Shown here: positions 1 through 64,000 of the stretch, piece after piece | Layout: each line of letters begins with the position of its first letter | Numbering within the stretch: the first letter of the stretch is position 1 | Source of the DNA: a virus | Strand: one strand, 5' to 3' | Virus record (IMG/VR): IMGVR_UViG_3300047160_003799 | Length of the DNA stretch: 64,000 bases | Notes under the pieces: model-generated | The model's database searches: none | What the model was told of the DNA's origin: nothing | What the model saw: only the letters and a program-made list of their open reading frames with translations | Made by a program: the position numbers and the translations under genes

Positions 1-415
1 GCGCATCCTGAGCTTCCTCTAACGGAGACCGAAGCTCTACTTGGGGTGGTGGTCCTGGTGGTCCCATTGGTCCTGGGACTCCTTGTGGTCCTGTTGGTCC
101 TGGTGGACCAGCGGGACCTGGAGGTCCCATTAGCCCTGGTGCAATCCCACCTCTAACAAGCTCGTTTACATACTTGATGAAGGATACTGGAATACCGTCC
201 TCGATAGCCTTGCGCTCAAGTTCCCTGAGTTTCTCGTCGCTCAATGACCTACCCTCCTTGAAACGCGTACATTCGCACTTATGACTCTTGCACTTCTCGA
301 TACACTTCTTGCGGTTTACCTCGCGATGCTGATGGCGAGGATGATGGCAAGTGGCGCATAGTTCTAGATCGTAGAAGCTCATAGGTGACTGGACGGTTCT
401 GCCCCGTCGTATCAT
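1..415 (-). CDS. Collagen-like protein, partial (3' end beyond left window edge). Cys/His-rich N-terminus followed by G-x-y repeats
   Basis: Manual translation of minus strand from Met at 413-415 (alt. Met 380-382, upstream stop at 434-436): MIRRGRTVQSPMSFYDLELCATCHHPRHQHREVNRKKCIEKCKSHKCECTRF...GIAPGLMGPPGPAGPPGPTGPQGVPGPMGPPGPP, then runs off window. Not in ORF track because it has no stop in window. Confidence 0.5.
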   Translation of the reverse strand, partial: MIRRGRTVQSPMSFYDLELCATCHHPRHQHREVNRKKCIEKCKSHKCECTRFKEGRSLSDEKLRELERKAIEDGIPVSFIKYVNELVRGGIAPGLMGPPGPAGPPGPTGPQGVPGPMGPPGPPPQVELRSPLEEAQDA

Positions 416-460
416 GGGCCACAGCCACGCGCTCTACTATTGAGCTACAGCCACCATGCG

Positions 461-967
461 TTAGATTGACCAGTGTAGAAACAGTTGACAAACGTATTCA
501 TCGTCTTTACACACCAAAGGCTCGCGCCAGTGTTCCATCTTACGCCCAAACATGAGAGCACCGTCACCCCTCTTGATATCGAAGGCGACCTCTGTGTTAG
601 AGAGATCCTTTGCGTAGAGCAACCAAGGATGATCCACTGTATGTAGCGTAACTGAGAGTGTAACGTCTAACGGCGGTCGATCTACGTGCTTGTTCAGTGT
701 GCTGCCATTCATGTAGATCCGACAGTAGGAGTTTGCTGGCTTCAAGTCCTGTCCAACGAGATGAGTCATATCACGTGTTGAAGTGTTCAACAGCTCCTCG
801 AAGTCAGGGTAACGGGCTATCCCGACTGAATTCTTGTAATACCTGCCATCTGCCTCATTCACCAAGCTGCCAGCATCCTTCAAGGCTAGCATCGCAGCAG
901 TGTATCGTTCGCACTCTCTAAAAGAGAGCACAGAGGAAACGTAGATATAGCCGTTCTCGCTTATCAT
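461..967 (-). CDS. hypothetical protein (168 aa)
   Basis: ORF track; protein-like composition; abuts tRNA-Lys. Confidence 0.5.
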   Translation of the reverse strand: MISENGYIYVSSVLSFRECERYTAAMLALKDAGSLVNEADGRYYKNSVGIARYPDFEELLNTSTRDMTHLVGQDLKPANSYCRIYMNGSTLNKHVDRPPLDVTLSVTLHTVDHPWLLYAKDLSNTEVAFDIKRGDGALMFGRKMEHWREPLVCKDDEYVCQLFLHWSI

Positions 968-968
968 T

Positions 969-1043
969 TGGGCTCGGAGAGACTCGAACTCTCATCTTTC
1001 ACTTTAAGAGAATGACGCTCTTCGCGAATTGAGCTACGAGCCC
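969..1043 (-). tRNA. tRNA-Lys (anticodon CTT)
   Basis: RC gives acceptor GGGCTCG/CGAGCCC, T-arm GAGAG-TTCGAGT-CTCTC, anticodon stem TCATT/AGTGA, loop CTCTTAA. Confidence 0.8.
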
Positions 1044-1089
1044 GTAGGTCTTTCTTGTATTCCGAGTATTCTTCGCGTGATTTTGACAT

Positions 1090-1161
1090 TCGGGGCAGCG
1101 GGGATTGAACCCGCGACCTTTAGGTCCCAAACCTAACGCTCTTCCACTGAGCTACGCCCCG
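1090..1161 (-). tRNA. tRNA-Pro (anticodon TGG)
   Basis: RC: CGGGGCG..GCTC-AGTGGAA-GAGC..TTAGG-TTTGGGA-CCTAA..GCGGG-TTCAATC-CCCGC-TGCCCCG. Confidence 0.85.
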
Positions 1162-1397
1162 TCAACATAAACGATTGGCCCATCCCTTTCTGGATTGTAG
1201 ACGATATCGTTGACCTCTTGCCTGAGTGCCTCGGCTGTAACAGAGACGCCAAGATTCCGTAGAGCAAAGAGCCCTATTCCCTTGGATTCGAGAAGAGCAA
1301 TAGCAACATGCTCTGTACCGATCTCACTGTGGTGCATCCCACGAGCGATGCACTTAGCCCTCTTGAGGACACCTTTGAGCATAGCGGTTTGTTTCAT
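1152..1397 (-). CDS. Clp N-terminal (Clp_N/R) domain-like small protein, 81 aa
   Basis: Sequence ...EIGTEHVAIALLESKGIGLFALRNLGVSVTAEALRQEV resembles the Clp_N repeat (IGTEHLLLGLL...LG...LR.EV). Fills exactly the gap between tRNA-Pro and tRNA-Met; stop codon overlaps tRNA-Pro 5' end. Confidence 0.5.
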   Translation of the reverse strand: MKQTAMLKGVLKRAKCIARGMHHSEIGTEHVAIALLESKGIGLFALRNLGVSVTAEALRQEVNDIVYNPERDGPIVYVDGA

Positions 1398-1399
1398 AA

Positions 1400-1472
1400 T
1401 GGGTCCGCTCGGACTCGAACCGAGATTGTTCTCCTTATGAGGGAGGGGCCATAACCGTTAGGCGACGGACCC
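1400..1472 (-). tRNA. tRNA-Met (anticodon CAT, anticodon loop CTCATAA)
   Basis: RC: acceptor GGGTCCG/CGGACCC, T-arm CTCGG-TTCGAGT-CCGAG, anticodon loop C-T-CAT-A-A. Confidence 0.8.
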
Positions 1473-1480
1473 GATACGAC

Positions 1481-1819
1481 TCAGTCAGGGATATCGGGAC
1501 GGTTCAGATCCTTCATCTCCTCGATGGTAGCAAGCCCAGCTACCCAGAGCGCCCCTTGGACGAAGCCTAGCCAGCGCATTGCCTTCTCCCGTCGATCCTC
1601 CTTGACGAGCTTGGCGGTCTCTTGAAGCATGTACAAGAGATGCTGGGAAACCTTGTCATCTTCCTCAATGGTGAAGATAAGGGTTGCCAGCTCACTCTGA
1701 CTGAGAGGCGAAGGCTGGAGATTGTCGCAGGGGTAGCCGTGCTCATTCGGAGAGGCACGGATGATCCTCTCCATTGACTCACATACAGATTGGACCTTCT
1801 CGGCTGTCATAGCCATCAC
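1481..1819 (-). CDS. hypothetical protein (112 aa)
   Basis: ORF track; start overlaps stop of next gene (ATGA-type coupling). Confidence 0.5.
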   Translation of the reverse strand: MMAMTAEKVQSVCESMERIIRASPNEHGYPCDNLQPSPLSQSELATLIFTIEEDDKVSQHLLYMLQETAKLVKEDRREKAMRWLGFVQGALWVAGLATIEEMKDLNRPDIPD

Positions 1820-2031
1820 ATCTCCACCTTTCTTTCAGCAAGGAGCTTGCGCCGCTGGTCAGCTCGTCGGTGAAGCACATTGGCTCCAATGGCGAGAGGA
1901 AACGCTATCCCCAAAATAATAGCAAGATAGCGATGTGAGAATGCCTCAGTCGGAACCGCAAGGGATACAAGCAACACCCCGTACATGATAAGACTGAGAA
2001 GATTGTCACCGATCCTGTAGTTGCAGTTCAC
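1816..2031 (-). CDS. small membrane protein (71 aa, two hydrophobic helices)
   Basis: ORF track; hydrophobic segments LLSLIMYGVLLVSLAV and LAIILGIAFPLAIG. Confidence 0.45.
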   Translation of the reverse strand: MNCNYRIGDNLLSLIMYGVLLVSLAVPTEAFSHRYLAIILGIAFPLAIGANVLHRRADQRRKLLAERKVEM

Positions 2032-2100
2032 GTGCGCCTCCGTTAGAGCTAGAGCCTATACCATAAGCCAATGGTTGCGGTCAACAGGATTTCTAAAAGG

Positions 2101-2131
2101 AAACGCAGCAGGGCGATATCCTGCTGCGTTT
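2101..2131 (-). terminator. intrinsic terminator hairpin (12-bp perfect stem AAACGCAGCAGG/CCTGCTGCGTTT) with T-tract on the minus strand
   Basis: Inverted repeat read directly; on the minus strand it is followed by CCTTTTAGAAAT; lies downstream of minus gene 2155..2529. Confidence 0.55.
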
Positions 2132-2154
2132 ATTCGTTAGGAAGGTGCAGGGGA

Positions 2155-2529
2155 TTAGGCGGCTGCATCCTTTCGAGCTGACAGGATCCAGGCTTCCTCT
2201 GGGTCGAAGTCATGATGCGGCTTCCCAGGGGGCTTCTTCGGTAGAGCCATGCCAGCGTTCTCTAGTTCTTCCCACGTGACAAGGCGTTTCGCCACGTAGC
2301 GATTCACCTTGCTGTAGTGCCTTTGGCAGAACCCACGAGTCCCAGGATGCTCAATGCAAGCTGGCATCTTGCAGAAGTGGTAGCCATCGTTCTTCGAGTT
2401 CAGCTCCACAGGGATCAGTCGAATCGTATCCATCGCTCTCACCTTCCAACGGTGAAGGGCCATCAGCACCGCGCCTGCCTGGACTCCTCCACGAGATCCG
2501 AGCTTAGCGGAAGTGCAAGGCTCGCGCAA
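2155..2529 (-). CDS. Zn-finger protein with actinophage-type C..C..C..HY motif (CKMPACIEHPGTRGFCQRHY)
   Basis: ORF track. The motif resembles the CxxC...C..HYxR finger common in actinophage HNH/AP2-like proteins. True start may be an internal Met (MALHRW...). Confidence 0.45.
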   Translation of the reverse strand: MREPCTSAKLGSRGGVQAGAVLMALHRWKVRAMDTIRLIPVELNSKNDGYHFCKMPACIEHPGTRGFCQRHYSKVNRYVAKRLVTWEELENAGMALPKKPPGKPHHDFDPEEAWILSARKDAAA

Positions 2530-2775
2530 GAGATAAGGCTGTAGGGATCCGTTCGGGTCCAGCTCTCCGTTCCTTCATCATCTCCGCGAGCGCATCCTCC
2601 TCATCTACGGGAGCACGCATGGTAGGGGAAAATCATGAGCTTGTCAAGAGGCTAGTCCATAAGGGGTTAGGTCCCTCGCCAGAAAAAAGTGTATCTACCT
2701 GTTGTTTGCCGACAGGAGAGGTGTATCGTGGCGTTCGTGGGCGATACGAGGGGAAGACAAGAAAGGACGAGGACC
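2530..2775. promoter_or_regulatory. divergent intergenic region between leftward and rightward gene blocks (probable divergent promoters)
   Basis: 246-bp non-coding gap between a minus-strand gene and the first plus-strand gene; contains TTG..-like hexamers but no confident -35/-10 call. Confidence 0.3.
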
Positions 2776-4200
2776 ATGAGACTCAGCTACGAGATCCCCG
2801 CCGAGAACCTTCCCGAGCTGGAGAAGAAGATGGGTCTCCTGCAGAAGCGTGTCGCGAAGCTGGTCGCGAAGGGCTTCAAGCTCGACGGCGAGATGGTCGG
2901 GCTCAAGGTCATGGATAAGGGCGTGGTCAAGCCCGCGCCTGGCGAGGATCCCGAGCACCCCACGAAGTTCGTGTCCTACAGGCTGGTTGAGGTCACTGGC
3001 GACACGCCCAAGGTTTCGGGCTGGGAGTTCATCGCGACACTCCAGCACGAGGACGGTGGCACGATCCTGCGTCCGCTCCCGACTTCCGACGTGGCTGACC
3101 GTGAACTGGACCCGTTCCGCGCTGCGAGCCCTGTCTGCGATCACTGCGGGTTCAATCGCCGTCGCAACAACACCTACGTCGTCCGTAACGTGGACACGGG
3201 CGAAATGAAGCAGGTCGGCTCGACTTGCCTTGGCGACTTCCTGGGCACGGGCCAGAACCCGCACATGATCGCCACCTACGCTGAGCTGCTCGTGGCCGTG
3301 AAGCGGATGGTCGAGGCCGCGCGCGAGTTCAAGGGTGCGGTTTCCACGCGGACCCTGGTTCCGTTCGAGGAGTTCCTCGCGGCGTGTGTGTCCGTCGCCC
3401 GCGAGAACGGCTTCGTGTCCAAGGGCGAGGCGTGGAGGAGCAACGGTGCCAAGGTCGCGACCGCTTCCCTGGCGTGGCGCGCGATGTTCGTGACCGATCC
3501 CAAGAGCTACGACTTCGTCCAGGTCTCCGAAGACGACGTGCGCTGGGCGCAGAAGATCCTGGCTTGGGGCGAGGCGCGGCTGCAGGACGACGCTGAGCTG
3601 AACGACTACGAGCACAACCTTCGCGTGGTGGTCTACAGCGGCTACGTGGACACTTCCACGGCGGGTATCGGGGCGAGCCTCCTCAGCTACTACAAGCGGG
3701 AGCGCGAGGTCAAGCAGGGCCAGAACCAGCACAGCGAGCACTTCGGGACTGTCGGGAAGCGCGAGAGCTTCGTCCTGACCGTCAGGAGTGTCAAGGAATT
3801 CGACAGTCGGTTCGGGCTCCGCAAGCTGGTCACGTTCAATGACCCGAAGGGCAACGTGGCGATCTGGTGGACGGGCGCGGGCTCCTTCAAGAAGAGCGAC
3901 GAGGGTAAGACTTACATTATCAAGGCGACGGTCAAGGACCACACTGTCTGGGGTCAGCACAACCTCAAGCAGACCGTCCTGACCCGCGCGACGGTCGAGG
4001 GGCGCGTCGAGCTTCCCCCGACTCAGGCTTCCGAGCCCGTGAAAGAGGCCCAGAAGCCCGTTGCGGCCCCTTCCGTGAAGCGCGCTCGCCCCTGGGAACG
4101 GCGGTATTTCCGCGCTCCGAACGTGAACGTTGTCGAGCCTGCGCCAATCGAAGAGGAGAACGGCATGGGCCGTGCGGATGGGCAGGGTCGCGCCGCGTAG
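2776..4200 (+). CDS. hypothetical protein with internal Cys cluster (CDHCGF...GSTCLG)
   Basis: ORF track frame. ATG at 2776 preceded by AAGGACGAGGACC; 475 aa from this start. Confidence 0.6.
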   Translation: MRLSYEIPAENLPELEKKMGLLQKRVAKLVAKGFKLDGEMVGLKVMDKGVVKPAPGEDPEHPTKFVSYRLVEVTGDTPKVSGWEFIATLQHEDGGTILRPLPTSDVADRELDPFRAASPVCDHCGFNRRRNNTYVVRNVDTGEMKQVGSTCLGDFLGTGQNPHMIATYAELLVAVKRMVEAAREFKGAVSTRTLVPFEEFLAACVSVARENGFVSKGEAWRSNGAKVATASLAWRAMFVTDPKSYDFVQVSEDDVRWAQKILAWGEARLQDDAELNDYEHNLRVVVYSGYVDTSTAGIGASLLSYYKREREVKQGQNQHSEHFGTVGKRESFVLTVRSVKEFDSRFGLRKLVTFNDPKGNVAIWWTGAGSFKKSDEGKTYIIKATVKDHTVWGQHNLKQTVLTRATVEGRVELPPTQASEPVKEAQKPVAAPSVKRARPWERRYFRAPNVNVVEPAPIEEENGMGRADGQGRAA

Positions 4201-4233
4201 TGCGGTAAAAGGCCGAGAGAAGGAGATAGGCAA

Positions 4234-4752
4234 GTGGGTAAGAAGAACGATCACGACGCGGCTGGAGCCATGTTCGCCGCCCTGCTGGGCGGCGGGCTGG
4301 GCGACAAGGTGGAGACCATCGGGCCGTTTTCCATTCCGCGTCCTGCGATGAAGTACGACTCGATGGAGCAGGCCACCGCTCATGTCCTGAATGCCTTCAT
4401 GAACGACATCAGCGGCTACCTCAACTCGTTGGAGGACATGATCCGAATCGTGAACTCCACGCTCCAGTACAAGCCCGAAACCATTGCGCCCGCTCTCAGG
4501 ACCAAGCTGGAAAAGCTCGTGGCCCATTACGAGGAGCTGCAGGAAACGGCGGCAGCTTTCCGTCGCGAGGTGTTGTCCAACGGTGATGTGCTGTTCAAGG
4601 GCATCACGAAGGAATTCGAGGACAACCTCAAGGAGCTGCAGAAGCAATGGGGGCTCTACAAGGAAGGCAAGCACCCCCGTCTGGTGGCGGCTGCGGCCCA
4701 GCTCAAGGTCGAAGAAGGGCGGAAGAAGAGGGAGAAGGGCAAGGCTGCGTAG
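4234..4752 (+). CDS. hypothetical protein (172 aa)
   Basis: ORF track; GTG start after GGAGATAGGCAA. Confidence 0.55.
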   Translation: MGKKNDHDAAGAMFAALLGGGLGDKVETIGPFSIPRPAMKYDSMEQATAHVLNAFMNDISGYLNSLEDMIRIVNSTLQYKPETIAPALRTKLEKLVAHYEELQETAAAFRREVLSNGDVLFKGITKEFEDNLKELQKQWGLYKEGKHPRLVAAAAQLKVEEGRKKREKGKAA

Positions 4753-4785
4753 CCTACGTGGGAAGGGGCGACTAGGAGGTCTACC

Positions 4786-5085
4786 GTGCTCTTTGTGCCG
4801 CGTGAGGTCTACGAAGTCGTCAAGAACACCCGTAAGTGGGCTACCTTCCCGATCTTGGAGGTACGCCGCGATATCGGTAACGGCAAGCCTCAGACTGGCC
4901 TGCTGCTGGCTGAGGACGTGGAGAGCGGGGCTGGCGTGGTCTACGACGGAGACGCCTACGACTACCTTGCCATGCCTCACAAGGAGGTCTATAGCCGCAT
5001 CCGTGCGCGCGTCGTTGTTGGCTCATACCTCGATGTCGAGGAAATGATCGAGGAGGGCTGGGAGCCCGATGAGGTGCTGCCATGA
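4786..5085 (+). CDS. hypothetical protein (99 aa)
   Basis: ORF track; RBS GGAGG upstream. Confidence 0.5.
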   Translation: MLFVPREVYEVVKNTRKWATFPILEVRRDIGNGKPQTGLLLAEDVESGAGVVYDGDAYDYLAMPHKEVYSRIRARVVVGSYLDVEEMIEEGWEPDEVLP

Positions 5086-5273
5086 GTGCTGAGAAGAGCC
5101 CTTGGATTAAGGGGCTCAACGCGGACGGCGGAACGATGGTCAACTTCATTCTCAACGACGGTAAGACCTACTGGCGCACGTTTAGCACGGATTGCCCGAG
5201 CGCCATCAAGGGAGGGTGGTTCGAGCTGACCTACGACGAACTTTCTGGCTATGTTGAAGTTGTTAGCGGATAG
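5082..5273 (+). CDS. hypothetical protein (63 aa)
   Basis: ORF track; start overlaps previous stop. Confidence 0.45.
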   Translation: MSAEKSPWIKGLNADGGTMVNFILNDGKTYWRTFSTDCPSAIKGGWFELTYDELSGYVEVVSG

Positions 5274-5302
5274 GTGTAGCCTATCCCCTGGAGGAATGAC
5301 CT

Positions 5303-6283
5303 GTGAGAAAAGATGCTGACATTCTGATCGTCGGGGCTGGTCCCGCTGGCCTTGCGGCTGCGGTGAACGCTTCGAGCGAGGGCCTGCACACCGTCGTTGT
5401 GGACCGTGGGCCTTGCGGTGGTCAGGCTGGCGCGTCGGCCCTGATCGAGAACTATCCTGGCTTCCAATTCGGTATCCCTGGCGATGAGCTGATGCAGCGC
5501 ATGGCGCACCAGGCTGAGCGCTTCGGTGCCGATATCCGAGAACAGGCCGAAATCACGGCTTTCGAGCGCGCGGACGGCATGTTCATCGTGACGGCTGGTG
5601 GCGACGAGATCCACGCCCGTTCCGTCCTGGCGGCTACTGGAATCAAGTACGCCCAGCTCAACGTGCCTGGCATGAACCTCAAGGGTGTGCTTGTCGGAGC
5701 TGCGGCTGTGGAAGCTCCCAAGCACCGCGACGAGGACATCTTCATCGTGGGTGGTGGGAACAGCGCTGGACAGGCTGCGGTTCACTTCGCCCACTACGCC
5801 AGGAAGGTCTCGCTGGTGGTCCGCGACTGTGCGCTCTCGTCGTTCATGAGCGCGTACATGGTCGATAAGCTGGAACACACCGCGAACATCGAGATCATCT
5901 ACTGCTCGACGGTCGAGGAGATCATGGGCGACGGGCACGTCCAACAGCTTCGGATCAAGAACACGAGGGACGGCAAGGTGACGACGGTGCCCGCTGCGGC
6001 CCTAATCATCCACATCGGCGGCAAGCCCAGCTCTCAGTGGGGCCAAGGGCTCGGTATCCTGCTGGACCCCCTGGGATACGTGGTCACTGGCACCGACATC
6101 GGAGCTGGTTGGCCTGACGCTTCCAGAGCGCCGCTCTTCCTCGAAACCTGCGTGCCTGGCTGCTTCGTGGCTGGCGACGTGCGCCACAACGCAACGAAGC
6201 GCTGCGCTACCGCCGTGGGCGACGGTGCCATGGCAGTTGCACTGATCCACCAGTACCTCATGAAGTACACGAGGAGACCATGA
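5303..6283 (+). CDS. thioredoxin-reductase-like FAD/NAD(P)-binding oxidoreductase, apparently lacking the redox-active CxxC
   Basis: Motifs [15 protein letters not shown] (FAD GxGxxG), GGQAG...ENYPGF (TrxR-like GGQ...NFPG), [12 protein letters not shown] (NAD GxGxxG), CFVAGDV (C-terminal FAD motif). No CxxC seen between the two Rossmann motifs. Confidence 0.7.
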
Positions 6284-6408
6284 ACGCGGAGCAGAAGAGG
6301 CAAGTCGAGGAGGAGGTAGGGATCGGAGCTGTGGGGGTCGCGATAGTCGCGTCCTTGATCGCACTCTGGATCGCAAACCTCTTGGATCTGGTTTGGGTTC
6401 TCGGATAG
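6280..6408 (+). CDS. small hydrophobic peptide (42 aa)
   Basis: Manual: ATGA overlap with previous gene; [42 protein letters not shown]. Confidence 0.35.
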
Positions 6409-6418
6409 GAGGTGTGCC

Positions 6419-6901
6419 GTGATGCCGACTGTGGAGTCATTCACTGAGCCGCCTATCACTGCGGCGCGGATCGCATACCTGCAAAAGCAGGGAATCCCCA
6501 AGGCCATCGCGGAGATCGACCTGGAGATGGTCAAGAGCAAGATGCGGGAGCCCGTGAGAATGGGCGGGCTCCATTGGCGAACCCAATGGTGCGAAATCGC
6601 TGAGGTCGAGTACAAGCGCTTCCTCACCCTGCGGCTGCTCTGGCCGAAGCAAGTCGCCGTCCCGACGACGTTCATCGACCAGATGTGGCATTACCACATC
6701 CTCGCTACCAAGACTTACCGCGAGGACTGTAAGCGCGTGTTCGGCACCTTCCTTGACCATGACCCCTACTTCGGTGGCAGCGACTACATGCTGGCGGCTG
6801 CAGCTACCGAGAGGCACTACGAGCGAACCTTCGGTGAGCTGATGATTCGTCAGCTCATCCCGACGCAAGAAGAGCAGGACGGCAAGCGCCGCTTAGGATA
6901 G
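6419..6901 (+). CDS. hypothetical protein (160 aa), contains WHYHIL...DC motif
   Basis: ORF track. Confidence 0.55.
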   Translation: MMPTVESFTEPPITAARIAYLQKQGIPKAIAEIDLEMVKSKMREPVRMGGLHWRTQWCEIAEVEYKRFLTLRLLWPKQVAVPTTFIDQMWHYHILATKTYREDCKRVFGTFLDHDPYFGGSDYMLAAAATERHYERTFGELMIRQLIPTQEEQDGKRRLG

Positions 6902-6910
6902 GAGGACTGT

Positions 6911-7177
6911 ATGAGTCTCAAGACTGGCGTTACGCGGTTCACCCCCAAGGCGGCGAGATTGCTCGCTGCACACCTGGTCTCGAATCCCAGCTTTGTCGAG
7001 CTGGGCCAGCTCATCCTGCAAGTCGCGAACAGAGTCGGATCCAGGTACGTCATGGACTCCGTTGAGATCTGGATCGAGGACGAGAACGATCTCAAGCAAG
7101 AGGAGCTGGACGAGGCGTCGGACCCCTTCAAGGGAGTTCCCCAAGGCGACCAGGGTTTCTATCACGACCACGACTGA
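6911..7177 (+). CDS. hypothetical protein (88 aa)
   Basis: ORF track; GGAGG RBS. Confidence 0.5.
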   Translation: MSLKTGVTRFTPKAARLLAAHLVSNPSFVELGQLILQVANRVGSRYVMDSVEIWIEDENDLKQEELDEASDPFKGVPQGDQGFYHDHD

Positions 7178-7191
7178 GAAAGAGGTGATCT

Positions 7192-7542
7192 GTGGAACGA
7201 GGCAACATTCACGACGACATCGACATTGACAGCTCGGAGCCGTTCAGACCGATGACTACGAAGGAGCTGGGAGAGCGCTTCCTGGTCTACAAGAAGGATC
7301 CACTGGAAGCCGCGCGCCTGGCCTTCCGAGACGTTGTGCGGTTCGCTCCGCACACCGACTTCCCCGTCAAGGGCAAGGAGGAGCTGGGAATGCTCTACGC
7401 CTTCTCGGAGCCCTACTTGCAGGGCCTTTGGGGAGAGAAGAAGGCGCGCAAGCTCATCAAGCGGCTCAACAAGCTCGCCAGCTTGCTTGGGCTCAACAGC
7501 TACGAGGATCTCTGGCGAGAGGAGTGGGACGATGACGATTAG
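7192..7542 (+). CDS. hypothetical protein (116 aa)
   Basis: ORF track; GTG start in GAAAGAGGTGATCTGTG context. Confidence 0.5.
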   Translation: MERGNIHDDIDIDSSEPFRPMTTKELGERFLVYKKDPLEAARLAFRDVVRFAPHTDFPVKGKEELGMLYAFSEPYLQGLWGEKKARKLIKRLNKLASLLGLNSYEDLWREEWDDDD

Positions 7543-7717
7543 CTTTACCAGCGTAGCTGAGCTGACCTCGTACCTCAAGAACGCTGAAATGGAGCATCAC
7601 GAATACGAGAGGCAGCTCGGCCACCGTGACGAGGCGTGGGCGGATTGGTACGCCCGCTGGATCTTCTCTCAAAAACTTGACCCGCATGGGCGTGGAGCAT
7701 TGGAGAGGAACCCGTGA
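7532..7717 (+). CDS. hypothetical protein (61 aa)
   Basis: Manual start at ATG 7532 in frame of ORF 7334..7717; the longer ORF start overlaps the previous gene heavily. Confidence 0.4.
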   Translation: MTISFTSVAELTSYLKNAEMEHHEYERQLGHRDEAWADWYARWIFSQKLDPHGRGALERNP

Positions 7718-8100
7718 CTGAGACTGAGACGACGAAGGAAGCTCTGGTGGTTCTCAAGGAGACGAGGGAGCTACTCTCCGACCCGAGCCGCTGGACGCAA
7801 GGGGCGTTCGCCAGAGACAAGGCTGGAAATGTGGTGTATACGTCGAGTCCCGTGGCTCACAGCTTTTGTGCCCACGGGGCCATCTTGCACATCATCGAGA
7901 CGAAGCACAGCGGGACCGTCGAGCTGAGGGACAAGGTCTGGAGCACCCTTGGGAAGCTCCTTGGACCGAATCGGTCACTCATCTCCTACAACGACGGCTA
8001 CGTGGTGAACGGAGCTGGAGCCCCCACGGGCTACGACGACGTTATCCAGCTCTTCGACGCGGGCATCAGCGTTCTGGAAGCGGAGGTGAGCCATGGATGA
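7714..8100 (+). CDS. hypothetical protein, paralog A of a tandem pair
   Basis: ORF track; shares RWTQGAFARD...FCAHGA with next gene. Confidence 0.55.
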   Translation: MTETETTKEALVVLKETRELLSDPSRWTQGAFARDKAGNVVYTSSPVAHSFCAHGAILHIIETKHSGTVELRDKVWSTLGKLLGPNRSLISYNDGYVVNGAGAPTGYDDVIQLFDAGISVLEAEVSHG

Positions 8101-8476
8101 TCTGCTGAATCGCGCCCCGACGTTGCCTGAGCTGCAGGTCGCGCTCGACCTCGTATTGGAAGGCAAGAAGCTGATAGCAACCCCCGACCGCTGGACGAAG
8201 TTCGCTTTCGCCAGAGACGGTGCCGATGAGGCCGTCAATGAGCTGGATGCGCGAGCTTACAAGTTCTGCATGAGAGGCGCCCTCAACAGGGCGTACCTGA
8301 ATAGGGGGCTGAGCTTCACGCACCCTGCCTTCCAGCACGTCTTGGATACCTTTACCAAGGTTCTCAACGGGAAAGGAATGACAGGCTTCAACGACGATAG
8401 CCCCGAACACGCCCGTGTGATCGGAGCCTTCGATGAAGTCGCCAGCGTCATCAACGCGGAGGTGTGCCATGCCTGA
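8093..8476 (+). CDS. hypothetical protein, paralog B of a tandem pair
   Basis: ORF track; RWTKFAFARD...FCMRGA. Confidence 0.55.
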   Translation: MDDLLNRAPTLPELQVALDLVLEGKKLIATPDRWTKFAFARDGADEAVNELDARAYKFCMRGALNRAYLNRGLSFTHPAFQHVLDTFTKVLNGKGMTGFNDDSPEHARVIGAFDEVASVINAEVCHA

Positions 8477-8642
8477 GAAGAAGGACCACAACTGCTGGAG
8501 CTACAAGCCTGACGAGGAGGAGGACCATCGGCCCGTGCCGCCCCCGCCTCCCATCGTTCACCCCTCTGAGGACCATGCCTTCGGGGCGTGGAACAGCGAC
8601 GAGGGCAATGAGGACTACGAGGACCACATTTTCGGAGCGTGA
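8469..8642 (+). CDS. small acidic/proline-rich protein (57 aa)
   Basis: Manual ATG 8469 in frame of ORF 8433..8642. Confidence 0.4.
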   Translation: MPEKKDHNCWSYKPDEEEDHRPVPPPPPIVHPSEDHAFGAWNSDEGNEDYEDHIFGA

Positions 8643-8645
8643 ACC

Positions 8646-8864
8646 ATGACTCACTCATTCAGCGCCATGTTCAAGGAAGTTCCTTCCCCTGACCCGCTGG
8701 CCTACGTTATGGGCTACACCCACGCCGTCACGGGGCAACATCTCGGCAAGGGCAAGCACAGGAAGCATCTCGCAGAGCAGTACGTCGAGGGCTTCAAGCT
8801 CGGAATGAGGGTGAAGCACAAGCGAATTCCTCAGCCCAAGTGGGCGCGGGAGATCAGACGGTGA
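8646..8864 (+). CDS. hypothetical protein (72 aa)
   Basis: ORF track. Confidence 0.45.
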   Translation: MTHSFSAMFKEVPSPDPLAYVMGYTHAVTGQHLGKGKHRKHLAEQYVEGFKLGMRVKHKRIPQPKWAREIRR

Positions 8865-9340
8865 AGGCACGGACGCGGAAGCTCATCCATCTCCTCAAGG
8901 GCGGATACCCTGTTGTCGCTGACCTTCCCTGGCTCAAGGGGAACGTCTTTGGCTACAACGAGGAGCGGAAGGTCTTCCGCGTTCGTGAGGGGGCAGTAAC
9001 ACTTGAGATTCCATTCGAGGCACCAGAAAGAACGGATGTGGTGCTGGCACCTATCGAGGGAACGTGGACGTTGTGCCTGCCAGCTCACCTGCGGGTGAGA
9101 AACGCGCTCCGCGAGGGAACCCTCAAGAGGATCCACGTCAACCAGCACCACATCCGCGCCAACATGAAGGATGGGCTTGACCGTCCGATCTTCACCGTGA
9201 AGGTAGGCAAGCTCAACTTCTACGGGCGGCAGGTCAGAATTCTGGGACCATCCGAGCTGATTTACCGCCCGTGCAACCCCCTCTCTTGCGGGGCAATGGC
9301 ATGGGTCGAGACCCGTGCCGAAGTCGAGGTGATCCCGTAG
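8861..9340 (+). CDS. hypothetical protein (~159 aa)
   Basis: GTG 8861 in frame of ORF 8840..9340, overlapping previous stop. Confidence 0.5.
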   Translation: MKARTRKLIHLLKGGYPVVADLPWLKGNVFGYNEERKVFRVREGAVTLEIPFEAPERTDVVLAPIEGTWTLCLPAHLRVRNALREGTLKRIHVNQHHIRANMKDGLDRPIFTVKVGKLNFYGRQVRILGPSELIYRPCNPLSCGAMAWVETRAEVEVIP

Positions 9341-9407
9341 GTTAAGTAAAATCTCACTCGCTGCTTTACCGCGCGCTATCTTGCGATATGGTCGCGATAG
9401 GTGAGTT

Positions 9408-9752
9408 GTGAGCGTCAAAGGAACGGTTTACCTGCTTCACTTCGAGACGCCTTACAAGCACGCGGGACACTACATCGGCTGGACCAAGACACCTGCTGAG
9501 GAGCGCATGGCGCTACACGTTAGCGGGCGGGGCTCGCCTTTGGTTAAGGCAGCGGTCGGTGCGGGCTCGAATGTGCTGCTGGTTATGACCTGGGAGGACG
9601 AGGATCGGCATTTCGAGCGCGCCCTGAAAGAGCGACACAACGCCAAGGGGATCTGCCCGAAGTGCCGCGCCGCTTACAACGAGAAGGCCCGCAACAGGAT
9701 GCGGGAAACCCGAGCCAACGCGAGGAGTGTGTATCGTGAACGAGCAGCCTAA
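9408..9752 (+). CDS. GIY-YIG-like nuclease domain protein (free-standing, 114 aa)
   Basis: TVYLLHF(x10)HYIGWT then R and E downstream fits GIY-(10-11)-YIG spacing; CPKC Zn knuckle at C-terminus. Confidence 0.45.
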   Translation: MSVKGTVYLLHFETPYKHAGHYIGWTKTPAEERMALHVSGRGSPLVKAAVGAGSNVLLVMTWEDEDRHFERALKERHNAKGICPKCRAAYNEKARNRMRETRANARSVYRERAA

Positions 9753-10041
9753 GCCCGAGGTCGGTATGGGCGCCAGCCGTGGCTACGGATCGGACTCCTA
9801 CCCCGCTACCATCGTCAAGGTCAGCTCCTCTGGCAAGACACTCTGGATCGAAGAGGACGACTACACGTTCAATCCCAAGGCTGGGGAGCACGAGGACAAG
9901 TACATCTACTCGCGCCGCCCTGGCGGCAGACAGTTCAAGTACACGCTGCGTCAGGACGGCATGTTCCGCGAGGTGGGCGCCAGGCGTGGAGGGACGCTGG
10001 GCATCGGCTTCCGTAGGTTCTACAACGACCCGTGCTTCTAG
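9727..10041 (+). CDS. hypothetical protein (104 aa)
   Basis: ORF track; alternative GTG start at 9736. Confidence 0.45.
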   Translation: MCIVNEQPKPEVGMGASRGYGSDSYPATIVKVSSSGKTLWIEEDDYTFNPKAGEHEDKYIYSRRPGGRQFKYTLRQDGMFREVGARRGGTLGIGFRRFYNDPCF

Positions 10042-10133
10042 CAAGCACGTCTGGGGAGGCGACACCGCCTCCCCTGTGGCACGAGCTATGCAGAGTTTTC
10101 TGAGCCGATAGGGTGGAAGAAAGGAACTAAGTC

Positions 10134-10349
10134 ATGCTGCGAAACGAAGAGGTTCTTAGTCCGAGACCTGTAGGCGACCCGAGCTGCGTGGCGTGCGAGA
10201 GCAAGCTCTACGTCCACGGCATGAAGGCCGACCGCGTCATGAGGATCTTCGCGTGCGAGTTCTGCGCGCCTGGCATGAGTGACGACGAAGCGGACATGCT
10301 CCACTTCGAGGCGAACTGCTGCGAGGACGTTGGCGAAGTCCTGCGCTGA
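10134..10349 (+). CDS. Zn-ribbon protein (CxxC...CxxC)
   Basis: ORF track; CVACESKLY...ACEFCAPG. Confidence 0.5.
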   Translation: MLRNEEVLSPRPVGDPSCVACESKLYVHGMKADRVMRIFACEFCAPGMSDDEADMLHFEANCCEDVGEVLR

Positions 10350-10370
10350 GACAAGAAGGAAAGGTGCAAT

Positions 10371-10683
10371 CGTGAAACTCCTGACCAAAGACATCCTCAA
10401 GAAGCTCCCCAAGATCGGCTCGACTTCCGAGCTGGAGTCCAAGGACGTGAAGGTGCCGCTCAAGCTGTTCGGCGGCGGCTCGTGGACGTGGTACGTCACG
10501 GAGTTCGACGGGACGGACGAGATGTTCGGCTACGTGAAGGGCCTGGACAACGAGCTGGGCTACTTCTCGTACAAGGAGCTGGCGACGGCGAAGTTCCCCC
10601 CGTTCGGGCTTCCAGTCGAGCGCGACAAGTTCTGGGATCCGAACACGACTCTGGAACAGGTCATGAAGGGGGAGAAGTCGTGA
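10371..10683 (+). CDS. hypothetical protein, DUF2958-like (W-x-W-Y-V-T-E-F-D motif)
   Basis: GTG 10371 after AAGGAAAGGTGCAATC; sequence KLPKIGST...GGGSWTWYVTEFDG...FGYVKG recalled as DUF2958-like. Confidence 0.45.
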
Positions 10684-10934
10684 GCGCGGAGAAGGAACGC
10701 CCGAAGCAGACGCACGTGGAGACTTCGTGGGCGAGCCCGAATAAGAAGATGGCCGTTTTCCCTGGCCTCTTCGACTACAGCGGATTCGGCTACGGGACAC
10801 TGTTTCTCGACGCCGAAGGTACGAACGAGTGGCTGACAACGAGTCAGGCCGTGGCACGAGCCAGTGAGCTTGGGCTCAAGTTCAAGTATCACGACTCGCT
10901 TGAAGGCTACACAGGGACTTACCTGGGCGACTGA
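10680..10934 (+). CDS. hypothetical protein (84 aa)
   Basis: GTG 10680 overlapping previous stop (GTGA); ORF 10482..10934 frame. Confidence 0.45.
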   Translation: MSAEKERPKQTHVETSWASPNKKMAVFPGLFDYSGFGYGTLFLDAEGTNEWLTTSQAVARASELGLKFKYHDSLEGYTGTYLGD

Positions 10935-10954
10935 CCCAAGAAAGGACGTGATCT

Positions 10955-11088
10955 GTGCTTACGTTTATCGTCATCGTGTTTGTCCTGCTTCTCCTGCTTG
11001 GTCTCTGGGCGGTCATGGCCCGTCGCCAGAACGGTGGCTGGAGTGGCGGCAGCTTCGGCGGCTACGACGATTGGGATGACGACTGACC
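10955..11088 (+). CDS. micro membrane peptide 1 (44 aa; TM helix + GGWSGGSFGGYDDWDDD tail)
   Basis: Manual; GTG start in GAAAGGACGTGATCTGTG context. Confidence 0.4.
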
Positions 11089-11106
11089 CGAGGAAAGGAC
11101 AAGATC

Positions 11107-11187
11107 TGTGGAAGCACTTGTTGCTGTGCTTGGCACGCTCATCATCATAGGCATCCTCCTGGCGTTCGCGAGTAGTGCTAACGACTG
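11107..11187 (+). CDS. micro membrane peptide 2 (26 aa, single TM)
   Basis: Manual; same upstream motif GAAAGGACAAGATCTGTG; VEALVAVLGTLIIIGILLAFASSAND. Confidence 0.3.
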
Positions 11188-11208
11188 ACCAAAGAAAGGA
11201 TGTGACCT

Positions 11209-11326
11209 GTGTTCATTCTTCCGTGGACCGTTGTTGCTCAGATTGTTGTGCTTCTGATCGGGAGCGCGGTCGCGACGGCCATCGAGAAGGGCGGCGACGG
11301 CGAGAAGCCGAAGGAGAGTGCCTGAT
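11209..11326 (+). CDS. micro membrane peptide 3 (39 aa, single TM)
   Basis: Manual; upstream GAAAGGATGTGACCTGTG; VFILPWTVVAQIVVLLIGSAVATAIEKGGDGEKPKESA. Confidence 0.35.
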
Positions 11327-11504
11327 GGCCCCTGCGCGCGATACGGAGCCCGTGGCTGCAGCGCTGCAAGCTCTCGCGGCACTCTACGCCATCGAGGTGC
11401 GACTCGACTACGACGGCAAGCTCCAGCTCCACGCGAGCATCGTCCCGAAGGAGAACAAGCCCGCGAAGAAGGCGAAAAAGGCCAGGAATAAGGTCCTGGC
11501 ATGA
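11325..11504 (+). CDS. hypothetical protein (59 aa)
   Basis: ATG 11325 in frame of ORF 11175..11504, ATGA-coupled to previous. Confidence 0.35.
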   Translation: MAPARDTEPVAAALQALAALYAIEVRLDYDGKLQLHASIVPKENKPAKKAKKARNKVLA

Positions 11505-11541
11505 ACCGTGCATAAGGTTTTGGTCCCAACGGAGGTGTGAC

Positions 11542-11742
11542 GTGGATACGGACCTGGTGGACGGAATCATGCGCTACGAGAACGGAGACATGGAGCAGGA
11601 CGAGATGGTGGATCTGTTCCAGGCGCTCGTGGACAACGGGATGGCCTGGACACTCCAAGGACACTACGGACGTACGGCCAAGATGCTCATCGATGAGGGC
11701 CTCGTGAAGCTCTCTAAGACCCCTTCCAAGAAGGAGAAGTGA
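11542..11742 (+). CDS. hypothetical protein (66 aa)
   Basis: ORF track. Confidence 0.45.
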   Translation: MDTDLVDGIMRYENGDMEQDEMVDLFQALVDNGMAWTLQGHYGRTAKMLIDEGLVKLSKTPSKKEK

Positions 11743-11745
11743 TCT

Positions 11746-11895
11746 GTGGACAACTTGCGCGACCCCGACGACGTGAGACTGACCGACGCCGATAAGGAGC
11801 GTGAGGCGAACACGGACCCCAAGAGTGAGGTCGAGGACGACGACATCGACTGGACGGACGACATCCACTACCGCGAGCTTGGGGGAGGAGACTGA
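11746..11895 (+). CDS. small acidic protein (49 aa)
   Basis: Manual; GTG in GAGAAGTGATCTGTG context. Confidence 0.35.
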   Translation: MDNLRDPDDVRLTDADKEREANTDPKSEVEDDDIDWTDDIHYRELGGGD

Positions 11896-11898
11896 GCC

Positions 11899-12060
11899 AT
11901 GACTACAACGACGACTGAGGCGAATGAGCTGCACGCGCTTCGGAGCGAGGTTGTCAAGCTCCGCGAAGAGGTCAAGCTCCTCAACGAGATCCTGGTCATG
12001 TATCAGGACACAGAGAAGCGCCGTGTCGAGCGCGCCCGTACGACGGGCATCGAGCTGTAA
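11899..12060 (+). CDS. small coiled-coil protein (53 aa)
   Basis: Manual ATG 11899 after GGGAGGAGACTGAGCC. Confidence 0.4.
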   Translation: MTTTTTEANELHALRSEVVKLREEVKLLNEILVMYQDTEKRRVERARTTGIEL

Positions 12061-12063
12061 GCC

Positions 12064-12294
12064 ATGGTGGCGCTACGGGAAAAGAAGGGTGAGCCGCTAC
12101 GGCGGCTCACCGACACCGCGTTCATCGAGTGGGTCTGGCACGTGTTGGAACACGAGGCAGAGGAGCCTTTCAAGCTCTGGGACGCGCTCGAATTCGCGCA
12201 CCTGGCAGGCTACGAGGTTGTCTACGAAGACGACAAGCCTGGAACCCACGCGGACCCTGAGCTAGAGGTCAAGGTCTGGGAATTCCACAAGTAG
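12064..12294 (+). CDS. hypothetical protein (76 aa)
   Basis: ORF track. Confidence 0.5.
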   Translation: MVALREKKGEPLRRLTDTAFIEWVWHVLEHEAEEPFKLWDALEFAHLAGYEVVYEDDKPGTHADPELEVKVWEFHK

Positions 12295-12313
12295 TGTAAG
12301 AAAGGGCATAGTC

Positions 12314-12799
12314 ATGGAATGCGGCATCTGCGGCAAGAAGACCGATACGGCTCTCATGCACGCTGGGCCTTACTGCAGCCCGAAACACGAGAGGATGCTC
12401 AGGGCGCGTCGGACAGCGCTACACGACCAGCTCCTCGCGGAGCCTGACTTCTCGCTCCCCGACGAGCTTGACTTGCCCGCGTTCGAGCGGTTCTCGCTCA
12501 AGGTGGCGCTCAAGTCCCTGCAGACCTTGTGTCCCAAGCATCGCGCGGAGATCGAGGAGCGGATGCCTCTCTTGCTCGTTCCCGAAGAGATGGCGCTCAA
12601 GGTCAAGGAGGAGATCCTGCAGCACATCCCCGACGAGTACGTCGAGCTGCAAGAGGCGCGCGGGCATGAGCGGCTGTTCCACGGCGGAACCTTCTCCTTC
12701 AAGCGCAACATCCCCGCTCAGGTCATCATCGACGCGCTCGCTCAGACGAGCTTCGTTTCGCGGAAGCGGACGAAGAAGACGCGGCGGAAGGCTGGGTAA
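12314..12799 (+). CDS. hypothetical protein with N-terminal Cys4 knuckle (CGICGKK...CSPKHE)
   Basis: ORF track. Confidence 0.55.
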   Translation: MECGICGKKTDTALMHAGPYCSPKHERMLRARRTALHDQLLAEPDFSLPDELDLPAFERFSLKVALKSLQTLCPKHRAEIEERMPLLLVPEEMALKVKEEILQHIPDEYVELQEARGHERLFHGGTFSFKRNIPAQVIIDALAQTSFVSRKRTKKTRRKAG

Positions 12800-12802
12800 C
12801 TT

Positions 12803-12820
12803 CTACAAAATTGTAGAACA
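12803..12820. promoter_or_regulatory. perfect palindrome TTCTACAAAATTGTAGAA in a 150-bp intergenic gap (candidate operator)
   Basis: Read directly; 8-bp arms with 2-bp centre, immediately after stop of 12314..12799. Confidence 0.4.
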
Positions 12821-12951
12821 CATCGAGCTGTAACGCTGTGATATCGAGTTGGTCCGCAATATGCAAAGGTGACAATCCCCAGAGGTGAGCTAGGAAACGA
12901 ATGGTTCGTTAACTGACTCGCCTCTTTTCTGTGTGTGTTGGAGAGTGATCT

Positions 12952-13566
12952 GTGCTTCACGAGAACGAGAACATCGGCCCCGACGAGGCGCGCGAAGAGC
13001 AGCACGACTACGAGGACGCGGTCAACGAGGACATGGAGTCCATGAGCGACGAGGACGAGGACGACGAGACGGCCCCCGTGGACGACGCGCCCCTCAGCGA
13101 CGACGAGGACGACGAGGAAGAGGACAGCGAGGCCGTCGAGGACGAGCTGGCGAGCCCCGAGATCAAGGGCAGCGAAGGCAATCTCGGTTTCCTCGCGGCC
13201 ATGCTCGGCAACGTTCCCGACGCGGTTCAGTCCGTGTTCGAGGAAGAGGACGGGCACACCAAGAGAAGCCGTGAGCTGTTCGAGGGCCTTCCGTCCGTCG
13301 AGGTGGAGTCGCTTGACCAGCTCCGCGCCGACACCGACGCCTTCTTCATGCGCCGCGAGGACGCGCACGGCGATCTCACCAAGCTCTCGCTCCACGTTCT
13401 GCAGCGTGGCCTGGCGACCGCCGAAGAGCTGCTGCGGCGGATCAAGGACGGCAAGGTCGAGGGCGTCACGGAAGTGGCTCCCGACCACGTGATCTACAGC
13501 GACATCAAGGCGCTCAAGGCCGAGATCAAGAGTCGGCTCTCCAGCGAGGGCACGAAGGCCGCGTAA
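12952..13566 (+). CDS. highly acidic protein (204 aa; poly-D/E N-terminal half)
   Basis: ORF track; GTG in GAGAGTGATCTGTG context; DEDDEDDETAPVDDAPLSDDEDDEEEDSEAVEDE. Confidence 0.55.
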   Translation: MLHENENIGPDEAREEQHDYEDAVNEDMESMSDEDEDDETAPVDDAPLSDDEDDEEEDSEAVEDELASPEIKGSEGNLGFLAAMLGNVPDAVQSVFEEEDGHTKRSRELFEGLPSVEVESLDQLRADTDAFFMRREDAHGDLTKLSLHVLQRGLATAEELLRRIKDGKVEGVTEVAPDHVIYSDIKALKAEIKSRLSSEGTKAA

Positions 13567-13644
13567 CGGTTCCTTCCAGGGGGGAAGGGGCTCAACACTT
13601 GCAAGGTTCTTCAACGGTCCACAACAACTCAAGAAAAGAAAGCG

Positions 13645-13842
13645 ATGTGTGACATGGCTGCGAAGAAAACGACCAAGCGCACGACGAGCCGCAAGCCCGC
13701 GAAGGGACGCACGACGAAGACGCGGAAGCCTTCCGTCAAGCGGACTCCCAAGCTCCCCGAGCCCGAGCCCTACGGGTTCGAGCCCGAGCCCGAGCTTCCC
13801 CCGAGCGGCATGGGCGGCTGCGGAGCTGGCTGCGGTGGCTGA
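13645..13842 (+). CDS. small very basic K/R/T-rich protein (65 aa)
   Basis: ORF track; AKKTTKRTTSRKPAKGRTTKTRKPSVKRTPK. Confidence 0.4.
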   Translation: MCDMAAKKTTKRTTSRKPAKGRTTKTRKPSVKRTPKLPEPEPYGFEPEPELPPSGMGGCGAGCGG

Positions 13843-13918
13843 GAGCTAGCTCTAGCTCTCAACCATTGGTGGAAGGGGGAACTCTTACACAAAACCACAA
13901 AACCACCTGTTACGAGGA

Positions 13919-14368
13919 GTGTCTACCATGGCAAGCAAAGAGTCTGAGGGCATCGGCCCGTTCATCTACAAGGAGAAGCTCAAGGAGCTGGAGGAGCAGG
14001 CCACGCTGGCGATCAAGGCTCGCCAGGATCCCATGAACATGAACGAGATGCAACTCCAGGGCGAGATCGTCGCCTACCTGATGACGCTCAAGGCAGCGGG
14101 CGGCTACGCCAACATCCCCGACGTTGTCAACGAGCGCGGCGAGGCGATCCTTCGAGCTGCAATCGTCAAGGGCTACGTTCCGTCCGAGCTGGCGGGCACG
14201 CTCCAAGAGAAGGTCACGGAGCTGCAAGCGTGGAGTGGCATGAATCCTGCAGAGCGAAAGGAGAAGGTCGCGTCGGACCTGGAAAAGCGGGCTGACGAGA
14301 TCGAAAGAGACGCAGCCAAGGCTGTGAAGGAGCTGCGTGCGAACGCCGCGAAGCGTAGAGCGGCGTAA
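13919..14368 (+). CDS. hypothetical protein (149 aa)
   Basis: ORF track; GAGGAG RBS. Confidence 0.55.
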   Translation: MSTMASKESEGIGPFIYKEKLKELEEQATLAIKARQDPMNMNEMQLQGEIVAYLMTLKAAGGYANIPDVVNERGEAILRAAIVKGYVPSELAGTLQEKVTELQAWSGMNPAERKEKVASDLEKRADEIERDAAKAVKELRANAAKRRAA

Positions 14369-14419
14369 CTTCTACTCTAAACCACCCCGACGTTCCCCGA
14401 AGGGAGAGAGCAGAGGCTT

Positions 14420-14705
14420 GATGGGTCAGCGCCTTCTCAGACATCCCCATCTCAAGGACATCTTGCATCTCCCGCTGTTTACGAGGCTGACGCACAAGGT
14501 TACTCGTAGGCACGTGATCGCGTGGCTCCTGGGTATCGTGTTGATGCTCCTGGGCTCGCTGGTCGCATCGCTCTCGCACCATACCGAAGTTCTGCCCCCT
14601 GTCGTGTTGGAAGCGATTGGGAACTTCTTGCACGCGGTTGGTGCGCTTCCGATCATCAGGCATATCGAGCCTATGTGGCTGGTGCTTGCTGGTAGCGCTG
14701 AGTAG
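14420..14705 (+). CDS. membrane protein (94 aa)
   Basis: ATG 14420 in frame of ORF 14337..14705; hydrophobic helices. Confidence 0.45.
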
Positions 14706-14775
14706 CGGTGGACACGGGCACGGGGCTACGGTCCCGTGCCTGCCAAAAGAGAGGGGGTCCACAAGGAGGCACACC

Positions 14776-15039
14776 ATGCACTCTGTCAGAGACTTCAAAC
14801 GGATGATGGCAACCAAGTACGGCGGGCTCTGGCGCTACATGAACGAATTCGTGCAACGCTCCGAGAACCATCGCGACTTCCATAGCAAGCTCAACAGGCT
14901 AGGCTGGGAGCGCCGCACACTGGAGCCAGAGGAATGTTCCGACGTGGACGCTACGGCGTTCATTACGGAAGCTGAGTGGCACCAGCTTGAGGACGAGTTC
15001 TACAAGCTGCTGGGAGGAGAAGACCACCATGAGGATTGA
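14776..15039 (+). CDS. hypothetical protein (87 aa)
   Basis: ATG 14776 after AAGGAGGCACACC in frame of ORF 14617..15039. Confidence 0.5.
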   Translation: MHSVRDFKRMMATKYGGLWRYMNEFVQRSENHRDFHSKLNRLGWERRTLEPEECSDVDATAFITEAEWHQLEDEFYKLLGGEDHHED

Positions 15040-15280
15040 CGAGAGACTTGGACCGTCTAGCGAGAAGCTCAAGTGGCTCACTGAGAGGCATATCAGACGC
15101 TACCGCAATCATCTGCGGCACGCGGAGCGAGGCACCGACTTCGGCCATTCGGTCAACATCAACGAGACACGCTACTACCTTTCGATCTGGAAGTCTATCG
15201 AGTCGAAAGGCTATCTATGGAATCAACTGAACGAGCAAGAACGGCGGGAGGTCCGTGACGCTCTTGCCGACGAGGAGTAA
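15029..15280 (+). CDS. hypothetical protein (83 aa)
   Basis: ATG 15029 in frame of ORF 14987..15280, overlaps previous stop. Confidence 0.5.
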   Translation: MRIDERLGPSSEKLKWLTERHIRRYRNHLRHAERGTDFGHSVNINETRYYLSIWKSIESKGYLWNQLNEQERREVRDALADEE

Positions 15281-15286
15281 TTACAA

Positions 15287-15439
15287 TGTTCGCGGAGTTC
15301 TGTTTCCATGCGGCTTCGGTGCTGATGCTCATCCCGATCTCTTTCGGACTGGCGAGAGTGAACAAGCATCCCGACAAACACAAGATCGGCATCGCGGCGC
15401 TTTACGTCGCCACCCTGTTGACCGCGCTCTGGATGTAAC
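15287..15439 (+). CDS. small membrane protein (50 aa)
   Basis: Manual ORF MFAEFCFHAASVLMLIPISFGLARVNKHPDKHKIGIAALYVATLLTALWM. Confidence 0.35.
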
Positions 15440-15709
15440 ATGAGCGAGGTTTCCTATTGGCTCTCAGCAAGCAGGAATGTTCCCATGCCTGACTACATAG
15501 GGTTCATTGTTACTCCCAAGAGGCACGATGGCAAAGCCTTTTTCGAGAAGGCTGCAGGTGGGCCAAACGCGGACTCAGCCTACGTTTACTTCGATAAGGA
15601 TACAGCGCTGAGCTTCGCTAAGAACTTCAATGAGATCTATGGCGGCGAGTGGGAGGTCCACCCCGTCGATCTCTGGATCAAACCCGCTGTCTCAGAGGAG
15701 AAGGCATAG
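15440..15709 (+). CDS. hypothetical protein (89 aa)
   Basis: ORF track. Confidence 0.5.
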   Translation: MSEVSYWLSASRNVPMPDYIGFIVTPKRHDGKAFFEKAAGGPNADSAYVYFDKDTALSFAKNFNEIYGGEWEVHPVDLWIKPAVSEEKA

Positions 15710-15713
15710 ACAG

Positions 15714-16073
15714 ATGTTCGGTGGAATACTAGGCATGATGGACATGATGGACGACTACAAGGAACGGAAGGTCAAGCGCTTCGAGAAGGACAAGCTCGTC
15801 GTTGATACCGCAAGGGTCACGGACAGCACCAAGCCCTTCGAGACGGCGGTGGAGCACCCCGACTACAAGAGCGGCGAGTTCATCGTGGTGGAGAACTACG
15901 ATACAAAGGAGGATGCCGAGAAGGGGCACGAGCGCTGGGTCATGACGATGACCGCAGAGACGCTTCCAGAGGAGCTACGGGACGTTTCAGAATCCACCGC
16001 TGCGACCGACCTGGACGACGTGGCAGGAAACAAGGGTTGGCGAACGTACCCGAGAAAGAAGAAGGCATCGTGA
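15714..16073 (+). CDS. hypothetical protein (119 aa)
   Basis: ATG 15714 in frame of ORF 15630..16073. Confidence 0.5.
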   Translation: MFGGILGMMDMMDDYKERKVKRFEKDKLVVDTARVTDSTKPFETAVEHPDYKSGEFIVVENYDTKEDAEKGHERWVMTMTAETLPEELRDVSESTAATDLDDVAGNKGWRTYPRKKKAS

Positions 16074-16218
16074 GCAAGGCAAAGCAGCTTCCGCCGAAGC
16101 CGACGTGAGACCACAAGGACTCTGAGCGCATAGGTGCGTTCGAGTTCTACTGCTTCTCGTGCGGGAAGCTCTACAACTGGCGAACAGGCAAGGAAGTGAA
16201 GGACTGGAGGAGGATGCT

Positions 16219-16509
16219 ATGACTCCAGAGGTTGAAGCTCGCTTGAAGAACGTTACAATCCTCGTGCTCGGTATGCTCGACAAGATGCGCGATGCAGGAC
16301 TGGTGCGAGGTAGCAGCTTCCGACTCTCAGAAGAGGGACAGAAGCGCTATCTTGCCATCCTTGACGAGAACTTCATTCCGACCGAGAATGAAATCGTCAA
16401 GGTCTTGGACCAACTCAACGCCATCTCTGGGCTGCAAGTAGAGCCAGAAGCCAAGGCAGAAATCGAGCGGCTGGAGGAGCGCTATGACTCGCATACCACG
16501 AAAAACTGA
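16219..16509 (+). CDS. hypothetical protein (96 aa)
   Basis: ATG 16219 after GGAGGAGGATGCT in frame of ORF 16159..16509. Confidence 0.5.
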   Translation: MTPEVEARLKNVTILVLGMLDKMRDAGLVRGSSFRLSEEGQKRYLAILDENFIPTENEIVKVLDQLNAISGLQVEPEAKAEIERLEERYDSHTTKN

Positions 16510-16786
16510 TGTAAACCCAGACATGCTGAACATGCGAATGGCTGAGATGATTGCCTCTGGAGAGGCTATCGATGTCAGCGACTTCGAGCGCACGCCCGAA
16601 GGCTACTACATCTTCCCCTACGACCTGTACGGCATGGACACCGACGACAAGGACTTCTGCGATGCCAAGCGGGAGATGTGGATCTGGTCGATAGGACGGG
16701 ATAGGAGGACGGGGCAGCGCTTCGCTTCTACGTCATCCGTGTTCTATCCCTCGAACGAGAAGTTCGAGTGCGTCTGGCTGAGGTGA
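16484..16786 (+). CDS. hypothetical protein (100 aa)
   Basis: ORF track; possible later start ATG 16519. Confidence 0.45.
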   Translation: MTRIPRKTDVNPDMLNMRMAEMIASGEAIDVSDFERTPEGYYIFPYDLYGMDTDDKDFCDAKREMWIWSIGRDRRTGQRFASTSSVFYPSNEKFECVWLR

Positions 16787-16789
16787 AGG

Positions 16790-17047
16790 ATGTCCTGGGA
16801 AAAGTTTGACGACGCCTGCAAGGGATGCGAGCCTGCGATGCTCGATCTGCAGACTGGCAAACCGTTGCCGCTTGACTCTGCGCCTATGAAGGCGATCATG
16901 GGCGTCTGGAAAGAAACGACAAAACAGGAGCGCCAAGCCTTCCACGAGTTCACCTGCAAGAACAGTCGTGCCCCCTGGGTCATGCGCTTCATGCAGGAGT
17001 TCTACGAGAAGGTCCAGGCCGCACTCAAGGAGGCAGAGGCAGCTTGA
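16790..17047 (+). CDS. hypothetical protein (85 aa)
   Basis: ORF track. Confidence 0.5.
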   Translation: MSWEKFDDACKGCEPAMLDLQTGKPLPLDSAPMKAIMGVWKETTKQERQAFHEFTCKNSRAPWVMRFMQEFYEKVQAALKEAEAA

Positions 17048-17298
17048 GCTGGCAAGAGCGGGAGGAACGATGGTTAGCAGCCTGGCGGAAACGCCGTACA
17101 GACTTGATGACTGAGTGTCTACAGGCGCTCGTCAGGAACGACAGGCTTGAAGCGAGAGTGGAGAGCACGCTATCAAGAGTCCCATCGTCCCTCCCGCTGG
17201 TGGCTGAGGAGCTACGGAAGACAAGAGCTGGAGTGAGAGATGAGCGCCAACATTGGATCGCTCTACTCAACAAGCTCCGTTCTCAGGAAGAACCATGA
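17044..17298 (+). CDS. hypothetical protein (84 aa)
   Basis: ORF track; coupled start/stop. Confidence 0.5.
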   Translation: MSWQEREERWLAAWRKRRTDLMTECLQALVRNDRLEARVESTLSRVPSSLPLVAEELRKTRAGVRDERQHWIALLNKLRSQEEP

Positions 17299-17501
17299 AG
17301 AGGCGTATGAACAAGCAGAAGCTACGGGAAGCTCTACACCAGGTCGCAGAGCGTAGAGACGACCTGGACGAGCTTGTCCGCGAGTTCAAGCAAGAGATCG
17401 CGGACAAGTTCGAGATGGAGGTGTTTCCAGCTATCGAGGCGCTCGACGCCGCACTAGCTGGGGCCTCCCAGCTCTTGCAGGACGAGAAGGAAGCAGCATG
17501 A
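17295..17501 (+). CDS. hypothetical protein (68 aa)
   Basis: ATG 17295 in frame of ORF 17253..17501. Confidence 0.5.
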   Translation: MKRRMNKQKLREALHQVAERRDDLDELVREFKQEIADKFEMEVFPAIEALDAALAGASQLLQDEKEAA

Positions 17502-17761
17502 ACGGCAGAGGCACAGACGCTTATCAGATGGAGTCCGACGAGGTCGATACCCTCAATGAGCGGTACATCAAGATGCTCAAAAAGGGTGACAACCCGAAGA
17601 ACGTCGTCTCCAAGGTGCTCAAGGACTACCGCGAGGCTATCAAGCGAGGAAGCCTGGACAGCATCGGGAAGACGCTCGACCTCTACAACGAGGCGCTCTA
17701 TCGCCTCTCGGACGAAGCGATACCGAAGTACTATCCGAGAGAGAAGAAGGCCGCAGCTTAG
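17498..17761 (+). CDS. hypothetical protein (87 aa)
   Basis: ORF track. Confidence 0.5.
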   Translation: MNGRGTDAYQMESDEVDTLNERYIKMLKKGDNPKNVVSKVLKDYREAIKRGSLDSIGKTLDLYNEALYRLSDEAIPKYYPREKKAAA

Positions 17762-17795
17762 CCTACTCGATCTCGTGGTAGAGTAGGGGAAGAGA

Positions 17796-18026
17796 GTGTG
17801 GCTAATGGCTAACCAGCTTCCCCCTGATTTCGGAAAGAAGACGCAAAAAGACATCGCCAAGTCTCGAAACCAGAGATGGTTCGAGGTCAGGATCGAAGGC
17901 GACACGAAGTCGCCTCCAGAGCGACAGAACCTATTTCACATATCTGGAGCATTGCCAGACGATATCTACACAGAGCTGATGGCCTTCTTAGGTCAGCGAC
18001 TCAGTGCTGGCAGGCTCGGCAAGTAG
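17796..18026 (+). CDS. hypothetical protein (76 aa)
   Basis: ORF track. Confidence 0.4.
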   Translation: MWLMANQLPPDFGKKTQKDIAKSRNQRWFEVRIEGDTKSPPERQNLFHISGALPDDIYTELMAFLGQRLSAGRLGK

Positions 18027-18038
18027 GGAGGCAAAGCC

Positions 18039-18521
18039 ATGGAACGCTCACTCAAAGGCACGCATCCGTGCCTCGCGAAGTATTCTCACCTCAAAGACGA
18101 CAATGTCTGGGGTTCCTTCGAGCGCAGGTTCAAAACCTACCGCGTCGATAGGGACATCGCAGAGGCAACCCTGGAACGGATCAAGGATGAGGAAGAGCTA
18201 GCTTATCTTCCTCAGCCCGCCCGTAGGGACTTCGAGCAGCCGATCCAGTACTTCCGCAACCTGGCTGGACTCAAGGGCGAAGTCTTCGTCATTGAGCAGC
18301 TCAACTTCGTCATCGCCAACAGGCTCTACGGCGAGCCTGTGGACGCTGAGGACTCCGACATTCCCTATGCTCCGCTCTCTGAGAAGGCGCTGAGGAGCAA
18401 GGGACGGCGTGCGGAGCGGAAGGCCAAGCGCGAGAAGAAGGGCCAGGCCAAGCCCTACCAGCCCCCGAAGGCGGGAGAAGTCCGACGCCGCGCCGAAGCG
18501 AAGGCCAAGGGCAATCGGTGA
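18039..18521 (+). CDS. hypothetical protein (160 aa) with basic C-terminal tail
   Basis: ORF track. Confidence 0.5.
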   Translation: MERSLKGTHPCLAKYSHLKDDNVWGSFERRFKTYRVDRDIAEATLERIKDEEELAYLPQPARRDFEQPIQYFRNLAGLKGEVFVIEQLNFVIANRLYGEPVDAEDSDIPYAPLSEKALRSKGRRAERKAKREKKGQAKPYQPPKAGEVRRRAEAKAKGNR

Positions 18522-18742
18522 GGCTCGTTCTAGGTAAGCGGCTGCATTACAACTCTGGCGGATCGCCTCTCTGCGGGGCCATCCGCCAGGGTGTTTTCGG
18601 CAAACAGAAGGTCAAGCTATCGCCGCTCGATACCCCTGATAAGGGCGTGAATTGTAAGCGGTGCCTGGAGAAACTGCGGAAGGGTCACGATGAGCACGTT
18701 CAAGGTGGAGGTGGTCAGAGTCGGACAGATAGTTCGCCATGA
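18518..18742 (+). CDS. possible small Zn-ribbon protein (74 aa); overlaps RNA ligase start by 53 nt
   Basis: ORF track; CGAIRQG...CKRC. Confidence 0.3.
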   Translation: MRLVLGKRLHYNSGGSPLCGAIRQGVFGKQKVKLSPLDTPDKGVNCKRCLEKLRKGHDEHVQGGGGQSRTDSSP

Positions 18743-19697
18743 AAACTCTGACTTTGGCCTTGGTCAAACCAGGGTAAAAGGCTACACGTTCATCGTCAAC
18801 ACGAACGATACGAAAGAGGACGACCTTCGAGCCTGTGTCCCGCTGGATGCTCACGTCCCTCTCGATAGCCCGCTCTTCGCGTTCCTTCGAGACAAGAACT
18901 ACAAGCCTGGCGACAGGCACCGTGTCAGGGCGAAGAAGCTGAGGGGCATCTTCTCCTACGGGATCCTTATCGCCGCACCAGAGGGCTCCCGCGAGGGCCA
19001 GGACGTAGCTGAGCAGCTCGGTATCATCAAGTATGAGCCCCCGCCCCCGAAGAGCCCTGACAACATCGTTGACCCTGGCTTCATCGTCACCTACACGAAC
19101 ATCGAGACGCTTAGGGCCTATCCCGATATGCTCAAGCCCGATGAGGAAGTCGTGGTCACGGAGAAGATCCACGGAGAGAACGCCCGCTTCGTCTACTCGA
19201 AGGGGCAGCTCTGGTGTGGCTCTCACACCAACATCAAGGCTGACCACCCCGATAGCGGCTGGTGGAACGCTGCGCGCCGTTACAAGCTGGAGGAGAAGCT
19301 TAAGGAGATCCCTGGCTTCATCATCTTCGGTGAGGTATTCGGCAAGAACAAGCACATGCGCTACGGCGAGAAGGGCAAGGCCAGGGGAGACCTGTTCCAA
19401 GCTTTCGATGTCTTCAACATCGGGCTTGGTCAGTTCCTCGACCACCAGCACGCGAAGAACATGGTGGAGAGCCTTGGGTTGGATTTCGTGCCAGAACTCT
19501 ATCGTGGCCCCTACAGCTTCGCTAAAATGGAGGAGCTTGCAGAGGGCCGAAGTCAGGTCCAAGGAGCAAACCATATCCGTGAGGGAATCGTCATCAAGCC
19601 GCTCAGAGAGCGATTCGATGACCGCGTAGGACGTGTCATCCTCAAGATGCACTCCCAGGCGTATCTGCTCAAGGATTGGGATAGCGGAGAACACTAG
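18690..19697 (+). CDS. RNA ligase (Rnl2-like nucleotidyltransferase) with ~110-aa N-terminal extension
   Basis: Motif I EKIHGENARFVY matches T4 Rnl2 EKIHGTNFSI (K-x-H-G adenylylation lysine); downstream FGEVFG and KMHSQAYL-type motifs consistent with ligase motifs IV/V. Confidence 0.65.
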   Translation: MSTFKVEVVRVGQIVRHENSDFGLGQTRVKGYTFIVNTNDTKEDDLRACVPLDAHVPLDSPLFAFLRDKNYKPGDRHRVRAKKLRGIFSYGILIAAPEGSREGQDVAEQLGIIKYEPPPPKSPDNIVDPGFIVTYTNIETLRAYPDMLKPDEEVVVTEKIHGENARFVYSKGQLWCGSHTNIKADHPDSGWWNAARRYKLEEKLKEIPGFIIFGEVFGKNKHMRYGEKGKARGDLFQAFDVFNIGLGQFLDHQHAKNMVESLGLDFVPELYRGPYSFAKMEELAEGRSQVQGANHIREGIVIKPLRERFDDRVGRVILKMHSQAYLLKDWDSGEH

Positions 19698-19699
19698 CC

Positions 19700-20026
19700 A
19701 TGACTCTCAAGACTAAGCTCCCCGAAGGCGCTCGCCTTCCAAAATTCTTTCCCAAGCTGATCGACAAGAACATCTTCTACTTCGATACGTGGAAAGATGG
19801 GTTCAAGGAGCGGCTCATCAGGTTCTACGGCTTCGATGAAGCCTCTGCGGAGAGCTACTTCAACGAGGTCCGTGAGGCTCTCGCTGGCAAGCGAAAGACT
19901 GACGGTATGCCCTCGATGTTCTTCCCAGAGGACGATGAGGAAGGGATCTGGTACGGGCGGGTGGCGGCAGCTCTACCTTCCGATCCAGCGATGGACCTGA
20001 TAGGGGAGATCGAAATCGAACCATAA
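19700..20026 (+). CDS. hypothetical protein (108 aa)
   Basis: ORF track. Confidence 0.5.
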   Translation: MTLKTKLPEGARLPKFFPKLIDKNIFYFDTWKDGFKERLIRFYGFDEASAESYFNEVREALAGKRKTDGMPSMFFPEDDEEGIWYGRVAAALPSDPAMDLIGEIEIEP

Positions 20027-20065
20027 ATCTCCGTCTCTAGTGAGTAGCTAGAAACGGAGAATACA

Positions 20066-20806
20066 GTGCGATGGTTATTTAAGTCGCTGGCGCTTGCGCT
20101 CGTTGTTAGTATTTTCAACGTGATGGCGCTAGTCGCGCTCATTGAACTAGCACCACACCACCTTCCAGTTTTACCGAGCCAAGAAGCTAACTTCTTTGTC
20201 CCACCTACCTTCAAGAAAGCAACACCACACGACTTCCTGACAGATGATGTCTACAAAGACCTGGTCATCGAAGTTGTCTTCATGACTGGCGCACCGCCTG
20301 ATAAGGAAGCTCTTGACTACCTGGTGGACAACGTTCTCAAGCTTTGTCACAAGGATAGAGTCGATCTCATCATCCATCCTATCGGGCCACAACAGATCGT
20401 CATCCCGATGCTATGGAGCCCGTCGCTGCTAGATTACTTCGAGCAACAAACCCGCGTCTTCCACACTACAACGAAAAAGCTAGCGCTCTACATTGCCTAT
20501 CTTCCAGGGATGGCGGCTCCTCCTGATAGCTGGGCTGGTATAACGATACATAGCGACTCTTTCTTCATCGCCCGCTGGGCTGTCGAACAAGGAATGGAGG
20601 AGAGAGCTACCCTAATGCACGAGTTCGGCCACATACTTGGGCTCGTCAACGTTGGAACACCTATGGGGTTTCAGCACAACGATACAGAACATCCGCCTCA
20701 TTGCACAGGTCATTGCTGTATGTGGTGGCAAACCGATGGGGAGGCCCAATCAGACGAATTCGATGCGATGTGTCTCTTCGATCTTCATCAAGCTGGAGGC
20801 CGCTGA
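20066..20806 (+). CDS. membrane-anchored zincin-like metallopeptidase (HEFGHILGL)
   Basis: N-terminal TM (LALALVVSIFNVMALVALI) and HExxHxxG motif MHEFGHILGLVN; Cys-rich C-terminus HCTGHCCMWW. Confidence 0.6.
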   Translation: MRWLFKSLALALVVSIFNVMALVALIELAPHHLPVLPSQEANFFVPPTFKKATPHDFLTDDVYKDLVIEVVFMTGAPPDKEALDYLVDNVLKLCHKDRVDLIIHPIGPQQIVIPMLWSPSLLDYFEQQTRVFHTTTKKLALYIAYLPGMAAPPDSWAGITIHSDSFFIARWAVEQGMEERATLMHEFGHILGLVNVGTPMGFQHNDTEHPPHCTGHCCMWWQTDGEAQSDEFDAMCLFDLHQAGGR

Positions 20807-20808
20807 GA

Positions 20809-21147
20809 ATGGCTGACGATTCTGAGACGCTGGACACGCAAACGAAGGCTCGTGACGACCTTATGAAGAAGGTCCGCGAAATCTCAGAAAACATCTATAC
20901 CTCTAGCTGGAAACCTGGTATAGAGTTTGACCTCTGGGAAAACCTGCATGACAAGCGCTACAAGGTCGGGGGTGAGCGAATCGCCCAGACAGACCGCGTT
21001 ACCCTCGTCATGCTCGCTCAGGAGGCGGGTGGCTGGGTCATAGCCGAGAATGAGGAAGAGCCCCACTTCATCGAGGGTGATGACTGGCTCAAGAAGTTCC
21101 AGAACTGGAAGTACCTTGGCACCAACTCTGACTTCGATCTGCTGTGA
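20809..21147 (+). CDS. hypothetical protein (112 aa)
   Basis: ATG 20809 in frame of ORF 20701..21147. Confidence 0.5.
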   Translation: MADDSETLDTQTKARDDLMKKVREISENIYTSSWKPGIEFDLWENLHDKRYKVGGERIAQTDRVTLVMLAQEAGGWVIAENEEEPHFIEGDDWLKKFQNWKYLGTNSDFDLL

Positions 21148-21395
21148 TGGAGTATCTGTATGAGGCAGTTCTTGGTGGATCTCGCTGGCAATACTCAGCG
21201 TTGTAACTGCTGTCCTAGCAAAAAAGGTCGGCGGGTCTCCTCCACGCGGGAGGAGACGCAAGCGTCGTGGGTGGGTGCCGCGTTCGACGTAGACTTTCCC
21301 CGCCGACTTCCAATTGATCTTTTGGAGGTGTGCGCAGCGTTCGTGGTAGGCTTTGCGCTCGGACTCCTGCTCATACCACCGAAGAGGGAAACACA

Positions 21396-21800
21396 ATGAT
21401 CGTAGGCCCAGACGGACGACCAATCATCAACATGGACGACAAGGAGGAACGGACCAAGTTCCTCCTTCGTGCAATCGGGCAGCTCGTTGCTACTGGATTG
21501 AGTAACCTGGCAAACCAGGGTCTAGAGCCTCCACAAGTCGTCACAATCGTGATAGACGGAGCTAGGATCCACCTGGCATCGAATCCAGAGATCGCTCGCC
21601 AGCTTGCGCAAGACGATGCACACTGTCCGAGCTGTGGAAGGCCACAGGAAAAGAAGCTCCAGGTTCCAGAAGATCAGCAGAAGGCTGAGGAGCCGAAGCC
21701 CACGAAGAGAGGGCGGAAGATTGACCTGCAGGCAAAGGACTCCATCGAGGACAAGGAAGAACCTTCAACGCACAAGATCCTCAAGTTCCCAGAACAGTAG
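21396..21800 (+). CDS. hypothetical protein (134 aa)
   Basis: ATG 21396 in frame of ORF 21330..21800. Confidence 0.45.
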   Translation: MIVGPDGRPIINMDDKEERTKFLLRAIGQLVATGLSNLANQGLEPPQVVTIVIDGARIHLASNPEIARQLAQDDAHCPSCGRPQEKKLQVPEDQQKAEEPKPTKRGRKIDLQAKDSIEDKEEPSTHKILKFPEQ

Positions 21801-21810
21801 GATAGGGTGA

Positions 21811-22086
21811 ATGGTAGCTGAAAAAGGGCTCGTCTGCCCAGGATGTGACGGACCTGTCTTCCGTGACCTGCGGTTCACAATGCACTTGCCTGGGCGCCGT
21901 CTTAGGGTATACCTCTACGCCTACTGCTGTGCAGGTCCCAATTTCGGATGTGGAACGCTAGCCCACATCGAGATCAGAGGGAGGGCTCCTTCCGCGAAGA
22001 GGATTCAAGACGAGATTGACAAGCAGTACGCCAACATCGTCGCCCGCAAGCTGGAGGCAGCAGATGACGCACAGATGGGACACTGA
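21811..22086 (+). CDS. hypothetical Cys-rich protein (91 aa)
   Basis: ORF track. Confidence 0.45.
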   Translation: MVAEKGLVCPGCDGPVFRDLRFTMHLPGRRLRVYLYAYCCAGPNFGCGTLAHIEIRGRAPSAKRIQDEIDKQYANIVARKLEAADDAQMGH

Positions 22087-22243
22087 CAAGTACCACTACA
22101 TTCTGAAACGAACGACGGAGCGCTGCTTGGACTGTGGGAAAGTCCGTCAGTGGGTTGCTAGCGATGCTCCAGAGCAACGGCCATTCGAGGCAGAAGTCTG
22201 CCCTGGTCCGAAGCCGAAGGTGAAAGAAAAGAGAGTGAAATGA
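22067..22243 (+). CDS. small Zn-ribbon protein (58 aa)
   Basis: ATG 22067 in frame of ORF 22016..22243; CLDCGK...C. Confidence 0.4.
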   Translation, partial: THRWDTDKYHYILKRTTERCLDCGKVRQWVASDAPEQRPFEAEVCPGPKPKVKEKRVK

Positions 22244-22512
22244 ACTTCATAGCAGCTATGAAGGCTGTGAAGAAGGAGAAATTCGTCAAACGTCCCTGGC
22301 CTGACTTTGACCCAGAGACACACATAGGAGAGGATAAGGACGGCCTCTTTGAACGGATCGGATTCTCACCTCCAGTCGTTACTTTCGATCCTATGTTCAC
22401 GACAGAAGACTACACAGCGGAAGACTGGAAAGTCATTCCGAAGATCAAGTTCTCGAAGGCTTATTTCATGCTGCTCTCAAGGAGAAAGCGGACCTGTGCA
22501 TCAAAGCGATGA
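22240..22512 (+). CDS. hypothetical protein (90 aa)
   Basis: ORF track. Confidence 0.45.
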   Translation: MNFIAAMKAVKKEKFVKRPWPDFDPETHIGEDKDGLFERIGFSPPVVTFDPMFTTEDYTAEDWKVIPKIKFSKAYFMLLSRRKRTCASKR

Positions 22513-23368
22513 CATCACCAAGGGCCAAATTGCAACTGGATGTGGGCTAGCTCTGTTCCTTATCTTCCTCATCGTTGGGTTCGAGAGCTACAAGATCGTG
22601 CCACCTGGCGCCGTTGGAATTCAAGCGACGTTCGGCTCGGTGAGCGACACGACCCTCCAGCCAGGGCTCAGCTTCATCAATCCGCTCAGCGGTGTCACCA
22701 TCATGACGACGCAGATCCAGAAGCACGAAGCTAGCTATGGTGGTGCTTCCAAGGATATGCAAGCCGTTCACGTCAAGATGATCATGAACTATAAGCTGGA
22801 CGGTACAAAGGCCATCGATGTCTATAAGACCATCGGTCAGGAATACGAGAACACGATCATAGACCCTGCTGCGAACGAAGTGCTCAGGGCTATTCTCGCC
22901 AAGCACCAGGCAAGCGATATCCTCTGGCATCGGTCAGAAATCAAAACCGACGTGCAGACCACGCTGGAGAAGTGGCTAGGCAAGTACGGCATCCACCTCT
23001 CTGAGATCGCGCTCTCTGAGATCAAGTTCGACCCTGCTTACGAGCACGCTATCGAGCAGAAGCAGGTGCAAGAGCAGCTCGCGCAGCAGAAGGTCTACGA
23101 GCTGGAGCAAGCGCAGAAGCAAGCTGAGATCCGTGCAGCTCAAGCAAAGGGCGAGGGTGACGCGGCCATCGCCAAGGCAAAGGGTGAAGCGGACGCTCTT
23201 AGGCTGCGTGGTGACGCGGAGGCAGCTTACAACCAGCAGGTCTCCAAGTCTCTCAGTCCAGTCCTGATCCAGCAACAGTACCTCAAGACCTGGGACGGGA
23301 AGCTGCCGAAGATCATGACGGGTGACAAGAGCGGAACGACGCTCATGTTTCCAGTAGATGAGAAGTGA
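22496..23368 (+). CDS. SPFH/Band-7 (prohibitin/HflC-like) membrane protein
   Basis: GTG 22496 in frame of ORF 22349..23368; N-terminal TM then SPFH core and Ala/Gln/Glu-rich coiled coil EQKQVQEQLAQQKVYELEQAQKQAEIRAAQAKGEGDAAIAKAKGEADA typical of HflK/C-like proteins. Confidence 0.7.
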   Translation: MHQSDDITKGQIATGCGLALFLIFLIVGFESYKIVPPGAVGIQATFGSVSDTTLQPGLSFINPLSGVTIMTTQIQKHEASYGGASKDMQAVHVKMIMNYKLDGTKAIDVYKTIGQEYENTIIDPAANEVLRAILAKHQASDILWHRSEIKTDVQTTLEKWLGKYGIHLSEIALSEIKFDPAYEHAIEQKQVQEQLAQQKVYELEQAQKQAEIRAAQAKGEGDAAIAKAKGEADALRLRGDAEAAYNQQVSKSLSPVLIQQQYLKTWDGKLPKIMTGDKSGTTLMFPVDEK

Positions 23369-23649
23369 AGCATCACAACTGGACAGATAGACGAACTGGT
23401 AGAGCTATTCCGCCTCCTATTGGTAAACGAATCGTGAAGCCCAAGCTTGTGCCTGAGCCTGGGCTCCGCGATCTCCGTACCTGCTTCCGCTGCTCTGCAC
23501 AGGCTCAAGCATTGGTAGAGGTTGAAACCTCAAGCGGAAGAACCACCTTTCCGTTCTGTAAGACTCACTTAGACACCTATCGGCTCGAACAGAAGGAACA
23601 GGGTAGGGAAGTGAAAATAACACTTTTTTCGAGGTTGCCGAAGCTCTGA
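23365..23649 (+). CDS. small Zn-finger protein (94 aa)
   Basis: ORF track; CFRC...CKTH. Confidence 0.45.
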   Translation: MKHHNWTDRRTGRAIPPPIGKRIVKPKLVPEPGLRDLRTCFRCSAQAQALVEVETSSGRTTFPFCKTHLDTYRLEQKEQGREVKITLFSRLPKL

Positions 23650-23751
23650 TGTCGGCGGTAACTGGTAGACTACTGGCGTTGCCTACACGGGCTATATTGC
23701 GCATTGTGCGCAGTACCCTCAATTTAGGCAACATTCTACGAAGGAACCCTA

Positions 23752-25130
23752 TGAGCAACACAGAGAACATCGAAGTCGTAATCTCATTCGACACCACAGG
23801 CTCAATGTATCCCGTCCTCACGCAAGTCCGACGCAATGTGGAAGACGTTGTCAACCGCCTCTTCCGCGAGATCCCCAACATCCGTATCGGCGTCATTACG
23901 CATGGATGCGCCCACGACGGTCCTCCTCGCTATCAGGACTTGACAGACAACCGCAATTCCCTCATCGACTTTATCCGCAACGTCCCTGCCACGGGCGGCG
24001 GTGGAGCGCACGCTTCCTACGAGCTGGTGCTCCAGAAGGTTCGCTCGTTCGCCTGGACGCTTGGCAAGAGCCGCGCGCTCATCATGATCGGTGACGAGCC
24101 GCCCCACGAGCCTCATGGCCTTTTCGGCAGGCGTGCAGAGACAGGCGATGACATTCCTAACTGGCGTGAGCAGCTCGATGCCCTTGCCAGGGATAGTGTC
24201 CACGTCTACGGTGTCCAGGCGCTCAACAACTCCTATGCAGAGGACTTCTATCACGCTCTTGCACAGGTGTCAGGCGGCGCCTACATGCGCCTCAACCAGT
24301 TCGCCTCTGCAGTGGACTTCATCCTCGCCATCGCGTTCCGCCAGATCTCTCCTGAGCGCCTCAAGACGTTCGAGGAAGAGGTCGTTCGCGAAGGTCGCTT
24401 TGACCGCAGCTACGACGAGATGTTCTCGGCGCTCGACCCCACGCGCGCCAGGAAGGTCGCGAAGAAGCTTGGCCTCACGCCTGTCCCGAATGGTCGCTTC
24501 CAGATCATCGATGTGCCCGCTCAGAACGAGATCGAGCGCCTCAATCGAGCTGGAAAGACCGCTCTTGCGGATCGCATCACGATCATGGAGCTGGTGGAAA
24601 GCCTTGGTATCCCCTTCAAGGAGGGCAATGGCTTCTACGAGTTCAACAAGCGTGAGGAGATCCAGTGGTACAAGGAAGTCGTCGTGCAGGATCGTACCAC
24701 GGGCGATCTCTACAGCGGAGACGCAGCTCGTGATATGGTTGCGCTTCCGAAGTCCTCGTCTCACGTCAACGCGACGATCAAGCCTGAGAAGTTCGGTGAG
24801 TGGCGGGTGTTCGTGCAGAGCACAAGCAACAATCGCATCCTCGCCCGCTTCGACAAGGGCTTCCAGTTGCCGTCGAAGTTCCTCTACGACGTGAGCGGCG
24901 ACTACAATCTGCCTATCAACGGCCCGCCGCAGGGCGTGTCGGCTGCGGACTTCTACGGCTCGAAGAGCAAGGGCACAAAGAAGAAGCCGACGACGAAGGC
25001 GAAGAAGCCCAAGGCCCCGCCCGTTGCTGTAACCCATCCCTCGTCGGGATTGGGGCAGCGGACGAAGGCCAAGGCAACGCGGGGAAACACCTCGCGCACC
25101 ACCAAGAAGGTGGGAACAAGGAGTAGATGA
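23752..25130 (+). CDS. von Willebrand factor A (vWA) domain protein with Lys-rich C-terminal tail
   Basis: ATG 23752; MIDAS motif ISFDTTGSM (DxSxS variant); C-terminus KSKGTKKKPTTKAKKPKAPP. Confidence 0.65.
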
Positions 25131-25352
25131 ATGGGAAATGGCTACGGCGATACGCCTATCACTGTGACTGTGCGCTCCAGCTACGGTTCCTCTGAGGTTC
25201 GGCTTCGCATCGGGAATCGGACGTTCGTTCTCGACCGCAATCTCGGAGAGAACCGCGCAGAGGCGCTTCGGAACCAGATCATCGACATCCTCAACGAAGG
25301 AACGTTCGAGGTGAAGTCGAAGGTCACAGTGACCGCTGACGACGATATCTGA
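25131..25352 (+). CDS. hypothetical protein (73 aa)
   Basis: ORF track. Confidence 0.45.
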   Translation: MGNGYGDTPITVTVRSSYGSSEVRLRIGNRTFVLDRNLGENRAEALRNQIIDILNEGTFEVKSKVTVTADDDI

Positions 25353-25383
25353 GCTGCTACTGCTGCTGAGTTCTGTATCGTGT

Positions 25384-25424
25384 GCCCCTGAGTGGGATAT
25401 CAGTCCTACTCAGGGGCGCGTTTA
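25384..25424 (+). terminator. intrinsic terminator (stem CCCCTGAGT...ACTCAGGGG followed by GCGTTTATT)
   Basis: Inverted repeat and T-tract read directly, 30 nt after stop of 25131..25352. Confidence 0.55.
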
Positions 25425-25460
25425 TTGATTATCAACACATTGATAATAAGGGGATTGATA
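25425..25460 (+). promoter_or_regulatory. AT-rich element with three TTGATAAT/ATTATCAA half-sites (candidate promoter/operator) upstream of gene 25461
   Basis: TTGATTATCAA palindrome plus ATTGATAAT twice, in an otherwise ~60% GC genome. Confidence 0.4.
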
Positions 25461-25907
25461 ATGAAGTGCCCTGGTTGCGGAAACGCGGACGCCTATGTCG
25501 GACTCCGTGATGTCAAGTGTGCTTCGCTTCTCTGTCGCTTCTTTGACAACGACTACGCGACGGAATACGCGGCAGAGCTTCTGGATAAGATCCCAGAGAT
25601 CGACCTACAGATCACGACTACAGAGGTCAAGCCAGCTTCGGAGCTACAGAGATACAGCTCTTCTGCTGGCTATCGCCAAGCAGCGGTAATACCACAAGCT
25701 GTTGAGGGGCAACAGTCCTTTACCATTGGAACGAGGTGGACACCGATCATGCTGGATCGAGTGTATCTTCTAGCCAATACGCTATCGTATCCTCCTCCAT
25801 TCATAGATGTCACGGATGTGCCTGGTGTCAGCTTCACTGTGACCTGGCTCGGTAGCTTCGACCTTACTCCAACCGATGACGTGATTATCGCCTGGTTCAC
25901 TGACTGA
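25461..25907 (+). CDS. hypothetical protein with N-terminal Zn-ribbon (CPGC...C)
   Basis: ATG 25461 in frame of ORF 25392..25907. Confidence 0.5.
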   Translation: MKCPGCGNADAYVGLRDVKCASLLCRFFDNDYATEYAAELLDKIPEIDLQITTTEVKPASELQRYSSSAGYRQAAVIPQAVEGQQSFTIGTRWTPIMLDRVYLLANTLSYPPPFIDVTDVPGVSFTVTWLGSFDLTPTDDVIIAWFTD

Positions 25908-26149
25908 TGGACACTGCACTGCGAGTTCGGACCATGCCGCTCCAAGGTGACACACTCAAGTTCCAGGGCGGGATGCTGGAGTACATGTACCTTGGTAGCT
26001 CGTGGAACGGCGACAAGTTCGTGCAACGCACGAAGCTGTGGCGCAACGGTGACAACTACAATACTGAGGTCACGCGGGAGCGCGTGGGCCTAACTGTATG
26101 GCAGGATCTCGTTCGGATGGCCTGCACAATTGAGGAAGGAAAAGAGTGA
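25907..26149 (+). CDS. hypothetical protein (80 aa)
   Basis: ORF track. Confidence 0.45.
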   Translation: MDTALRVRTMPLQGDTLKFQGGMLEYMYLGSSWNGDKFVQRTKLWRNGDNYNTEVTRERVGLTVWQDLVRMACTIEEGKE

Positions 26150-26463
26150 TGAACTGGCGCTACTACTATCGGACAGTCAAGGGCTGGTTCTGGCGTGAGA
26201 AGCCTGAGATCCGCTGGGCTGTCGATGGTGAGCATCGGGAGCTGGACGAAATCGTCGTGGACCAGCCACGCTACTTCCACCTGGAAATGATGGGTGACAA
26301 TCACTACTGGATGGCGATCTATCTAGCTGACAGACGAGCGATACACGTTGACATCGTCGCTACCAAGAAGACAGAGAAGGGACTCCCAATCGTCGTTGGG
26401 TCAGTCTGGACGGACGGGCCACCAGGGATGAAGCCAGTCAAGGAAGTCGAGCAAGGATGGTAG
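26146..26463 (+). CDS. hypothetical protein (105 aa)
   Basis: ORF track. Confidence 0.5.
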   Translation: MMNWRYYYRTVKGWFWREKPEIRWAVDGEHRELDEIVVDQPRYFHLEMMGDNHYWMAIYLADRRAIHVDIVATKKTEKGLPIVVGSVWTDGPPGMKPVKEVEQGW

Positions 26464-26645
26464 AGCTGAGCTGCTGGGAGGTCATGGGGGTTCCCATGAC
26501 GAAAGCTGAGTGTAAAGAGTGTGGCTCTACGGAGTCGTGCTACGGTCTGAATACCTACGCACGAGCTGAGAAGTGGAGCCAGGAGCATGTATGCACGCCT
26601 ACGCCAACGCACGAAGCGCCATTCGAGCTTCACAGGAGCGATTAG
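26457..26645 (+). CDS. possible small Zn-ribbon protein (62 aa); overlaps the next gene by 59 nt
   Basis: ORF track; CKECGSTESC. Confidence 0.3.
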   Translation: MVELSCWEVMGVPMTKAECKECGSTESCYGLNTYARAEKWSQEHVCTPTPTHEAPFELHRSD

Positions 26646-27204
26646 GCTCTACGACAACGTCCTCGCCTCAGATACCTGCAAGGCTATCATCGAGAAGTTC
26701 GAGCTTGACCCAAGGCAATACCAAGGGACTTTGTATCCGAACAAGATAAATCTGAAATTGAAACGCTGTACAGACCTAGCTGTATCTAGGCATGATGACT
26801 GGAAACCGCTGGACGAGGAGATCAAGAAGGCTGTCAACACTTCGCTTCACCTCTATGCTAAGGACGTTCCAGCCTTGAAGCGCCATCTCATGACAGAGGT
26901 GGCGCGCATCGATGACTCAGGGTATCAGCTACAGCGCTACTTGCCTAAGAAGAACGAAGGCTTCAACTGGCACATTGACGTGGGAGGATTGGGAAGCTGC
27001 GTCCGCTATCTTGCAATGATCCTCTACCTCAACACGGTCAAGAGGGGTGGCGAGACAGCATTCAAGCACCAAGGCTTGAAGATTAAGCCAAAGGAGGGGT
27101 CTATCCTGTGGTTCCCTCCCTATTGGGAATACATTCACTGTGGGCTATCACCTGTAAGTGGCCCAAAATACATCATAACGACGTTCCTCGAATACAAGGA
27201 GTGA
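26587..27204 (+). CDS. 2OG-Fe(II) oxygenase (prolyl-4-hydroxylase-like)
   Basis: WHIDVGG (HxD iron ligands), distal His in EYIHCG, RxS-like 2OG-binding region; IRLYDNVL N-terminal signature common in phage P4H-like proteins. Confidence 0.6.
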   Translation: MYARLRQRTKRHSSFTGAIRLYDNVLASDTCKAIIEKFELDPRQYQGTLYPNKINLKLKRCTDLAVSRHDDWKPLDEEIKKAVNTSLHLYAKDVPALKRHLMTEVARIDDSGYQLQRYLPKKNEGFNWHIDVGGLGSCVRYLAMILYLNTVKRGGETAFKHQGLKIKPKEGSILWFPPYWEYIHCGLSPVSGPKYIITTFLEYKE

Positions 27205-27205
27205 T

Positions 27206-27595
27206 ATGGACATCGAGAAAAAGCGCTATCCTGGCTATTACTCAGTGATACAGTACATGCCTGACCAGGGGCGAAGGGAAGGCGTAAACGTCGGGCTTGT
27301 GCTCTTACGAGAGGATCCCTACTTCTTCAACACACGGATGAATGGAGATAACTCCCGTGCCAAGCGCTTCTTCCCAGGCGTTGACGTTTTTCACCTTGAC
27401 ATGGCGAAGGCATCTTTCTATAACGCTCTAGAGAGACTCAACAAGGAATACGGCCCGCTCGTGAGAGCGTCTCTACAGATGGAGCTACATCGAAGGTCTG
27501 CGAACACGCTAGTAGCTGTAGAGCTAAGAGCCTGTGCGTTGGACGAGGATGCCTTTCCTGAGTACGAGGAGATGTTCAAAGAGCTGGTGCTCTGA
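27206..27595 (+). CDS. hypothetical protein (129 aa)
   Basis: ORF track. Confidence 0.5.
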   Translation: MDIEKKRYPGYYSVIQYMPDQGRREGVNVGLVLLREDPYFFNTRMNGDNSRAKRFFPGVDVFHLDMAKASFYNALERLNKEYGPLVRASLQMELHRRSANTLVAVELRACALDEDAFPEYEEMFKELVL

Positions 27596-27613
27596 CTCGT
27601 ATCTACATTTCTA

Positions 27614-27686
27614 GCCCACATAGCTCAACTGGTAGAGCACTTCATTTGTAATGAAGATGTTGGGGGTTCGACTCCCTCTGTGGGCT
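27614..27686 (+). tRNA. tRNA-Thr (anticodon TGT)
   Basis: Acceptor GCCCACA/TGTGGGC, D-arm GCTC-AACTGGTA-GAGC, anticodon arm CTTCA-TTTGTAA-TGAAG, T-arm GGGGG-TTCGACT-CCCTC. Confidence 0.85.
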
Positions 27687-27713
27687 TGTTCGTTTTCAAA
27701 AGGGGGGATTCCA

Positions 27714-27959
27714 ATGACCACTATAAGGGAAGAGATAAAGAGCGTTTTCAAGATGATAACTGAATTCTTTGGGAACTACACTGGCACCGCCACTCAGCCT
27801 AAGAAGGAGGAGAAGGCGGAACGTAAGCTCGATGACGCGACCGCTGAGCAGGGCCTCTACTTGGGGAACCTCGACGGCGATGAGCGCACGACAGACTACC
27901 TCGCCAACGAGGAGCTGGGACACGATATCCCGCCGCCCCCAGAGGCTAAGCGTGACTAA
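27714..27959 (+). CDS. hypothetical protein (81 aa)
   Basis: ATG 27714 after GGGGGGATTCCA in frame of ORF 27651..27959 (longer ORF would overlap the tRNA). Confidence 0.45.
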   Translation: MTTIREEIKSVFKMITEFFGNYTGTATQPKKEEKAERKLDDATAEQGLYLGNLDGDERTTDYLANEELGHDIPPPPEAKRD

Positions 27960-28359
27960 GAAGCGTCGAGCAACGACAAAGTGCTGGTACTGCAAGATAC
28001 CGCTGGTGAAGCGGAACGGTGACAAGTACAGCGAGTGCCCGAAGTGCGGATCCAAGGTCCGCGTCTACTTCCGCCTGGACGGAGAAGCTCTGCTTGAAAC
28101 AGGCTACGATTCCGTTCTGCATCTGTGGTATGCACTTGTCAACGTCAACATCCCGACACCAAGCGGGATCTACAGAGGGTTGTCTTCACAGACCAGGAAG
28201 GGCGGATCCGAAGCAGAAGCTCTAGCTCGCGCTATTCCGCTCCTTCTGTACAAGATCAATGAGGTTTGCTGTGGCAAAGAAGACGATAGACGAGGTAGCG
28301 AGCATCGTAGCGCAGATCCAGTTCATGGATCGAAGCTTCCGTCTGCTCCCGAAGGGTAG
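27952..28359 (+). CDS. Zn-ribbon protein (CWYC...CPKC); 3' end uncertain
   Basis: GTG 27952 in frame of ORF 27769..28359; C-terminal 30 aa low-complexity and overlapping next gene. Confidence 0.3.
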   Translation: MTKKRRATTKCWYCKIPLVKRNGDKYSECPKCGSKVRVYFRLDGEALLETGYDSVLHLWYALVNVNIPTPSGIYRGLSSQTRKGGSEAEALARAIPLLLYKINEVCCGKEDDRRGSEHRSADPVHGSKLPSAPEG

Positions 28360-28675
28360 TGGCTTCCTGCTCCAGATCCAGTACCATGAAGCTGACATCG
28401 AAACGGGTGAGCTAGCTCTGCAGAGGGCGAGGAAGTGGTACATCAGCCCATGGTCAACGGAAACGGAGATCGTAGAGACAGCTTTCAAGGCTTGTCGAGT
28501 CTCTATGGACCATGTGCTCAAGGAGCACTTCACCTACAAGGGATGCCGCGTCTACTCGCCTCACTTCGATGTCAACGCTCGCGTCGAGATGTGCCAGCAG
28601 AAGCGATTCGACCGTCGCCCCGATGAGCGGACTCCAGAGGAGAAGGCTTTGGGGCTCGACGTGCGAACGGTATGA
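28271..28675 (+). CDS. hypothetical protein (~134 aa)
   Basis: GTG 28271 in frame of ORF 28259..28675. Confidence 0.45.
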   Translation: MAKKTIDEVASIVAQIQFMDRSFRLLPKGSGFLLQIQYHEADIETGELALQRARKWYISPWSTETEIVETAFKACRVSMDHVLKEHFTYKGCRVYSPHFDVNARVEMCQQKRFDRRPDERTPEEKALGLDVRTV

Positions 28676-28893
28676 GCCTTCGAGTATCCGATAGGTGTGT
28701 CTACTGCGACGGGAAGATCCGTGAAGGTGAGGAGGTCATCCACGTCGCAGCGGCAACAGCCACACGGAAAAGCTCCTACTCGCTTCACTTGAAGCGTGGG
28801 CAAGCACGTCTCGTTCACAAAAGAAGCGCGCCGAATCGTAATCTCTACGAGGGCGTGTATCATGTGATGTGCTGGATTCTATGGCTCAGGTGA
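28672..28893 (+). CDS. small Cys-containing protein (73 aa)
   Basis: ORF track. Confidence 0.4.
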   Translation: MSLRVSDRCVYCDGKIREGEEVIHVAAATATRKSSYSLHLKRGQARLVHKRSAPNRNLYEGVYHVMCWILWLR

Positions 28894-28901
28894 GGTGAAA
28901 T

Positions 28902-29378
28902 ATGGCCTTCTTCAACAGCGAAGAGGAAAGACAAACGTTCCTGCGGAAGTTCGACATCCCGCCTCCGATGAAGAAGCTCATCGTAACGGACGGCGAAGGA
29001 AAGCCCTATCTCACGCGATACGTGGTGAACGAGGCGCCAGACGGTAGCAAGGTCTACTTGCACTTCATCCACCAAAGCGACGACGATAGGGACTTCCACG
29101 ACCATCCCTGGGACTGGCATAGTGAGATCATCAAGGGCTCCTACAAGGAGTTCAGGCCAGAAAGCTCCACGATCTTCAAGCCTGGCGATGTGAATGTGAA
29201 GGTCGCAGAGCAGCTCCATAGGCTCGTGGTCCTCGAAGGTCCCGTCATCACGATGGTCTTCCGTGGACCAAAGCGCAGAGAATGGGGCTTCCAGACACCA
29301 GGCAAGCCATGGGTCCACCACGAAACCTATCTTGACCAGAAGTTCGGCAAGGGCAAGTGGTCGAAGGAGTACGAATGA
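28902..29378 (+). CDS. hypothetical protein (158 aa) with HDHPWDWHS motif
   Basis: ORF track; AGGTGAGGTGAAAT RBS. Confidence 0.5.
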   Translation: MAFFNSEEERQTFLRKFDIPPPMKKLIVTDGEGKPYLTRYVVNEAPDGSKVYLHFIHQSDDDRDFHDHPWDWHSEIIKGSYKEFRPESSTIFKPGDVNVKVAEQLHRLVVLEGPVITMVFRGPKRREWGFQTPGKPWVHHETYLDQKFGKGKWSKEYE

Positions 29379-29548
29379 CACCTTTTGAAATCGTTGTAGG
29401 TTCTATTCTTCTTCTCTTTTTCGCAGATCTCGTCCATAGCACATACGCTATGGTAAAGTTGTGGCGCAATCGAGGCGAATACCGCGAGGCTGATATAGCG
29501 CGCAGGGAAATGGAAATCCGTGAGCGCCTGCCGAAAAGGACTGACTGA
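29375..29548 (+). CDS. small membrane protein (57 aa)
   Basis: ATG 29375 (ATGA overlap) in frame of ORF 29357..29548. Confidence 0.4.
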   Translation: MTPFEIVVGSILLLFFADLVHSTYAMVKLWRNRGEYREADIARREMEIRERLPKRTD

Positions 29549-29580
29549 CGATGGATGTGTGGTGGAGGAATATGGTGTTT

Positions 29581-29608
29581 TTGCCACTTGACCCGTTTTT
29601 CCTACAAT
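29581..29608 (+). promoter_or_regulatory. sigma70-like promoter candidate: -35 TTGCCA, 16-nt spacer, -10 TACAAT
   Basis: Read directly; 60 nt upstream of ATG 29668. Confidence 0.4.
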
Positions 29609-29667
29609 TCCAGCTAGGAGCTGCGAGGGAGCTGGATCGAAAAGATAGGGAAGAAAAGGAAATGAAG

Positions 29668-30279
29668 ATGAACTTGCATGATGCCAGCAATGAGTCGCCC
29701 GTCGTAATGGAGGATAGGGAGCTGATCGCACAGCTCGCCTCTGAGACGGATAGGATGCTCTTCACGGTCGATCTGATGAAGGCCAAGCCTTTCGAGGGAC
29801 TCTCCTCTGCGAAGCGCTCGCTTCTCAAGGCGAAGCTCAAGGAGCAGGCGCGTCGTGACGCCGACGACGAGCAAAGCTCCTACTTCAAGTGGAAGGTCAA
29901 GAAGCTCGCAGCAGAGAAGGAAGCGAAGAGGATCGCTGCCAGGACCGAGATGGAGCGCAAGGTCGGAGACAACGACGAGCGCGCCAAGCTGGGCCTTCCT
30001 CCGCTCACTGAGAAGCAGTTGAGGCTGCGCGCGAAGTGGGAAGCAGAGGACACTGAGAAGCTGTTCGAGGCTCAGGCGAGGACCGAATGGGCAGCGGTCA
30101 AGAGCCGTATCCGCTGGCGCCGCTTCAAGAAGGTCAGCGCAGCGACTCTCGTAGCGCTGGCTGCGTCCTTCATTACCCTCGCTGCGATTCATCCACAGAC
30201 GATCAAGGATGCCATCCACGCGGTCTTCTACCGCTATGGAGAGCAGATCGTCAACTCGACGCCTCACATCGAGAAGTAA
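29668..30279 (+). CDS. coiled-coil protein with C-terminal TM segment; last gene of rightward block
   Basis: ATG 29668 in frame of ORF 29551..30279. Confidence 0.5.
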   Translation: MNLHDASNESPVVMEDRELIAQLASETDRMLFTVDLMKAKPFEGLSSAKRSLLKAKLKEQARRDADDEQSSYFKWKVKKLAAEKEAKRIAARTEMERKVGDNDERAKLGLPPLTEKQLRLRAKWEAEDTEKLFEAQARTEWAAVKSRIRWRRFKKVSAATLVALAASFITLAAIHPQTIKDAIHAVFYRYGEQIVNSTPHIEK

Positions 30280-30287
30280 CAAAAACA

Positions 30288-30312
30288 ACACCCTGGTTAT
30301 TCCAGGGTGTTG
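30288..30312. terminator. bidirectional terminator hairpin AACACCCTGG-TTATT-CCAGGGTGTT at the convergence point of the two long gene blocks
   Basis: Perfect 10-bp inverted repeat; A-run upstream gives a T-run for the minus strand. Confidence 0.6.
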
Positions 30313-30421
30313 CTATGTACCTAGAACTCGATGATAACTCCGACCTCGATGCCGAAGTTAGGTGGGTTCCCACCTGAATCGTAGAGCTTCTCGTCGTTGG
30401 TGTAGAGGCTAACGCATCCGC

Positions 30422-30682
30422 TCAGTGTGGACAGGAGCAGGAGCCCGAAGAGCAACCGCATACCGATGGATCTCCTGGGCACGGCATGATAGGAGCGCAA
30501 CAGCTATCGCACGGGATGGAGCACGAGCCCTCTGGTGCCTTGCAGCCGCAGTGAAGACCGATGTGCCGCTTAACGCGCTCTGACTCAGTCAGCGGATTTG
30601 CGGCTTGCAGATATGGTGCAGCGAAGGCAATGAAGATAGCTGCTACCCAGCAAGCGATAAGTATCCAAAGGTTCCTTGACAT
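30422..30682 (-). CDS. secreted Cys-rich small protein (86 aa; signal peptide + 12 Cys in ~55 mature residues)
   Basis: ORF track; N-terminal hydrophobic signal WILIACWVAAIFIAFAAP; CGCKAPEGSCSIPCDSCCAPIMPCPGDPSVCGCSSGSCSCPH. Confidence 0.5.
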   Translation of the reverse strand: MSRNLWILIACWVAAIFIAFAAPYLQAANPLTESERVKRHIGLHCGCKAPEGSCSIPCDSCCAPIMPCPGDPSVCGCSSGSCSCPH

Positions 30683-31045
30683 TTAGACCTCCTTGATGCT
30701 TCTGATAAACCCCAATGACTTGAGGATGAGAAGACCCTTCTCGATGTCGTTCAAGTCGTCGGAGTTCAGTTCAACACAGCCGATCCTGATTGGTTCAATG
30801 AGCTGGACCACAAAGCAGCCTTGCTCAATGACCTTCTGTAGACTACGGACGAGGACGTGCGCGGGGGCGTAGCTCGGAGGCTTGAGAGGCCATCGAAAGC
30901 CCTTGTCTTCGCTATCGCTCCAGTAATCAAATTCCCCGCACCATTCCCCTTCGCGACGGAGAGCTAGCACTATCCCACGCCCGCCACCGTCGTTGACGGC
31001 CCATATCGCTAGAAGATGATCCCCCTCGTAGATGTCCATGTCCAT
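30683..31045 (-). CDS. hypothetical protein (121 aa from Met 31045; ORF track extends to 31132 through a repeat array)
   Basis: In-frame MDMDIYEGDH start with GAGG RBS; the upstream 29 codons would be translated from the ATCCCGACA repeats (SGFLSGFF), more likely regulatory. Confidence 0.45.
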   Translation of the reverse strand: MDMDIYEGDHLLAIWAVNDGGGRGIVLALRREGEWCGEFDYWSDSEDKGFRWPLKPPSYAPAHVLVRSLQKVIEQGCFVVQLIEPIRIGCVELNSDDLNDIEKGLLILKSLGFIRSIKEV

Positions 31046-31071
31046 AGGGCCTCTACTGACAAAGACGAAGA

Positions 31072-31152
31072 ATCCCGACAAGAATCCCGACAAACTGTCG
31101 GGATCCCTGTCGGGATAAAGAAGCTGGCCCAAAGGAAGGTTGAAATCCCGAC
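31072..31152 (-). promoter_or_regulatory. operator-like array: ATCCCGACA x2 direct (31072-80, 31084-92), TGTCGGGAT x2 inverted (31096-104, 31108-116), plus ATCCCGAC (31145-52)
   Basis: Read directly; 9-mers separated by exactly 3 nt, forming a dyad-symmetric 45-bp site upstream of gene start 31045. Confidence 0.55.
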
Positions 31153-31170
31153 CAGCTTCCTATTTCGCAA

Positions 31171-31506
31171 TTACACCCTGATAGGACGCTTGTTGAGTGC
31201 AGCGTCGATGGCCTGGACAGCCTCACTGACGGTGGCACAGAAGACGGTGTTCTCAGGCATGGTGCCAACGAAGAGGCCCTTGCCGCTCTTGCTGCTCCAG
31301 ACGTAGGTGTGGCGCGGATGAGGCATAGGGCCTCGCTCGAACGAGAGCGAGGCCATGGACACGCCTGGGATAACGTCGAGCTGGCGAGCTTCCTTGAGTA
31401 GCTCTAGGATCGGCTCGACAGGACCGAAGAGGCTTGGCCTAGCGGTCCAGTCCCTCTTGACGGTTTCCTCGACGTAGTTCCAGCGGTCCTTATGGCCTTC
31501 AATCAC
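31171..31506 (-). CDS. hypothetical protein (111 aa)
   Basis: ORF track. Confidence 0.5.
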   Translation of the reverse strand: MIEGHKDRWNYVEETVKRDWTARPSLFGPVEPILELLKEARQLDVIPGVSMASLSFERGPMPHPRHTYVWSSKSGKGLFVGTMPENTVFCATVSEAVQAIDAALNKRPIRV

Positions 31507-31994
31507 CAGGGTAACTCCTTCTTTCCTTCGTTGAGAACCTCGAAGATCTGAGCGACGGTTGCGTCCTTCGGGAGCGCGTCCAGCTTGGGCTGGATCCTCT
31601 TGTGGCGCTCCAGCATCTCCACGTTGTAGGCGTCCTGAGCTTCCTTGATCTCTCTGAGAGCTTGCTCCTTACCTTCCCACACGTAGCCGAGATCCGCTGC
31701 TGTCTTGAAGCGGCTCTGCTCCTTCTCCTTCTTGGCCTTCGCGCGGAGCCTGGCAGCTTCTTCCTTGCAGGCACAGTCGTCGGGGTTCCCGAACGGCGGG
31801 ACGAGCTGGTTCATCATAGCTCGTGCGTTTCCCGCTTCAAGTGGGATCACGTTCAGAGGCACCTTGACCTTTGCCTTCGCCTTCTCGATGTCGGCCTTGA
31901 TCTTGTCAAGCATGGCTAATGCCTTCGACTTCGAGTTCTCCTGCAGCTTGATGAGGCCGTTGAGCTTTTCTAGCCCTCTTGCCTTGCTGTCCAT
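31503..31994 (-). CDS. coiled-coil protein (163 aa; start may be internal Met)
   Basis: ORF track; K/E/A-rich heptads. Confidence 0.5.
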   Translation of the reverse strand: MDSKARGLEKLNGLIKLQENSKSKALAMLDKIKADIEKAKAKVKVPLNVIPLEAGNARAMMNQLVPPFGNPDDCACKEEAARLRAKAKKEKEQSRFKTAADLGYVWEGKEQALREIKEAQDAYNVEMLERHKRIQPKLDALPKDATVAQIFEVLNEGKKELPW

Positions 31995-32694
31995 GGGCTA
32001 CCTCCTCGCGGTCTACTAGCTCCAGCGTTCCATAGGTCTGACAGTAGAGGAACAGCCGAAGATCGACCTCTCCTAGTAGCTCTATATCATACACCACGGA
32101 CAGATACGAGCACAAGGCATGAGGTGAAGAGAATCCGAAGCGCTGAGCAACACGTATCAGGTGTAAATCAGGCTTTACGGTGTCAAAGCCTAGATTCCTA
32201 GCGAGGTGGTGTGCGATGATCGAGCCCACGTTGGGGAGCTTGTCCAGGTTCGCGATGACCTCCGCTGTTGATAGTTGCCCGAAGTCGAAGTAGCGCTCTG
32301 AGAAGATGACCCAATCAATCGCTTGGAGGTGAGCAGCCACCGCGTAGATCCCGTTGAGCTTACGTCTGTTACCGAAGATCCTCATGGCAGCTTCAAGAGA
32401 GTCTGGCTTGACCTTGAAGGGATCGCGCCCAATCGTATCCATGAGCTTGTCGAAGAAGCCAGTGACGACGGCAGCGTTGAAGCCAGCGACACACGAGCAC
32501 CAAACGTACTCACGCCAAAAGCGCTCTGGTGTCACGGCATCCTTAGCCGTAGAACGAACCCACGCGATGTGCTCTGGATAGTTCACGTCGGACCATCGTT
32601 TGACGGTCTGCCAGAGGTCGTCTGGTCGTTTCCATTTGTTCCAGTGAGGCGGTAGGTCGAGCTTGAGCTGCTCGCGAGGCTTGATCTTTTCCAT
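31906..32694 (-). CDS. HhH-GPD-superfamily (EndoIII/AlkA-like) DNA-glycosylase-fold protein, putative
   Basis: LDKLPNVGSIIAHHLARNLGFDTVKPDLHLIRVAQRFG resembles the helix-hairpin-helix + Gly/Pro...Asp loop (LPGVG.KTA...VDTHV.RV..RLG); no Fe-S Cys cluster. Confidence 0.35.
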   Translation of the reverse strand: MEKIKPREQLKLDLPPHWNKWKRPDDLWQTVKRWSDVNYPEHIAWVRSTAKDAVTPERFWREYVWCSCVAGFNAAVVTGFFDKLMDTIGRDPFKVKPDSLEAAMRIFGNRRKLNGIYAVAAHLQAIDWVIFSERYFDFGQLSTAEVIANLDKLPNVGSIIAHHLARNLGFDTVKPDLHLIRVAQRFGFSSPHALCSYLSVVYDIELLGEVDLRLFLYCQTYGTLELVDREEVAHGQQGKRARKAQRPHQAAGELEVEGISHA

Positions 32695-32750
32695 GGGAGC
32701 CCATTGTACACGACGAGGCCCACCGTGGAAGGGTGGGCGTCGATTGGACT

Positions 32751-33788
32751 CTAGGCGACGGCGGCGAGCTTCTTATCCGACGCAAGCTCACCGAAGTCCT
32801 GTCCCGCACGCGCGGGGTGCGCGCAGAGATCCTTGTAGGACAGCGGGCGACCCTGGAGGGCGGCACGAATTGCCGTCACCGCCATAGGGTAAACCTGGAA
32901 AGACGTGAGATAGCCTTCCTTGCCATCCTTCCGCTGCTCGTGCCGCTCCTCGATCCACTCGCGGAACGCGAACATAGGATCGTTGTGCAGCAGCTTGTGC
33001 CCGTTCTCGTCGGCGCCTTCGACGTAGCGCTGCGCGATCCGCGTGACGGCGGGCTCGCCGTAGTAGAACGCGGCCTTGCAGAGCGCGCCGCCGAAACCGT
33101 GGCTGTAGCAGGGGCATCCGAGCTTGGGCGAACCACGCTGCGGCTTCTTGCCGTACATCACGCTCGCGAGCACGTTGCGGATGAGCGTCTCGTGCTTCTT
33201 CGCGAACTTGGCCGTAGCGTGAGCCCTCGCCTTCCAGTTGCCGACCGTGATGCCACGTAGCCAGACCTTCGCAGCTCCCGTCACCTGCTTGGCGTGGGTC
33301 TTGACGCCGCCGAGAGCGATGAAAAGGTGCTCTTGCGTGCGGATCCAGCCCTGGTCGATCTTCATGAAGAGCGAAGGCAAGCAATCGGGGAAGATCCACA
33401 TCGGGATTCTAAGTCCAGGTCGCTCTTGCATCGCCATCTTCATGCCGAGAAGACGATGCGTAAGGTCGAGGCTCTCACCGTCCTCCGCGACCGCGCCACC
33501 CTGGTGAGTGAGCGCGTAGTCGCCTTCCAAGAATTTGTCCCTCCAGTCCTCAGCGCGAGTCATGCTGGGAACGCGGTTTCGTCTGTGGATGTTCGCGATG
33601 AACTGATCCACGAGTGCTTCATCGAGCCACACAAGGATCGGTGCCTTTGGAGCGAGCAACTCGTAGTGAACGGGGTTGTCTTTCGGGGGAGTCGTTCGCT
33701 TCATGAGATCTTCAATGGTGATCCGTCTATTGCGCCCCACTTGGGACTTCTCCTTTCGCCCATCATTGGGCTGGCCGAAGTCTCGCAC
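32751..33788 (-). CDS. hypothetical protein (345 aa)
   Basis: ORF track. Confidence 0.5.
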   Translation of the reverse strand: MRDFGQPNDGRKEKSQVGRNRRITIEDLMKRTTPPKDNPVHYELLAPKAPILVWLDEALVDQFIANIHRRNRVPSMTRAEDWRDKFLEGDYALTHQGGAVAEDGESLDLTHRLLGMKMAMQERPGLRIPMWIFPDCLPSLFMKIDQGWIRTQEHLFIALGGVKTHAKQVTGAAKVWLRGITVGNWKARAHATAKFAKKHETLIRNVLASVMYGKKPQRGSPKLGCPCYSHGFGGALCKAAFYYGEPAVTRIAQRYVEGADENGHKLLHNDPMFAFREWIEERHEQRKDGKEGYLTSFQVYPMAVTAIRAALQGRPLSYKDLCAHPARAGQDFGELASDKKLAAVA

Positions 33789-33891
33789 AGGTTAGAGCAA
33801 TTCGTCAACACCATCGCGGATAATTTCTTGACCTTGAGAGTTCAAACCCGCGTTCAGCAAAGGTTTAGTCCGAAAACAATTTGAAATTGAT

Positions 33892-34656
33892 TCAGATGCA
33901 GGGGTCCGCTGCCAGCCGCTTTTTCGAGATGGCTGAGAAGAACGGATCGAATTCCATCCCGATGTAGTGGCGCTTTAATCGCTTTGCCGCCACGAGAAAG
34001 CTTCCGCTTCCACAAGCGTTATCGAGCACGACGGCCCCTTCGTTCGTGAAGGTCTTGATGAGGTATTCGCCAAGAGCAACTGGCTTCTGCGTGGGGTGCG
34101 TGTGGATCGGATCGTCGTTGTTCACCACTGGAATTGCGACCACAGAGGTAGGGTAACGCTCTGTGCTTCCGCCGCCACTATGTTCCTTGCTCTTGCCGTA
34201 ATTGGTGCTGGAAGTGCGGCTAGTGAAGGCGTGGACGGGTGAATGTCCAGTCGTCTTCTGCGGATTGTAGACGGGCTGTTTGTCGTAGAAGATGAGGATA
34301 TCTTCGTGGCAGCGAAGAGGTTGCTTCTTCGCATTCAAGTGCCCACGAACCTTATTCTTCTTCCATACTAGCGAGTACTTGTAGATAGACTCGCCTGCTA
34401 GCATCAGTTTAGCTGAGAAGAGACCGTAGCCTGTCAGAGCAATCACGCCATTTGGTTTGAGTATCCTTCGATATTCAGCCCATAGAGGCTCCATCGGGAT
34501 TGTGGAGTCCCATGGGTTCTGCGTGTGTCCGTAAGGCAGATCGCAGAGGATGAGATCAATGCTCGCATCGTCTACGAATGGCAGGATAAACAGGCAATCA
34601 CCTGTAAGAACATAATCCGTTAGCACGACAACCCCCTCTTGAGTGAAACCGCCCAT
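33892..34656 (-). CDS. DNA methyltransferase, beta-class N6-adenine/N4-cytosine (motif IV DLPY before motif I)
   Basis: IDLILCDLPYG (DPPY-type motif IV) near N-terminus and VLDNACGSGS (FxGxG motif I) near C-terminus = beta-class permutation. Confidence 0.75.
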   Translation of the reverse strand: MGGFTQEGVVVLTDYVLTGDCLFILPFVDDASIDLILCDLPYGHTQNPWDSTIPMEPLWAEYRRILKPNGVIALTGYGLFSAKLMLAGESIYKYSLVWKKNKVRGHLNAKKQPLRCHEDILIFYDKQPVYNPQKTTGHSPVHAFTSRTSSTNYGKSKEHSGGGSTERYPTSVVAIPVVNNDDPIHTHPTQKPVALGEYLIKTFTNEGAVVLDNACGSGSFLVAAKRLKRHYIGMEFDPFFSAISKKRLAADPCI

Positions 34657-34698
34657 CTCACCGTAATAGGTGAGATGGGCGTTAAGGCGGGAGACTTC

Positions 34699-34720
34699 TA
34701 ATAAAGGGGAGCGCCCCCTA
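34699..34720 (-). terminator. intrinsic terminator for the 1134-aa gene (GGGGGCGCTCCCC stem then TTTATTA on minus strand)
   Basis: Read directly. Confidence 0.45.
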
Positions 34721-34837
34721 GTACTTAGCCATCAAGCCGTTTTCCCATCTCGTCCCTTCACCTGCTAGCCCAGGTGTCCGTGGGTTGGGGGTGTGGACTC
34801 CACGAAGCGGGCCTTGCTCCACCGTCAATAGAGACGG

Positions 34838-37800
34838 TTACTCGAAGGCTCCAATCGATGGTGCCGTCGAAGAGCGGACGACGCCGATGATATCTAGCGG
34901 GCAGACCGTGTTAGCGAAGCCCTTGCTCTTGGCTGGACTACCTGCCACGAGCGCGTACTTCGCCTTAGCATCTGCTAGGCCCATAACTCCAGTTGGACTC
35001 TCGTTGACGAGAACCTGAGCACTCGTAACAACGTCGCTTGCAAGCGGGAATGACGGGAGCGCAGGACCAGACTGGCCGTTGAAGCTACCCTTCCAGAGAT
35101 CGTTGGAGACCGTCATGGTTAGGTCGCTATTGCCATCATTCTCAGCATATAGCGGCTTGCCTGTAGCGATGATCAGGTTGTTACGGACATCTAGGCCATA
35201 GTTCCCGATCTGCGTTCCAGAGCCAGATCCGCCCCACGTTGGGCGATAGACGACGAAGCTCGACTGAGTGACGATGGTGTTGTTGTAGATCTGCGCGCCT
35301 TGGATTCCACGGAACTCGATGCAGGAGTCCGTATTGTTGCAGATGAGGTTGTTACGGTAGATCTGGTTGACAGCTTCGACCTTCGGGTTCATGTGGTTTG
35401 GATCGAAGAACGATGCGCCAGTGTCACCGCCGCACATGATAGCTGCAGCCTTGATGATGCCGCTGATGAGGCAATCCTCTACGAGCAAGTTCTCTGAACC
35501 ACCCTTGAAGAAGATGCCTGGGCAAGTGAGGGAACCGTTGACTCCATCGTGGAGCCAGCAACGGCGCACGACGGCATGACGAACGGCGACAGCATCTACG
35601 ATGGCGTTCGATAGTGAACCCGAGAAGTCGCAATCCTCAAGATAGAGGCCATCCACAGGATTGAACGAAGAACCGCTATAGACACCAGCGATCTTGATCG
35701 AGGCGCCTACACCAGATGCCATCGCCTTGCTTGTGACATTGCGCAGAATGAGGTTCGATGCAGGGCCAACAACGTGGATGTTATTGCCCTTACCGTTGAT
35801 GACCGTGAGGTTCTGCACAAGCACGTTGGAAGCCTGGACAGCCATCTCGCCAGTGTTCTTGAGGTCGATGATAACGGTGGCTCCTGCTGCACCACGGACG
35901 ATAGACCAAGCCGCCGCCGTCCCTGACTTCGTGATGCCAGGGTAGTTCGACCCGTCGTAGGTTCCAGCAGCCAGTTCAACAATCGTTCCTGGGGCGACCT
36001 TGTTGAAGGCGTTCTGGACGTTACCTATCGACGGATCGACGGCGACAACATTGGTTGCCCCCACGACGGTCGGAGCCGTGAACCATGCTGGTTCGCCTGG
36101 GCTCGGAGTCGGGGTAGGCGTTGGTGTCGGTGTAGGAGTAGGTGTCGGCGTTGGAGTCGGTGTCGGAGTAGGCGTTGGTGTTGGAGGAGATGGAGTAGGT
36201 GTTGGAGGCGTCGGTGTTGGCGTAGGGGGTGTCGGAGTCGGTGTTGGTGGTGTTGGAGTTGGCGTAGGTGGTGACGGCGGGCCACCACCTGGAGGTGCAT
36301 CGCCCTTCTGCGTTAGGAAGTAGGCGTTGTACCACATCTGCCAAGCGAAGTAACGAGGCTTGCCAGCGAACTCCGACGCCTGGATCTTGTTGTACTGCCC
36401 GTATGCGCGGAGGCACGACTGTTGAGCAAGAGTCTTCTTCGTAGCTGGGTCTGGGCAGTATGCAGCGTGCTGCGAGACATAGAGCGGCGTCGAGCTACCA
36501 GCCTGATTGACCCACATCGTCAGATCTGGCGTATTCGACACAGAGTCATAGCAGACAACAAGGTTGCTGTTCTGACCACCAGTCGGATCCGTCCACGGGA
36601 ACCCGATAACCTGCAGATACGCTTGCTGCTGGTTGTAAGACATCTGAGCGAGGGACACATCGCCAGTAACCTGAGCAGCTACACGGAGAGCGTGCATGAG
36701 CATCGTATCTTGGAACGACGCGATGCCAGGGAAGCCGACGAAGTTATAGGTCGTTGGCCCCGTAATGAGCAGCGCTCCAGAAGCGTTCTTGAAGTTCGCG
36801 TTCTTCGGGAAGAGAACTCGAAGATCCGAACCTGCTGGCTGGTTATCGAATGTTCCACTTCCGTTGACATAGAACTTCGGCATCGAGATGAAGCCGTTGT
36901 AGACTGGCGCAGCCTTGATGCCAGCAATGACGGCCTGGATCTGAGGCATTACGTTACGGATGCCGATCTTCTGCTGGTAGTAGGCGAGGCACTGGAGCGG
37001 ACGTGCTGCTCCACGAGTCTCAACGTACTTCGTCGGAAGCTGAGCAGACGACGTGATGAAGTCAAGCAGACGGTTGATCGCGTCGAGCGTCGGCTGGTCC
37101 TGGTTATCAACGTACCAGTCAACGAGACCCATCATGTAGAAGTGAGTCTGGTTGGCGAAAGCCTTGCCTGACGCTGGCACAGAGTAGACGTTGACCATCC
37201 AGTCATGCTCGTACTGAGCTTGCTTGAGGAAGCCGAGATTACCTGTGCGCTTGTAGAGGCGATAGTAATCGCGGAGGTCATCCGACTCTGTATCCCACTC
37301 TACGTTAGTAGATGTGCTCTTGTTCTGCTTCGGCACGAACGAGGCGTAGCTCGCTTGGAGATCTGCAACAGTTGTGTTGAAGCCAAGAGAGTTGTACCAA
37401 GCAACCTCTTCATCCTCAGTCATCCAGTCCGTCGAGGCAGGATAGCCCCAGATGCCACCGCTTGGCGGCGACGGTGTTGGAGTCGGGGGAGACGGAGTTG
37501 GTGTAGGCGGCGAGGGTGTTGGCGTCGGAGGAGAAGGCGTGGGTGTAGGCGGGGAAGGTGTCGGTGTCGGGGGCGACGGAGTAGGAGTCGGAGGAGACGG
37601 TGTTGGTGTAGGAGGCGAAGGTGTTGGTGATGGCGGCGACGTAACTGTGAAGTCGCCTGCAGGTAGGTCAGCCATACCTGCTGCATTTACCGTGACTGGA
37701 CCTGTGACCGCATTTGCGGGAACTGGCAGAAGAAGTGTGCTTGTAGTGCCTACGTCGGTCCTCTGCAAGTTCTGAGTTGAGGTCGAACCAGAGAACGTGA

Positions 37801-38242
37801 CACCAACAGGAGTCGGAAGATTCTCGCCAACGATTGTTACTGGCGTTCCAACAGGCCCCGATGTAGGTGACATCGAGTCGATGATTGGAGTTGGCGTCGG
37901 TGTAGGTGTGGGCGGGCTAGGTGTTGGAGTCGGTGGCGATGGTGTTGGCGTAGGAGGAGACGGGGTAGGTGTCGGAGGTGAAGGAGTAGGAGTAGGCGGG
38001 GAAGGTGTAGGAGAAGGCGGGATTGGCGCATTCTGCTGAATGAGCCAGTTGTAGTAACCAACCGCCGAATAAAGATCCGCCTGGACTTGATTGAGAAGTC
38101 CAGCGAGCTTGTTAACCTGGAATGGGTTCAATGTGATGGGATACGTCACATCGTCCTGAGCATGGAATTGCTCTATCAGGGACGAGAAGTCGAAAGTAGG
38201 TCCTGTGTCTGTCATGGCAATTCCTTTGTGGGCTAGGTGCAA
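34838..38242 (-). CDS. large multi-domain protein with three Pro-Thr linkers, TIG/Ig-like module and C-terminal right-handed beta-helix (pectate-lyase fold): tailspike/depolymerase-like
   Basis: ORF track. (PTPSPPT)n linkers at three sites. VTIVGENL...VTFSGS Ig-like segment. C-terminal repeats NNTIV / RNNLI / NIHVVG / EDCDFSG typical of parallel beta-helix. Confidence 0.7.
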   Translation of the reverse strand: MHLAHKGIAMTDTGPTFDFSSLIEQFHAQDDVTYPITLNPFQVNKLAGLLNQVQADLYSAVGYYNWLIQQNAPIPPSPTPSPPTPTPSPPTPTPSPPTPTPSPPTPTPSPPTPTPTPTPIIDSMSPTSGPVGTPVTIVGENLPTPVGVTFSGSTSTQNLQRTDVGTTSTLLLPVPANAVTGPVTVNAAGMADLPAGDFTVTSPPSPTPSPPTPTPSPPTPTPSPPTPTPSPPTPTPSPPTPTPSPPTPTPSPPTPTPSPPSGGIWGYPASTDWMTEDEEVAWYNSLGFNTTVADLQASYASFVPKQNKSTSTNVEWDTESDDLRDYYRLYKRTGNLGFLKQAQYEHDWMVNVYSVPASGKAFANQTHFYMMGLVDWYVDNQDQPTLDAINRLLDFITSSAQLPTKYVETRGAARPLQCLAYYQQKIGIRNVMPQIQAVIAGIKAAPVYNGFISMPKFYVNGSGTFDNQPAGSDLRVLFPKNANFKNASGALLITGPTTYNFVGFPGIASFQDTMLMHALRVAAQVTGDVSLAQMSYNQQQAYLQVIGFPWTDPTGGQNSNLVVCYDSVSNTPDLTMWVNQAGSSTPLYVSQHAAYCPDPATKKTLAQQSCLRAYGQYNKIQASEFAGKPRYFAWQMWYNAYFLTQKGDAPPGGGPPSPPTPTPTPPTPTPTPPTPTPTPPTPTPSPPTPTPTPTPTPTPTPTPTPTPTPTPTPSPGEPAWFTAPTVVGATNVVAVDPSIGNVQNAFNKVAPGTIVELAAGTYDGSNYPGITKSGTAAAWSIVRGAAGATVIIDLKNTGEMAVQASNVLVQNLTVINGKGNNIHVVGPASNLILRNVTSKAMASGVGASIKIAGVYSGSSFNPVDGLYLEDCDFSGSLSNAIVDAVAVRHAVVRRCWLHDGVNGSLTCPGIFFKGGSENLLVEDCLISGIIKAAAIMCGGDTGASFFDPNHMNPKVEAVNQIYRNNLICNNTDSCIEFRGIQGAQIYNNTIVTQSSFVVYRPTWGGSGSGTQIGNYGLDVRNNLIIATGKPLYAENDGNSDLTMTVSNDLWKGSFNGQSGPALPSFPLASDVVTSAQVLVNESPTGVMGLADAKAKYALVAGSPAKSKGFANTVCPLDIIGVVRSSTAPSIGAFE
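36098..36288. repeat. PT-linker coding microsatellite 3 (GGTGTNGGNGTNGG... repeats)
   Basis: Read directly; encodes PPTPTPTPTPTPTPTPTP on minus strand. Confidence 0.7.
37462..37642. repeat. PT-linker coding microsatellite 2
   Basis: Read directly; encodes SPPTPTPSPPTPTPSPPT... x8. Confidence 0.7.
37889..38030. repeat. PT-linker coding microsatellite 1
   Basis: Read directly. Confidence 0.7.
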
Positions 38243-38308
38243 ACGACTGTGCGTGGAACAGCACTCATCCAGATTAGACGTGTATGGACACGTCGGCCTG
38301 ATGAATGC

Positions 38309-38731
38309 TCACTCTTCGGAGACCACATATTCGATTGTAACCACATTCGCTGAGTCAGGGTGAACTACCCTGGTGCGACGATCAGGAAAACTTTGGGTGG
38401 CGAGTTTCTCAACCCAGGGGCGTTTTAGTGTACTGTCTATCCTGACCGTATTGACAGAAAGGTCACATGCTGCAGCGACGATCTCCTTCGCCAGCGTGCG
38501 CTTCTGATATTGCGGGTAGACCTCAAAGGTCTTGATAGCTATGACGCTAGTGTACGGATCATAGCAGTACTGGATCTTACCTTCGCGTCCTTCTATCCAT
38601 CCAGCCTCACGAGATCCATTGAATGTGCTGATGGTCTGTGCGAAACGCTGCAGCAATGTAAAATTGGGCACCCCACCCTCCTTTTGTTTAGGTGATAGAA
38701 CGAGGATCACGTCCAGCGATGATCTGTGCAA
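38309..38731 (-). CDS. hypothetical protein (140 aa), possibly GNAT-like
   Basis: ORF track; weak Q/R-x-x-G-x-A-like segment; low confidence on function. Confidence 0.4.
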   Translation of the reverse strand: MHRSSLDVILVLSPKQKEGGVPNFTLLQRFAQTISTFNGSREAGWIEGREGKIQYCYDPYTSVIAIKTFEVYPQYQKRTLAKEIVAAACDLSVNTVRIDSTLKRPWVEKLATQSFPDRRTRVVHPDSANVVTIEYVVSEE

Positions 38732-39377
38732 TCAGGTTCTCGAAGTGGAAACTACGTTCTTTCGATGGTGGTATCCGCCCGAGAGCCCGATCTCGTATTC
38801 CACGAAGGATAGCCTGCTTGAACTCGTGCGCTTGATCGTGTGGAGACTTATCTCCCCACTTTGCGCGGATAAGAGCTTGGTTGTTTAGCTGCGAGTGGAA
38901 GCCAGAAGTACCAGCTCCACGCTCTAGACCACCGAAGCTCATATCAGGCTTACGAGTATCCACATTGAAAAGAGTAGCACCTTGCGTCGGCTCATGGTGA
39001 GCGATGAACTCTTGGGCATAATGTGGGCCAGCGATGTGCGCAAGCTCGAACATCTTGTTCAAGAAGTCAGGATGTGGTGTCCCATCGGCTCTTTTGTTGA
39101 CGATAAGGAAGCTCGCCTCCCGAGAAGGACGGATCTGCCCTGTGTCGGGATCCGTTTCCTGCCCGAAGCCTTCGATACGAACGTAACCAAGACCTTCACC
39201 ACGGACAGCACGAAGAAGCTTGTTGGTATTCGCCACGTTCACGAACCGTGGAACGGTGTGCGCCGTGAGACGGTCAGTCTGCCGCCAGGCTGAGATGATG
39301 ACGAACTCATCGTTCTTGAAATGTTTCTCAATGCGGCTGATAGAGACTTCAAGAAGATCCATGCTGCTATTCCTCAT
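38688..39377 (-). CDS. hypothetical protein (229 aa)
   Basis: ORF track. Confidence 0.5.
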   Translation of the reverse strand: MRNSSMDLLEVSISRIEKHFKNDEFVIISAWRQTDRLTAHTVPRFVNVANTNKLLRAVRGEGLGYVRIEGFGQETDPDTGQIRPSREASFLIVNKRADGTPHPDFLNKMFELAHIAGPHYAQEFIAHHEPTQGATLFNVDTRKPDMSFGGLERGAGTSGFHSQLNNQALIRAKWGDKSPHDQAHEFKQAILRGIRDRALGRIPPSKERSFHFENLIAQIIAGRDPRSIT

Positions 39378-39741
39378 CGGGAACTGTGTCGCCTGCGGCA
39401 GTGATGTAGAAGATTGTGTTTCCCTCTTGAACTAGCTTATTGTCGAAGTAGTGAAAGGCGAAGAAGTAATCCTTAGCTCCTAGCTTGTGTAGTTCCGCTA
39501 GGACGCTGCCATCTAGTGTAGTGATGTGTGGGTTTTCAAGCACATTGCGGGAGGTTAGTGGATTTTTGGCACGCCCATAGCCGATGCCGTTCATGAGCTT
39601 GGCGCAGAACCGTTTGGTCTGAGCATTGGTGGCTTTGTGCTCTATCTGTCTCTGAAAGTGCAGTATGGCCTGACGAAGCTTCATCTCTTCAAGGTTCGCT
39701 TCCAGTAGCTCTCTGAGCTTGAGGTTGACGTGTTCTCTCAT
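39367..39741 (-). CDS. leader-A family protein (MREHVNLKLRELLEA...), 124 aa
   Basis: ORF track 39367..39759; motif starts at second Met (39741), which abuts the upstream gene stop. Confidence 0.5.
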   Translation of the reverse strand: MREHVNLKLRELLEANLEEMKLRQAILHFQRQIEHKATNAQTKRFCAKLMNGIGYGRAKNPLTSRNVLENPHITTLDGSVLAELHKLGAKDYFFAFHYFDNKLVQEGNTIFYITAAGDTVPDEE

Positions 39742-40706
39742 GGCTGCTCCGCGAACCACCAGTCAATGTTTCCTGCATTCATCTTGAGATAGACATCTTG
39801 ATCTACCTCGTAGACGGACAATGTAAACAATCGCCCGCCTCTCGTGACCACGACTGAATGCCTTGTTGCAGGATCTACTCCAATACGTACTGAACCAGTG
39901 AAGAGCGGAGCATGTCCCTTTACGGCCTCTGGTTCTATATCCATCTCTATCTCGTGCATACGGAATGGATCTAGAACAACGGCCAGGAAGGTCTCGCCCT
40001 CATGAGGCTCTGGTGGCGTGCCTCTGTCACCACGAGTCGCGGAGTGTGCAAGAGGATTCTCCACAAACTCTTTGACCGCTGCGATGAGAGCGCGAGCTAG
40101 GTGCGTCGTCTCGTCAAGCTCTTCGTGCTTCTGGAACTGCCACTTCTTCTGGAGCTTGTCGTATCCGATTCCAGCGAGCTGCTGAGGACTTGCTTCGTTA
40201 AGCAAATGGAGCTTTGAGTGAGCTTCCTCGATGGCGTGCTTCATGCCCTGCCAACGATGACGAGGAGAGCCAAGATACAGCTCCCACCTTCCAAGGCCAT
40301 TTCCATGACGCAAGGAGTAGGAGTAGTCAGTAGGTTCCACCTCTTCGGATTCAGCGTGCTTAGCTCCATAGAGCGTCAGCTCAACCAAGCCACCAGTAGC
40401 GAAGTTCTCTCCGTTCTCCAGCACGTAAGGCGAGCCCTTGGCTAGTGAGATCTGGACCTGGTTGAACCTTCCACCGAAAGCACCCCTGATAATGAAGCGT
40501 GAGTCATGGTACTGGCCGATGGCTATCGGCTCCTTATCCGACTGATGGATGACATGCCCGCCCATCACGGCAACAGCACTATCAAAGAAATCGTTGGCGT
40601 CCTCGTAATGCGGCTTCTCAGGTACGCCTTGAGGTGGCTCAACTGCTTCTCTGATAGAGATAGAGCCTTTGATGATGCGAGCTACGGTTTCATCCAGTTC
40701 TCGCAT
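39738..40706 (-). CDS. leader-B family protein (MRELDETVARIIKGSISIREAV...), 322 aa
   Basis: ORF track. Confidence 0.5.
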   Translation of the reverse strand: MRELDETVARIIKGSISIREAVEPPQGVPEKPHYEDANDFFDSAVAVMGGHVIHQSDKEPIAIGQYHDSRFIIRGAFGGRFNQVQISLAKGSPYVLENGENFATGGLVELTLYGAKHAESEEVEPTDYSYSLRHGNGLGRWELYLGSPRHRWQGMKHAIEEAHSKLHLLNEASPQQLAGIGYDKLQKKWQFQKHEELDETTHLARALIAAVKEFVENPLAHSATRGDRGTPPEPHEGETFLAVVLDPFRMHEIEMDIEPEAVKGHAPLFTGSVRIGVDPATRHSVVVTRGGRLFTLSVYEVDQDVYLKMNAGNIDWWFAEQP

Positions 40707-41067
40707 AGAGCTTCGTCACCTTCGAGTCGTTGTGCCCATCGTAGCGGGCTTCTCGGATCTCTATCTGGTGCCCACGGGCCGTTCGGAAGAGTTCGATTAC
40801 GCCCTCAGCGTAGACGTTACCATTCGTCCTCACAGGAATAGAGACCCTGTAGAGGGAGATCCTAGCTGGATCTGGTGACTCGAAGAGATTGAAGGAGAAG
40901 CGATCAAGAAGACTAGCCGCTTCTGTAAGACGCGCAATCGGGCCGATGAGCGCAGCACGCAGTTCAAGCTGCATGGCGTGGATCATCTCGTTCTCGAAGG
41001 GTGTTACCTGCACCCCTGCAACTTCAAGTAGCTGGCGAGACAAAGCTCTCAGGTTCTCCTGGCGCAT
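40690..41067 (-). CDS. hypothetical protein (125 aa) with degenerate leader-A-like N-terminus (MRQENLRALSRQLLEVAG)
   Basis: ORF track. Confidence 0.4.
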   Translation of the reverse strand: MRQENLRALSRQLLEVAGVQVTPFENEMIHAMQLELRAALIGPIARLTEAASLLDRFSFNLFESPDPARISLYRVSIPVRTNGNVYAEGVIELFRTARGHQIEIREARYDGHNDSKVTKLYARTG

Positions 41068-41136
41068 GGATGGACCTCACTAGAAACGAAGACGCCCGAA
41101 GCCACAGTATATGTAGCTTCGGGCGCCAGTTAGAAG

Positions 41137-41589
41137 TCACTCTTCTTTTGAGAAGTAGCCGTATACGCAGCGCGTTCCGCCACGAGTCGGATCGTGAGTG
41201 TCGTGCGGCTTGCCGTCGATGACGGCTACGATGTGCTTGCTCACGCTCACGATGAGCCGCCCCTTGGGCAGCTCGCTCTCCTTGAGGTGGACCTTGCAGC
41301 CTGAGCCGATGAACATCGTCGGGGTCCACTTCCAGCCCCATGCATCGAGAAGCCTGTGGATCGTCGCCTTGTAGACGCCAGAGCGGGCACTTGACTTCCC
41401 GCGACGGCGCTTACTGCGGCGCTCCTTCTTGGCGCACTCGTTGATGGCGTCGTAGACCTCTTGGTAAGGCTTCTCGCTGGCGATTGCGATTGCGCGACAC
41501 ACGCAATCGCCAGTCGCGCCGCTGTAGCCAGCCTTCCGACGCCCTCCGTCGTTGTAGACGAAGTTCTTCGTCATGAAGTTCTCTACCAC
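41137..41589 (-). CDS. hypothetical protein (150 aa), conserved Cys/His (possible peptidase-like)
   Basis: ORF track. Confidence 0.5.
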   Translation of the reverse strand: MVENFMTKNFVYNDGGRRKAGYSGATGDCVCRAIAIASEKPYQEVYDAINECAKKERRSKRRRGKSSARSGVYKATIHRLLDAWGWKWTPTMFIGSGCKVHLKESELPKGRLIVSVSKHIVAVIDGKPHDTHDPTRGGTRCVYGYFSKEE

Positions 41590-42050
41590 GGGCGCTCCGC
41601 AGCCTCCAGGGCCAGCTTCTCTCGCTTGGAGATCTTCTTGGCCTTGACGGCTTGCTGCACGTCGCGGTTGATCGTCGCCTTCATCGCAGCCTTGGCGGGC
41701 TTGGCGTGGCCCTTGAGGCTCGCGGCCATGATCCCTTCCATGAGCCCCAACGTCTTGCCCACGGTAGCGATCTCCTCCTTCGTCGGGGGAGCCTTGGCCT
41801 CGTCCTCCTCGACATTGCGGGGCTTCTTGACGGGCTTGATCTCAGGCTCGCCCAGCGTGCCCTCCAGCTCGAAGTTGTCGATGACCCGCTCGTAGTAGTT
41901 CACCTTCTTGCGTGCTGCCAAGAAGCGTGTCATGCTCCTGGCGAGCTTGTCTTCGGCTTTCTCCAGCTTGGACTTCGCCTGCACGAGCTTGGACTCGTAG
42001 TCCTTGAGCGCAAGCTTTCTGCGCTTAGCCATTGCACACCTCATTGTCAA
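41583..42050 (-). CDS. coiled-coil protein (155 aa)
   Basis: ORF track. Confidence 0.5.
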   Translation of the reverse strand: MTMRCAMAKRRKLALKDYESKLVQAKSKLEKAEDKLARSMTRFLAARKKVNYYERVIDNFELEGTLGEPEIKPVKKPRNVEEDEAKAPPTKEEIATVGKTLGLMEGIMAASLKGHAKPAKAAMKATINRDVQQAVKAKKISKREKLALEAAERPW

Positions 42051-42215
42051 AGAACCAGGTTGCTAGGAGACGATCTCCTCACATCACAACCTAGACACAT
42101 TATATCATGTGCTCGATAATACAAGATAGAGACAGAGATTTTCTAAGTGGCTAGTGTACAAAGAGAAAGGACAGTGTAGGAGTTCTACACTGTCCTCAAT
42201 CGTAACTGTCCTGTT

Positions 42216-42638
42216 TTACCGATTCCTACGAAGTGCTTCCTCGATCTCCGCTATGTTGCCTCGCTCGATGTAGAACCATTGATCCTTCATAGGATCTTTC
42301 GAGCCAAGGTAGAAAGCCATGTCCTTGGTCTCATACTCGAAGATACAGAGAATAGCCTCATTGCCATCGGCATCACACGACTTGAATCCTGAGAAGCGCT
42401 GAACCTTCGCGTCTTCATCGTTGGTTCGAGCCTTGTGGTAAGCTCGCTTCAAGGCGTCATCGATGTCGAGCTTCGGAGTAGAAGGACGTGGCTTCTTCGG
42501 AGGTGTAGCATCGTCGTCATCAAGCTTTTGTGGATCTGCCTTTTTCTCTGGTGGCTTGGTCTGATCCTGCGAGCCAGCGAAAAGCCCAGAGGCAAGAACC
42601 AGTGACAGAGCCCAACAGAAGACCAACGACTTCCTCAT
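42216..42638 (-). CDS. secreted protein (signal peptide; 140 aa)
   Basis: ORF track; MRKSLVFCWALSLVLASGLFAGS. Confidence 0.5.
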   Translation of the reverse strand: MRKSLVFCWALSLVLASGLFAGSQDQTKPPEKKADPQKLDDDDATPPKKPRPSTPKLDIDDALKRAYHKARTNDEDAKVQRFSGFKSCDADGNEAILCIFEYETKDMAFYLGSKDPMKDQWFYIERGNIAEIEEALRRNR

Positions 42639-42868
42639 AGTCTTTTCAGCCTCGCACTCAAGTAGTCCATAGCCTTGTAGTCATCGGGGTTGAGCCGTTC
42701 GTTATTGACGTAGCGCTTAACCACGGACTTTCGAGGATACCAAGTCTGCTTGGAGCCGTCAGGAAAAATCAATGTGATGCGCATCCAGTAGATATTGAAC
42801 CGAGCGCAGGTCTTCCGAAACGCCCAATAGAGTTCGTACCGAAGCTTGAACAGCTTGTACCGAAGCAT
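42635..42868 (-). CDS. hypothetical basic protein (77 aa from Met 42868)
   Basis: ORF 42635..42940 trimmed to internal Met that abuts the upstream stop. Confidence 0.4.
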   Translation of the reverse strand: MLRYKLFKLRYELYWAFRKTCARFNIYWMRITLIFPDGSKQTWYPRKSVVKRYVNNERLNPDDYKAMDYLSARLKRL

Positions 42869-43614
42869 CAACGAACCTCCACAGTGTTCGCACGCTTCAC
42901 AGAACGACGAGCGCGGCACCAACGTCCGCACTCCTGGCATTGGAACCTAGCATACTCATAGGTCGTGGCTCTGGCAACACCCCGACGATGAAGTTTCGTA
43001 CTGCCACAGTTAGGACAACGTGGCTCCTTCTCGTCCGTCATCAAGTTGAGGTTCGGGTGCTGGTCTATCCATGGCAAGAGCTTCTCATAAAGACGTTCGA
43101 GCAGGACCACGTCCTGCTCGTTGTACTTACGCATCGTTTTCCATGATTCCTTGTTGCCGTCGATGCAACCGCGCCACAAGTCCCAACCTTCGTGCTTCAC
43201 CTTCTCACCGATCTCAAGATACGGTCCCACGAAGGCGAGCTTTGTAGATAGCATCGAGAACTGCTTGTTGATGACGAGCTTCAAGTCTATCTGCGGAATC
43301 GGAGGTGGTGGCGACATATCAAGCTTCAAAAACTCTTGGTTGAGTCGAGGTATGTCGAAGCTCTTGCCGTTGTAGTGGCACACAGCATCAGCTTCGGATA
43401 GAAGTGAGTGAATACGCTGGATCATTACCTCGAAGCTGCGATCTCCGTTGCGAGATCCGCACCACATGATTTTGTCCGACCCATGCCACTTCGCTGCCCA
43501 ACACAGAACGGATGTTGGCTCAACTATCTGATCGACGGTTATTGTTTGCTCAAAGAGACCCCACGTGTAAACAAGAGCTGGTGTAGTCTCGATGTCAAGG
43601 AGAAGTGTCTTCAA
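42868..43614 (-). CDS. DEDD-type 3'-5' exonuclease (RNase H-like fold) with C-terminal Zn-ribbon
   Basis: LLLDIETTP (Exo I DxE), later YNGKSFDIP (Exo II-like), CPNCGS...CQECG. Confidence 0.6.
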   Translation of the reverse strand: MKTLLLDIETTPALVYTWGLFEQTITVDQIVEPTSVLCWAAKWHGSDKIMWCGSRNGDRSFEVMIQRIHSLLSEADAVCHYNGKSFDIPRLNQEFLKLDMSPPPPIPQIDLKLVINKQFSMLSTKLAFVGPYLEIGEKVKHEGWDLWRGCIDGNKESWKTMRKYNEQDVVLLERLYEKLLPWIDQHPNLNLMTDEKEPRCPNCGSTKLHRRGVARATTYEYARFQCQECGRWCRARRSVKRANTVEVR

Positions 43615-43652
43615 GCTCCTGCCTCCAATTCGGCATTTGCTTCTTCTGTTCC

Positions 43653-44084
43653 CTATACCAGAGCCGAAGGCGGTAGAAGGTCAAAATCTACTAGGTAGCC
43701 TCGAATTGTGGTTCGACCTTCTTTGATAGCTTTCCAAAGCCTATGCCTTCCGTCAATTACGTCTGGCCCCTTGTGGTCGATACCGACGAGTATCGGATAG
43801 TCGAGAAGGGATTCCTGCGCACGAAGAGTGAAGGCAGGCGTGCCATCTCGTTCGTCAGAGAGTTTACCTTTCGTGAAGGTGTGTGCGACAAGGTCGATTG
43901 GCAGCTCTTGCAGAGGATAGTTCTCTTGAGCCCAATCGAACAGCGCAGAGACGTGGTACTTCTTGCCGTCGTCGTGCCTATATGAAGACCGCTGGAAACG
44001 CTCAGTGCCGACAAGCTCGGACACGATGCGTTCGGGATCGTAGCCCCTTAGCGCGCCATTGATAGCTGCTCTGACGGGGTTCAT
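43653..44084 (-). CDS. ParB-like nuclease domain protein
   Basis: ILVGIDHKGPDVIDGRHRLWKAIKEG matches ParB/Srx DGxHR signature; start trimmed to MNPVRAA abutting the upstream gene. Confidence 0.55.
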   Translation of the reverse strand: MNPVRAAINGALRGYDPERIVSELVGTERFQRSSYRHDDGKKYHVSALFDWAQENYPLQELPIDLVAHTFTKGKLSDERDGTPAFTLRAQESLLDYPILVGIDHKGPDVIDGRHRLWKAIKEGRTTIRGYLVDFDLLPPSALV

Positions 44085-45133
44085 ATCTTCAAGATCCATG
44101 CAGTACGCGCTGCTGGGGCGCCACTGGCTGATGGCATACGCATTGGCGAACCAGGTTCGGTTGCTACCTCGAACGCAAGAACGTAGCAATCAGCTCCGTC
44201 GAAGCGACCCCTGCCGAATACAAGCCGTGCTTGTGTAAGATGGATGCCGATGAGAGAAACGATGTCAACGTGAACATCGTGGATAAAGGGATGTTCAATT
44301 GGAACTTCACTATCACCTGCTGGTGAGAAGCCGTGTAGATTCGCGAGGTCTTCTACTGCGTCCATCGCTGGGAACATGCGATACGAGCGCTTCTCAGCAA
44401 ATTTATTCATAGCGATGATGATTTGAGATTCGATCTTATGAGAGAGGGGGCTCTCTGTAAGACTCTCCTCACGGAAGTCGCTGCCTGAAAGTTGAGGAGG
44501 TGTATCTGGATTACGAGTGAATCTGAGATGACTACCTGTTTTGGAGAGCGAGATGTCTACCTCAATGCCGCCGTCTGGCAGGCGATAGACGATTGCTACG
44601 GTAGCTGCGACCCTTTGTTCCGAAGGTGGGCGATCAACAGGATGAACGCGGATTGGTGACGACACCCTCTGGCGACCTTGGGTCGGGCCAGTCGTATTGC
44701 TACGGAAGCCTGCACGGTTCAACCCATGACCAACTCGTGTATCGTGACCTTGTGCTGCGTCCTTGAGTTCCCGCTCAAGGAAATCGAGGATGTCACGCTC
44801 ATCGTCATTCGGTGCTAGCGCCTCTTCAAGCGGATCCATCTTATGAAGCGAAGTGCGCTGCAGGCGCTTCAAGAAAGCGGCGCGGAAGCCATCCTTGTAG
44901 CCCTGTAGAAAGCGCTCGCTCTCATTGTGGAGATGGCGCATTCTGGCAAAAGCCATGATCGTCTCGTCTTTGGCAAGTCCTTTGATTAGTTGCTTACGTT
45001 GCGCAATGTCCTTTTCAGCAGCGATGTACTCGATGCTCACGGACTTCGACAAGAACTCGCCTGCCTTGTATCCCCTCTTATAGTCGGCATTGTCGCCAGT
45101 AGCTTCGTGGAGCCTAAGAGCATCTCGTATCAT
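44081..45133 (-). CDS. hypothetical protein (350 aa)
   Basis: ORF track. Confidence 0.5.
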   Translation of the reverse strand: MIRDALRLHEATGDNADYKRGYKAGEFLSKSVSIEYIAAEKDIAQRKQLIKGLAKDETIMAFARMRHLHNESERFLQGYKDGFRAAFLKRLQRTSLHKMDPLEEALAPNDDERDILDFLERELKDAAQGHDTRVGHGLNRAGFRSNTTGPTQGRQRVSSPIRVHPVDRPPSEQRVAATVAIVYRLPDGGIEVDISLSKTGSHLRFTRNPDTPPQLSGSDFREESLTESPLSHKIESQIIIAMNKFAEKRSYRMFPAMDAVEDLANLHGFSPAGDSEVPIEHPFIHDVHVDIVSLIGIHLTQARLVFGRGRFDGADCYVLAFEVATEPGSPMRMPSASGAPAARTAWILKI

Positions 45134-45992
45134 AGACCACTATCTGCTGTCTCGGAGAGAAGAGAGCAATGACTTGCCACATCTTCTGAGCCGTGAATGT
45201 GAAGCGGTTGCGATGCTTCTGGTTGATCCTGATAGGCGTGATGATCTCGTTCTCACCGACCTGCTCTGGCGTTGAACCTGGAACTGCTGGGTTGACACGT
45301 GAGCGCCCGAGCGAATCGAAGTTGACACCGTAGATGTCGTAGAGCCCTTGGTCAGTAACAGGGCCAGAAACGCTTGTCGTGAACTGCTGGTGCAAGTACG
45401 CTTGGAATTCTGGATCGTTCACGTCCGCTGGCTTACCCTTCCAGTTGAACGGCGGATATTCTGGTGACGGGTATGGTGGTGGAAGGTTCCTATCGACAGG
45501 CGAGAACGGGTAGTCGGAGAACTCGTTGACGTAGCCTGCTGGCGTTCTCTTTGGCTTGCAGCACGGTGGCTTCGGATAGTCGATTGAAACGACGCACATC
45601 CCGTAGCCGTTCACCGTAGGAATGCTGTTCGGTGTGATGTACCAGAAAAGCTGCTGCCATGGCGAATGAAAACGTACGCTGCCTACAGGAATCGTGAACG
45701 ACTGGACAGGGATGGTCTTTGAGAAAGGGTCAGGCCAATTAGGAATGGCTGTGTCAAGCTCGACGTAAGGCACGTGCTGCTTATCTAGCAGATACTTGAC
45801 CTTATCCATCTCATTCGCATAGACAGCTCTGAACGCCCCATCTAGATCATGGGTCTGCTTGAGCTGGAGCTGCTGGTCGTACTCTTGAACCTGGTTAGTG
45901 ATCGCGAGTTTCTGGCTGTTCCAGGCTTGGTAGGCAGCTTCGAGATTATCTTCGGCAGAGGGCATCGATGATCTCCCTTGGGCTCTCACCAA
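45114..45992 (-). CDS. hypothetical protein (292 aa)
   Basis: ORF track. Confidence 0.5.
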   Translation of the reverse strand: MVRAQGRSSMPSAEDNLEAAYQAWNSQKLAITNQVQEYDQQLQLKQTHDLDGAFRAVYANEMDKVKYLLDKQHVPYVELDTAIPNWPDPFSKTIPVQSFTIPVGSVRFHSPWQQLFWYITPNSIPTVNGYGMCVVSIDYPKPPCCKPKRTPAGYVNEFSDYPFSPVDRNLPPPYPSPEYPPFNWKGKPADVNDPEFQAYLHQQFTTSVSGPVTDQGLYDIYGVNFDSLGRSRVNPAVPGSTPEQVGENEIITPIRINQKHRNRFTFTAQKMWQVIALFSPRQQIVVYDTRCS

Positions 45993-47244
45993 AGATGATC
46001 TTCGCTACGACTGACGAAAGGGACTCACCAAGATCCTTCGGATAGAACCACTTCATTGTTTCGTGACGAAGCTGCTTGTCGTGTCGCCAACGCACTTGAG
46101 CTGCATAAACATACTGATCTGGGTTTCTGACGCCCATACGCGAGAGCCCACCCTTGAGTAGATCTACAAGCCGCTCTGCGACGACTCTGCGCTTCGCAAA
46201 CATCGACCACTTACCATCGCCTGGTACGTTAGGCGTGACTTCTTCGATCTTCCTTCCAGCCGATGAGTGCTTGAGGAGACCGTCAACAAAGGCAGCGTCG
46301 GGACCACCACCAAGGGCGGCGCCTACTCCATGTGTGCTCATAATCTGCGTGCCAAGCGGTCGAAGACCAGACTTCTCTCTGAGCTGCTTGACGTTTTTGA
46401 TCGTGATCCTATAGATAGGTGGCCTATCGTCGCCCTCGACTTCGTGCTGGCGCCTCTGGCTAAAGTTCTCGCACCAACTGTTAGGGCACTTGATGAGCGA
46501 TGGATCGTTCATCTTCTCGTCGGCTGTATTACGAGTACGACGAGCTAGAGGATGGTCACACTTTGGGCAACGGATGTCATCGTCCTGCGCTTCGTCCATA
46601 GCTTCCTGCTTCCCGATGTAGTCAGCTAGCCAGCGAACCTGTTCAAGCGTATGCTGCCCTTTACTCTTGTTAGCTAGATCCTTCTCGACGGCATCCATAT
46701 CACCGTCGTGACTAGCGTATAGGCAAAACACTTCTGCAAAATCTTCTTGCGGATGAGCCTGAGCGTACTTACTGACGAAGCTCGTATCGTTCGGTTTGAC
46801 GCCTGGCTTGCGCTTGTAAACCTTGTGGTAGTCTCCAAACAAGGAGAGGAACTCAGGGCTGCGCCGTACTTCATCAGAGATCTTCTGCGTAAGAAACTTG
46901 TGCCCTAGCTCGTGCATGACCAGGTTGAGCAAGCCACCTTTGACTGAACCTGGAAAGTTCTTATCGCGCTTGTCTAGGTAGACAGGCTGGCCTTGATCTG
47001 ATGCCTCACTGCCACCGCGAGTCGGTTCAATGCGGTAGTCTAGCTCAATACCGAGCCGTTGGAGCTTGGCATCAGCTTCGGCTTTCAAACGCTCCAGCTC
47101 TCTAGGCATCAAGGCGGCTCCTGTTGCAACCACCGACGACCGCAGAGAGCACACCATCGGTTCGGTATGAGATCCTCGTAGTGCTTCTGCTTCGGCTTCT
47201 CTGTTAGAAACGAGCGGACATACATCTCGTGACCTTTGGGGCAA
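45946..47244 (-). CDS. SprT/Wss1-like or DUF4157-like HExxH metallopeptidase-domain protein with Zn-ribbon
   Basis: LLNLVMHELGHKFL plus CPKCDHPLARR...CPNSWC. Confidence 0.45.
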   Translation of the reverse strand: MPQRSRDVCPLVSNREAEAEALRGSHTEPMVCSLRSSVVATGAALMPRELERLKAEADAKLQRLGIELDYRIEPTRGGSEASDQGQPVYLDKRDKNFPGSVKGGLLNLVMHELGHKFLTQKISDEVRRSPEFLSLFGDYHKVYKRKPGVKPNDTSFVSKYAQAHPQEDFAEVFCLYASHDGDMDAVEKDLANKSKGQHTLEQVRWLADYIGKQEAMDEAQDDDIRCPKCDHPLARRTRNTADEKMNDPSLIKCPNSWCENFSQRRQHEVEGDDRPPIYRITIKNVKQLREKSGLRPLGTQIMSTHGVGAALGGGPDAAFVDGLLKHSSAGRKIEEVTPNVPGDGKWSMFAKRRVVAERLVDLLKGGLSRMGVRNPDQYVYAAQVRWRHDKQLRHETMKWFYPKDLGESLSSVVAKIIFGESPREIIDALCRR

Positions 47245-47336
47245 CGCTCCCGCTTTCCTTCTTGGGGTATCGGCATTTCAGGGATGTTGCCACCTCCACT
47301 GTATCCCATGACTACCTCCCAAATAGGAAGACCCTA

Positions 47337-47816
47337 TCATGGCCGTGGTTGTCGTAGCTGTACTAGTCCAGCAGGAGGCGGTGGAATAGAGTGAGCAATG
47401 ATCTCAAGCGTCTGGTGGAATGGAGCGTGTGAGATGTCGAATACGGTGTGGTCGCGCCATAGGCGGAACGGAAAATTGTTGCCTGTCGCGTACTCTATAG
47501 TCCACACAGAATTGGCATAGTGAAACGTGATCTCGCCAACAACCGAACCTCCAGGGGGCGGAAGATAGGATGGTCTTGTCGTTGTAAGAAGTCTGACGAA
47601 GTCAAGGATCCAGTCAAGTTGAATGCTTCTGTAAGGGTTACGGTAAGGCAAAACAGGATTGTCATACTGGATCCTAGCCGCTATCCGAGCGATTCGCATC
47701 GGATGCGTTGGATCTTGGAGCCAGTGCTTGAGGGCTTGCTCCGTTCGATAGCTGATAGCTTCTAGGAGCGTAAGCCTGACGTTCTCACTCATCGAAGCTC
47801 CTAGTAGGAGTACCAA
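47337..47816 (-). CDS. hypothetical protein (159 aa)
   Basis: ORF track. Confidence 0.5.
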   Translation of the reverse strand: MVLLLGASMSENVRLTLLEAISYRTEQALKHWLQDPTHPMRIARIAARIQYDNPVLPYRNPYRSIQLDWILDFVRLLTTTRPSYLPPPGGSVVGEITFHYANSVWTIEYATGNNFPFRLWRDHTVFDISHAPFHQTLEIIAHSIPPPPAGLVQLRQPRP

Positions 47817-48703
47817 ACAGATTCGTCTGGTGGGGCGCCGTCTGCCTGCACTTCAACGGCGAACTCCCCATAAAGTGAACGAAAGATACGGATATCGGTA
47901 CGAAGACCCGTCAAGGTAATGTGATTGCCCCAGACCTGGTGCCAGATACCTGCTGGCTTAGTTTCGTCATCGTGGAAGAAGCCGAAGACTTCGTGAAGAA
48001 GATCATGCAAGGTGTCGAATGCAGCTTCTTCATTACTTGACGGCGCATGTTTCATCCATACGAGGATACCAGTAGCGAGCTTGCCGAAGAAGCCTGGATC
48101 CACTGGATCAAATCTCGGTTGAGAAGGGATCTTGACCTTCGCCTTGATCTCTGTGATCGGCTTGGCAAGCGGGCGTGCCCAGCGCTTGACCTTATCCTGC
48201 TCACCTACGACAGAATGGCTGTATACGAGGATGTAGTTAGATGATTCTGGAATGAAGTTGAAGGTGATCTCCGTATCACTGTTCGGAACGGCTGGAGTCA
48301 GCTTGACGCGAATGGAGAACTTTGCGCCAATAGCCTTCTCACTCGTTACCTTGAAACCATTGGCGTTTGCGATACCGTTGATTTCTTGGAGAACAGCGTT
48401 TTCATCCATCCCTTTCGTCTTCTCAGCAATGGCACGAAGCTTATCTTTGAGATCATTCTCGAATCTCAGATCGCGCGCAGCCTCTTCTTGTGGCTTGTGC
48501 TGTTCCTTTTCTCTTTCTTTCGCTTTGTCTGCCATCCACTGAGCCCAGAGCGCCTTGGCACAGCCAGGACAAATGCCGTGCGTTGTCGGTTCTCCCTTTG
48601 TCGTACCACCAGGGAGATCCAGATCAACTTTGCACCAGGCACAGATCTTCTTGGCCTCTAGCAAGAGCTTGAGCTTGAGCCCTACGTGTTCGCGCTCCCG
48701 CAT
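47801..48703 (-). CDS. leader-A family protein with Zn knuckle (MREREHVGLKLKLLLEAKKICAWC...CPGC)
   Basis: ORF track. Confidence 0.55.
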   Translation of the reverse strand: MREREHVGLKLKLLLEAKKICAWCKVDLDLPGGTTKGEPTTHGICPGCAKALWAQWMADKAKEREKEQHKPQEEAARDLRFENDLKDKLRAIAEKTKGMDENAVLQEINGIANANGFKVTSEKAIGAKFSIRVKLTPAVPNSDTEITFNFIPESSNYILVYSHSVVGEQDKVKRWARPLAKPITEIKAKVKIPSQPRFDPVDPGFFGKLATGILVWMKHAPSSNEEAAFDTLHDLLHEVFGFFHDDETKPAGIWHQVWGNHITLTGLRTDIRIFRSLYGEFAVEVQADGAPPDESVWYSY

Positions 48704-48743
48704 GGCTAATCCTTCCTACGGAATAGAGACTTGCTCATAGCGA

Positions 48744-49667
48744 TCATCTCTTCTTCCAGTTGAGCTTCTGGCCGCTGAGATGCTCCACGAGCGCGACGAC
48801 ATCCTCTTCTGGTATTCCAGTGATCTTGGCTACCCGTTCCACAGCCATGCGAATACCGCGCTCGTTCCAGCCCTCGCGTCCAGCTATGATCTTGAAGTGC
48901 CCGTAGACATCGAGTGCTTTCATAGCGTCGTAACGTTGTGAAGCTGGAAGAGGAGCTGGAGCGGGCGAGGGCGTTTGCTTTTTCTTCTTCTTGTCATCAC
49001 CATTGCCTAGATCAGTCTTGACGGACTCCAACAGTTGCTTGAGCTTGAGGCCGACGTACTCGCGGCTTTCATCTTGCTCTTTAGGTGAGATGTCTTTCAT
49101 GTGACTTACTCTCGGTTGACCATAGCGAAGAAGCCCAAACAGTTGTGTGAGCTTGTGCTGTGGATTCGTTGGCTGTTTGCCTACTATCGGCCTAACAAGA
49201 CCTGTGCTACCGAAGTCAGGCTCAAACGGATTCGAGAAGAACCACTGAACCAGCTTGAGCCATTCGCTCTTATCGCTTGGCTTGGTCACAGAGTTCATGA
49301 TCTTCGACATACCAGAAGCAAGCTGGAACTCGATGCCATGAGCCTGTGCAATGTCGGATGGGTGCATTCCATTGAGGATGTCCTTAGCGATACGAGCTAG
49401 CTTAGGAATAGGGAGCGCACGGGCTTGATCCTCGATCTCCGCTTTAGGCTCTCTGATTGTTCTTCGAGTAAGCGCGCTACTTTTTGCTTTCGTTGCTCGA
49501 TCATAGAGCATCTTGACGAACTTCGGTGATACACCTTCCTTAGCGGCGATCTCCTCGACAGTCTCGCCAGCATGAATGCGACTCATGACCTCATCTCTAT
49601 CGAGTGGCTTTTTCTTTTCCTCCGCTTCGAGCAGCTCCATGAGCTTGAGGTAGACGCTTTCTTTCAT
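48744..49667 (-). CDS. leader-A family protein with HTH-like segment and a second internal leader-A copy (res ~201-215)
   Basis: ORF track; MKESVYLKLMELLEA at N-terminus and SREYVGLKLKQLLESV internally (DNA ~49022-49067). Confidence 0.55.
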   Translation of the reverse strand: MKESVYLKLMELLEAEEKKKPLDRDEVMSRIHAGETVEEIAAKEGVSPKFVKMLYDRATKAKSSALTRRTIREPKAEIEDQARALPIPKLARIAKDILNGMHPSDIAQAHGIEFQLASGMSKIMNSVTKPSDKSEWLKLVQWFFSNPFEPDFGSTGLVRPIVGKQPTNPQHKLTQLFGLLRYGQPRVSHMKDISPKEQDESREYVGLKLKQLLESVKTDLGNGDDKKKKKQTPSPAPAPLPASQRYDAMKALDVYGHFKIIAGREGWNERGIRMAVERVAKITGIPEEDVVALVEHLSGQKLNWKKR

Positions 49668-51127
49668 GCCTTCCTCCAGTAGCTCAAGTAGTAAACGTCC
49701 TGGTCAGTCGGATTCTCTAGTGTTTCAATCGATGCATGTAGCTCAAGCTGCTTCGTCGCATGACCGCCAGATATAGCGTGGTAGATGTGGACCTTGACCT
49801 TGATCCCTTCCGTCGTCGTGTAATGTTCGAGGAAAAGACTAGTGTGATTGATCTTGGAGTGGAATCTGTACTCCTGTAGCTTGTACTTTGTACTGGTAAC
49901 GAGATCCTCGAACTTCTGGCAGAAGTCGGTGTAGGTCAAGCCTTGCGTCTTGCAAAGGTTCTCGGCGTCATCAATGAGATCTTGTTCATTTGGCTTCAAG
50001 TTCCCAGGCGGCGTGACTAGGTTCTCAGCAAGGTGCTCCTTCAAACTCTTGTGGTAAGCATCGGAGAACCAGGATGGTCCCTTCGCCTCCGCTTGCTTTA
50101 CTGCGGATGAGATAGCTGGCTTCGCTACGAGGATCGGGCGATGGTGCTGCGATGCTATCGCTGTGACCTTGTTCGCCTGCTCGTGGTCAACCCAACGAAG
50201 GACGAGGACAGCATCAGGTATCCGCTCTCCAAGAGTGTTTACAATCTTCGTTGGTGAATCAGACCTTGGGAAGTGCTTGACCTCGAATGAAGACTTGATC
50301 CACTGAGGAATGTCTCTCTCCAAGCCGCCAACGACCATGACGAAAGGCTTGTGCGCATGAGGCCATCCCGTTAGTCCAGTCGATGGAGCCTGCTGAGAAA
50401 TGGCCTTCACTGGCCTCACCCAAGGAGCAGGCTTGAATGGCTCTGGTTCTACGACTACTGTTTGCCCACTAGGCTCATGCGGCGCAACGACTGGCTTGTC
50501 AAAGCTATCCGCTAGATCCATTGCCTTATCGACTTCCTTGGTATGGAAGATCATCCAAGACATGAGAGCGCCGTAATGGATACCGTACTGCTCGCTCACC
50601 TCTTTCATCTTGGCCCAGAGCTGCTCTTTGATTTCCTTTTCAGTTTGCGGTGCGAGCTTATGTGCTCTATACAGCACATCAGCGAACAGCTCTATCCACT
50701 CTTCTTGGGTGAGATGGTCGCCGTAGTAGCTCCAATCTATCGTGCCGTTCTTGAGACCAGCGATGAGTTCCTCCTCAGATGGAAGCGGAGCCCTGAGTGG
50801 TACCTTAGCGGCGTTCGCGATTTCGTCCTCTATCTTTTTCAGGCGTCCCTTAGCGTTCATGAGCTTGGCGCCGTGGTAATCGACCTTCGCTTGCAGCGTC
50901 GATGGATTCTCCTGGGAGAGCGTTATCATCGCAGTGAGATCAGAGGGACGGATGCCAGTCATATGCGCATAGGTGATAGGCGAAACCTTCGCGTAGCCGA
51001 ACTTCTTCGATACGCCGTGCATCGCTGCCAGGTAGGCAAGGTGTTTGATGATCTCCTGCTCTTGTGGATCAGGAGGTTTCGTAGCCTCTAGCAAGGCTCT
51101 GAGCTTGAGTCCTACGAACTCTTTCAT
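49664..51127 (-). CDS. leader-A family protein (487 aa)
   Basis: ORF track; MKEFVGLKLRALLEA. Confidence 0.55.
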   Translation of the reverse strand: MKEFVGLKLRALLEATKPPDPQEQEIIKHLAYLAAMHGVSKKFGYAKVSPITYAHMTGIRPSDLTAMITLSQENPSTLQAKVDYHGAKLMNAKGRLKKIEDEIANAAKVPLRAPLPSEEELIAGLKNGTIDWSYYGDHLTQEEWIELFADVLYRAHKLAPQTEKEIKEQLWAKMKEVSEQYGIHYGALMSWMIFHTKEVDKAMDLADSFDKPVVAPHEPSGQTVVVEPEPFKPAPWVRPVKAISQQAPSTGLTGWPHAHKPFVMVVGGLERDIPQWIKSSFEVKHFPRSDSPTKIVNTLGERIPDAVLVLRWVDHEQANKVTAIASQHHRPILVAKPAISSAVKQAEAKGPSWFSDAYHKSLKEHLAENLVTPPGNLKPNEQDLIDDAENLCKTQGLTYTDFCQKFEDLVTSTKYKLQEYRFHSKINHTSLFLEHYTTTEGIKVKVHIYHAISGGHATKQLELHASIETLENPTDQDVYYLSYWRKA

Positions 51128-51954
51128 AGGATCTGGCCCTCCCGACGAGAGTGCATGTAGTAGGAGGGATTTGTTTGTAGACGACCACCGAAGGCTCCGT
51201 CATGAAGGTTCCCAACCAAGATGTAAGCTTTGGCGAGAGGGAACCAGGACAAGACCAAGATGACCGAACGAGAGTAAATCACTTCAATAGGATCGCTCGT
51301 AAGCATGGGATCAACTGTCTGCGCAAAAATGCCTTGATGTGAAAATGGTTCTGAGAAGTCCCAGGCTTGAGTAACCTCGTGCCACAAGTCAATAGGAACA
51401 TCAGCAAAGGAACGATGGGTGTGCAAGTGCAAGTTGCGCTGTACCCACTGCTCTATCTGATGGCAGAGCTTCTGTTCGCCTGGCGTATTGGTGAAGTTGA
51501 CGGTTTCAGTCTGCTGGCGTTCATGCTGAACGTAACGATAACCTATCTCTTGATCGCCACGATTCACAGGATCGCCGTAGAGCACTGGCTTGCCTTGCTC
51601 GAAGGTCATGGAGTCCAATGCTAGGCGACCCTCCACACGCGCTAGCTGAATGATGCTGCCGTGCCGTCCAGGGCTTTCTGGACTGAGGAGCGGATCCTGC
51701 TGCGCAGCTCTTTCATTACTTACGGCTACTGTCACGAGAATAGTTCGCCCCCTAAGATCACGGCGATGGAGTGCCCGCCCTCGTCCGAAGCCCAAGCTTT
51801 CTGCCAGAATGTGGAGATAACGGAAAACTTCCCCCTGGTGTTCTTGCTTGGCCCAGAGCTGGAGCTTCTTCCTGAGTTCTTCCTCTTCTGGAGTAAGCTT
51901 TGGAGCATCCGCTTCTAGCAGTTGCCTGAGCTTGAGTCCTACGAACTCTTTCAT
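51124..51954 (-). CDS. leader-A family protein (276 aa from MKEFVGLKLRQLLEA)
   Basis: ORF 51124..51972 trimmed to Met preceding the motif. Confidence 0.55.
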   Translation of the reverse strand: MKEFVGLKLRQLLEADAPKLTPEEEELRKKLQLWAKQEHQGEVFRYLHILAESLGFGRGRALHRRDLRGRTILVTVAVSNERAAQQDPLLSPESPGRHGSIIQLARVEGRLALDSMTFEQGKPVLYGDPVNRGDQEIGYRYVQHERQQTETVNFTNTPGEQKLCHQIEQWVQRNLHLHTHRSFADVPIDLWHEVTQAWDFSEPFSHQGIFAQTVDPMLTSDPIEVIYSRSVILVLSWFPLAKAYILVGNLHDGAFGGRLQTNPSYYMHSRREGQIL

Positions 51955-52808
51955 ACTTCCACCCTGAACCAAGGGCTAAAAGCAGCGATGCAGCACCATA
52001 GCTCTTGCCCTGTGTAGGTCTCGTGGCCTGTGAAGGGGTAGTGAGTCCATAGGAGATGAACGTCAGGGTGCGGTTTCTCTGCCTCAAAGTCACGAGTTGG
52101 ACTACCAACAGAATGTGGCTCAATCGCATAATCGCCAACAAGCCACGCTGACGGTCCCTTGTGCCACTTGTCTTCGATTTCTATAGCGCCAGGAAACAAG
52201 TGAAAGTCGCCAGCGACTTTCCGATGCTCGTACTTATAGTGCTTGAATGGATAGCCGATCATCTGGAGGAAGTACTGGAACGCGACCTTGGCAGTACTGC
52301 CATGAACGCGGATGATGGCGGTCGCTAGAGCTTTTGCTTGTATAGTGTCTCTGTTGCGCGATGAGATGTCGTGTATGGTGTCTCCAGTCTTAACAAGCTC
52401 GTCACGCTGAGCCTTCCAAGCGTCATACGCCTCATCAATCGACTGGTTCCTCTTGGCTACGATGGCTGCGTCACGGAGCTTGACGATATCGTTGAGGTAG
52501 TTGGAAGCGGTCAACAGATCGTTCTCATCCCAATCGGGGTATTGCTCACGAACGAATGGGATACCGACCATCTTGAAGTTGTAGATCGTCTCTGGGTAGA
52601 ACGTGAGCTTCTTGCCCGCTGCAAGCTGGCGAAGCCCGAAGGCGATGTCAGTAAGCTTCTCCTTGACCCAGCGAGGATCACGGCTATAGCGCCTGGCTTC
52701 CTGCTTAGAGATCTCGCGCTCGATCTTCTGGATGAAGCGAGCGATGTCGTCGTAGGGCTTGAGCCCATCGAGCAGGCGCTTGAGCTTGAGTCCTACGTGC
52801 TCAATCAT
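51951..52808 (-). CDS. leader-A family protein (285 aa from MIEHVGLKLKRLLDG)
   Basis: ORF 51951..52874 trimmed to Met 52808, which abuts the upstream stop. Confidence 0.55.
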   Translation of the reverse strand: MIEHVGLKLKRLLDGLKPYDDIARFIQKIEREISKQEARRYSRDPRWVKEKLTDIAFGLRQLAAGKKLTFYPETIYNFKMVGIPFVREQYPDWDENDLLTASNYLNDIVKLRDAAIVAKRNQSIDEAYDAWKAQRDELVKTGDTIHDISSRNRDTIQAKALATAIIRVHGSTAKVAFQYFLQMIGYPFKHYKYEHRKVAGDFHLFPGAIEIEDKWHKGPSAWLVGDYAIEPHSVGSPTRDFEAEKPHPDVHLLWTHYPFTGHETYTGQELWCCIAAFSPWFRVEV

Positions 52809-53100
52809 CTTGCACCCCCGCTGGCCGTCCATGAACGACGTTTGCAGCCCATCCTCGCTTCTCGGCTGCAGCAATGGCTCGTTGTATAACCTCTTTGAGC
52901 TTGACGCTGTTCCTGTCCATCAATGGAAACCAGCCAACGCCTCCGAAGATCCCCAAAGTAGGATCGTCCACAGGGAATGGCTCCCACTGGAGCATCGTGC
53001 CTCCACCAGATGGATACCAAACGTGCAGATTGATTGGCTTCCCAGGCGTAGGGTTAGCTTCAATGAGCTGTTTGACCTTCTCTCCAACGCACTCTCTCAT
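52801..53100 (-). CDS. small protein with degenerate leader-A (MRECVGEKVKQLIEA), 99 aa
   Basis: ORF track. Confidence 0.45.
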   Translation of the reverse strand: MRECVGEKVKQLIEANPTPGKPINLHVWYPSGGGTMLQWEPFPVDDPTLGIFGGVGWFPLMDRNSVKLKEVIQRAIAAAEKRGWAANVVHGRPAGVQDD

Positions 53101-53372
53101 GCGCCTGAGTCTCCCGTCGCTATCGTGCTCTTGATGGTCGGCGTGCCTTGAGGATGCTGCTTCGGAACGAACTGCCGTGGTGTCTGAGTCTTGGCCTTCT
53201 GCTTCTGAGCTTGACCCACCTGAGTTGGATCAACTGGTGGCTCTGGCTCTGGTGGTGGTGAGGCTTGCTGAGGAGCTGTTGACGGAGGCACGTTCTGGCC
53301 TTGCTCGATGATGGAGCGAGGGCTTGTGCCAGCGATGATAGCTGCAAGTACTTCGGATAGGTTCATCGCCAA
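53097..53372 (-). CDS. leader-B family small protein (MAMNLSEVLAAIIAGTSPRSIIEQ), Pro/Gln-rich
   Basis: ORF track. Confidence 0.45.
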   Translation of the reverse strand: MAMNLSEVLAAIIAGTSPRSIIEQGQNVPPSTAPQQASPPPEPEPPVDPTQVGQAQKQKAKTQTPRQFVPKQHPQGTPTIKSTIATGDSGA

Positions 53373-55066
53373 GTCTCCTGTCGATCATTGACCCACCAAT
53401 GCCAACGATCATCGGTAGGGCGCGGAGGCTCATCGATCAGGATGATGACGTAGCGTTCTGGCAAGCCCATGAAACGAGAGATCCAACGTTCTTGCTCTGG
53501 AGATCCTCCAGTCTGTCCACGGCGCCAGTTGGCGGCTGCTTCATCGAAAGCATTGACGTGGAAGCAGTGGATGATGGCTCTGTGCCCATCGTTGGTTCGT
53601 GGCTGTGCGAAGAAGACAGAACCAAGATCGCCCTGCGGCTGCGACCCTTGCCTATCCCAGACCGTGTGACTATCAGGTGTGTGCTCGTTCGCCAAGTACC
53701 GAAAATGACGGTGATTCGCTATGTTGGAAATCTCCGTAAATAGGTCAGCGAACGACACGGCGATTCTATAGTTGTGGATCTGGTCGCGGAGCTTGTTGAA
53801 GGCAGAAACAAGGCTTGCCTCGAACGCTGGGCTACGAGCTTCACTCAACTCGTCCTCATAGACGTTGAGCTTGAACTTAGAGGCTAGCGTCTTGCGAATC
53901 TCCTTCGAGATCGTCTCTGGATCTTCCGTCGTATCGACGTGCTCGTAGTTCTCCTGAGTTGGCAGAAGCTCGTGATAGAGCTTCGCAGCCTCGTGCTGGT
54001 AGTGCATCGCGCTCTCCTCTTTGCTCTTGGAGTAGCCGATGTCCATGCCAGAGCCGTAGTAGGTGAGGCCCTTGCCCTTCATGAGCCGTGAGAAGGCGAT
54101 CTCATCGCTTACGTCACAGTGGAAGATGATGTCTGGGCGCCGCATGTCGTGATAGGCCGCTTCGATGATGCCAGGATCGGCACCACGGAGCTTGTCCCTT
54201 ACGAGGCTCGTATAGACATAGCGGTCGGAGAGCACGATAGCGTTGCGCTTGAGCGCAGGTTCGATGACAGTCTCGTAACGTGCTACTAGATCCGAAGCAT
54301 GAATCAAGCTATACATCGTTGGCGTAAGGATGCGCTCGTCCTTCGCCTTTCTGATTGTATCCTTCAAGAGATCGGATGAGGCCCACTTCGTTGTTACGAC
54401 CTCGTGGCCTTGATCCTCAAGCCAGTTGACGAGCGCCTCTACCTGTGTGCTCTTGCCCGCACCGTCTATACCCTCGAAGACAATCAATAGGCCCTTGCCG
54501 CCATCATCGGCAAACATCTTGTCGGCCATGGCGGCAAGGTCCGATGTGTCCTCCGCCTCTTCGACCTTATGTGGGTTGAAAAGCTGGTGAGCAGCCCGAT
54601 AGACGTACTGGTTGCTGTGGAAGGCGAGCTTAGGCAAGTCCTCAAGAGGACACCAATAGCCGTCCTTCAAGTCCGAACCAGATTCGGCCTTCTCGTCGTC
54701 ACGAACTTCGCTGTAGAAGATGTGATCGTGTACGTCTCGGCCAGCTTCGGGGCTCTTACGAACGGTTAGCTTCGTAAGCTCGTCTGGCTTGCGCTTGATT
54801 GCCGTCTCTTCGCCTAGCTCACGGCAAGCGGCTTCTTCGGGGGTCTCGCCGTCGTCAACGTGACCGCCAGCGAAGAGCCACTCTTTGCCGTCCTTGAACC
54901 CGCCCTTGTGTCGGCCTATGAAGGTCTCGATGGCCTTACTAGTCTTACGCAGGAGGATGATGGAGGCGACGTGCTTTGGAGCATCCTTGCGTTCGAGCAG
55001 AGACTCAACAACCGCTGTAGCAGCCGTTCCGTGGAGGATAGAGGAGATCTGCTCGTTGAGGTCCAT
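53363..55066 (-). CDS. Nudix hydrolase - thymidylate (dNMP) kinase fusion protein with leader-B N-terminus
   Basis: Nudix box GGHVDDGETPEEAACRELGEETAI (GX5EX7REUXEEXGU); P-loop LLIVFEGIDGAGKSTQ and DRYVYTS (TMK DRY/F motif); ~200-aa extra C-terminal domain. Confidence 0.7.
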   Translation of the reverse strand: MDLNEQISSILHGTAATAVVESLLERKDAPKHVASIILLRKTSKAIETFIGRHKGGFKDGKEWLFAGGHVDDGETPEEAACRELGEETAIKRKPDELTKLTVRKSPEAGRDVHDHIFYSEVRDDEKAESGSDLKDGYWCPLEDLPKLAFHSNQYVYRAAHQLFNPHKVEEAEDTSDLAAMADKMFADDGGKGLLIVFEGIDGAGKSTQVEALVNWLEDQGHEVVTTKWASSDLLKDTIRKAKDERILTPTMYSLIHASDLVARYETVIEPALKRNAIVLSDRYVYTSLVRDKLRGADPGIIEAAYHDMRRPDIIFHCDVSDEIAFSRLMKGKGLTYYGSGMDIGYSKSKEESAMHYQHEAAKLYHELLPTQENYEHVDTTEDPETISKEIRKTLASKFKLNVYEDELSEARSPAFEASLVSAFNKLRDQIHNYRIAVSFADLFTEISNIANHRHFRYLANEHTPDSHTVWDRQGSQPQGDLGSVFFAQPRTNDGHRAIIHCFHVNAFDEAAANWRRGQTGGSPEQERWISRFMGLPERYVIILIDEPPRPTDDRWHWWVNDRQETWR

Positions 55067-55073
55067 CTATGAC

Positions 55074-55307
55074 TCACCTTGACGAGTATGCGTGCTCTTC
55101 TACCCGTTCTTTCGGCTTTCGTTTCAACCGTTTCGGCTCTGTAGTAGCCTCGTGGTCGAACGGGAAGTAGGAGTCGATGCTCTTCACAATGAATAGACCC
55201 ACAAACATCGTGAATATCCTGAGTCTATCGAGGTCGGGCGCAAAGATGAGGAAGAAAAGGAATGCTGTGATAGCCCGCACGATCACAGGCTTCCAGTGAT
55301 GGTGCAT
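55074..55307 (-). CDS. small membrane protein (77 aa)
   Basis: ORF track. Confidence 0.4.
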   Translation of the reverse strand: MHHHWKPVIVRAITAFLFFLIFAPDLDRLRIFTMFVGLFIVKSIDSYFPFDHEATTEPKRLKRKPKERVEEHAYSSR

Positions 55308-55438
55308 AGAAACCTCCCTTGCCAGAAGAAGGAGACGCCCTGGACCGACCGTATTTCTACGGCCAGTCCAGAGCGCGGTCCCAAGGTGAATTGGTACTAA
55401 GTCAGGCTGTTTGTCAAGCCTAATCTTCTGAAAAGGTC

Positions 55439-58279
55439 TCAGGTCTCGTAGAAAGCCTTCATCTTCTTGATCCAGTAGTCGCTTTCTTCGGAAAACTCGC
55501 CCTCGTCCATCCAGTGCATCGCGTAGCCATTGCCAGTGCGACCGAACAAGACGACGTGAGGGAAAGCCTCTAGATCGTTCCGCTCCTCGTAATCCTCGCG
55601 CTCCTTGTCGGTCATGGAGGCAAGATCGAAGAGTTCATGGATAATATCTTCTCCATCTTCCAAGTGTTTTGTCTGATGTAGCTTGAAGCCTTCACGTTCA
55701 GCGATCTCACGAATGATATGACGCCATTCATGAGCGTTAGAGCGCTTGACGCGCCTCTTTAGCTCTTTAACGATCTCTTCTTCCCACTTAGGATTGTGCT
55801 TGCCTGCACCAGCAGGGAAGTCGAGTTCGTCTAGCTGCGACTCGTGCTTCTTCTTGTGGCAGTACGGATCATAGGGCGGGCAAGCTCCCAGAGCGTAGCC
55901 AACACGACCGAAAGGAGGCGGCACGATCTTGTCAGATTGGAGCTGCTGTGCTCTACCAGTTCCAGTTCTTCCTGTTCCCATGCCAGTTGGAGCGTGAGCT
56001 GTACCAACGGTCATGCCTGGTCCCATGCTGGAAGCCCCGCCTGAGCTTGTACCAGCCCCGCCAGCAGCTCCGCTAGCTCCACCTGCACCGCCAGCACCAC
56101 CGCCCCCACCTGCGCCTCCTCCACCGCCTCCCCCTCCACCAGCACCTTGCTCAGCTAGACGACGGGCGCGAAGAGCGGCAATCGCTGTATCCTTGAGTGA
56201 TTCTGGCTTAGCTTTCCTCTTCTCTTGCTTCTTCTGTAGGACGCTCTGGCCCATCATCGTGGTGCTTAGATCGGAACGCCACTGTGCAGGATCATCGCCA
56301 CGCATACGCATGAGCTTGAGGGCAGCATCGGACACCTTGCTGTCCTCGATGCCCTTCATCCTGTCAGCTACCTCAGTGCCCCACTTCTTCCTTTCGGTGT
56401 CACGCCTATACTGCCTGAGCTTCTCGATAGCCTTAGCTACGCTATCCTTCTTCGGTGGCCGTGGCCTCTGACCTGCTTCATGGCCGATGTGACTGTGAGC
56501 TTCGGACTCTGATTCGTTGAACTCGTGAAACGACTTCCGCCAGATCGTCCGATACGGTATGGGCGCATTGACAGCAGCTACGAGACTTGGCTGCTGGGAA
56601 GTGATAGTCATCTCGACTTCGTAGCTACCATGCGACGAATCGCTGTATAGCGCAATCTTTTCGAGAGCGTCCTTGAAGTCCTCATCCTTCGGTGGGTACT
56701 TCCATATAGGATGAACGTAACGACCCTTGCTTGCATCATATGGATCGTTCATCGTATGTGCGCTCGATTTCAACGGACCTTCAAAGTGGTAAGTCGAGGT
56801 CCGAAATAGCGATTCCATGTGATTAGGCCACGTTTTCGGATTGGCCTTGATTGTTTGATTCAAAATGTCTTTGAGATCGCCCTCGAACTCAAACCTATTG
56901 CTCTCCTCTAGCTCAGGCTCAGCTTCGAGGTCGAGCGCAGCTTGCCACTTCGCCTTCTCCTTGCGATGACGACGTACAGCATCATCGTCGCCACGATACT
57001 GAGCTTCCTTCTCCTCACGCTCGTGGTGAGCGATGAGAGCATTGAGATCGAGCGCTCCTGGGTTCATGCCTTGCGTCTGGATGGCTTCTTCTGGTCCACG
57101 GGAACGCATTGGCCCAGCCTGGCCTTGACGTTCAAGGTTACAGTCTGGGCAAATTAGGCCAGTCTCGCCAGGGTCATCATCACCTGCGCCAAAGCAGTGC
57201 TTGTCACAGTGAGCAGCCCCACATTCGGAGCACCAACCTGTAGCACGTCCTTGTTCTCTCTCCTTACGGGAGCAGAACTCACAGGCTGGCATCCTGGCTT
57301 CGTAGAAGGTGCTAGTTTCTGTTGAAACTGTATCAACAGAAGTGTCTCCCAGGAGGGGGGTCGCCACTCTTCGGAACTGGTTAGAAATACTCTCTTCCTT
57401 CTTCTTTGCATTCTCTACAGGCGTTGGCTTGCCAATAGGCTGGATCTTGATCGGCTCCTTCGGCTTCTTCTTAGGTTCAGACCCGCTTTTGGCTTCCCCT
57501 GGTGCAGAAGCGGGCTCAGATCTCTTCGTTACCATCTCAGGCTTGCTGAGAGCCTTGAAAGCCTTGCGGACCTTCTTGAGCTTCTTGTGAACCTCTGGAT
57601 CGAGACCCTTCAAGGTCTTCTCGTAATGACGGATCATGCCAGCGTGATAGTGATAGGCGTCCTGCTCCTGTTCCTTCGCTGCCTTGAGCGCCATCTTGAC
57701 GTGGTGCTGTAGAAGGGACACATGAGGATGGGCATCCTCATTGACGCTCTCTGAGCGGCTCTTGCCCTTCCTTGCTTTCCTATAGCCGAAGACAGCCTTC
57801 TTAGCTGCAGCGACAACGTTAGAGGCAGCTCCAGCAGCAGCAATGGTACGGCCAACAGGAGCGTGGAAAGGATGGAGTGTATGGAGCGTGTCTATGGCAG
57901 CTCTCTGCAGGTGGGTCTTGACAGTGGTCTCTGGATCGAAAGCTCCTACAACGGACTTGGCGCCATGGTAGATGGCGTGAGCAGCCACAGCATGTTGTAC
58001 ATGCGGCTGGATAGGCTTGGTGTGAGCATCGAGGTTCTTGAACATACCCTTCGACTGGTACGTAGATGCTAGAGCATGGGAACCAGTCGGAGGTGTGGGC
58101 GGATGATGAGGTGCTGGAGTTGGCTCTGGAGCAGGAGCGGGTGCTGCTCTCCTGGTTTGCCTCTTCCTGGCTTCATCGAGTGTCAGGGAGCCGTCAAGGA
58201 CGGCTTGAATCGTATCCTCGAATTCATTGCACTCAGGCTCGGCCATAGTGATATCTCCATACGATACGAGGCGTGACAC
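55439..58279 (-). CDS. large protein (946 aa) with leader-B-like N-terminus, Cys-rich Zn module and a ~40-residue poly-Gly/Ala tract
   Basis: ORF track; EDTIQAVLDGSLTLDEARK; CEFCSRK...CSECGAAHCDKHC...CPDCN; GAGGGGGGGGGAGGGGGAGGAGGASGAAGGAG. Confidence 0.55.
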   Translation of the reverse strand: MSRLVSYGDITMAEPECNEFEDTIQAVLDGSLTLDEARKRQTRRAAPAPAPEPTPAPHHPPTPPTGSHALASTYQSKGMFKNLDAHTKPIQPHVQHAVAAHAIYHGAKSVVGAFDPETTVKTHLQRAAIDTLHTLHPFHAPVGRTIAAAGAASNVVAAAKKAVFGYRKARKGKSRSESVNEDAHPHVSLLQHHVKMALKAAKEQEQDAYHYHAGMIRHYEKTLKGLDPEVHKKLKKVRKAFKALSKPEMVTKRSEPASAPGEAKSGSEPKKKPKEPIKIQPIGKPTPVENAKKKEESISNQFRRVATPLLGDTSVDTVSTETSTFYEARMPACEFCSRKEREQGRATGWCSECGAAHCDKHCFGAGDDDPGETGLICPDCNLERQGQAGPMRSRGPEEAIQTQGMNPGALDLNALIAHHEREEKEAQYRGDDDAVRRHRKEKAKWQAALDLEAEPELEESNRFEFEGDLKDILNQTIKANPKTWPNHMESLFRTSTYHFEGPLKSSAHTMNDPYDASKGRYVHPIWKYPPKDEDFKDALEKIALYSDSSHGSYEVEMTITSQQPSLVAAVNAPIPYRTIWRKSFHEFNESESEAHSHIGHEAGQRPRPPKKDSVAKAIEKLRQYRRDTERKKWGTEVADRMKGIEDSKVSDAALKLMRMRGDDPAQWRSDLSTTMMGQSVLQKKQEKRKAKPESLKDTAIAALRARRLAEQGAGGGGGGGGGAGGGGGAGGAGGASGAAGGAGTSSGGASSMGPGMTVGTAHAPTGMGTGRTGTGRAQQLQSDKIVPPPFGRVGYALGACPPYDPYCHKKKHESQLDELDFPAGAGKHNPKWEEEIVKELKRRVKRSNAHEWRHIIREIAEREGFKLHQTKHLEDGEDIIHELFDLASMTDKEREDYEERNDLEAFPHVVLFGRTGNGYAMHWMDEGEFSEESDYWIKKMKAFYET

Positions 58280-58331
58280 TCATCAGTAAAAGACTTAGCG
58301 CTCTATCTGCTCAAAGCGCCTGGATTCATTT

Positions 58332-58352
58332 AGCGCCCAAAGGGCGCTTTTC
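58332..58352 (+). terminator. hairpin AGCGCCC-AAA-GGGCGCT followed by TTTTCTG (terminator-like in plus orientation) inside a 208-bp intergenic gap
   Basis: Read directly; gap 58280..58487 also contains an AT-rich stretch (58380-58470) likely carrying the promoter for the 946-aa gene. Confidence 0.35.
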
Positions 58353-58487
58353 TGCTGGTTCCCTAGCACATGCAACTCACACGTGCAACTTCTCATCAAA
58401 CCAAGACAGAATCACGTAAGTTTTGCGGTCTTTCGTAAGAAACTAGATCTAACACTTAGAGCATTAAGCACAGGCTCGCTATGCTCG

Positions 58488-58724
58488 CTACTTCTCTATG
58501 ACTGGATCCTTGAGTGATAGACTCTTCCTCGCTGCTTGGATCGACTTCCTCAGATCTTCCTCTGTATGCTCATCCATTCCGATAGCTAGGTGCCTTGCTC
58601 CATCTGGCATATCTGCTAGCAACTCACCTATGGTACGTGCTGACTTCGTGTGATCGAAGGTGAGCACGAGTATTCCATCGTGTTGAGTTACTGTGAGTCC
58701 GAGCTTAGACAAGTCGCCTAGCAT
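58488..58724 (-). CDS. hypothetical protein (78 aa from internal Met; ORF track 58488..58814)
   Basis: Trimmed so that it abuts rather than overlaps 58729..59181. Confidence 0.4.
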   Translation of the reverse strand: MLGDLSKLGLTVTQHDGILVLTFDHTKSARTIGELLADMPDGARHLAIGMDEHTEEDLRKSIQAARKSLSLKDPVIEK

Positions 58725-58728
58725 ATGG

Positions 58729-59181
58729 TTACATTCCCTTTCTGAGATATCTGAGCTTGTTGGCTTGGTGTTGTGGTGTACTCGTCTTTGAGAAGAATGC
58801 GAACTTGATGTCATCTGGTACTGATACCGTGTGTATCCTCGTTGGATGATAGTATGGGCTGGATGGATCCTGTGCTTGAGTCTGGAGGTTCATCTCATGG
58901 TATTTGAGCCATGCGGCTGCTGTCTCTGGCTCGTGCATAGCTCCACCCATTGTCCTAGCGGTATTGATGGATGCGGCTCCTAGCCTTAGATAGCGCTTGC
59001 CGAATACGGCTGATGGTTCGCCGTGAGAGCGGATAGCATTGGCTACCCACTTAGATACGGCGCCTGTGTCACCCTTCTGACCTTCACGCTGTAGTCTGCG
59101 CTGCTCTGCATCTGATTCGAGCAATGCGTTGATTACATCGTGAGGAGAGGTGCCTTTGATAATGGCATGAATCGGGTCCAT
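58729..59181 (-). CDS. leader-B family protein (MDPIHAIIKGTSPHDVINALL...), 150 aa
   Basis: ORF track. Confidence 0.5.
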   Translation of the reverse strand: MDPIHAIIKGTSPHDVINALLESDAEQRRLQREGQKGDTGAVSKWVANAIRSHGEPSAVFGKRYLRLGAASINTARTMGGAMHEPETAAAWLKYHEMNLQTQAQDPSSPYYHPTRIHTVSVPDDIKFAFFSKTSTPQHQANKLRYLRKGM

Positions 59182-59183
59182 AG

Positions 59184-60422
59184 CTATTCCTCAGCTATTA
59201 CATTCTTGCCGAAATGAGGGATGAGTGGCTTGCCCATGCAGGTCTTGTGAACGTATATGGGGCGCCCGAACTTCTTGCTTAGCACTTCGAGATGTACTAG
59301 TTGGGACATCATCCCCATGTTGCCACATACCTTGCAGGTACGCTTGCCCTCTGCTTCAAGTAGCTCTTTCAGCTTGATACGTGTGTATTCCATGGTGTGC
59401 TCCTTGAGCATGGCTTGAGCGCAGGCCCATGCGGATTGCCACGTGCGGTGCTTGTGGTTGCACGGCGTATCGCTCTTGCTCAGTCCTGCCCATCCTGAGC
59501 CAGAGTAGTGCCTGACGTGATCCTTGGCCTGTTCCCACGCTTTCTTATCTTTGTCCTCTGACTCGTGTTGAGCTGGAGGCGGTGTAGGTAGCTCGTAGTT
59601 GTATGCGAGGGCACGGACCCAATAGTATGGACCAACGATATCATCAGTCCTATCTGGTTCCTCGAACTCGTTCTCTACATCACGAGGGCGGTGAGGATTG
59701 TATGGATGCTTGTAGATAACTTGTACCATGTGTCGCTGTCGAGCTGTATCCCTGTAAACGATTGCGGTAGCGCTGCTGATGTTGGGATACTTACGCTGTC
59801 TGCGATTCTGTGGGAACTTGATAGAGAAGGCACCGATGCGCAGGCCATGGTCGCGTGGAGCACGCTCGTAGTGCTGTAGTAGCTCTACGAAGCTGTTGAC
59901 ACGTAGCCATTCAGCAATGGAGCTGCGCCCTTGTGGGCCTGGACCCACCTGCGCCATACGTTTCATGGCAGCATCGATGCGTGAAAGCATCTCTTGCTCA
60001 GCAGGCGTTAGCTCTGGCTGCTCACGAGCCTCTTGCACAGGGCGATGCAAGCGTTCCCATGTGGTCCAGTGGTTCGTGCTTACCTGCAGTTCGTATGGTG
60101 CGAGTGCTATGGCATGGCCTGTCGGTGTGCGGAAGAGCAGAACACGACGATCTGGGAAAGGTCGTTCTTCTTGTCGTAGATCTACTTGTGTGAGATACTG
60201 CCAATCCTTTGGAACTTTCCAGATACGGTCTTGAAAGTGTGGACCGTAGAAAGCGTTGTCCACAGCCCAATGGTATAGGCGCTCAGCCATGAGCGGCCCT
60301 TGAGCCCTCTCTTTCGAGAAGGCTTGCAGCCTGGTGATGAGCAGCGTATCCTCTGGCGTTAGCTCTGGCATCTTTCGAGCTTCGAGGAGCTGCCTCAGCT
60401 TGAGGCCAACGTACTCAATCAT
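59184..60422 (-). CDS. leader-A family protein (412 aa from MIEYVGLKLRQLLEA) with second leader-A-like copy (MEYTRIKLKELLEAEG) before a C-terminal Zn-ribbon module
   Basis: ORF 59184..60455 trimmed to Met 60422 (ATGA-coupled to upstream gene); internal copy at ~59349-59393. Confidence 0.55.
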   Translation of the reverse strand: MIEYVGLKLRQLLEARKMPELTPEDTLLITRLQAFSKERAQGPLMAERLYHWAVDNAFYGPHFQDRIWKVPKDWQYLTQVDLRQEERPFPDRRVLLFRTPTGHAIALAPYELQVSTNHWTTWERLHRPVQEAREQPELTPAEQEMLSRIDAAMKRMAQVGPGPQGRSSIAEWLRVNSFVELLQHYERAPRDHGLRIGAFSIKFPQNRRQRKYPNISSATAIVYRDTARQRHMVQVIYKHPYNPHRPRDVENEFEEPDRTDDIVGPYYWVRALAYNYELPTPPPAQHESEDKDKKAWEQAKDHVRHYSGSGWAGLSKSDTPCNHKHRTWQSAWACAQAMLKEHTMEYTRIKLKELLEAEGKRTCKVCGNMGMMSQLVHLEVLSKKFGRPIYVHKTCMGKPLIPHFGKNVIAEE

Positions 60423-60814
60423 GGCTGTCCACCCGCCGTATTGCGCCAATACCAATGCTCAGTGTTCGTCCACATTTCATTGGCGCTGGTATCAGCTAGC
60501 AAACGAATGTAGTGGTCGTTGCCTTGAGGCCAGTATGCAATAGCTACTGCATGATAGGCCGTATCTGGGTTGTGGAAGGCCACACGCTCGTTGAACTCAG
60601 CCTTGGTGTGGAGTGGATCGAATGGAACATCTGTGTTATCTATAGGATCGAAGTCACCAAGAACTTCTTCATGGTGTATCCACATATGTGTGGTCAGTTC
60701 TGTGAGATTGCGAAAACGGCCTTGGATAACTTGATATAGAGCTTTGACGACTTGGCCTGCAAAGCCAGTCGCTTCGAGTATTTGCTTGAGCTTTAGTGAT
60801 ACGTGCTCACGCAT
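60419..60814 (-). CDS. leader-A family protein (MREHVSLKLKQILEA), 131 aa
   Basis: ORF track. Confidence 0.5.
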   Translation of the reverse strand: MREHVSLKLKQILEATGFAGQVVKALYQVIQGRFRNLTELTTHMWIHHEEVLGDFDPIDNTDVPFDPLHTKAEFNERVAFHNPDTAYHAVAIAYWPQGNDHYIRLLADTSANEMWTNTEHWYWRNTAGGQP

Positions 60815-61165
60815 TCATTCGCCTTGGCTGTGTGGATCCTGATTCACGTAGCAAGAGATGCAGGTGTGATACTGGCCCTCTGGGATATCTCTGTTGCAGC
60901 CTGGGCACTTGTAAGCTGGCATGTGTCCGTTCGGCTGTGGGAACAGAGGTGGGCGAACAGGCAACCCTGGGATCGGAACCATTGGAACGAGTGGTGGAAT
61001 AAGTTGCATGATTGGCATTGGCGGATTGATTAGAGGCATGATGCCGTGACCTACCTCAAGCCTAGCGATGCTCAGCTCCGCATTTGCAAGGCGCGCTTCG
61101 AGCAGCGTAATACGGTCTATCAATACTTTCATAGTTGATACCAATGCCAATTCCGTCTCGTTCAT
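60815..61165 (-). CDS. coiled-coil / Pro-rich protein with C-terminal Zn-ribbon (CPGC...CISC)
   Basis: ORF 60815..61189 trimmed to Met 61165. Confidence 0.45.
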   Translation of the reverse strand: MNETELALVSTMKVLIDRITLLEARLANAELSIARLEVGHGIMPLINPPMPIMQLIPPLVPMVPIPGLPVRPPLFPQPNGHMPAYKCPGCNRDIPEGQYHTCISCYVNQDPHSQGE

Positions 61166-61596
61166 GTGACATCTTCCCTTCGTGTCCACGAGTATACGGT
61201 GTAACCGCCTTCTGGCAGTGCCCCTGGGTCATCTGCTTCTATGTAGTCAAACAAATAGACCCAGCCGTATTCCTCCCGTCGTGCATGACGTGTAAGTATG
61301 AACGTGGCGTCGGGGGATAGATCATCTATCCGCCAGACAATGCGTGGGCGCAGTGAGTTGATGTAGCTATCTCTGTTGAACAGAGGAACAGAGAGAGCTT
61401 CATTGTGTGCGAAACCATACTCGCGGCTAGTGAGTATGTTCCCCAGCTCGTCATGTTCCCAGCCCTGCGGCTTCTCTATCAGGGCCTTGATCCTGTTCTT
61501 TAGCTGCTGCTCCCATTTGTTCGCAGCTTGATGTTTTGGCCTACGCCCAGCTTCGAGCAATGCTCTGAGCTTGAGGTTGACGAACTCGATTGACAC
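61162..61596 (-). CDS. leader-A family protein (MSIEFVNLKLRALLEA), 144 aa
   Basis: ORF track. Confidence 0.5.
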   Translation of the reverse strand: MSIEFVNLKLRALLEAGRRPKHQAANKWEQQLKNRIKALIEKPQGWEHDELGNILTSREYGFAHNEALSVPLFNRDSYINSLRPRIVWRIDDLSPDATFILTRHARREEYGWVYLFDYIEADDPGALPEGGYTVYSWTRREDVT

Positions 61597-61599
61597 AGA

Positions 61600-61983
61600 T
61601 CACGACTTCGGCTTCTCCAGCTTGGGAGCTGGGCTTGGCTGCATGACCTTCTTGATCGCCTTGCCCTGGTGATGTGCTGCAAGCGCTGCTGCGATTTGGG
61701 CAGGCACAGTCTTTGGCTGAGCTGGTTTCATTCTAGGTGCGGACCAGCCGAAAGGACCAGACTGATGCTCTAGATCATGAGCAGCTAGATGAGCACCGAT
61801 GCGGATACCACGTACCTTACGAGCTGCACGTGTGAGATCCCCCTTGTTGTCCTTAGTATGCCCTGCACTTCTAAACCATCCGATTGACCTCTGTTCGTCA
61901 AGATACGAAGGATCGGTGAGTAGGAGAGCTTGTACAGTCTCCTGCACGCTTCGACCATTCATAACCTGATGGATAGCGTTCAT
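61600..61983 (-). CDS. leader-B family protein (MNAIHQVMNGRSVQETVQALL...), 127 aa
   Basis: ORF track. Confidence 0.5.
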   Translation of the reverse strand: MNAIHQVMNGRSVQETVQALLLTDPSYLDEQRSIGWFRSAGHTKDNKGDLTRAARKVRGIRIGAHLAAHDLEHQSGPFGWSAPRMKPAQPKTVPAQIAAALAAHHQGKAIKKVMQPSPAPKLEKPKS

Positions 61984-61986
61984 AAC

Positions 61987-62280
61987 TTACTTGGTGGACG
62001 CCTTCGGTGACATCTTCGACGGTGCTGGCGCTGGACACACTGGTGACGCTACTGGTGCTACAGGGCAAGCGTCATGGTGATGATGGTGATGGTGGTGCCA
62101 TGGGCAGTGATGGCACTCACACGACTCTACCGTGCAATCGCAGTGGTCCACGTCGCAGTGGTGCTGTGGGCAAGCCTTGTGGTGGTGATGGTGATGGTGA
62201 TGGTCGTGGTTGAACACGACGACGCAGCCTGGCGCGACGAGCGCGAGAGCTAGTGCCGTGACTATGGCGTAGTAGCGCAT
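61987..62280 (-). CDS. secreted His/Cys-rich metal-binding-like protein (two H8 runs)
   Basis: ORF track; signal-like MRYYAIVTALALALVAPGC then HDHHHHHHHHKACPQHHCDVDHCDCTVESCECHHCPWHHHHHHHHDACP. Confidence 0.5.
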   Translation of the reverse strand: MRYYAIVTALALALVAPGCVVVFNHDHHHHHHHHKACPQHHCDVDHCDCTVESCECHHCPWHHHHHHHHDACPVAPVASPVCPAPAPSKMSPKASTK

Positions 62281-62642
62281 GTTTTCTCTTCCTTCTTCCC
62301 CTTCTTGTCTGGTAGAGGCTTTACCTTTTCCATGAGGTGCTGTTGATCTTGACGGAGAGCGGTCGCATCTGTCAACGGTGGCGTGACTATGAACTTCGGA
62401 GTAGTTGTCGGATCTTTCTCAGGTTGACCCCATTGAACCGCTACGATCTTGCCCTGCTTGTCACGGATGTAATCCAGGCTTTCGGCAGGGATAGGAACGT
62501 TGTGGGACTGAAAGATCTTTCGCAGTGTCATGATCTCTTCATTCGTTCCTGCTTGCTGAGCCTGAGCAACGAGACGCTGCGTTGTCAGTTGCTTCTCCAA
62601 GAGCCAGTCAGCTTCCGACGCAAAGAAGTCCAGACGAGGCAT
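62262..62642 (-). CDS. hypothetical protein (126 aa)
   Basis: ORF track. Confidence 0.45.
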   Translation of the reverse strand: MPRLDFFASEADWLLEKQLTTQRLVAQAQQAGTNEEIMTLRKIFQSHNVPIPAESLDYIRDKQGKIVAVQWGQPEKDPTTTPKFIVTPPLTDATALRQDQQHLMEKVKPLPDKKGKKEEKTCATTP

Positions 62643-62644
62643 TG

Positions 62645-63001
62645 TTACTCTCCTTTTGTTTCCTTTGAGTGGTCATCGTGCTTCGGCTTCGGCTTAGCTT
62701 CTGCCTTCGGCTTCGGCGCATCGTGCTTCGCTTCATCAGCCTTCGATACGACAGCAACCATATCATCGCCCTCAGATACGAGCTGAACAGATGCTCCAGC
62801 GGGAACATCTATGCCTTCGTCTTTGCACACAGCCGCTAGAGCAGACTCAGCGTCTTTCTCTCTCGATTGGGCCAAGACAACCCGTTCTTTTGCCATTGAT
62901 AGGTGGCGCTTCATCACGTTCAAGTGGCCTAGCGCCGCTGCGAGCGCACTGGCTTGCTCTGTCTTGAGCTTCTTCTTGGATAGGATAGCCATGTTAGTCA
63001 T
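62645..63001 (-). CDS. hypothetical protein (118 aa), K/P/E-rich tail
   Basis: ORF track. Confidence 0.45.
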   Translation of the reverse strand: MTNMAILSKKKLKTEQASALAAALGHLNVMKRHLSMAKERVVLAQSREKDAESALAAVCKDEGIDVPAGASVQLVSEGDDMVAVVSKADEAKHDAPKPKAEAKPKPKHDDHSKETKGE

Positions 63002-63004
63002 CCT

Positions 63005-64000
63005 TTATGCGAATACCGTGGTCTTCTTCCAGCCGCCGTTGTAGATGTAGAGGAAGTTGTTGGTCGTATCGTACCACATCGGCACGTGACCAGAGAACGC
63101 AGTTGGTACGCCTGTCGGCGGTCCAGATGCTCCAGCGGGTATGTGAACGAAACCGTCAGTTGACGTATTAGTCGTGCTGCTGAGACCAAGAACAGCGTTG
63201 CCGAAGTGATCGAAGATACCAACGTCATTGACAGTACCGATAACACCTGCGCCTGCGACATTAGAGGTCTGGAGGTGTAGATCGCCACCAGCTCCAGTGT
63301 CCCAACCACGACCAGCGACGATATTGAGCCGTCCACCAGTCTTGTTCGAGGACGAACCCCAATTCTCGCTACCACGTAGGTTCCATGCTGTTGGCGCTGA
63401 GCCGCCAGTGTTCATGCCTGAGCCGAACCACACATCAGTAATCGGGAAGCTGAACGAACCGCCAATGAGAGAGTTCGACTGGCTGTTTGTTCCACCCCAA
63501 TCGGCTGTTGCTGCGCCTAGTAGGACTGTATCGTGCGCTGTGCCAGTGGTAATTGATGTCCCGAAGCCGATGCCTACGTTTCTCACGCCGTAAACAATGT
63601 TTGAGTTACCAATGGATACATCATCGTGATCGGTTGACGAGCCACCTGACGAGTTACCAGCTTGTCCAGAATCACCAAGTACGATGCAATCGTGTAGACC
63701 CTGAGCCGATGAGTTGTCACCGATTGCGATGTTATCGTATGCACCAGTGACACCAGTGAGCCCGTCACCAGCTCCGTAACCAATCGCGATACTTGACGAT
63801 GCCGTGTTAAGATAGGCAGAACTACCGAGCGCGACTGAATTAGAGCAGGTGGCTGCGAGATTTGCACCTGTGCCTACAGCCGTACCGTTGTGGGAATGAA
63901 CTATAGTTGAGGAGCCAACGGCAGTACTATCGTCATCGTCAACTGTAACGGTGTTACCAATGGCTACGCCACCACTTGCGTGCAATGTAACGGTTTGGCC
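63005..64000 (-). CDS. Gly/Ser/Thr/Asn-rich fibre-like protein, partial (5' end likely beyond right window edge)
   Basis: ORF track 63005..63985; composition (GS/GT/NS repeats, IAIGDNSS, LLGAATADWGG) typical of phage tail-fibre / receptor-binding proteins. Confidence 0.5.
   Translation of the reverse strand, partial: GQTVTLHASGGVAIGNTVTVDDDDSTAVGSSTIVHSHNGTAVGTGANLAATCSNSVALGSSAYLNTASSSIAIGYGAGDGLTGVTGAYDNIAIGDNSSAQGLHDCIVLGDSGQAGNSSGGSSTDHDDVSIGNSNIVYGVRNVGIGFGTSITTGTAHDTVLLGAATADWGGTNSQSNSLIGGSFSFPITDVWFGSGMNTGGSAPTAWNLRGSENWGSSSNKTGGRLNIVAGRGWDTGAGGDLHLQTSNVAGAGVIGTVNDVGIFDHFGNAVLGLSSTTNTSTDGFVHIPAGASGPPTGVPTAFSGHVPMWYDTTNNFLYIYNGGWKKTTVFA

Follow-up and report, generated by a model that had tools for sequence, protein, structure and literature searches.

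Three tandem micro-genes in an accessory operon, each located behind a 30-nt translation-initiation cassette and each encoding a putative membrane peptide, are the probable content of a short plus-strand array in the viral DNA analysed here (the window, meaning the whole stretch of 64,000 nt). The window appears to belong to the genome of a large uncultured soil phage, whose structural and lysis part lies outside it. It encodes four tRNA genes, and its gene products include PHROG matches to a DNA polymerase exonuclease subunit, an RNA ligase, a 2OG-Fe(II) oxygenase and a DNA methyltransferase, together with a NUDIX-thymidylate kinase fusion and an SPFH protein identified through Pfam. Genes are oriented on the plus strand to approximately 30 kb and on the minus strand beyond, and the array, comprising pep1 to pep3, is located within the plus-strand block amid short genes with no assigned function. 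Its neighbours encode DUF2958 and DUF7417 proteins, a pyridine-nucleotide oxidoreductase and unknowns. The features of the array and its immediate surroundings are as follows, with codon scores in bits/codon and the KD17 value given for each peptide:

10369-10683, upstream of the array: DUF2958 protein (Pfam)
10680..10934, plus strand: 84-aa ORFan ending in YLGD and a stop (GGC GAC TGA), the last codon and stop forming the 5′ end of leader 1
10928..10957, plus strand: leader 1, CGACTGACCCAAGAAAGGACGTGATCTGTG, read as CGAC-TGA-CCCA-AGAAAGGACGTGATC-T-GTG (stop, predicted extended Shine-Dalgarno sequence, GTG start)
10955..11086, plus strand: pep1, 43 aa, MLTFIVIVFVLLLLLGLWAVMARRQNGGWSGGSFGGYDDWDDD, GTG start; 0.43 bits/codon, KD17 3.22
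11080..11110, plus strand: leader 2, CGACTGACCCGAGGAAAGGACAAGATCTGTG, 31 nt, with one extra G and with CAA replacing CGT
11108..11188, plus strand: pep2, 26 aa, MEALVAVLGTLIIIGILLAFASSAND, GTG start; 0.33 bits/codon, KD17 2.96
11182..11211, plus strand: leader 3, CGACTGACCAAAGAAAGGATGTGACCTGTG
11209..11325, plus strand: pep3, 38 aa, MFILPWTVVAQIVVLLIGSAVATAIEKGGDGEKPKESA, GTG start; 0.53 bits/codon, KD17 2.44
11325..11504, plus strand: 59-aa ORFan gene downstream of the array, the search anchor that led to the sole diverged relative, L012, to which it has 81% nucleotide identity
11542-11742, plus strand: DUF7417 protein (Pfam match)

In database searches the 84-aa upstream protein matches only its own cluster, which derives from a 71.6-kb JGI contig, and no relative was found in IMG/VR or among 5.8 billion proteins. 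Two other gene products were considered as clues to the host or donor. The oxidoreductase gene proved uninformative, its best match being only 24% (Allobacillus), and the 503-aa protein encoded at 2689-4200 has only ~30% matches, to large phages of very different hosts.

The leader is a near-identical block of 30-31 nt present in three copies, with the consensus CGACTGACC(C/A)(G)A(A/G)GAAAGGA(C/T)(G/A)(T/A)GA(T/C)CTGTG. Each copy begins with GAC TGA, with which the preceding ORF ends, and finishes on the GTG of the next ORF; the threefold repetition of a leader that includes the GAC-TGA of the previous gene, as given in the preliminary description, is thus present in the DNA. The consensus proposed in that description fits copies 1 and 3, however copy 2 requires a 1-nt indel, so that the pattern finds only two copies, and the position written as 'N' is represented by three bases. 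Pairwise identity among the copies ranges from 27/30 to 27/31, and the similarity ends sharply on both sides, with no conservation just beyond the block. The 3′ half of the leader pattern, GAAAGGANNNGAYCTGTG, occurs three times against 0.28 expected, a count reached in 0 of 100 shuffles, and an nhmmer profile of the block returned E < 1e-6 at these three sites only in the window. The copies are direct repeats without dyad symmetry, at spacings of 152 and 102 bp. RNA structure in the array region is not beyond chance when compared with shuffles (z = 0.06), and the region contains 0 promoter-like sites and no Rfam family. Terminator-like matches do not fall inside the array on the plus strand.

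The leader core, AGAAAGGA(C/T)GTGA(T/C)C, is complementary to the 3′ tail of 16S rRNA (3′-UCUUUCCUCCACUAG-5′). The tail was assumed to be of the common bacterial type ending in CCUCCUUUCU, which is the commonest form and may not be that of the host, and every position on both strands (~128,000) was scored against the perfect complement, AGAAAGGAGGTGATCC. Leader 1 has an ungapped match of 14/16, in runs of 8 and 6 nt, that is the best of the ~128,000 positions; leader 3, with 13/16, is second best in the window; and leader 2, with 11/16 and a rank within the top 54, has the weakest 16S complementarity among the three. The predicted energies of the duplexes with the 16S tail are -21.1, -15.3, and -18.2 kcal/mol for leaders 1, 2, and 3, respectively, the first of these ranking third in the window. 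In all three leaders GAUC is followed by one base and then by GUG. This near-complete complementarity to the assumed 16S tail suggests that approximately 16 of the 30 leader bases are an extended Shine-Dalgarno (SD) sequence, with a stop codon before it and GUG after. This predicted identity of the leader core goes beyond the preliminary description, as does the occurrence of its last eight bases, GAYCTGTG, at other predicted gene starts. The GGAGG core is broken in every leader copy (GGACG, GGACA, and GGATG), and pairing with rRNA gives no explanation for the 5′ part, CGACTGACC, past its stop codon. A 16S tail of GAUCACCUCCUUUCU-3′ with AGAAAGG-type motifs as its specific SD sequences has been described (PMC5427494), and in S. 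aureus extended start-proximal pairing aids GUG selection (PMC13009471). In Bradyrhizobium, a 17-nt SD sequence with a GTG start bound 30S subunits strongly yet lowered translation (PMC5711450), so that a long SD sequence may not mean high output.

The three ORFs span the whole space from each GTG to the TGA of the next leader. All have GTG starts, as described previously, and the 26 aa reported for pep2 stands; the lengths of 44 and 39 aa given for pep1 and pep3 are each one residue too long. The layout of pep1 is an N-terminal hydrophobic helix followed by RR and a Gly/aromatic/acidic tail, and the tail GGWSGGSFGGYDDWDDD noted in the earlier work is present. pep2 lies in the frame of pep1, with TGA and 21 nt between them, and the stop of pep3 overlaps the ATG of the 59-aa gene (TGATG). 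Judged by same-composition shuffles, all three frames would be open, and both internal ones would terminate in frame on the TGA of the leader that follows, with a joint probability of ~0.003. An equally strong hydrophobic stretch arose in 0, 0, and 1 of 20,000 shuffles for pep1, pep2, and pep3, respectively. Pooled over the three ORFs, GC content by codon position is 0.66/0.40/0.72; the corresponding values from 15 reference genes in that strand block are 0.61/0.40/0.75. As references for the codon log-likelihood scores, same-length pieces of true genes have a mean of 0.48 bits/codon and spurious ORFs inside genes a mean of -0.25 bits/codon, with none of 47 spurious ORFs reaching the lowest score of pep1 to pep3. 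The in-phase antisense frame of the array is also codon-score positive, as is usual in GC-rich DNA, so that it is the co-directional context, the stop/start overlaps and the ribosome-binding sites that assign the strand. A purpose-written crude gene caller that combines codon score and SD energy picked all three ORFs and returned 66 plus-strand genes. In public gene calls, pep1 is annotated in five ENA contigs and a pep3 homologue in a Logan contig, with pep2 and pep3 left uncalled in the ENA contigs. pep1 to pep3 look like real genes, and the earlier proposal of three tandem hydrophobic micro-genes gains from their codon usage, their hydrophobic N-terminal 17-mers, the putative ribosome-binding sites and the conservation in L012 described below.

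Other reading frames through the region were rejected or found no backing. Readthrough of the TGA of the upstream 84-aa gene would produce a frame with negative coding scores. A 77-aa, two-helix readthrough fusion of pep1 and pep2 is possible and unsupported, their shared frame being a 1-in-3 occurrence by chance. An antisense ORF of 290 aa (11062-11934) was dismissed as a shadow ORF because it overlaps the plus-strand DUF7417 gene with its Pfam match.

Eight short metagenome contigs (L001-L007 and L013; ENA, JGI soil) are 99.9-100% identical to the window. Within the array they depart from the window only by a 1-nt insertion in pep2, present in L001 and L004 from different samples, which cuts the peptide to 22 aa and removes the helix. 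pep2 is frameshifted in two of the eight contigs covering it, and its SD sequence and coding score are the weakest of the three; the gene may therefore be dispensable, or in decay. Copy-number variants of the array were not seen in the eight near-identical contigs covering it. L013 carries two SNPs in the 59-aa gene. Megablast of positions 9000-13000 gave no match among GenBank phages, and the only blastn match among phages was to Streptomyces phages, over 120 nt of the DUF7417 gene; the neighbourhoods of that gene in those phages are without comparable micro-genes. Scans for the leader pattern gave 0 matches in IMG/VR and only one in JGI metagenomes, in a 100% identical contig, and the IMG/VR locus L008 is without leader-like repeats.

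The only diverged relative is L012, a 1,838-bp Logan contig (reads SRR32120253) found via the 59-aa downstream protein, which is syntenic with the window and has neighbouring genes of 81-86% DNA identity. Its leader (positions 79-108, CGACTGACCAAGGAAAGGACGTGATCTGTG) is the best 16S-complement match in L012 and is identical to leader 3 at 27/30 positions and to leader 1 at 28/30, without indels; the preliminary description had named a lack of conservation of the repeats in relatives as a refutation, and in this sole relative the leader is conserved. Fourfold-degenerate sites of the neighbouring genes are identical at 30 of 45 positions (~67%), against which the conservation of the leader has p = 0.003, and the comparison shows purifying selection on the leader. 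The pep3 homologue of L012 has 48 aa with 45% amino-acid identity and two in-frame indels (12 and 18 nt), and keeps the start, the tail DGEKPKE(S/G)A and the overlap of its stop with the next ATG (TAATG). It is weakly hydrophobic, with a KD17 maximum of only 1.3, so conservation of a membrane helix is uncertain in the case of pep3. The contig begins inside a hydrophobic ORF 5′ of the leader that reads IFLIILGLVVGWRRLLEVVGAYGRGPD up to its stop and ends GAC TGA CC. Because L012 keeps the leader, an in-frame pep3 homologue and a hydrophobic upstream ORF ending GAC TGA, the array, leader and reading frames are conserved as far as can be read from one relative that is cut off inside the ORF 5′ of the leader. 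DNA identity of the peptide genes to L012 is ~50%, a much faster change than that of their neighbours. Further downstream, the gene at 11899-12060 has an unrelated replacement in L012, directly after a conserved GGAGACTGA(G/A)CCATG junction.

The most likely mechanism would have pep1 to pep3 all read from one transcript, on which the extended SD sequence, AGAAAGGA(C/T)GUGA(U/C)C, would pair with nearly the whole free 3′ tail of 16S rRNA, followed by one base and the GUG. A ribosome terminating on one micro-ORF would be 20-21 nt from the next start and could reinitiate there; alternatively, a fresh 30S subunit could be captured by the long SD sequence. With either a terminating ribosome nearby or a fresh 30S subunit at each leader, each peptide could be made independently. 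The peptides, each with an N-terminal hydrophobic helix and a short polar tail, would most likely insert in the cytoplasmic membrane of the host. Joint duplication of cassette and ORF is the most likely origin of the array, after which the ORFs would have diverged past recognition and the cassette would have been kept by purifying selection.

A different weighting of the same features would make the leaders the functional units and the peptides secondary, with tight 30S binding and poor translation in the manner of the rreB/rreR elements, so that three sites in 280 nt could serve as a ribosome-regulated element, a transcript stabiliser or a 30S trap. We regard this as unlikely. The architecture is rreB-like, near-complete complementarity to the 16S tail ending beside the GTG of a small ORF; the leader is 90% conserved and the ORFs only ~50%; and pep2 has been lost by frameshift with the flanking leaders intact. 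However, the pairing is broken into 8 + 6 nt (14/16 at best) rather than perfect over 16-17 nt, the ORFs remain open through in-frame indels with the pep3 tail conserved, codon usage is gene-like with a hydrophobic helix per ORF far above chance, and no separate promoter or terminator is predicted. Somewhat more doubtful is the suggestion that the leader is mainly a recombination linker through which cassettes would be duplicated, deleted and swapped by homologous exchange, as in the PeSL cassettes, a role compatible with ribosome binding. The PeSL precedent (PMC2839356) lends it plausibility, as do the sharp homology borders at both ends of the leader with unrelated sequence between leaders, the exchange of gene 11899-12060 in L012 right after the conserved GGAGACTGA(G/A)CCATG junction, and the L012 leader being no nearer to the orthologous leader 3 (27/30) than to the paralogous leader 1 (28/30), as under concerted evolution. 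These points are offset by the presence of only three or four copies, the shortness of 30 bp for efficient homologous exchange, the lack of a PeSL-style promoter or stem-loop, and the uniform copy number in the eight near-identical contigs covering the array, and selection for ribosome binding alone could account for the conservation. A combined scheme, in which the cassette would couple tight, rreB-like capture of 30S subunits with recombination to give a hypervariable array of envelope-directed membrane-peptide micro-genes that are duplicated, replaced or lost while the translation signals around them stay fixed, is conceivable at a similarly low probability.

Candidate functions listed in the preliminary description were holin/antiholin-like, membrane-depolarising and superinfection-exclusion peptides. 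Tandem holin-like genes with a transmembrane segment occur in actinophage lysis cassettes, and pep1 to pep3 are likewise small and tandemly arranged, each with one hydrophobic helix and a charged tail. That they constitute a holin/antiholin set, or holin-like helpers timing lysis, is nevertheless very unlikely, since the tested neighbouring genes match no lysis enzyme: those tested on the plus strand from ~6 kb upstream to ~2.5 kb downstream, many of them unknowns, include none with a match to an endolysin, an amidase or another family of lysis proteins. No holin family in Pfam, PHROGs or NCBIfam matches the peptides, and pep2, at 26 aa, is below typical holin size. Least credible, to the point of being highly improbable, is a non-coding region in which the repeats are a DNA-level operator or iteron array for a phage DNA-binding protein. 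Three direct repeats of ~30 bp spaced by 152 and 102 bp would suit such an array, and the ESAS elements of Cluster K phages have been suggested as protein-binding sites (PMC3203893), but the stop, SD and start signals and the 16S complement map onto the repeat to the exact base; the repeat has no dyad symmetry and alternates with ORFs that are open, gene-like, hydrophobic and in frame in L012.

Under the preferred reading of three peptide genes behind translation-initiation cassettes, the role of the products can be approached through their layout and company. A pep1 homologue was found neither by word-indexed search nor by exhaustive phmmer, and pep1 to pep3 have no match with E below 0.01 in Pfam, PHROGs or NCBIfam. 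No nucleotide similarity among the three rises above codon-shuffled controls, and the amino-acid signal between pep1 and pep3 (p = 0.002) probably reflects only the common helix-then-tail layout. All three combine a hydrophobic segment with a polar or charged C-terminal tail, a combination also expected of holins, and we infer that they are membrane-acting accessory peptides. As they are small, presumably non-essential, fast-evolving and located among accessory genes, they may act on the host envelope, and our best guess is a role as non-essential envelope-acting peptides in, for example, host takeover or superinfection exclusion. These ORFan peptides lack a homologue in a set of ~1.8 billion representative proteins, so any membrane target, itself hypothetical, would be new. 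Small single-helix membrane peptides include class III and holin-like proteins, type I toxins such as TisB and Hok, and small membrane regulators. pep1 to pep3 share their size range and their layout of a helix with a short polar tail, but show no family similarity to them, have no neighbouring lysis gene and give no sign of an antisense RNA.

Several known systems resemble the leader in part. The start-associated sequences (SAS) and ESAS of Cluster K mycobacteriophages, with the 13-bp consensus 5′-GGGATAGGAGCCC (Pope et al. 2011, PMC3203893), are likewise short, asymmetric, one-orientation repeats a few bases 5′ of the starts of non-structural phage genes, with an SD core, sometimes an upstream stop codon, and conserved positions beyond those that pair with rRNA. 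The SAS placement 3-7 bp 5′ of the start, in a single orientation, fits the leaders. SAS number 11-19 per genome, are scattered over half of it and mostly stand before ATG, whereas the window has three full leaders and one partial copy, clustered on micro-genes and all before GTG, and only the 8-nt part GAYCTGTG is dispersed, at eight plus-strand gene starts. The leader does not fit GGGATAGGAGCCC within two deviations and is unrelated to it apart from the SD core. The rreB/rreR elements of alpha-proteobacteria are small ORFs with a 16-17 nt SD sequence (Hahn et al. 2016, PMC5711450), and share with the leaders a near-complete complementarity to the 16S 3′ tail that runs up to the GTG of a very small ORF. 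These elements are single-copy and chromosomal, with 16-17 nt of perfect pairing, their own 165-nt transcript and soluble peptides of 14-18 aa, in contrast to the three copies in a phage operon described here, in which pairing reaches 14/16 at best with a central mismatch and the peptides are hydrophobic, 26-43 aa long and poorly conserved. The last paired base of rre is the G of GTG, whereas in the leaders GAUC and one further base precede the GUG. Against the assumed host tail, no leader has 16 nt or more of perfect 16S complementarity, although the complementarity does end adjacent to the GTG, and neither an own transcript with promoter and terminator nor a conserved peptide of 14-18 aa was found.

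Extended start-proximal SD pairing has also been described in Staphylococcus aureus, where it adds two A-U pairs and accompanies many unannotated small ORFs (Kohl et al. 2026, PMC13009471). Pairing of the spacer with 16S bases 5′ of CCUCC would similarly help to place the GUG starts of the array; the potential pairing in the window differs in extending across GUGAUC, leaving a single base ahead of the start codon, which is probably too close for the duplex to be maintained after that codon has entered the P site. The PeSL cassettes of T4-type phages, consisting of a promoter and a terminator stem-loop (Arbiol et al. 2010, PMC2839356), are conserved intergenic cassettes that flank small, non-essential, fast-changing ORFan genes in plastic regions, as the leaders do. 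The leader contains neither promoter nor stem-loop and would act, if at all, in translation: no sigma-70-like early promoter was found (0 promoter-like sites), nor a terminator stem-loop (z = 0.06). Because the defining features of SAS, rreB/rreR and PeSL are not all present in any of the three comparisons, the array is a member of none of them. If the leader controls ribosome loading or recombines, it would join actinophage start-associated sequences, rreB-type SD sequences and PeSL-type shuffling, which until now have been treated apart. Genes this small are routinely missed, and public calls caught one of pep1 to pep3; a long leader complementary to 16S rRNA can flag such micro-genes, the two best rRNA-tail matches of the 64 kb marking unannotated peptide genes.

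The last eight leader bases are also found elsewhere in the phage. GAYCTGTG occurs 14 times in the window against an expectation of 5.7 +/- 2.6, with 0 of 100 shuffles reaching 14, and lies exactly on eight predicted plus-strand gene starts, all of them GTG. These sites, and the two that resemble or neighbour the leaders most closely, are:

5303, 7192, 10955, 11108, 11209, 11746, 12952, 22496, plus strand: gene starts with GAYCTGTG
7171..7194, plus strand: partial fourth leader, CGACTGA-GAAAGAGGTGATCTGTG; nhmmer E = 1.1, duplex -20.7 kcal/mol, fourth in the window
11741..11748, plus strand: GATCTGTG, start motif of the 49-aa gene 11746-11895

The partial fourth leader is located between an 88-aa gene (6911-7177), which ends in HDHD and a stop (Asp-TGA), and a 116-aa gene (7192-7542). 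Since GAYCTGTG is enriched, lies on eight plus-strand starts and is accompanied by this partial leader, the phage has a start-associated motif, of which the three leaders are the longest and most alike versions. In L012, the start of the 49-aa gene (window position 11746) reads GACCTATG. At 61594-61601, on the minus strand, there is a ninth GAYCTGTG, apparently ahead of a GTG start as well.

Comparison with the 1,838-bp contig L012, the sole diverged relative, shows that the 37-nt spacer located 5′ of the DUF7417 gene (11505-11541; L012 432-468) is identical at 34 of 37 positions, well above the 67% neutral estimate obtained from fourfold-degenerate sites in neighbouring genes (p = 0.0004); intergenic leaders here beyond those of the array are therefore also under constraint. 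The DUF7417 gene itself (11542-11742, plus strand) is the only part of 10000-13000 that matched GenBank phages in a DNA search, with approximately 72% nucleotide identity across approximately 120 nt to the Streptomyces phages Zainub, Paolo, Endor1/2 and phiScoe25/54. Such similarity could point to an actinobacterial host or to an exchange of genes.

Further downstream, a 53-aa gene (11899-12060) is replaced at the same place in L012 by an unrelated 81-aa gene (856-1101). Because the swap starts directly after the conserved junction GGAGACTGA(G/A)CCATG, the difference is a cassette exchange, precisely at a gene boundary.

Variation was also found within the array, where a 1-nt insertion near 11141 frameshifts the pep2 micro-gene in L001 and L004, metagenome contigs from different samples (ATCAATCATA, compared with ATC-ATCATA in the window). 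Apart from this insertion, both contigs match the window throughout, L001 over 2.9 kb and L004 over 1.05 kb.

The Asp-stop end GAC-TGA closes 6 of the 66 predicted plus-strand genes, more than the one or two expected from a rough estimate, and is also present at orthologous gene ends in L012.

Predicted genes ending in GAC-TGA
6911-7177, plus strand
10680-10934, plus strand
10955-11086, plus strand, micro-gene pep1
11108-11188, plus strand, micro-gene pep2
11746-11895, plus strand
25461-25907, plus strand

On the minus strand (48654-61594), ten genes have a conserved 45-nt stretch in common at the 5′ end, which codes for an N-terminus like MKEFVGLKLRALLEA, and they make up a paralogue family. 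Several members lie in tandem, and searches of Pfam and PHROG with tested members returned zero matches.

Examples of tandem paralogues
47801-48703, minus strand
48744-49667, minus strand
49664-51127, minus strand
51124-51972, minus strand
51951-52874, minus strand

Repeats also occur elsewhere: three GGTCC/TGGTCC-rich 27-nt direct repeats lie at 53-142 (plus strand), and a repeat with a 21-nt (7-residue) period forms three blocks at 36102-38041, inside a minus-strand gene (34838-38242) whose 1134-aa product carries a beta-helix domain. An additional small hydrophobic ORF of 42 aa is located at 6280-6408 (plus strand), its ATG overlapping, as ATGA, the stop codon that closes the oxidoreductase gene (5303-6283).

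Follow-up and report, generated by a model that had tools for sequence, protein, structure and literature searches.

Among the closest described counterparts of the locus reported here are operators built from clusters of short units: the heptads of the omega repressor in pSM19035, the hexamers of the Fur box in forward-forward-x-reverse order, and the 12-bp repeats of tubC, which are bound by TubR. An array found between positions 31,046 and 31,170 of the window, by which is meant the whole 64-kb stretch of viral DNA that was analysed, shares with these operators its short conserved units, a strict register (12 bp, as in tubC), a mixture of direct and inverted units, and free spacers. The array is a non-random, intergenic, cis-acting element under selection. 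An array of operator-type protein sites is the single most likely reading of it, although a tentative one. To our knowledge, no DnaA, LexA, CRP, PhoB, Spo0A, sigma-54 or resolvase site fits either the repeated word or its 12-nt register.

The array occupies most of the 125-nt gap between the minus-strand ORFs 31171..31506 and 30683..31045. The plus strand from 31070 to 31120 reads gaATCCCGACAagaATCCCGACAaacTGTCGGGATcccTGTCGGGATaaag and contains the exact 9-nt word ATCCCGACA at 31072–31080 and 31084–31092; the same word is found on the minus strand at 31096–31104 and 31108–31116. Words are spaced exactly 12 nt from start to start, AAC at 31093–31095 forms the dyad centre, and the two 21-nt arms about this centre are 90% complementary. 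The preliminary description had reported five copies of the word in front of ORF 30683..31045, with 12-bp periodicity and a dyad about AAC. Periodicity and dyad were confirmed with four exact words, while the fifth copy, at 31145, matches at only eight of nine positions and is missing from L285, a 3.2-kb contig that encodes the same two flanking proteins at 84–87% identity and is the only close relative found. The features of the region are as follows, in order of transcription.

31171..31506, minus strand: upstream gene, encoding 111 aa without a family match; 54 nt separate its stop codon from word 1 (15 nt in L285)
31120..31159, minus strand: separate 40-nt hairpin carrying the fifth copy, with arms GAAGCTGG / CCAGCTTC; an insertion relative to L285
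31145..31153: degenerate fifth copy, an inverted-type word with an 8/9 match, reading ATCCCGACC on the plus strand and GGTCGGGAT on the minus strand
31108..31116, minus strand: word 1, reading ATCCCGACA; exact match, same in L285
31096..31104, minus strand: word 2, reading ATCCCGACA; forms the inner 9-3-9 palindrome with word 3, same in L285
31084..31092, minus strand: word 3, inverted, reading TGTCGGGAT followed by TC, as in bacterial modules
31072..31080, minus strand: word 4, inverted, reading TGTCGGGAT followed by TC
31046..31071, minus strand: 26-nt tail 3' of the array, giving a U-rich stretch of transcript (UCUUCGUCUUUGUC); 20 of 26 bases kept in L285
30683..31045, minus strand: downstream gene, encoding 120 aa without a family match; true start at ATG 31045 or 31039
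30422..30682, minus strand: small ORF after the downstream gene, apparently membrane-bound, with an N-terminal hydrophobic segment and Cys-rich
30321..30500, minus strand: small ORF with a lipobox (LSTLSGC), overlapping 30422..30682

The inverted word with its TC extension, TGTCGGGATTC, is present twice on the minus strand of the window. A Shine-Dalgarno sequence, AGAGG, lies inside the 26-nt tail at 31050–31054. The gap between the fifth copy and word 1 measures 28 nt, one base off the 29-nt lattice spacing of the multi-module loci described below; neither this copy nor the 40-nt hairpin that carries it is present in L285.

The search for further copies of the 9-mer that had been proposed in the preliminary description was run on the 64-kb window and returned seven exact copies against 0.48 expected, as determined from 100 dinucleotide-preserving shuffles (maximum of four copies, none at seven). 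The three copies outside the array, at 15368, 28150 and 39143, are solitary and lie within long ORFs. A scan for triplets of word, word and inverted word, in 12-nt register and with at least 16 of the 18 invariant positions matched, returned this site alone, no second array in the 64-kb window, and no hits in 20 shuffled sequences.

On its sense strand, L285 reads TAA, 15 nt, ATCCCGACA cgt ATCCCGACA act TGTCGGGAT tct TGTCGGGAT, tctgcgtctttctaaacagaggccgt, ATG. None of the 36 word bases differs between the window and L285, whereas four of the nine spacer bases do (Fisher p = 8.5e-4); strong purifying selection thus acts on the words but not on the spacers. Over the same comparison, 6 of 26 tail bases and 47 of 118 third codon positions of the downstream gene (40%) are changed. 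Scans of viral contigs in a protein-based search for relatives were empty. A homologue of the downstream protein at 31% identity is encoded in another contig (L305), which carries no array. Two complementarities to the ribosome-binding region were also observed. The Shine-Dalgarno region of the window, 31046–31054, is complementary at 9/9 positions to 31272–31280 within the upstream gene. L285 carries an 8-nt anti-Shine-Dalgarno sequence, GGCCTCTG, directly 5' of its array (about 2000–2007 and 2070–2077), and the array hairpin would therefore cap a helix hiding the ribosome-binding site.

A TTG start for the downstream gene at 31132, which would make the array part of the coding sequence, was rejected. 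Translated from this codon, the repeats read SGFLSGFF as the preliminary description stated, and its suspicion that such a start is an artefact was borne out. The homologue in L285 begins at an ATG located 3' of the array and preceded by a conserved Shine-Dalgarno sequence, AGAGGCC, and all L285 differences within the would-be extension are non-synonymous. The position of the L285 start and these amino-acid-changing differences therefore identify the TTG start as artefactual.

The window looks like part of a large uncultured phage, and no near-identical match to it was found among deposited phages. Its plus-strand genes extend as far as ~30279; those of the minus strand run from 64000 to ~30321. 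Where the two blocks converge, a 13-bp hairpin with T-runs (30284–30314) looks like a two-way terminator. The minus-strand block contains structural genes, a beta-helix tail-fibre-like protein (34838..38242), a DNA methyltransferase (33892..34656) and several ORFs without a family match; RNR-like and RNA-ligase-like proteins are also encoded in the window. ORF 31906..32694, near the methyltransferase, matches the PADLOC 'OGG' model (E = 1.8e-28), and a Lar-like restriction-alleviation match is located further away at 27769..28359. Together, the methyltransferase, OGG-like and Lar-like genes suggest a DNA-modification or anti-restriction neighbourhood. The layout of ORFs 30422..30682 and 30321..30500 resembles that of an embedded spanin pair, and the genes following the array may therefore be part of a lysis cassette. 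The tRNA genes of the window are located as follows.

969–1472 (minus strand) and 27613–27687 (plus strand): four tRNA genes, Lys-CTT, Pro-TGG, Met-CAT and Thr-TGT

The array is one copy of a widespread, apparently undescribed family of modules, which is represented in many unrelated uncultured phages. Words of the family are 9 nt long, have the form ATCNNGNCA and keep a 12-nt register, into which the window array fits in both direct and inverted orientation. A family module consists of word, 3 nt, word, 3 nt and inverted word (2+1), and the window copy comprises a forward pair and an inverted pair of words (2+2). Between one and five modules occur in tandem, and in multi-module loci they are separated by a non-conserved spacer of mostly exactly 29 nt, which results in a 62-nt period. 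Word positions 1–3, 6, 8 and 9 (ATC, G, CA) are invariant; positions 4, 5 and 7 vary between modules and are usually matched inside one module. In unselected sister modules the inverted arms are perfectly complementary in 16 of 19 pairs, and several loci have a decayed middle word with the outer pair, 15 nt apart, still perfect. Direct words are also kept where no complementary partner exists, as in a run upstream of the L280 array and in four words of the L007 group. In 21 unbiased 2+2 arrays the variable positions match at ~79% each for nested, crossed and direct pairs. The rule is therefore that all words of one array are alike, and not specifically that hairpin arms pair. Spacers and flanks are not significantly complementary (P about 0.09–0.10).

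Modules have a consistent orientation. The order word, word, inverted word, followed by TC, runs in the sense of the upstream gene, and the same order is found on the minus strand of the window. Modules start 0–60 nt past the stop codon of a co-directional gene (54 nt in the window and 15 nt in L285), and, taken over all family loci, array position follows the end of the gene upstream no less consistently than the beginning of the gene downstream.

An exact-pattern scan found pairs of direct words at a distance of 12 nt in 41 viral contigs. The inner palindrome occurs in at least 120 viral contigs, with 110 of those listed belonging to one AT-rich lineage, and in at least 120 genome contigs from nearly all bacterial phyla. 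Most of the listed bacterial matches to the bare ATCCCGACA-N3-TGTCGGGAT sequence are plain A-tract/hairpin/T-tract terminators, which were counted as background and not as evidence; other bacterial matches are arrays with the architecture of the window, for example gaATCCCGACAataATCCCGACAaagTGTCGGGATtcg. A degenerate pattern in the 2+2 layout with ATC..G.CA fixed, comprising 24 specified bases and expected by chance at 1 in 2.8e14 per position by our own arithmetic, was found at 25 loci (6 viral and 19 metagenome loci). Alternative words at these loci include ATCGCGACA, ATCCGGACA, ATCCCGCCA and ATCTTGTCA.

In bacteria, arrays were found between the cassettes of type I R-M and defence operons, with HsdR, PtuA/AriA-like ATPase, Schlafen AlbA_2, RhuM and DUF4276 genes as neighbours. 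In 24 of 62 array loci the stop codon of a HATPase_c_4-wHTH gene lies no more than about 120 nt, and often no more than 10 nt, ahead of the array, whereas such a gene occurs anywhere in only 4 of 82 plain-hairpin loci. Proteins of this family are ~500 aa long and combine a cytidine-deaminase domain, HATPase_c_4 and a C-terminal wHTH, with the C-terminal motif ...RVGKGPATRYEV; their genes are almost always located directly 5' of word arrays. A weak match of the middle region to PADLOC Argonaute-associated domains was also observed. Examples of the family, to which about 20 other bacterial loci can be added, are listed here.

L198, 3698–5545: HATPase_c_4-wHTH gene
L183, 81–1577: HATPase_c_4-wHTH gene
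L288, 79–1596: HATPase_c_4-wHTH gene

As a separate observation, two Acido-Lenti-1 RNA motifs, unrelated to the word arrays, were detected in contig L277 at 246–290 (+) and 114–158 (−), with scores of 41.3 and 35.9 bits (gathering score 37); they lie upstream of a type I R-M specificity-like gene.

The contexts of the phage copies are varied. In the AT-rich phage lineage the array follows an RNR gene and precedes a baseplate gene, with a run of T5–7 located 3' of the module. Two homologous arrays (L019 and L283) are placed directly after groEL and ahead of the next start codon, and a compensatory C:G to A:T change distinguishes them. One module (L034) lies 26 nt before a primase-helicase gene. 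In L001, at least 13 GTCGGGA / TCCCGAC half-words are found in both orientations and at irregular spacing at 6870–7200, over ~350 bp directly after a DnaG-type primase gene, a region that looks like an origin with iterons. Arrays also occur in gene-flux regions, namely defence islands and tRNA clusters with homing-endonuclease genes, and five contigs have them inside tRNA clusters (L289, L300, L303, L096 and L138). The tRNA clusters of AT-rich phage-like contigs additionally contain a reduced RNase P-like RNA (L291, 1213–1483, minus strand; L281, 2108–2399, minus strand). It is matched end to end by the bacterial class A model at 38.3 bits (E = 1.3e-10 in a 431-nt search; gathering score 100), is devoid of the specificity-domain columns, and contains, in order, the conserved regions GAGGAAGUUC, GGUGCAAGCCAAACAGACC, UUAGAUAAAUGAUGG and ACAGAAUUCUGGCUAC. 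Helix P3 of this RNA is a 2+2 word array in both L291 and L281. The RNase P model gave no detection on the homologous flanks in L300 and L302. Since the module serves as P3 and also lies in spacers between tRNA genes, it is certainly transcribed in some settings.

As regards a cognate DNA-binding protein encoded in the 64-kb window, Pfam analysis of 114 ORFs gave 34 families, and none of the 25 listed was recognised as DNA-binding. The two flanking proteins showed no relation to the bacterial wHTH domain by profile comparison, and neither the window nor the viral loci yielded a HATPase_c_4-wHTH homologue. No protein family was common to the array neighbourhoods across phage lineages; only spurious ORFs reading through the arrays clustered. 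A consensus scan for a minus-strand sigma-70-like promoter over the array was negative, with the limitation that the promoter type of the host may differ. Rfam returned nothing meaningful over the array in the window and in 16 array loci, a literature search by sequence returned primers and unrelated matches only, and BLAST against cultured phages gave no match for the region, the array or the module of the AT-rich lineage.

Several other element types were considered and rejected. A CRISPR array is inconsistent with words that differ between modules and with spacers shared by related genomes, and cas genes were not observed. REP/BIME elements do not agree with a single array in the 64-kb window and the absence of a GTAG flank. 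A tRNA or attP relic was dismissed on the basis of a missing T-loop and the lack of a tRNA call in the window region; the words resemble the ends of tRNA-Pro acceptor stems in some phages.

Minus-strand RNA over the array is predicted to fold with −73.6 kcal/mol (z = −6.7). The array itself forms a two-tier hairpin composed of 9 bp, a 3 × 3 internal loop, 9 bp and a 3-nt loop. In the window the internal loop is closed by G-U and G-C pairs (GGG with UCU), resulting in a helix of 21 continuous bp on the gene strand alone; the opposite strand would carry A-C mismatches. L285, with cgt and tct as spacers, lacks this GGG:UCU pairing. A terminator scan flagged the array hairpin with the tail TCTTCGTCTT, and the hairpin is G+C-rich, has a short loop and lies on the transcribed strand at a gene 3' end, as is typical of an intrinsic terminator. 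The tail UCUUCGUCUU passes a lenient scan (at least five T in eight) but is interrupted, and is alike in L285.

The reading tentatively preferred for the array is a set of DNA sites recognised by a protein, forming a putative operator or roadblock before the last three genes. We infer protein binding, DNA rather than RNA as the target, and an effect on expression. The repressor/activator operator suggested in the preliminary description is partly supported: it agrees with the dyad half-sites, conserved arms, free spacers and fixed register, but gained nothing from the Pfam families listed for the window or from the minus-strand sigma-70 consensus scan over the array. In dozens of loci it is the arms that contain the invariant letters, whereas variation is free in the 3-nt centre and in the spacers. 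Such a pattern is usual for major-groove DNA half-sites and is the reverse of that in most protein-RNA hairpin sites. A DNA site is also suggested by a 12-nt and 29-nt geometry that is fixed without sequence conservation, by the retention of unpaired direct words and the equal matching of nested, crossed and direct pairs, and by the location of bacterial arrays directly 3' of genes for proteins with a C-terminal wHTH (24/62 versus 4/82). It is harder to reconcile with a window that offers no candidate binder among the Pfam families listed, phage lineages that share no neighbour protein, a scan that finds no sigma-70-like minus-strand promoter over the array, and a single array in 64 kb. The 2+1 modules keep one orientation to transcription and start 0–60 nt past stop codons, one bacterial locus uses different words in successive modules, which is not easily attributed to one DNA-binding specificity, and in other phages the 2+2 module is also found as helix P3 and between tRNA genes. 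Use of the module as an RNA helix elsewhere and its order relative to the direction of transcription make a role at the RNA level a serious rival, albeit a somewhat unlikely one. The array would then be a cistron-boundary hairpin in the minus-strand late transcript that sets the expression of the last three genes relative to those upstream, through one or more of partial intrinsic termination, processing of RNase III or another type, and protection of the mRNA end, perhaps with recognition of the RNA by a protein. The strong fold (z = −6.7), the 21-bp stem continuous on the gene strand alone and the positive terminator scan are consistent with this role, as are the word-word-inverted-word order in upstream-gene sense at bacterial loci with an identified upstream gene, the short distance from stop codons (0–60 nt) and the T5–7 run after the module in the AT-rich phage lineage. 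The perfect inverted arms in 16/19 pairs, the compensatory change between L019 and L283, the agreement of variable positions inside each module alongside different words in successive modules at a locus, and the copies in P3 of the RNase P-like RNA (E = 1.3e-10) and in tRNA-cluster spacers argue in the same direction. Pairing alone, however, does not predict six invariant stem letters with a free loop. Changes at word position 4 are uncompensated in several 2+2 arrays, including the P3 copies, and nested pairs match no better than crossed pairs. Moreover, the GGG:UCU extension is lost in L285, the U-tract of the window is weak and interrupted, and GC-rich bacteria have no U-tract after the module. 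Between DNA and RNA, the evidence is decisive on neither side.

The remaining explanations carry less weight. It is improbable that the phage copy is a decoy, which would imitate the module behind HATPase_c_4-wHTH genes and, as DNA or as RNA, titrate or mislead a host protein through putative binding as an anti-defence measure. Words, register, the orientation-specific TC extension and the lattice are common to phage and bacterial copies, linkage to the effector gene is tight in the bacterial arrays, the phage copies are 'orphans' accompanied by no homologue of it, and methyltransferase, OGG-like and Lar-like genes are found in the neighbourhood of the window array. The decoy proposal must nonetheless contend with arrays that follow other cassette genes (RhuM, DUF4276), and it does not explain the copies in RNase P-like RNA and tRNA clusters. 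A broader scheme, to which a similarly small likelihood is assigned, would have the module act as the cis partner (a loading, regulatory or inhibitory site, in DNA or RNA) of the deaminase-HATPase_c_4-wHTH effectors in type I R-M operons, with the phage orphans as mimics that neutralise or exploit the defence and one lineage having built the module into P3 of a reduced RNase P RNA. A role as a DNA site in replication, packaging or recombination (as origin iterons, a pac-type site or a hot spot of cassette exchange) is considered very unlikely. The half-words after the DnaG-type primase gene in L001, the module 26 nt before the primase-helicase gene in L034, the presence of a single array in the 64 kb covered and the location of arrays in gene-flux regions would suit such a site; the window array, however, is adjacent to no replication or terminase gene and to no AT-rich unwinding region, and the bacterial copies lie within R-M operons with no linked recombinase. 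Least probable of all is an ordinary intrinsic terminator whose arms were duplicated by chance and which is recognised by nothing sequence-specific. The many bare-palindrome bacterial matches that are A-tract/hairpin/T-tract terminators and the positive terminator scan of the window agree with such an origin, but it does not explain why the same letters are invariant in unrelated lineages, why the 12-nt and 29-nt spacing is fixed, or why direct-only runs of words and 25 loci with the 24-base degenerate pattern exist.

If the array is indeed a set of protein-bound DNA sites, it would provide a sequence-specific protein with a cluster of four sites on double-stranded DNA. Assembly would be cooperative at one unit per 12 bp and would yield either a dimer of dimers or a short filament. 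Located 29 bp ahead of ORF 30683..31045, this complex would control the transcription that reaches the last three genes (30683..31045, 30422..30682 and 30321..30500), whether it comes from the long late operon on the minus strand or from an overlapping promoter that the scan did not recognise. Once transcribed, the array would unavoidably fold into the two-tier hairpin with its U-rich tail, probably resulting in partial termination or an effect on the mRNA end.

Should the family be real, it would constitute conserved non-coding 'punctuation' common to phages of very different base composition and to bacterial defence islands. Knowing the binding factor would explain the insulation or regulation of accessory-gene cassettes in phages and defence islands alike, and might reveal a link between phage and host defence. 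In this phage, the array marks the point at which the operon is divided, with its final three late genes, which may function in lysis, set apart; the start of ORF 30683..31045 is also corrected.

As a coding-strand intercistronic hairpin with a U-rich tail and two stacked helices of ~9–10 bp around an internal loop, ~21 bp in all, the array resembles intrinsic terminators and T7-type intercistronic RNase III sites, although any cleavage here would be putative. It differs from both in that the letters of the stem are conserved across unrelated phages and the U-tract is weak, and the commoner 2+1 form of the module has a stem of just 9 bp. Promoter-early stem-loops (PeSLs) of T4-type phages and REP/BIME elements are similar in being hairpin cassettes, short and conserved, that lie between genes beside small accessory genes in regions of gene flux and adopt regular higher-order arrangements. 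These elements, however, number tens to hundreds per genome against one copy in this 64-kb window, and the word modules have no GTAG motif, RAYT gene or recognisable promoter half, while their words are common across phyla. The pseudo-ToxI of PhiTE, an RNA mimic of a type III antitoxin, is comparable as a phage orphan copy of a repeat linked to defence genes. ToxI nevertheless consists of identical tandem units upstream of the toxin, whereas the word modules diverge, lie downstream and show no relation to a toxin-antitoxin system. With sopB-sopC and P1 parB-parS the bacterial arrays share a position directly 3' of the gene for a wHTH protein, but their setting is an R-M/defence operon instead of partition, and the phage copies lack the gene. 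The omega, Fur and tubC operators differ from the word modules in that the word sequence is unrelated and no cognate protein was found for the words, and in that the word modules keep one orientation to transcription, follow stop codons and use different words when they succeed one another at one locus. Among these operators, the Fur box also has the layout of the word modules, in which two forward units are followed by one in reverse.

Follow-up and report, generated by a model that had tools for sequence, protein, structure and literature searches.

In the usual description, a phage depolymerase is a rigid trimeric tailspike built on a beta-helix and carrying one activity. The tailspike and capsule depolymerases K5 lyase (2x3h), CBA120 TSP2 and Klebsiella KP34p57/K1 lyase have a right-handed parallel beta-helix domain of catalytic type in common with the protein analyzed here, which is encoded on a 64-kb stretch of DNA (the window) from a large uncultured phage. 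Compared with these enzymes, however, the phage protein has no recognizable particle-binding N-domain, tail-module context or C-terminal trimerization module, and it adds long flexible Pro-Thr (PT) linkers and an (alpha/alpha)6 head. PT-linked secreted bacterial CAZymes of the cellulase/xylanase type likewise carry several catalytic and Ig-like modules on Pro-Thr linkers, a tether logic also seen in the cellular relatives of both heads. Unlike those enzymes, the phage protein lacks a signal peptide and a CBM, is phage-encoded and begins with an orphan helical N-terminus. A literature search for PT-linked or two-domain phage depolymerases returned nothing specific. With moderate confidence, we propose that the product of this gene is a two-headed depolymerase, carried by the phage and directed at host-envelope polysaccharide, a flexible enzyme rather than a rigid trimeric tailspike.

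The 1134-aa ORF of the preliminary description is real and has TTG as its first start codon. An ATG at residue 10 (window position 38215) is preceded by AAAGGA with a 6-nt spacer; judged from these sequence features, the true start is likely this ATG and the product 1125 aa long. As listed in Table 1, the modules follow in the order helical N-terminus, PT1, IPT/TIG, PT2, six-hairpin barrel, PT3 and beta-helix, and domain mapping thus bears out the PT-linked modular architecture, Ig-like domain included, that had been read from the sequence. The Ig-like insert matches PF01833 over residues 120–189 (E = 1.1e-5, 25.7 bits), above the gathering cut-off of 20.9 bits. The models suggest a protein made of two different polysaccharide-degrading modules on flexible Pro-Thr tethers, both modules being kin to bacterial cell-surface enzymes. 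Across the databases searched, the fusion of the six-hairpin and beta-helix heads was found in this protein only. We rejected an assembly chimera through PT3, because exact repeats in the linker DNA are no longer than 14 nt, base composition is uniform along the whole ORF and phage genes continue on either side. A promoter and terminator scan around the gene gave nothing beyond shuffled expectation.

Table 1. Positions in the window of the ORF, its modules and associated sequence features.
Feature	Residues	Window position	Strand	Remarks
Whole ORF		34838..38242	-	1134 aa from first TTG, stop codon included
Shine-Dalgarno-like AAAGGA		38222..38227	-	6 nt upstream of ATG 38215; read from sequence
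N-terminal orphan module	10-74	38021..38215	-	Helical, 65 aa, phage-specific
PT linker 1	75-119	37886..38020	-	(PPTPTPS)n
IPT/TIG Ig-like domain	120-200	37643..37885	-	Pfam PF01833
PT linker 2	201-261	37460..37642	-	(PSPPTPT)n
(alpha/alpha)6 six-hairpin barrel	262-654	36281..37459	-	Probable carbohydrate-active enzyme
PT linker 3	655-715	36098..36280	-	
Right-handed parallel beta-helix	716-1134	34841..36097	-	Pel9A-like (PL9/PL6-like lyase superfamily)
Spurious GV-rich/R-rich ORFs antisense to linkers		36000-36323, 37452-37775, 37797-38039	+	

The three P/T/S linkers provide 167 flexible residues in total between the N-terminus and the beta-helix, and their earlier coordinates agree with ours within about 10 nt. 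The preliminary description regarded the linker DNA as near-perfect microsatellites prone to slippage, a view that the DNA contradicts. At the peptide level the repeat (PTPTPSP)n is nearly perfect; the DNA that encodes it is synonymously scrambled, with TRF matches of 68–84% and shifted copies only 61–77% identical. At period 21, identity at codon positions 1 and 2 is about 0.9–0.98 in PT1 and PT2, and position 1 identity is 0.52 in PT3, the later part of which is a PT dipeptide run; third codon positions are near chance (0.22–0.29). Exact repeats extend to words of 9, 11 and 14 nt at most. Slippage-proneness is therefore unsupported, and linker length did not differ in L032, an independent metagenome contig of 1880 bp (sample Ga0306920) that matches PT1 and PT2 at 100% identity. 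The predicted spurious ORFs opposite the linkers were confirmed. The statement that PT linkers are rare in phage proteins holds only in part, given that at least 120 IMG/VR contigs, a lower bound, contain DNA coding for (PT)8.

The C-terminal domain had been read as a parallel beta-helix of depolymerase type with a pectate-lyase fold, and Pfam, structure prediction and structural neighbors all agree, placing it in the pectate-lyase superfamily. The best structural neighbors are monomeric bacterial lyases, not tailspikes. Pel9A (PDB 1ru4) is the most similar, at only 18% identity, a fold-level likeness that does not imply pectate as the substrate; in contrast to Pel9A, the phage beta-helix is embedded in a 1125-aa multi-domain protein. 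In local Pfam scans, the window domain matched the generic PF13229 only, and its relatives (set A3) matched only PF13229, Chondroitinas_B and NosD, with Chondroitinase_B found in 28 of 45; nearly all of the relatives carry a precomputed PF22842 (Pel9A-like_beta_helix) annotation. Sequence-profile links lead to the PL6/PL31 alginate lyases, which have an N-terminal cap motif in common with the phage beta-helix. A scan of IMG/VR with the beta-helix gave no match. Cellular relatives include a lipoprotein with a 140-aa S/T/G linker (L003) and a protein from a Planctomycetota MAG (P0033) with a signal peptide, two Ig-like domains and poly-Pro linkers, and SLH domains are present in 21 of the 45.

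The beta-helix family displays an invariant Asp/Glu/Lys/Arg ladder along successive coils, on which D883, H898, D899, K913, E956, R963 and D972 are invariant at the level of the sequence alignment. In the Pel9A structure, the Ca2+ site is reportedly formed by D209, D233, D234 and D237, with K273 as the catalytic Lys. Where the family has the acidic motif D[FC]DD, the phage copy has NNTD (D969N and D971T, with D972 kept), and in all 21 of 109 family-conserved columns are altered. Such substitutions could be taken to indicate a non-catalytic adhesin, with one enzyme fold or both reduced to pure carbohydrate binding. We find this scarcely credible, as the strictly invariant residues of both the beta-helix and six-hairpin families are all kept, and the altered positions also vary among close cellular relatives.

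The middle domain of ∼400 residues, previously left unassigned, is confidently predicted by structure prediction to adopt an (alpha/alpha)6 six-hairpin barrel. It is probably a second catalytic module, which would make the protein two-headed, a feature that the preliminary description did not foresee. The barrel is common to AGE/cellobiose 2-epimerases, the GH88 unsaturated glucuronyl hydrolase (1vd5), GH105 YteR (1nc5) and YPO2471 (7tem), although the phage head is only 6–15% identical to these structures. Epimerases, isomerases and enzymes that do not act on glycans are also built on the six-hairpin fold. No Pfam model or PDB sequence matched the domain, even with profile searches, and PF07470 and related models (GH88/GH105) did not match it either. 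When 32 family members were scanned individually against Pfam, one gave Glyco_hydro_88 (E = 0.077) and seven gave weak matches to the GH127 catalytic domain. No usable link to known families emerged from searching PDB by sequence and by profile, from Pfam or from a profile search against 5.8e9 proteins. The family is rare, with about 33 clusters among those 5.8e9 proteins, one contig in an IMG/VR scan, none in a scan of GTDB genomes and no significant viral match in a BFVD fold search. Its members conserve Arg, His, Tyr, Asp and Gln at helix N-termini. Cellular members are tethered, occurring in lipoprotein or poly-Pro forms, and one (P0016) adjoins GT2, YfhO and DegT-type glycan-synthesis genes.

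GH88 and GH105 enzymes act downstream of lyases in known pathways, and a similar activity would suit fusion with a lyase-like beta-helix. However, the six-hairpin and beta-helix families lie within 10 kb of each other in no locus examined, and the former was not found in GTDB representative genomes carrying the latter; a coupled two-step pathway therefore has no conserved association. The gene after the L001 homologue, considered as a possible partner of the beta-helix, proved unrelated and was rejected.

The helical N-terminal module contains an amphipathic heptad-like stretch (LNPFQVNKLAGLLNQVQADLYSAVGYYNWLIQQ), and its sequence suggests a role in anchoring or oligomerization. No signal peptide, transmembrane (TM) segment or hydrophobic N-terminal segment was found in the phage protein, whereas cellular relatives have lipoprotein or Sec signals. 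Searches with the 65 N-terminal residues against Pfam, PHROGs, PDB sequences and 1.84 billion representative proteins detected no homologue. Three matches from an exhaustive HMMER search were tandem-repeat artefacts and were rejected. An N-terminal module followed by a linker, along with an Ig-like domain, fits virion attachment as well.

In a classical virion-borne tailspike or tail-fiber depolymerase, these 65 residues would dock on the baseplate or tail of the particle, the protein would be a trimer, and the beta-helix would bind the receptor and cut at adsorption. An orphan helical module ahead of a linker is what is expected of an adaptor, the phage protein has no signal peptide, and the phage relatives P0003, P0006 and P0007 likewise begin with short helical segments and a Pro-rich linker; phage Ig-like domains, moreover, are mostly found on virion proteins. 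Against this, neither a known particle-binding domain nor any other protein matches the N-terminus, and no paralogue of it was found on another window protein. Structural (virion) families were not detectable among the 68 ORFs of the window, itself part of a larger genome, and the gene is adjoined by a DNA methyltransferase and orphan ORFs and has DNA-metabolism genes rather than tail genes around it. The long linkers and a second globular enzyme ahead of the beta-helix are unlike rigid trimeric spikes, the closest structures being monomeric lyases, and one phage six-hairpin homologue (L007/L158) has the form of a lipoprotein, incompatible with assembly into virions. A virion-borne spike is thus possible but unlikely, and the tailspike label attached to the protein earlier is not supported, nor is a canonical tailspike. 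Most likely the protein is not a rigid trimeric tailspike, and a flexible enzyme that is released or loosely tethered through its N-terminus is the more likely form.

No INPHARED phage matched the protein or its flanks by tblastn or megablast, and IMG/VR scans with two neighboring proteins were also negative. No deposited phage is close to the window; the other window proteins reach only about 30% identity to those of large or jumbo phages. The six-hairpin family turns up in several phage-like contigs unrelated to one another, and its N-terminal delivery modules there are of three different kinds. The homologue in L004 is also located amid DNA-metabolism genes, with a 92-aa N-terminal-TM protein encoded two genes upstream, while that of the 157-kb viral contig L007/L158 is an exported lipoprotein with a 115-aa PS linker. 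In L156, the homologue closes its block directly after a trio consisting of a 117-aa TM protein, a 70-aa lipoprotein (MRLRSSLLALALAAGCGD) and a 98-aa TM protein. This trio looks like a lysis cassette; since a PHROG scan of the small proteins upstream of the L156 and L157 homologues gave no match, the resemblance is one of topology only. The contigs and the window locus speak for deployment outside the tail.

These arrangements, together with the frequent SLH anchoring of beta-helix relatives at the cell wall, would agree with a lysis-accessory enzyme that, along with endolysin, holin and spanins, dismantles an extra envelope layer from within late in infection. Candidates for this layer are a capsule, a secondary polymer linked to the wall or the glycan that anchors an S-layer; the role would resemble that of mycobacteriophage LysB. 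At the window gene itself, however, there are no adjoining TM or holin-like genes, no endolysin was recognized in the 64 kb and the protein lacks an export signal; with the L156 trio also lacking PHROG matches, we consider an accessory role in lysis distinctly improbable. A broader and still unlikely view is that the six-hairpin family constitutes an unrecognized class of phage “exit” enzymes acting on the envelope from the infected cell, with delivery differing by phage: as a PS-tethered lipoprotein (L007/L158), or from the final gene, placed behind a holin/spanin-like trio (L156). In the window phage, fusion with a captured PL9-like lyase would then yield a single-chain lyase and unsaturated-uronyl-hydrolase machine working in two steps. 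If true, this would establish a new CAZyme family and add a new functional category to the lysis/egress proteins of phages.

Homology to host enzymes had also been named as a sign of contamination or of a prophage boundary. The homologues do prove to be bacterial surface enzymes, but the GC content of the gene is phage-like (0.55–0.57, versus 0.70–0.73 in the closest cellular loci) and phage-type genes flank it on both sides. Contamination and a prophage boundary were rejected on these grounds, which point instead to an old capture. A further alternative is an auxiliary metabolic gene (AMG), a cellulase-style multi-domain CAZyme that would degrade environmental, non-host polysaccharide and provide the host with more carbon during infection. 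The PT-linked multi-domain design is typical of secreted bacterial CAZymes, the gene location is non-structural, and functional soil viral GH AMGs have been reported (PMC6786970, PMC9485262). Yet the protein has no signal peptide and therefore would not be secreted from a living host, no CBM was detected, and the cellular relatives are anchored, one of them in a glycan-synthesis locus and not a polysaccharide-utilization locus. Most viral CAZymes serve core functions: a survey of soil viral CAZymes assigns the majority to entry or lysis, not auxiliary metabolism (10.1101/2024.12.20.629349). An auxiliary metabolic role is highly improbable.

We return to the two-headed depolymerase, which, as modeled, probably strips the sugar coat of the host surface. 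The bacterial relatives of both heads are surface-tethered enzymes with lipoprotein signals, SLH domains or Ig domains, in addition to long low-complexity linkers. The phage may have captured two such host-type enzymes of surface-glycan processing and swapped their membrane or cell-wall anchor for its own N-terminal module. The beta-helix would act as an endo-cutter, probably through beta-elimination, on an acidic exopolysaccharide, capsule or wall glycan, and the six-hairpin head would trim the lyase products or remove a second linkage. The PT tethers could give both heads reach inside a gel-like glycan layer, with the IPT Ig-like domain acting as a spacer. The enzyme might be freed from the lysing cell or stay loosely tethered via its N-terminus, and clearing of the glycan layer would aid both the escape of progeny and the next round of adsorption.

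With two unrelated catalytic folds on disordered tethers, the protein departs from the usual tailspike picture; its design follows the logic of surface and secreted CAZymes of bacteria, transplanted into a phage. The protein also shows that gene calls in databases systematically cut such proteins short behind low-complexity linkers and so conceal their anchors, and it exposes a compact (alpha/alpha)6 family covered by no domain library. Should activity be shown, the protein would supply a candidate for a new CAZy family and a natural bifunctional enzyme degrading biofilm or EPS, and the system would offer a test case for phage depolymerases that serve at exit as well as at entry.

The best-supported reading of the Pro-Thr-linked gene is a bifunctional host-envelope glycan depolymerase that combines two surface enzymes of host type. 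The reading frame is uninterrupted and encodes 1134 aa if read from the first TTG; however, AAAGGA and a 6-nt spacer stand before the ATG at residue 10 (window 38215), making a product of 1125 aa probable. Its three linkers lie where the preliminary description placed them and are the sole P/T/S runs of such kind within the 64-kb window. The N-terminal module (residues 10–74) has no match in Pfam, PHROG or the PDB, and no signal peptide or TM segment. A search of 1.84 billion representative proteins gave three matches, all tandem-repeat junk, and no true homologue; we read its segment LNPFQVNKLAGLLNQVQADLYSAVGYYNWLIQQ as amphipathic and heptad-like. The anticipated Ig-like insert scores above the Pfam gathering cut-off as an IPT/TIG domain. 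For the middle domain, previously left unassigned, AlphaFold2 predicts a six-hairpin (alpha/alpha)6 barrel with paired helices all along (residues 262–654; pLDDT 90.6, pTM 0.90; 32 homologues), while residues 716–1134 are predicted as a regular beta-coil stack (pLDDT 94.8; 45 homologues), in agreement with the parallel beta-helix proposed from sequence.

Features of the Pro-Thr-linked gene and its surroundings in the window
Feature	Residues	Window	Strand	Remark
Target ORF		34838-38242	-	
P/T/S linker PT1	75-119	37886-38020	-	
P/T/S linker PT2	201-261	37460-37642	-	
P/T/S linker PT3	655-715	36098-36280	-	
IPT/TIG Ig-like domain	120-200			Pfam
DNA N6/N4 methyltransferase		33892-34656		downstream of target
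Perfect 13-bp hairpin		34650-34681	-	CGCCCAUCUCACC / GGUGAGAUGGGCG, 6-nt loop
tRNA-Lys(CUU)		969-1043	-	
tRNA-Pro(UGG)		1090-1161	-	
tRNA-Met(CAU)		1400-1472	-	
tRNA-Thr(UGU)		27613-27687	+	

The linker DNA had been described as near-perfect microsatellites prone to slippage and recombination, a view that the sequence contradicts. TRF matches are 68–84% and in-register shifted copies are 61–77% identical, because identity differs by codon position: at period 21, identity in PT1 and PT2 is ~0.9–0.98 for positions 1 and 2 (in PT3, which turns into a PT dipeptide run in its later part, position 1 gives 0.52), whereas position 3 is near chance (0.22–0.29). All four Pro, all four Thr and five Ser codons are interleaved, and exact repeated words reach at most 9, 11 and 14 nt. 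Thus, the peptide is a near-perfect heptad repeat (PPTPTPS / PSPPTPT) encoded by synonymously scrambled DNA. This is the reverse of a slippage-prone tract and likewise speaks against mis-assembly across the linkers. An independent JGI metagenome contig of 1880 bp (Ga0306920_100464787, L032) matches window 36318–38197 at 100% identity, with PT1 and PT2 unchanged in length. Such linkers, said to be rare in phages, are uncommon in viral sequence yet not exceptional: IMG/VR contains at least 120 contigs with (PT)8-coding DNA. Over the linkers there are indeed GV-rich and R-rich antisense ORFs, which are linker artefacts. The 249-aa ORF on the strand opposite the six-hairpin domain (36422–37171, +) was rejected as a false gene, its “conserved” tblastn matches in relative-bearing contigs (L001, L002, L004–L006) being solely a reflection of the conserved sense frame.

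The beta-helix has 44 relatives at 37–59% identity, nearly all with a precomputed PF22842 (Pel9A-like_beta_helix) assignment and 21 with SLH domains. Named sources are Planctomycetota (54%), Acidimicrobiia (~44%) and MAGs of Polyangiaceae and Gemmatimonadales, and no relatives were found in IMG/VR. In PDB sequence space, the family profile matches PL6 and PL31 alginate lyases via the N-terminal cap, and Pfam Chondroitinase_B weakly matches 28 of 45 members. The phage copy retains all strictly invariant residues and 88 of the 109 columns that are ≥90% conserved among relatives. The family motif D[FC]DD, which is NNTD here, also varies in the relatives P0036 (NFND) and P0034/42/49 (DFTD), with D972 invariant. 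Residues D883, H898/D899, K913 (FFKGGS), E956, R963-N964-N965, D972 and R1000 follow a spacing of about one coil in the predicted model and are reminiscent of the Asp/Lys/Arg ladders seen in Ca2+-dependent lyases.

The six-hairpin head belongs to a previously unrecognised family, with 31 homologue clusters among 5.8 billion proteins (39–66% identity), all “hypothetical” and devoid of Pfam domains. Profile searching yielded one extra full-length member and no remote relatives, and member-wise Pfam scans gave only marginal GH127 or GH88 matches; with the patterns used, no relatives were found in 185,579 GTDB representative genomes, and BFVD returned no significant structural match. Every strictly invariant family residue is kept in the phage copy, as are 76 of the 83 columns ≥90% conserved among relatives. 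In the model, conserved polar residues (H367, Y369, D375, R391, E408, R410 and R414, followed by Q511, D512, H517, Y588, Q591, R612 and Y614) sit at the N-terminal ends of successive helices, the likely site of six-hairpin enzyme pockets, and three invariant Arg suggest an anionic sugar. An attractive two-step model is that the lyase-like beta-helix would carry out a beta-elimination and the GH88/GH105-like barrel would then remove the unsaturated uronate, although the lack of any other co-occurrence of the two families weakens it.

The two-head fusion is unique in the databases searched and joins heads of different families: their homologue lists are disjoint, no match to either head is long enough for both, and no fetched locus holds both within 10 kb. 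Many database entries have their start, MTE... or VGATN..., right at the domain boundary, where the DNA shows longer ORFs. The six-hairpin ORF of L007 (9623–11146) encodes 507 aa (called as 374), comprising a lipoprotein signal MKKYVLTFLAILIACAPN, a 115-aa PS/PT linker and the domain; that of L001 (9605–11110) encodes 501 aa with a poly-Pro linker (called as 369); and the beta-helix ORF of L003 (9551–11257) encodes 568 aa (called as 418), with a lipoprotein signal (...LASGCGGG) and a 140-aa S/T/G linker ahead of the domain. All three public calls begin at an internal Met/Val right after the low-complexity linker, a systematic truncation that hides the anchors of relatives and also gives rise to spurious antisense ORFs such as L003 9652–10023. 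In P0033, from a Planctomycetota MAG, a signal peptide, two Ig-like domains and poly-Pro linkers come before a junction, DPAWYKTPTVTGA, that matches the one in the phage protein, EPAWFTAPTVVGA. Lipoproteins include P0004 and P0015, Ig-like N-domains occur in P0009 and P0029, and P0016 adjoins GT2, GMC-oxidoreductase, YfhO and DegT-type genes, a surface-glycan locus. Cellular relatives of both heads are thus tethered surface enzymes, a layout that suggests an ancestral logic of anchor, linker, (Ig) and enzyme in both families, which the phage protein would have kept while swapping the anchor for an orphan N-terminus.

The window looks like a piece of a large uncultured phage. PHROG matches include a DNA-polymerase exonuclease subunit (1.8e-81), RNR large subunit, RNA ligase, 2OG-Fe oxygenase, thymidylate kinase/NUDIX and endonuclease V, and Pfam matches agree with this picture. 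Most ORFs are orphans, four tRNA genes are present, the best phage relatives (~30% identity) have genomes of 140–735 kb, and the window yielded no recognisable capsid, tail or lysis family. Pfam also identifies a Band_7/SPFH protein and a pyridine-nucleotide disulphide oxidoreductase, and a putative zinc metallopeptidase (Peptidase_Mx; 45946–47244, -) and a VWA-domain protein (23649–25130, +) are present. In a 567-aa protein (53363–55066, -), a NUDIX hydrolase domain at the N-terminus is joined to a thymidylate kinase domain. A 140-aa ORF (42216–42638, -), with a signal-peptide-like N-terminus MRKSLVFCWALSLVLASGLFAG and then a charged Pro/Lys/Asp-rich region, is possibly a secreted phage protein. 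In the left half (1–31000), long ORFs overlap on both strands; in one example, 2689–4200 (+) has phage homologues, and the longer 2695–4980 (-), with an unusual codon-position GC of 0.82/0.43/0.63, is probably spurious.

The target gene lies within a long minus-strand block, downstream of orphan ORFs that lack Pfam matches or TM segments. Homology to host enzymes had been proposed as a sign of contamination or a prophage boundary; the gene's GC (0.55–0.57) is like that of the window and unlike that of its closest cellular relatives (0.70–0.73), which indicates an old acquisition instead. The hairpin (dG -27.7 kcal/mol, z -5.9), in the 181-nt spacer 3′ of the gene, buries a Shine-Dalgarno-like GGUGA and the AUG (34656) of the methyltransferase, and may be a U-tract-less terminator or a translational gate. 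The Pro(UGG) and Thr(UGU) tRNAs decode the codons dominating the gene, where Pro codons are 95% non-CCC, Thr codons 91% non-ACC, and 32/32 Lys are AAG. Across 31 minus-strand genes, this single gene accounts for ~23% of Pro and ~22% of Thr codons. The match between tRNAs and codon use is suggestive, though post hoc.

Phage relatives carry the six-hairpin head in other settings, which point away from the tail. L004, a phage-like contig with many small ORFs, a MTase, dCTP deaminase and ThyX, has the head alone (P0003) behind a 33-aa helix and Pro linker. Two further genes shared with the window (window 28902–29378 (+) and 9408–9752 (+) versus L004 4362–4763 and 19847–20119; 45–49% identity) show that the two phages are distantly related. 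In L156, the homologue P0006 is last in its block, directly after three small genes (9149–9991) for a 117-aa one-TM protein, a 70-aa lipoprotein (MRLRSSLLALALAAGCGD) and a 98-aa one-TM protein; by topology the trio looks like a holin/spanin-type cassette, and its proteins have no PHROG match. In L157, the homologue closes a block ahead of a MerR-type gene. In a 157-kb IMG/VR contig (L007/L158) with DksA, TerC, helicase, MTase and HNH genes, the head is a lipoprotein, which cannot be a tail component, suggesting that at least some phages deploy the enzyme from the infected cell's envelope.

These lysis-adjacent and lipoprotein forms, together with the orphan N-terminus, the non-structural gene context and 167 residues of flexible linker, leave the classical tailspike of the preliminary description only partly supported: its beta-helix depolymerase fold stands, and the anchor-like N-terminal module and Ig-like domain favor some attachment or oligomerisation. 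An AMG role is unlikely, as the protein has no secretion signal and such a role would be at odds with a published survey in which entry or lysis is the task of most soil viral CAZymes (10.1101/2024.12.20.629349). As a probable bifunctional depolymerase, the protein is comparable to known phage polysaccharide depolymerases, from which its two-headed PT-tethered architecture and six-hairpin family set it apart as unusual. Should the six-hairpin family turn out to represent a new class of phage egress enzyme, or a single-chain lyase/hydrolase cascade be demonstrated, the protein would gain in significance.
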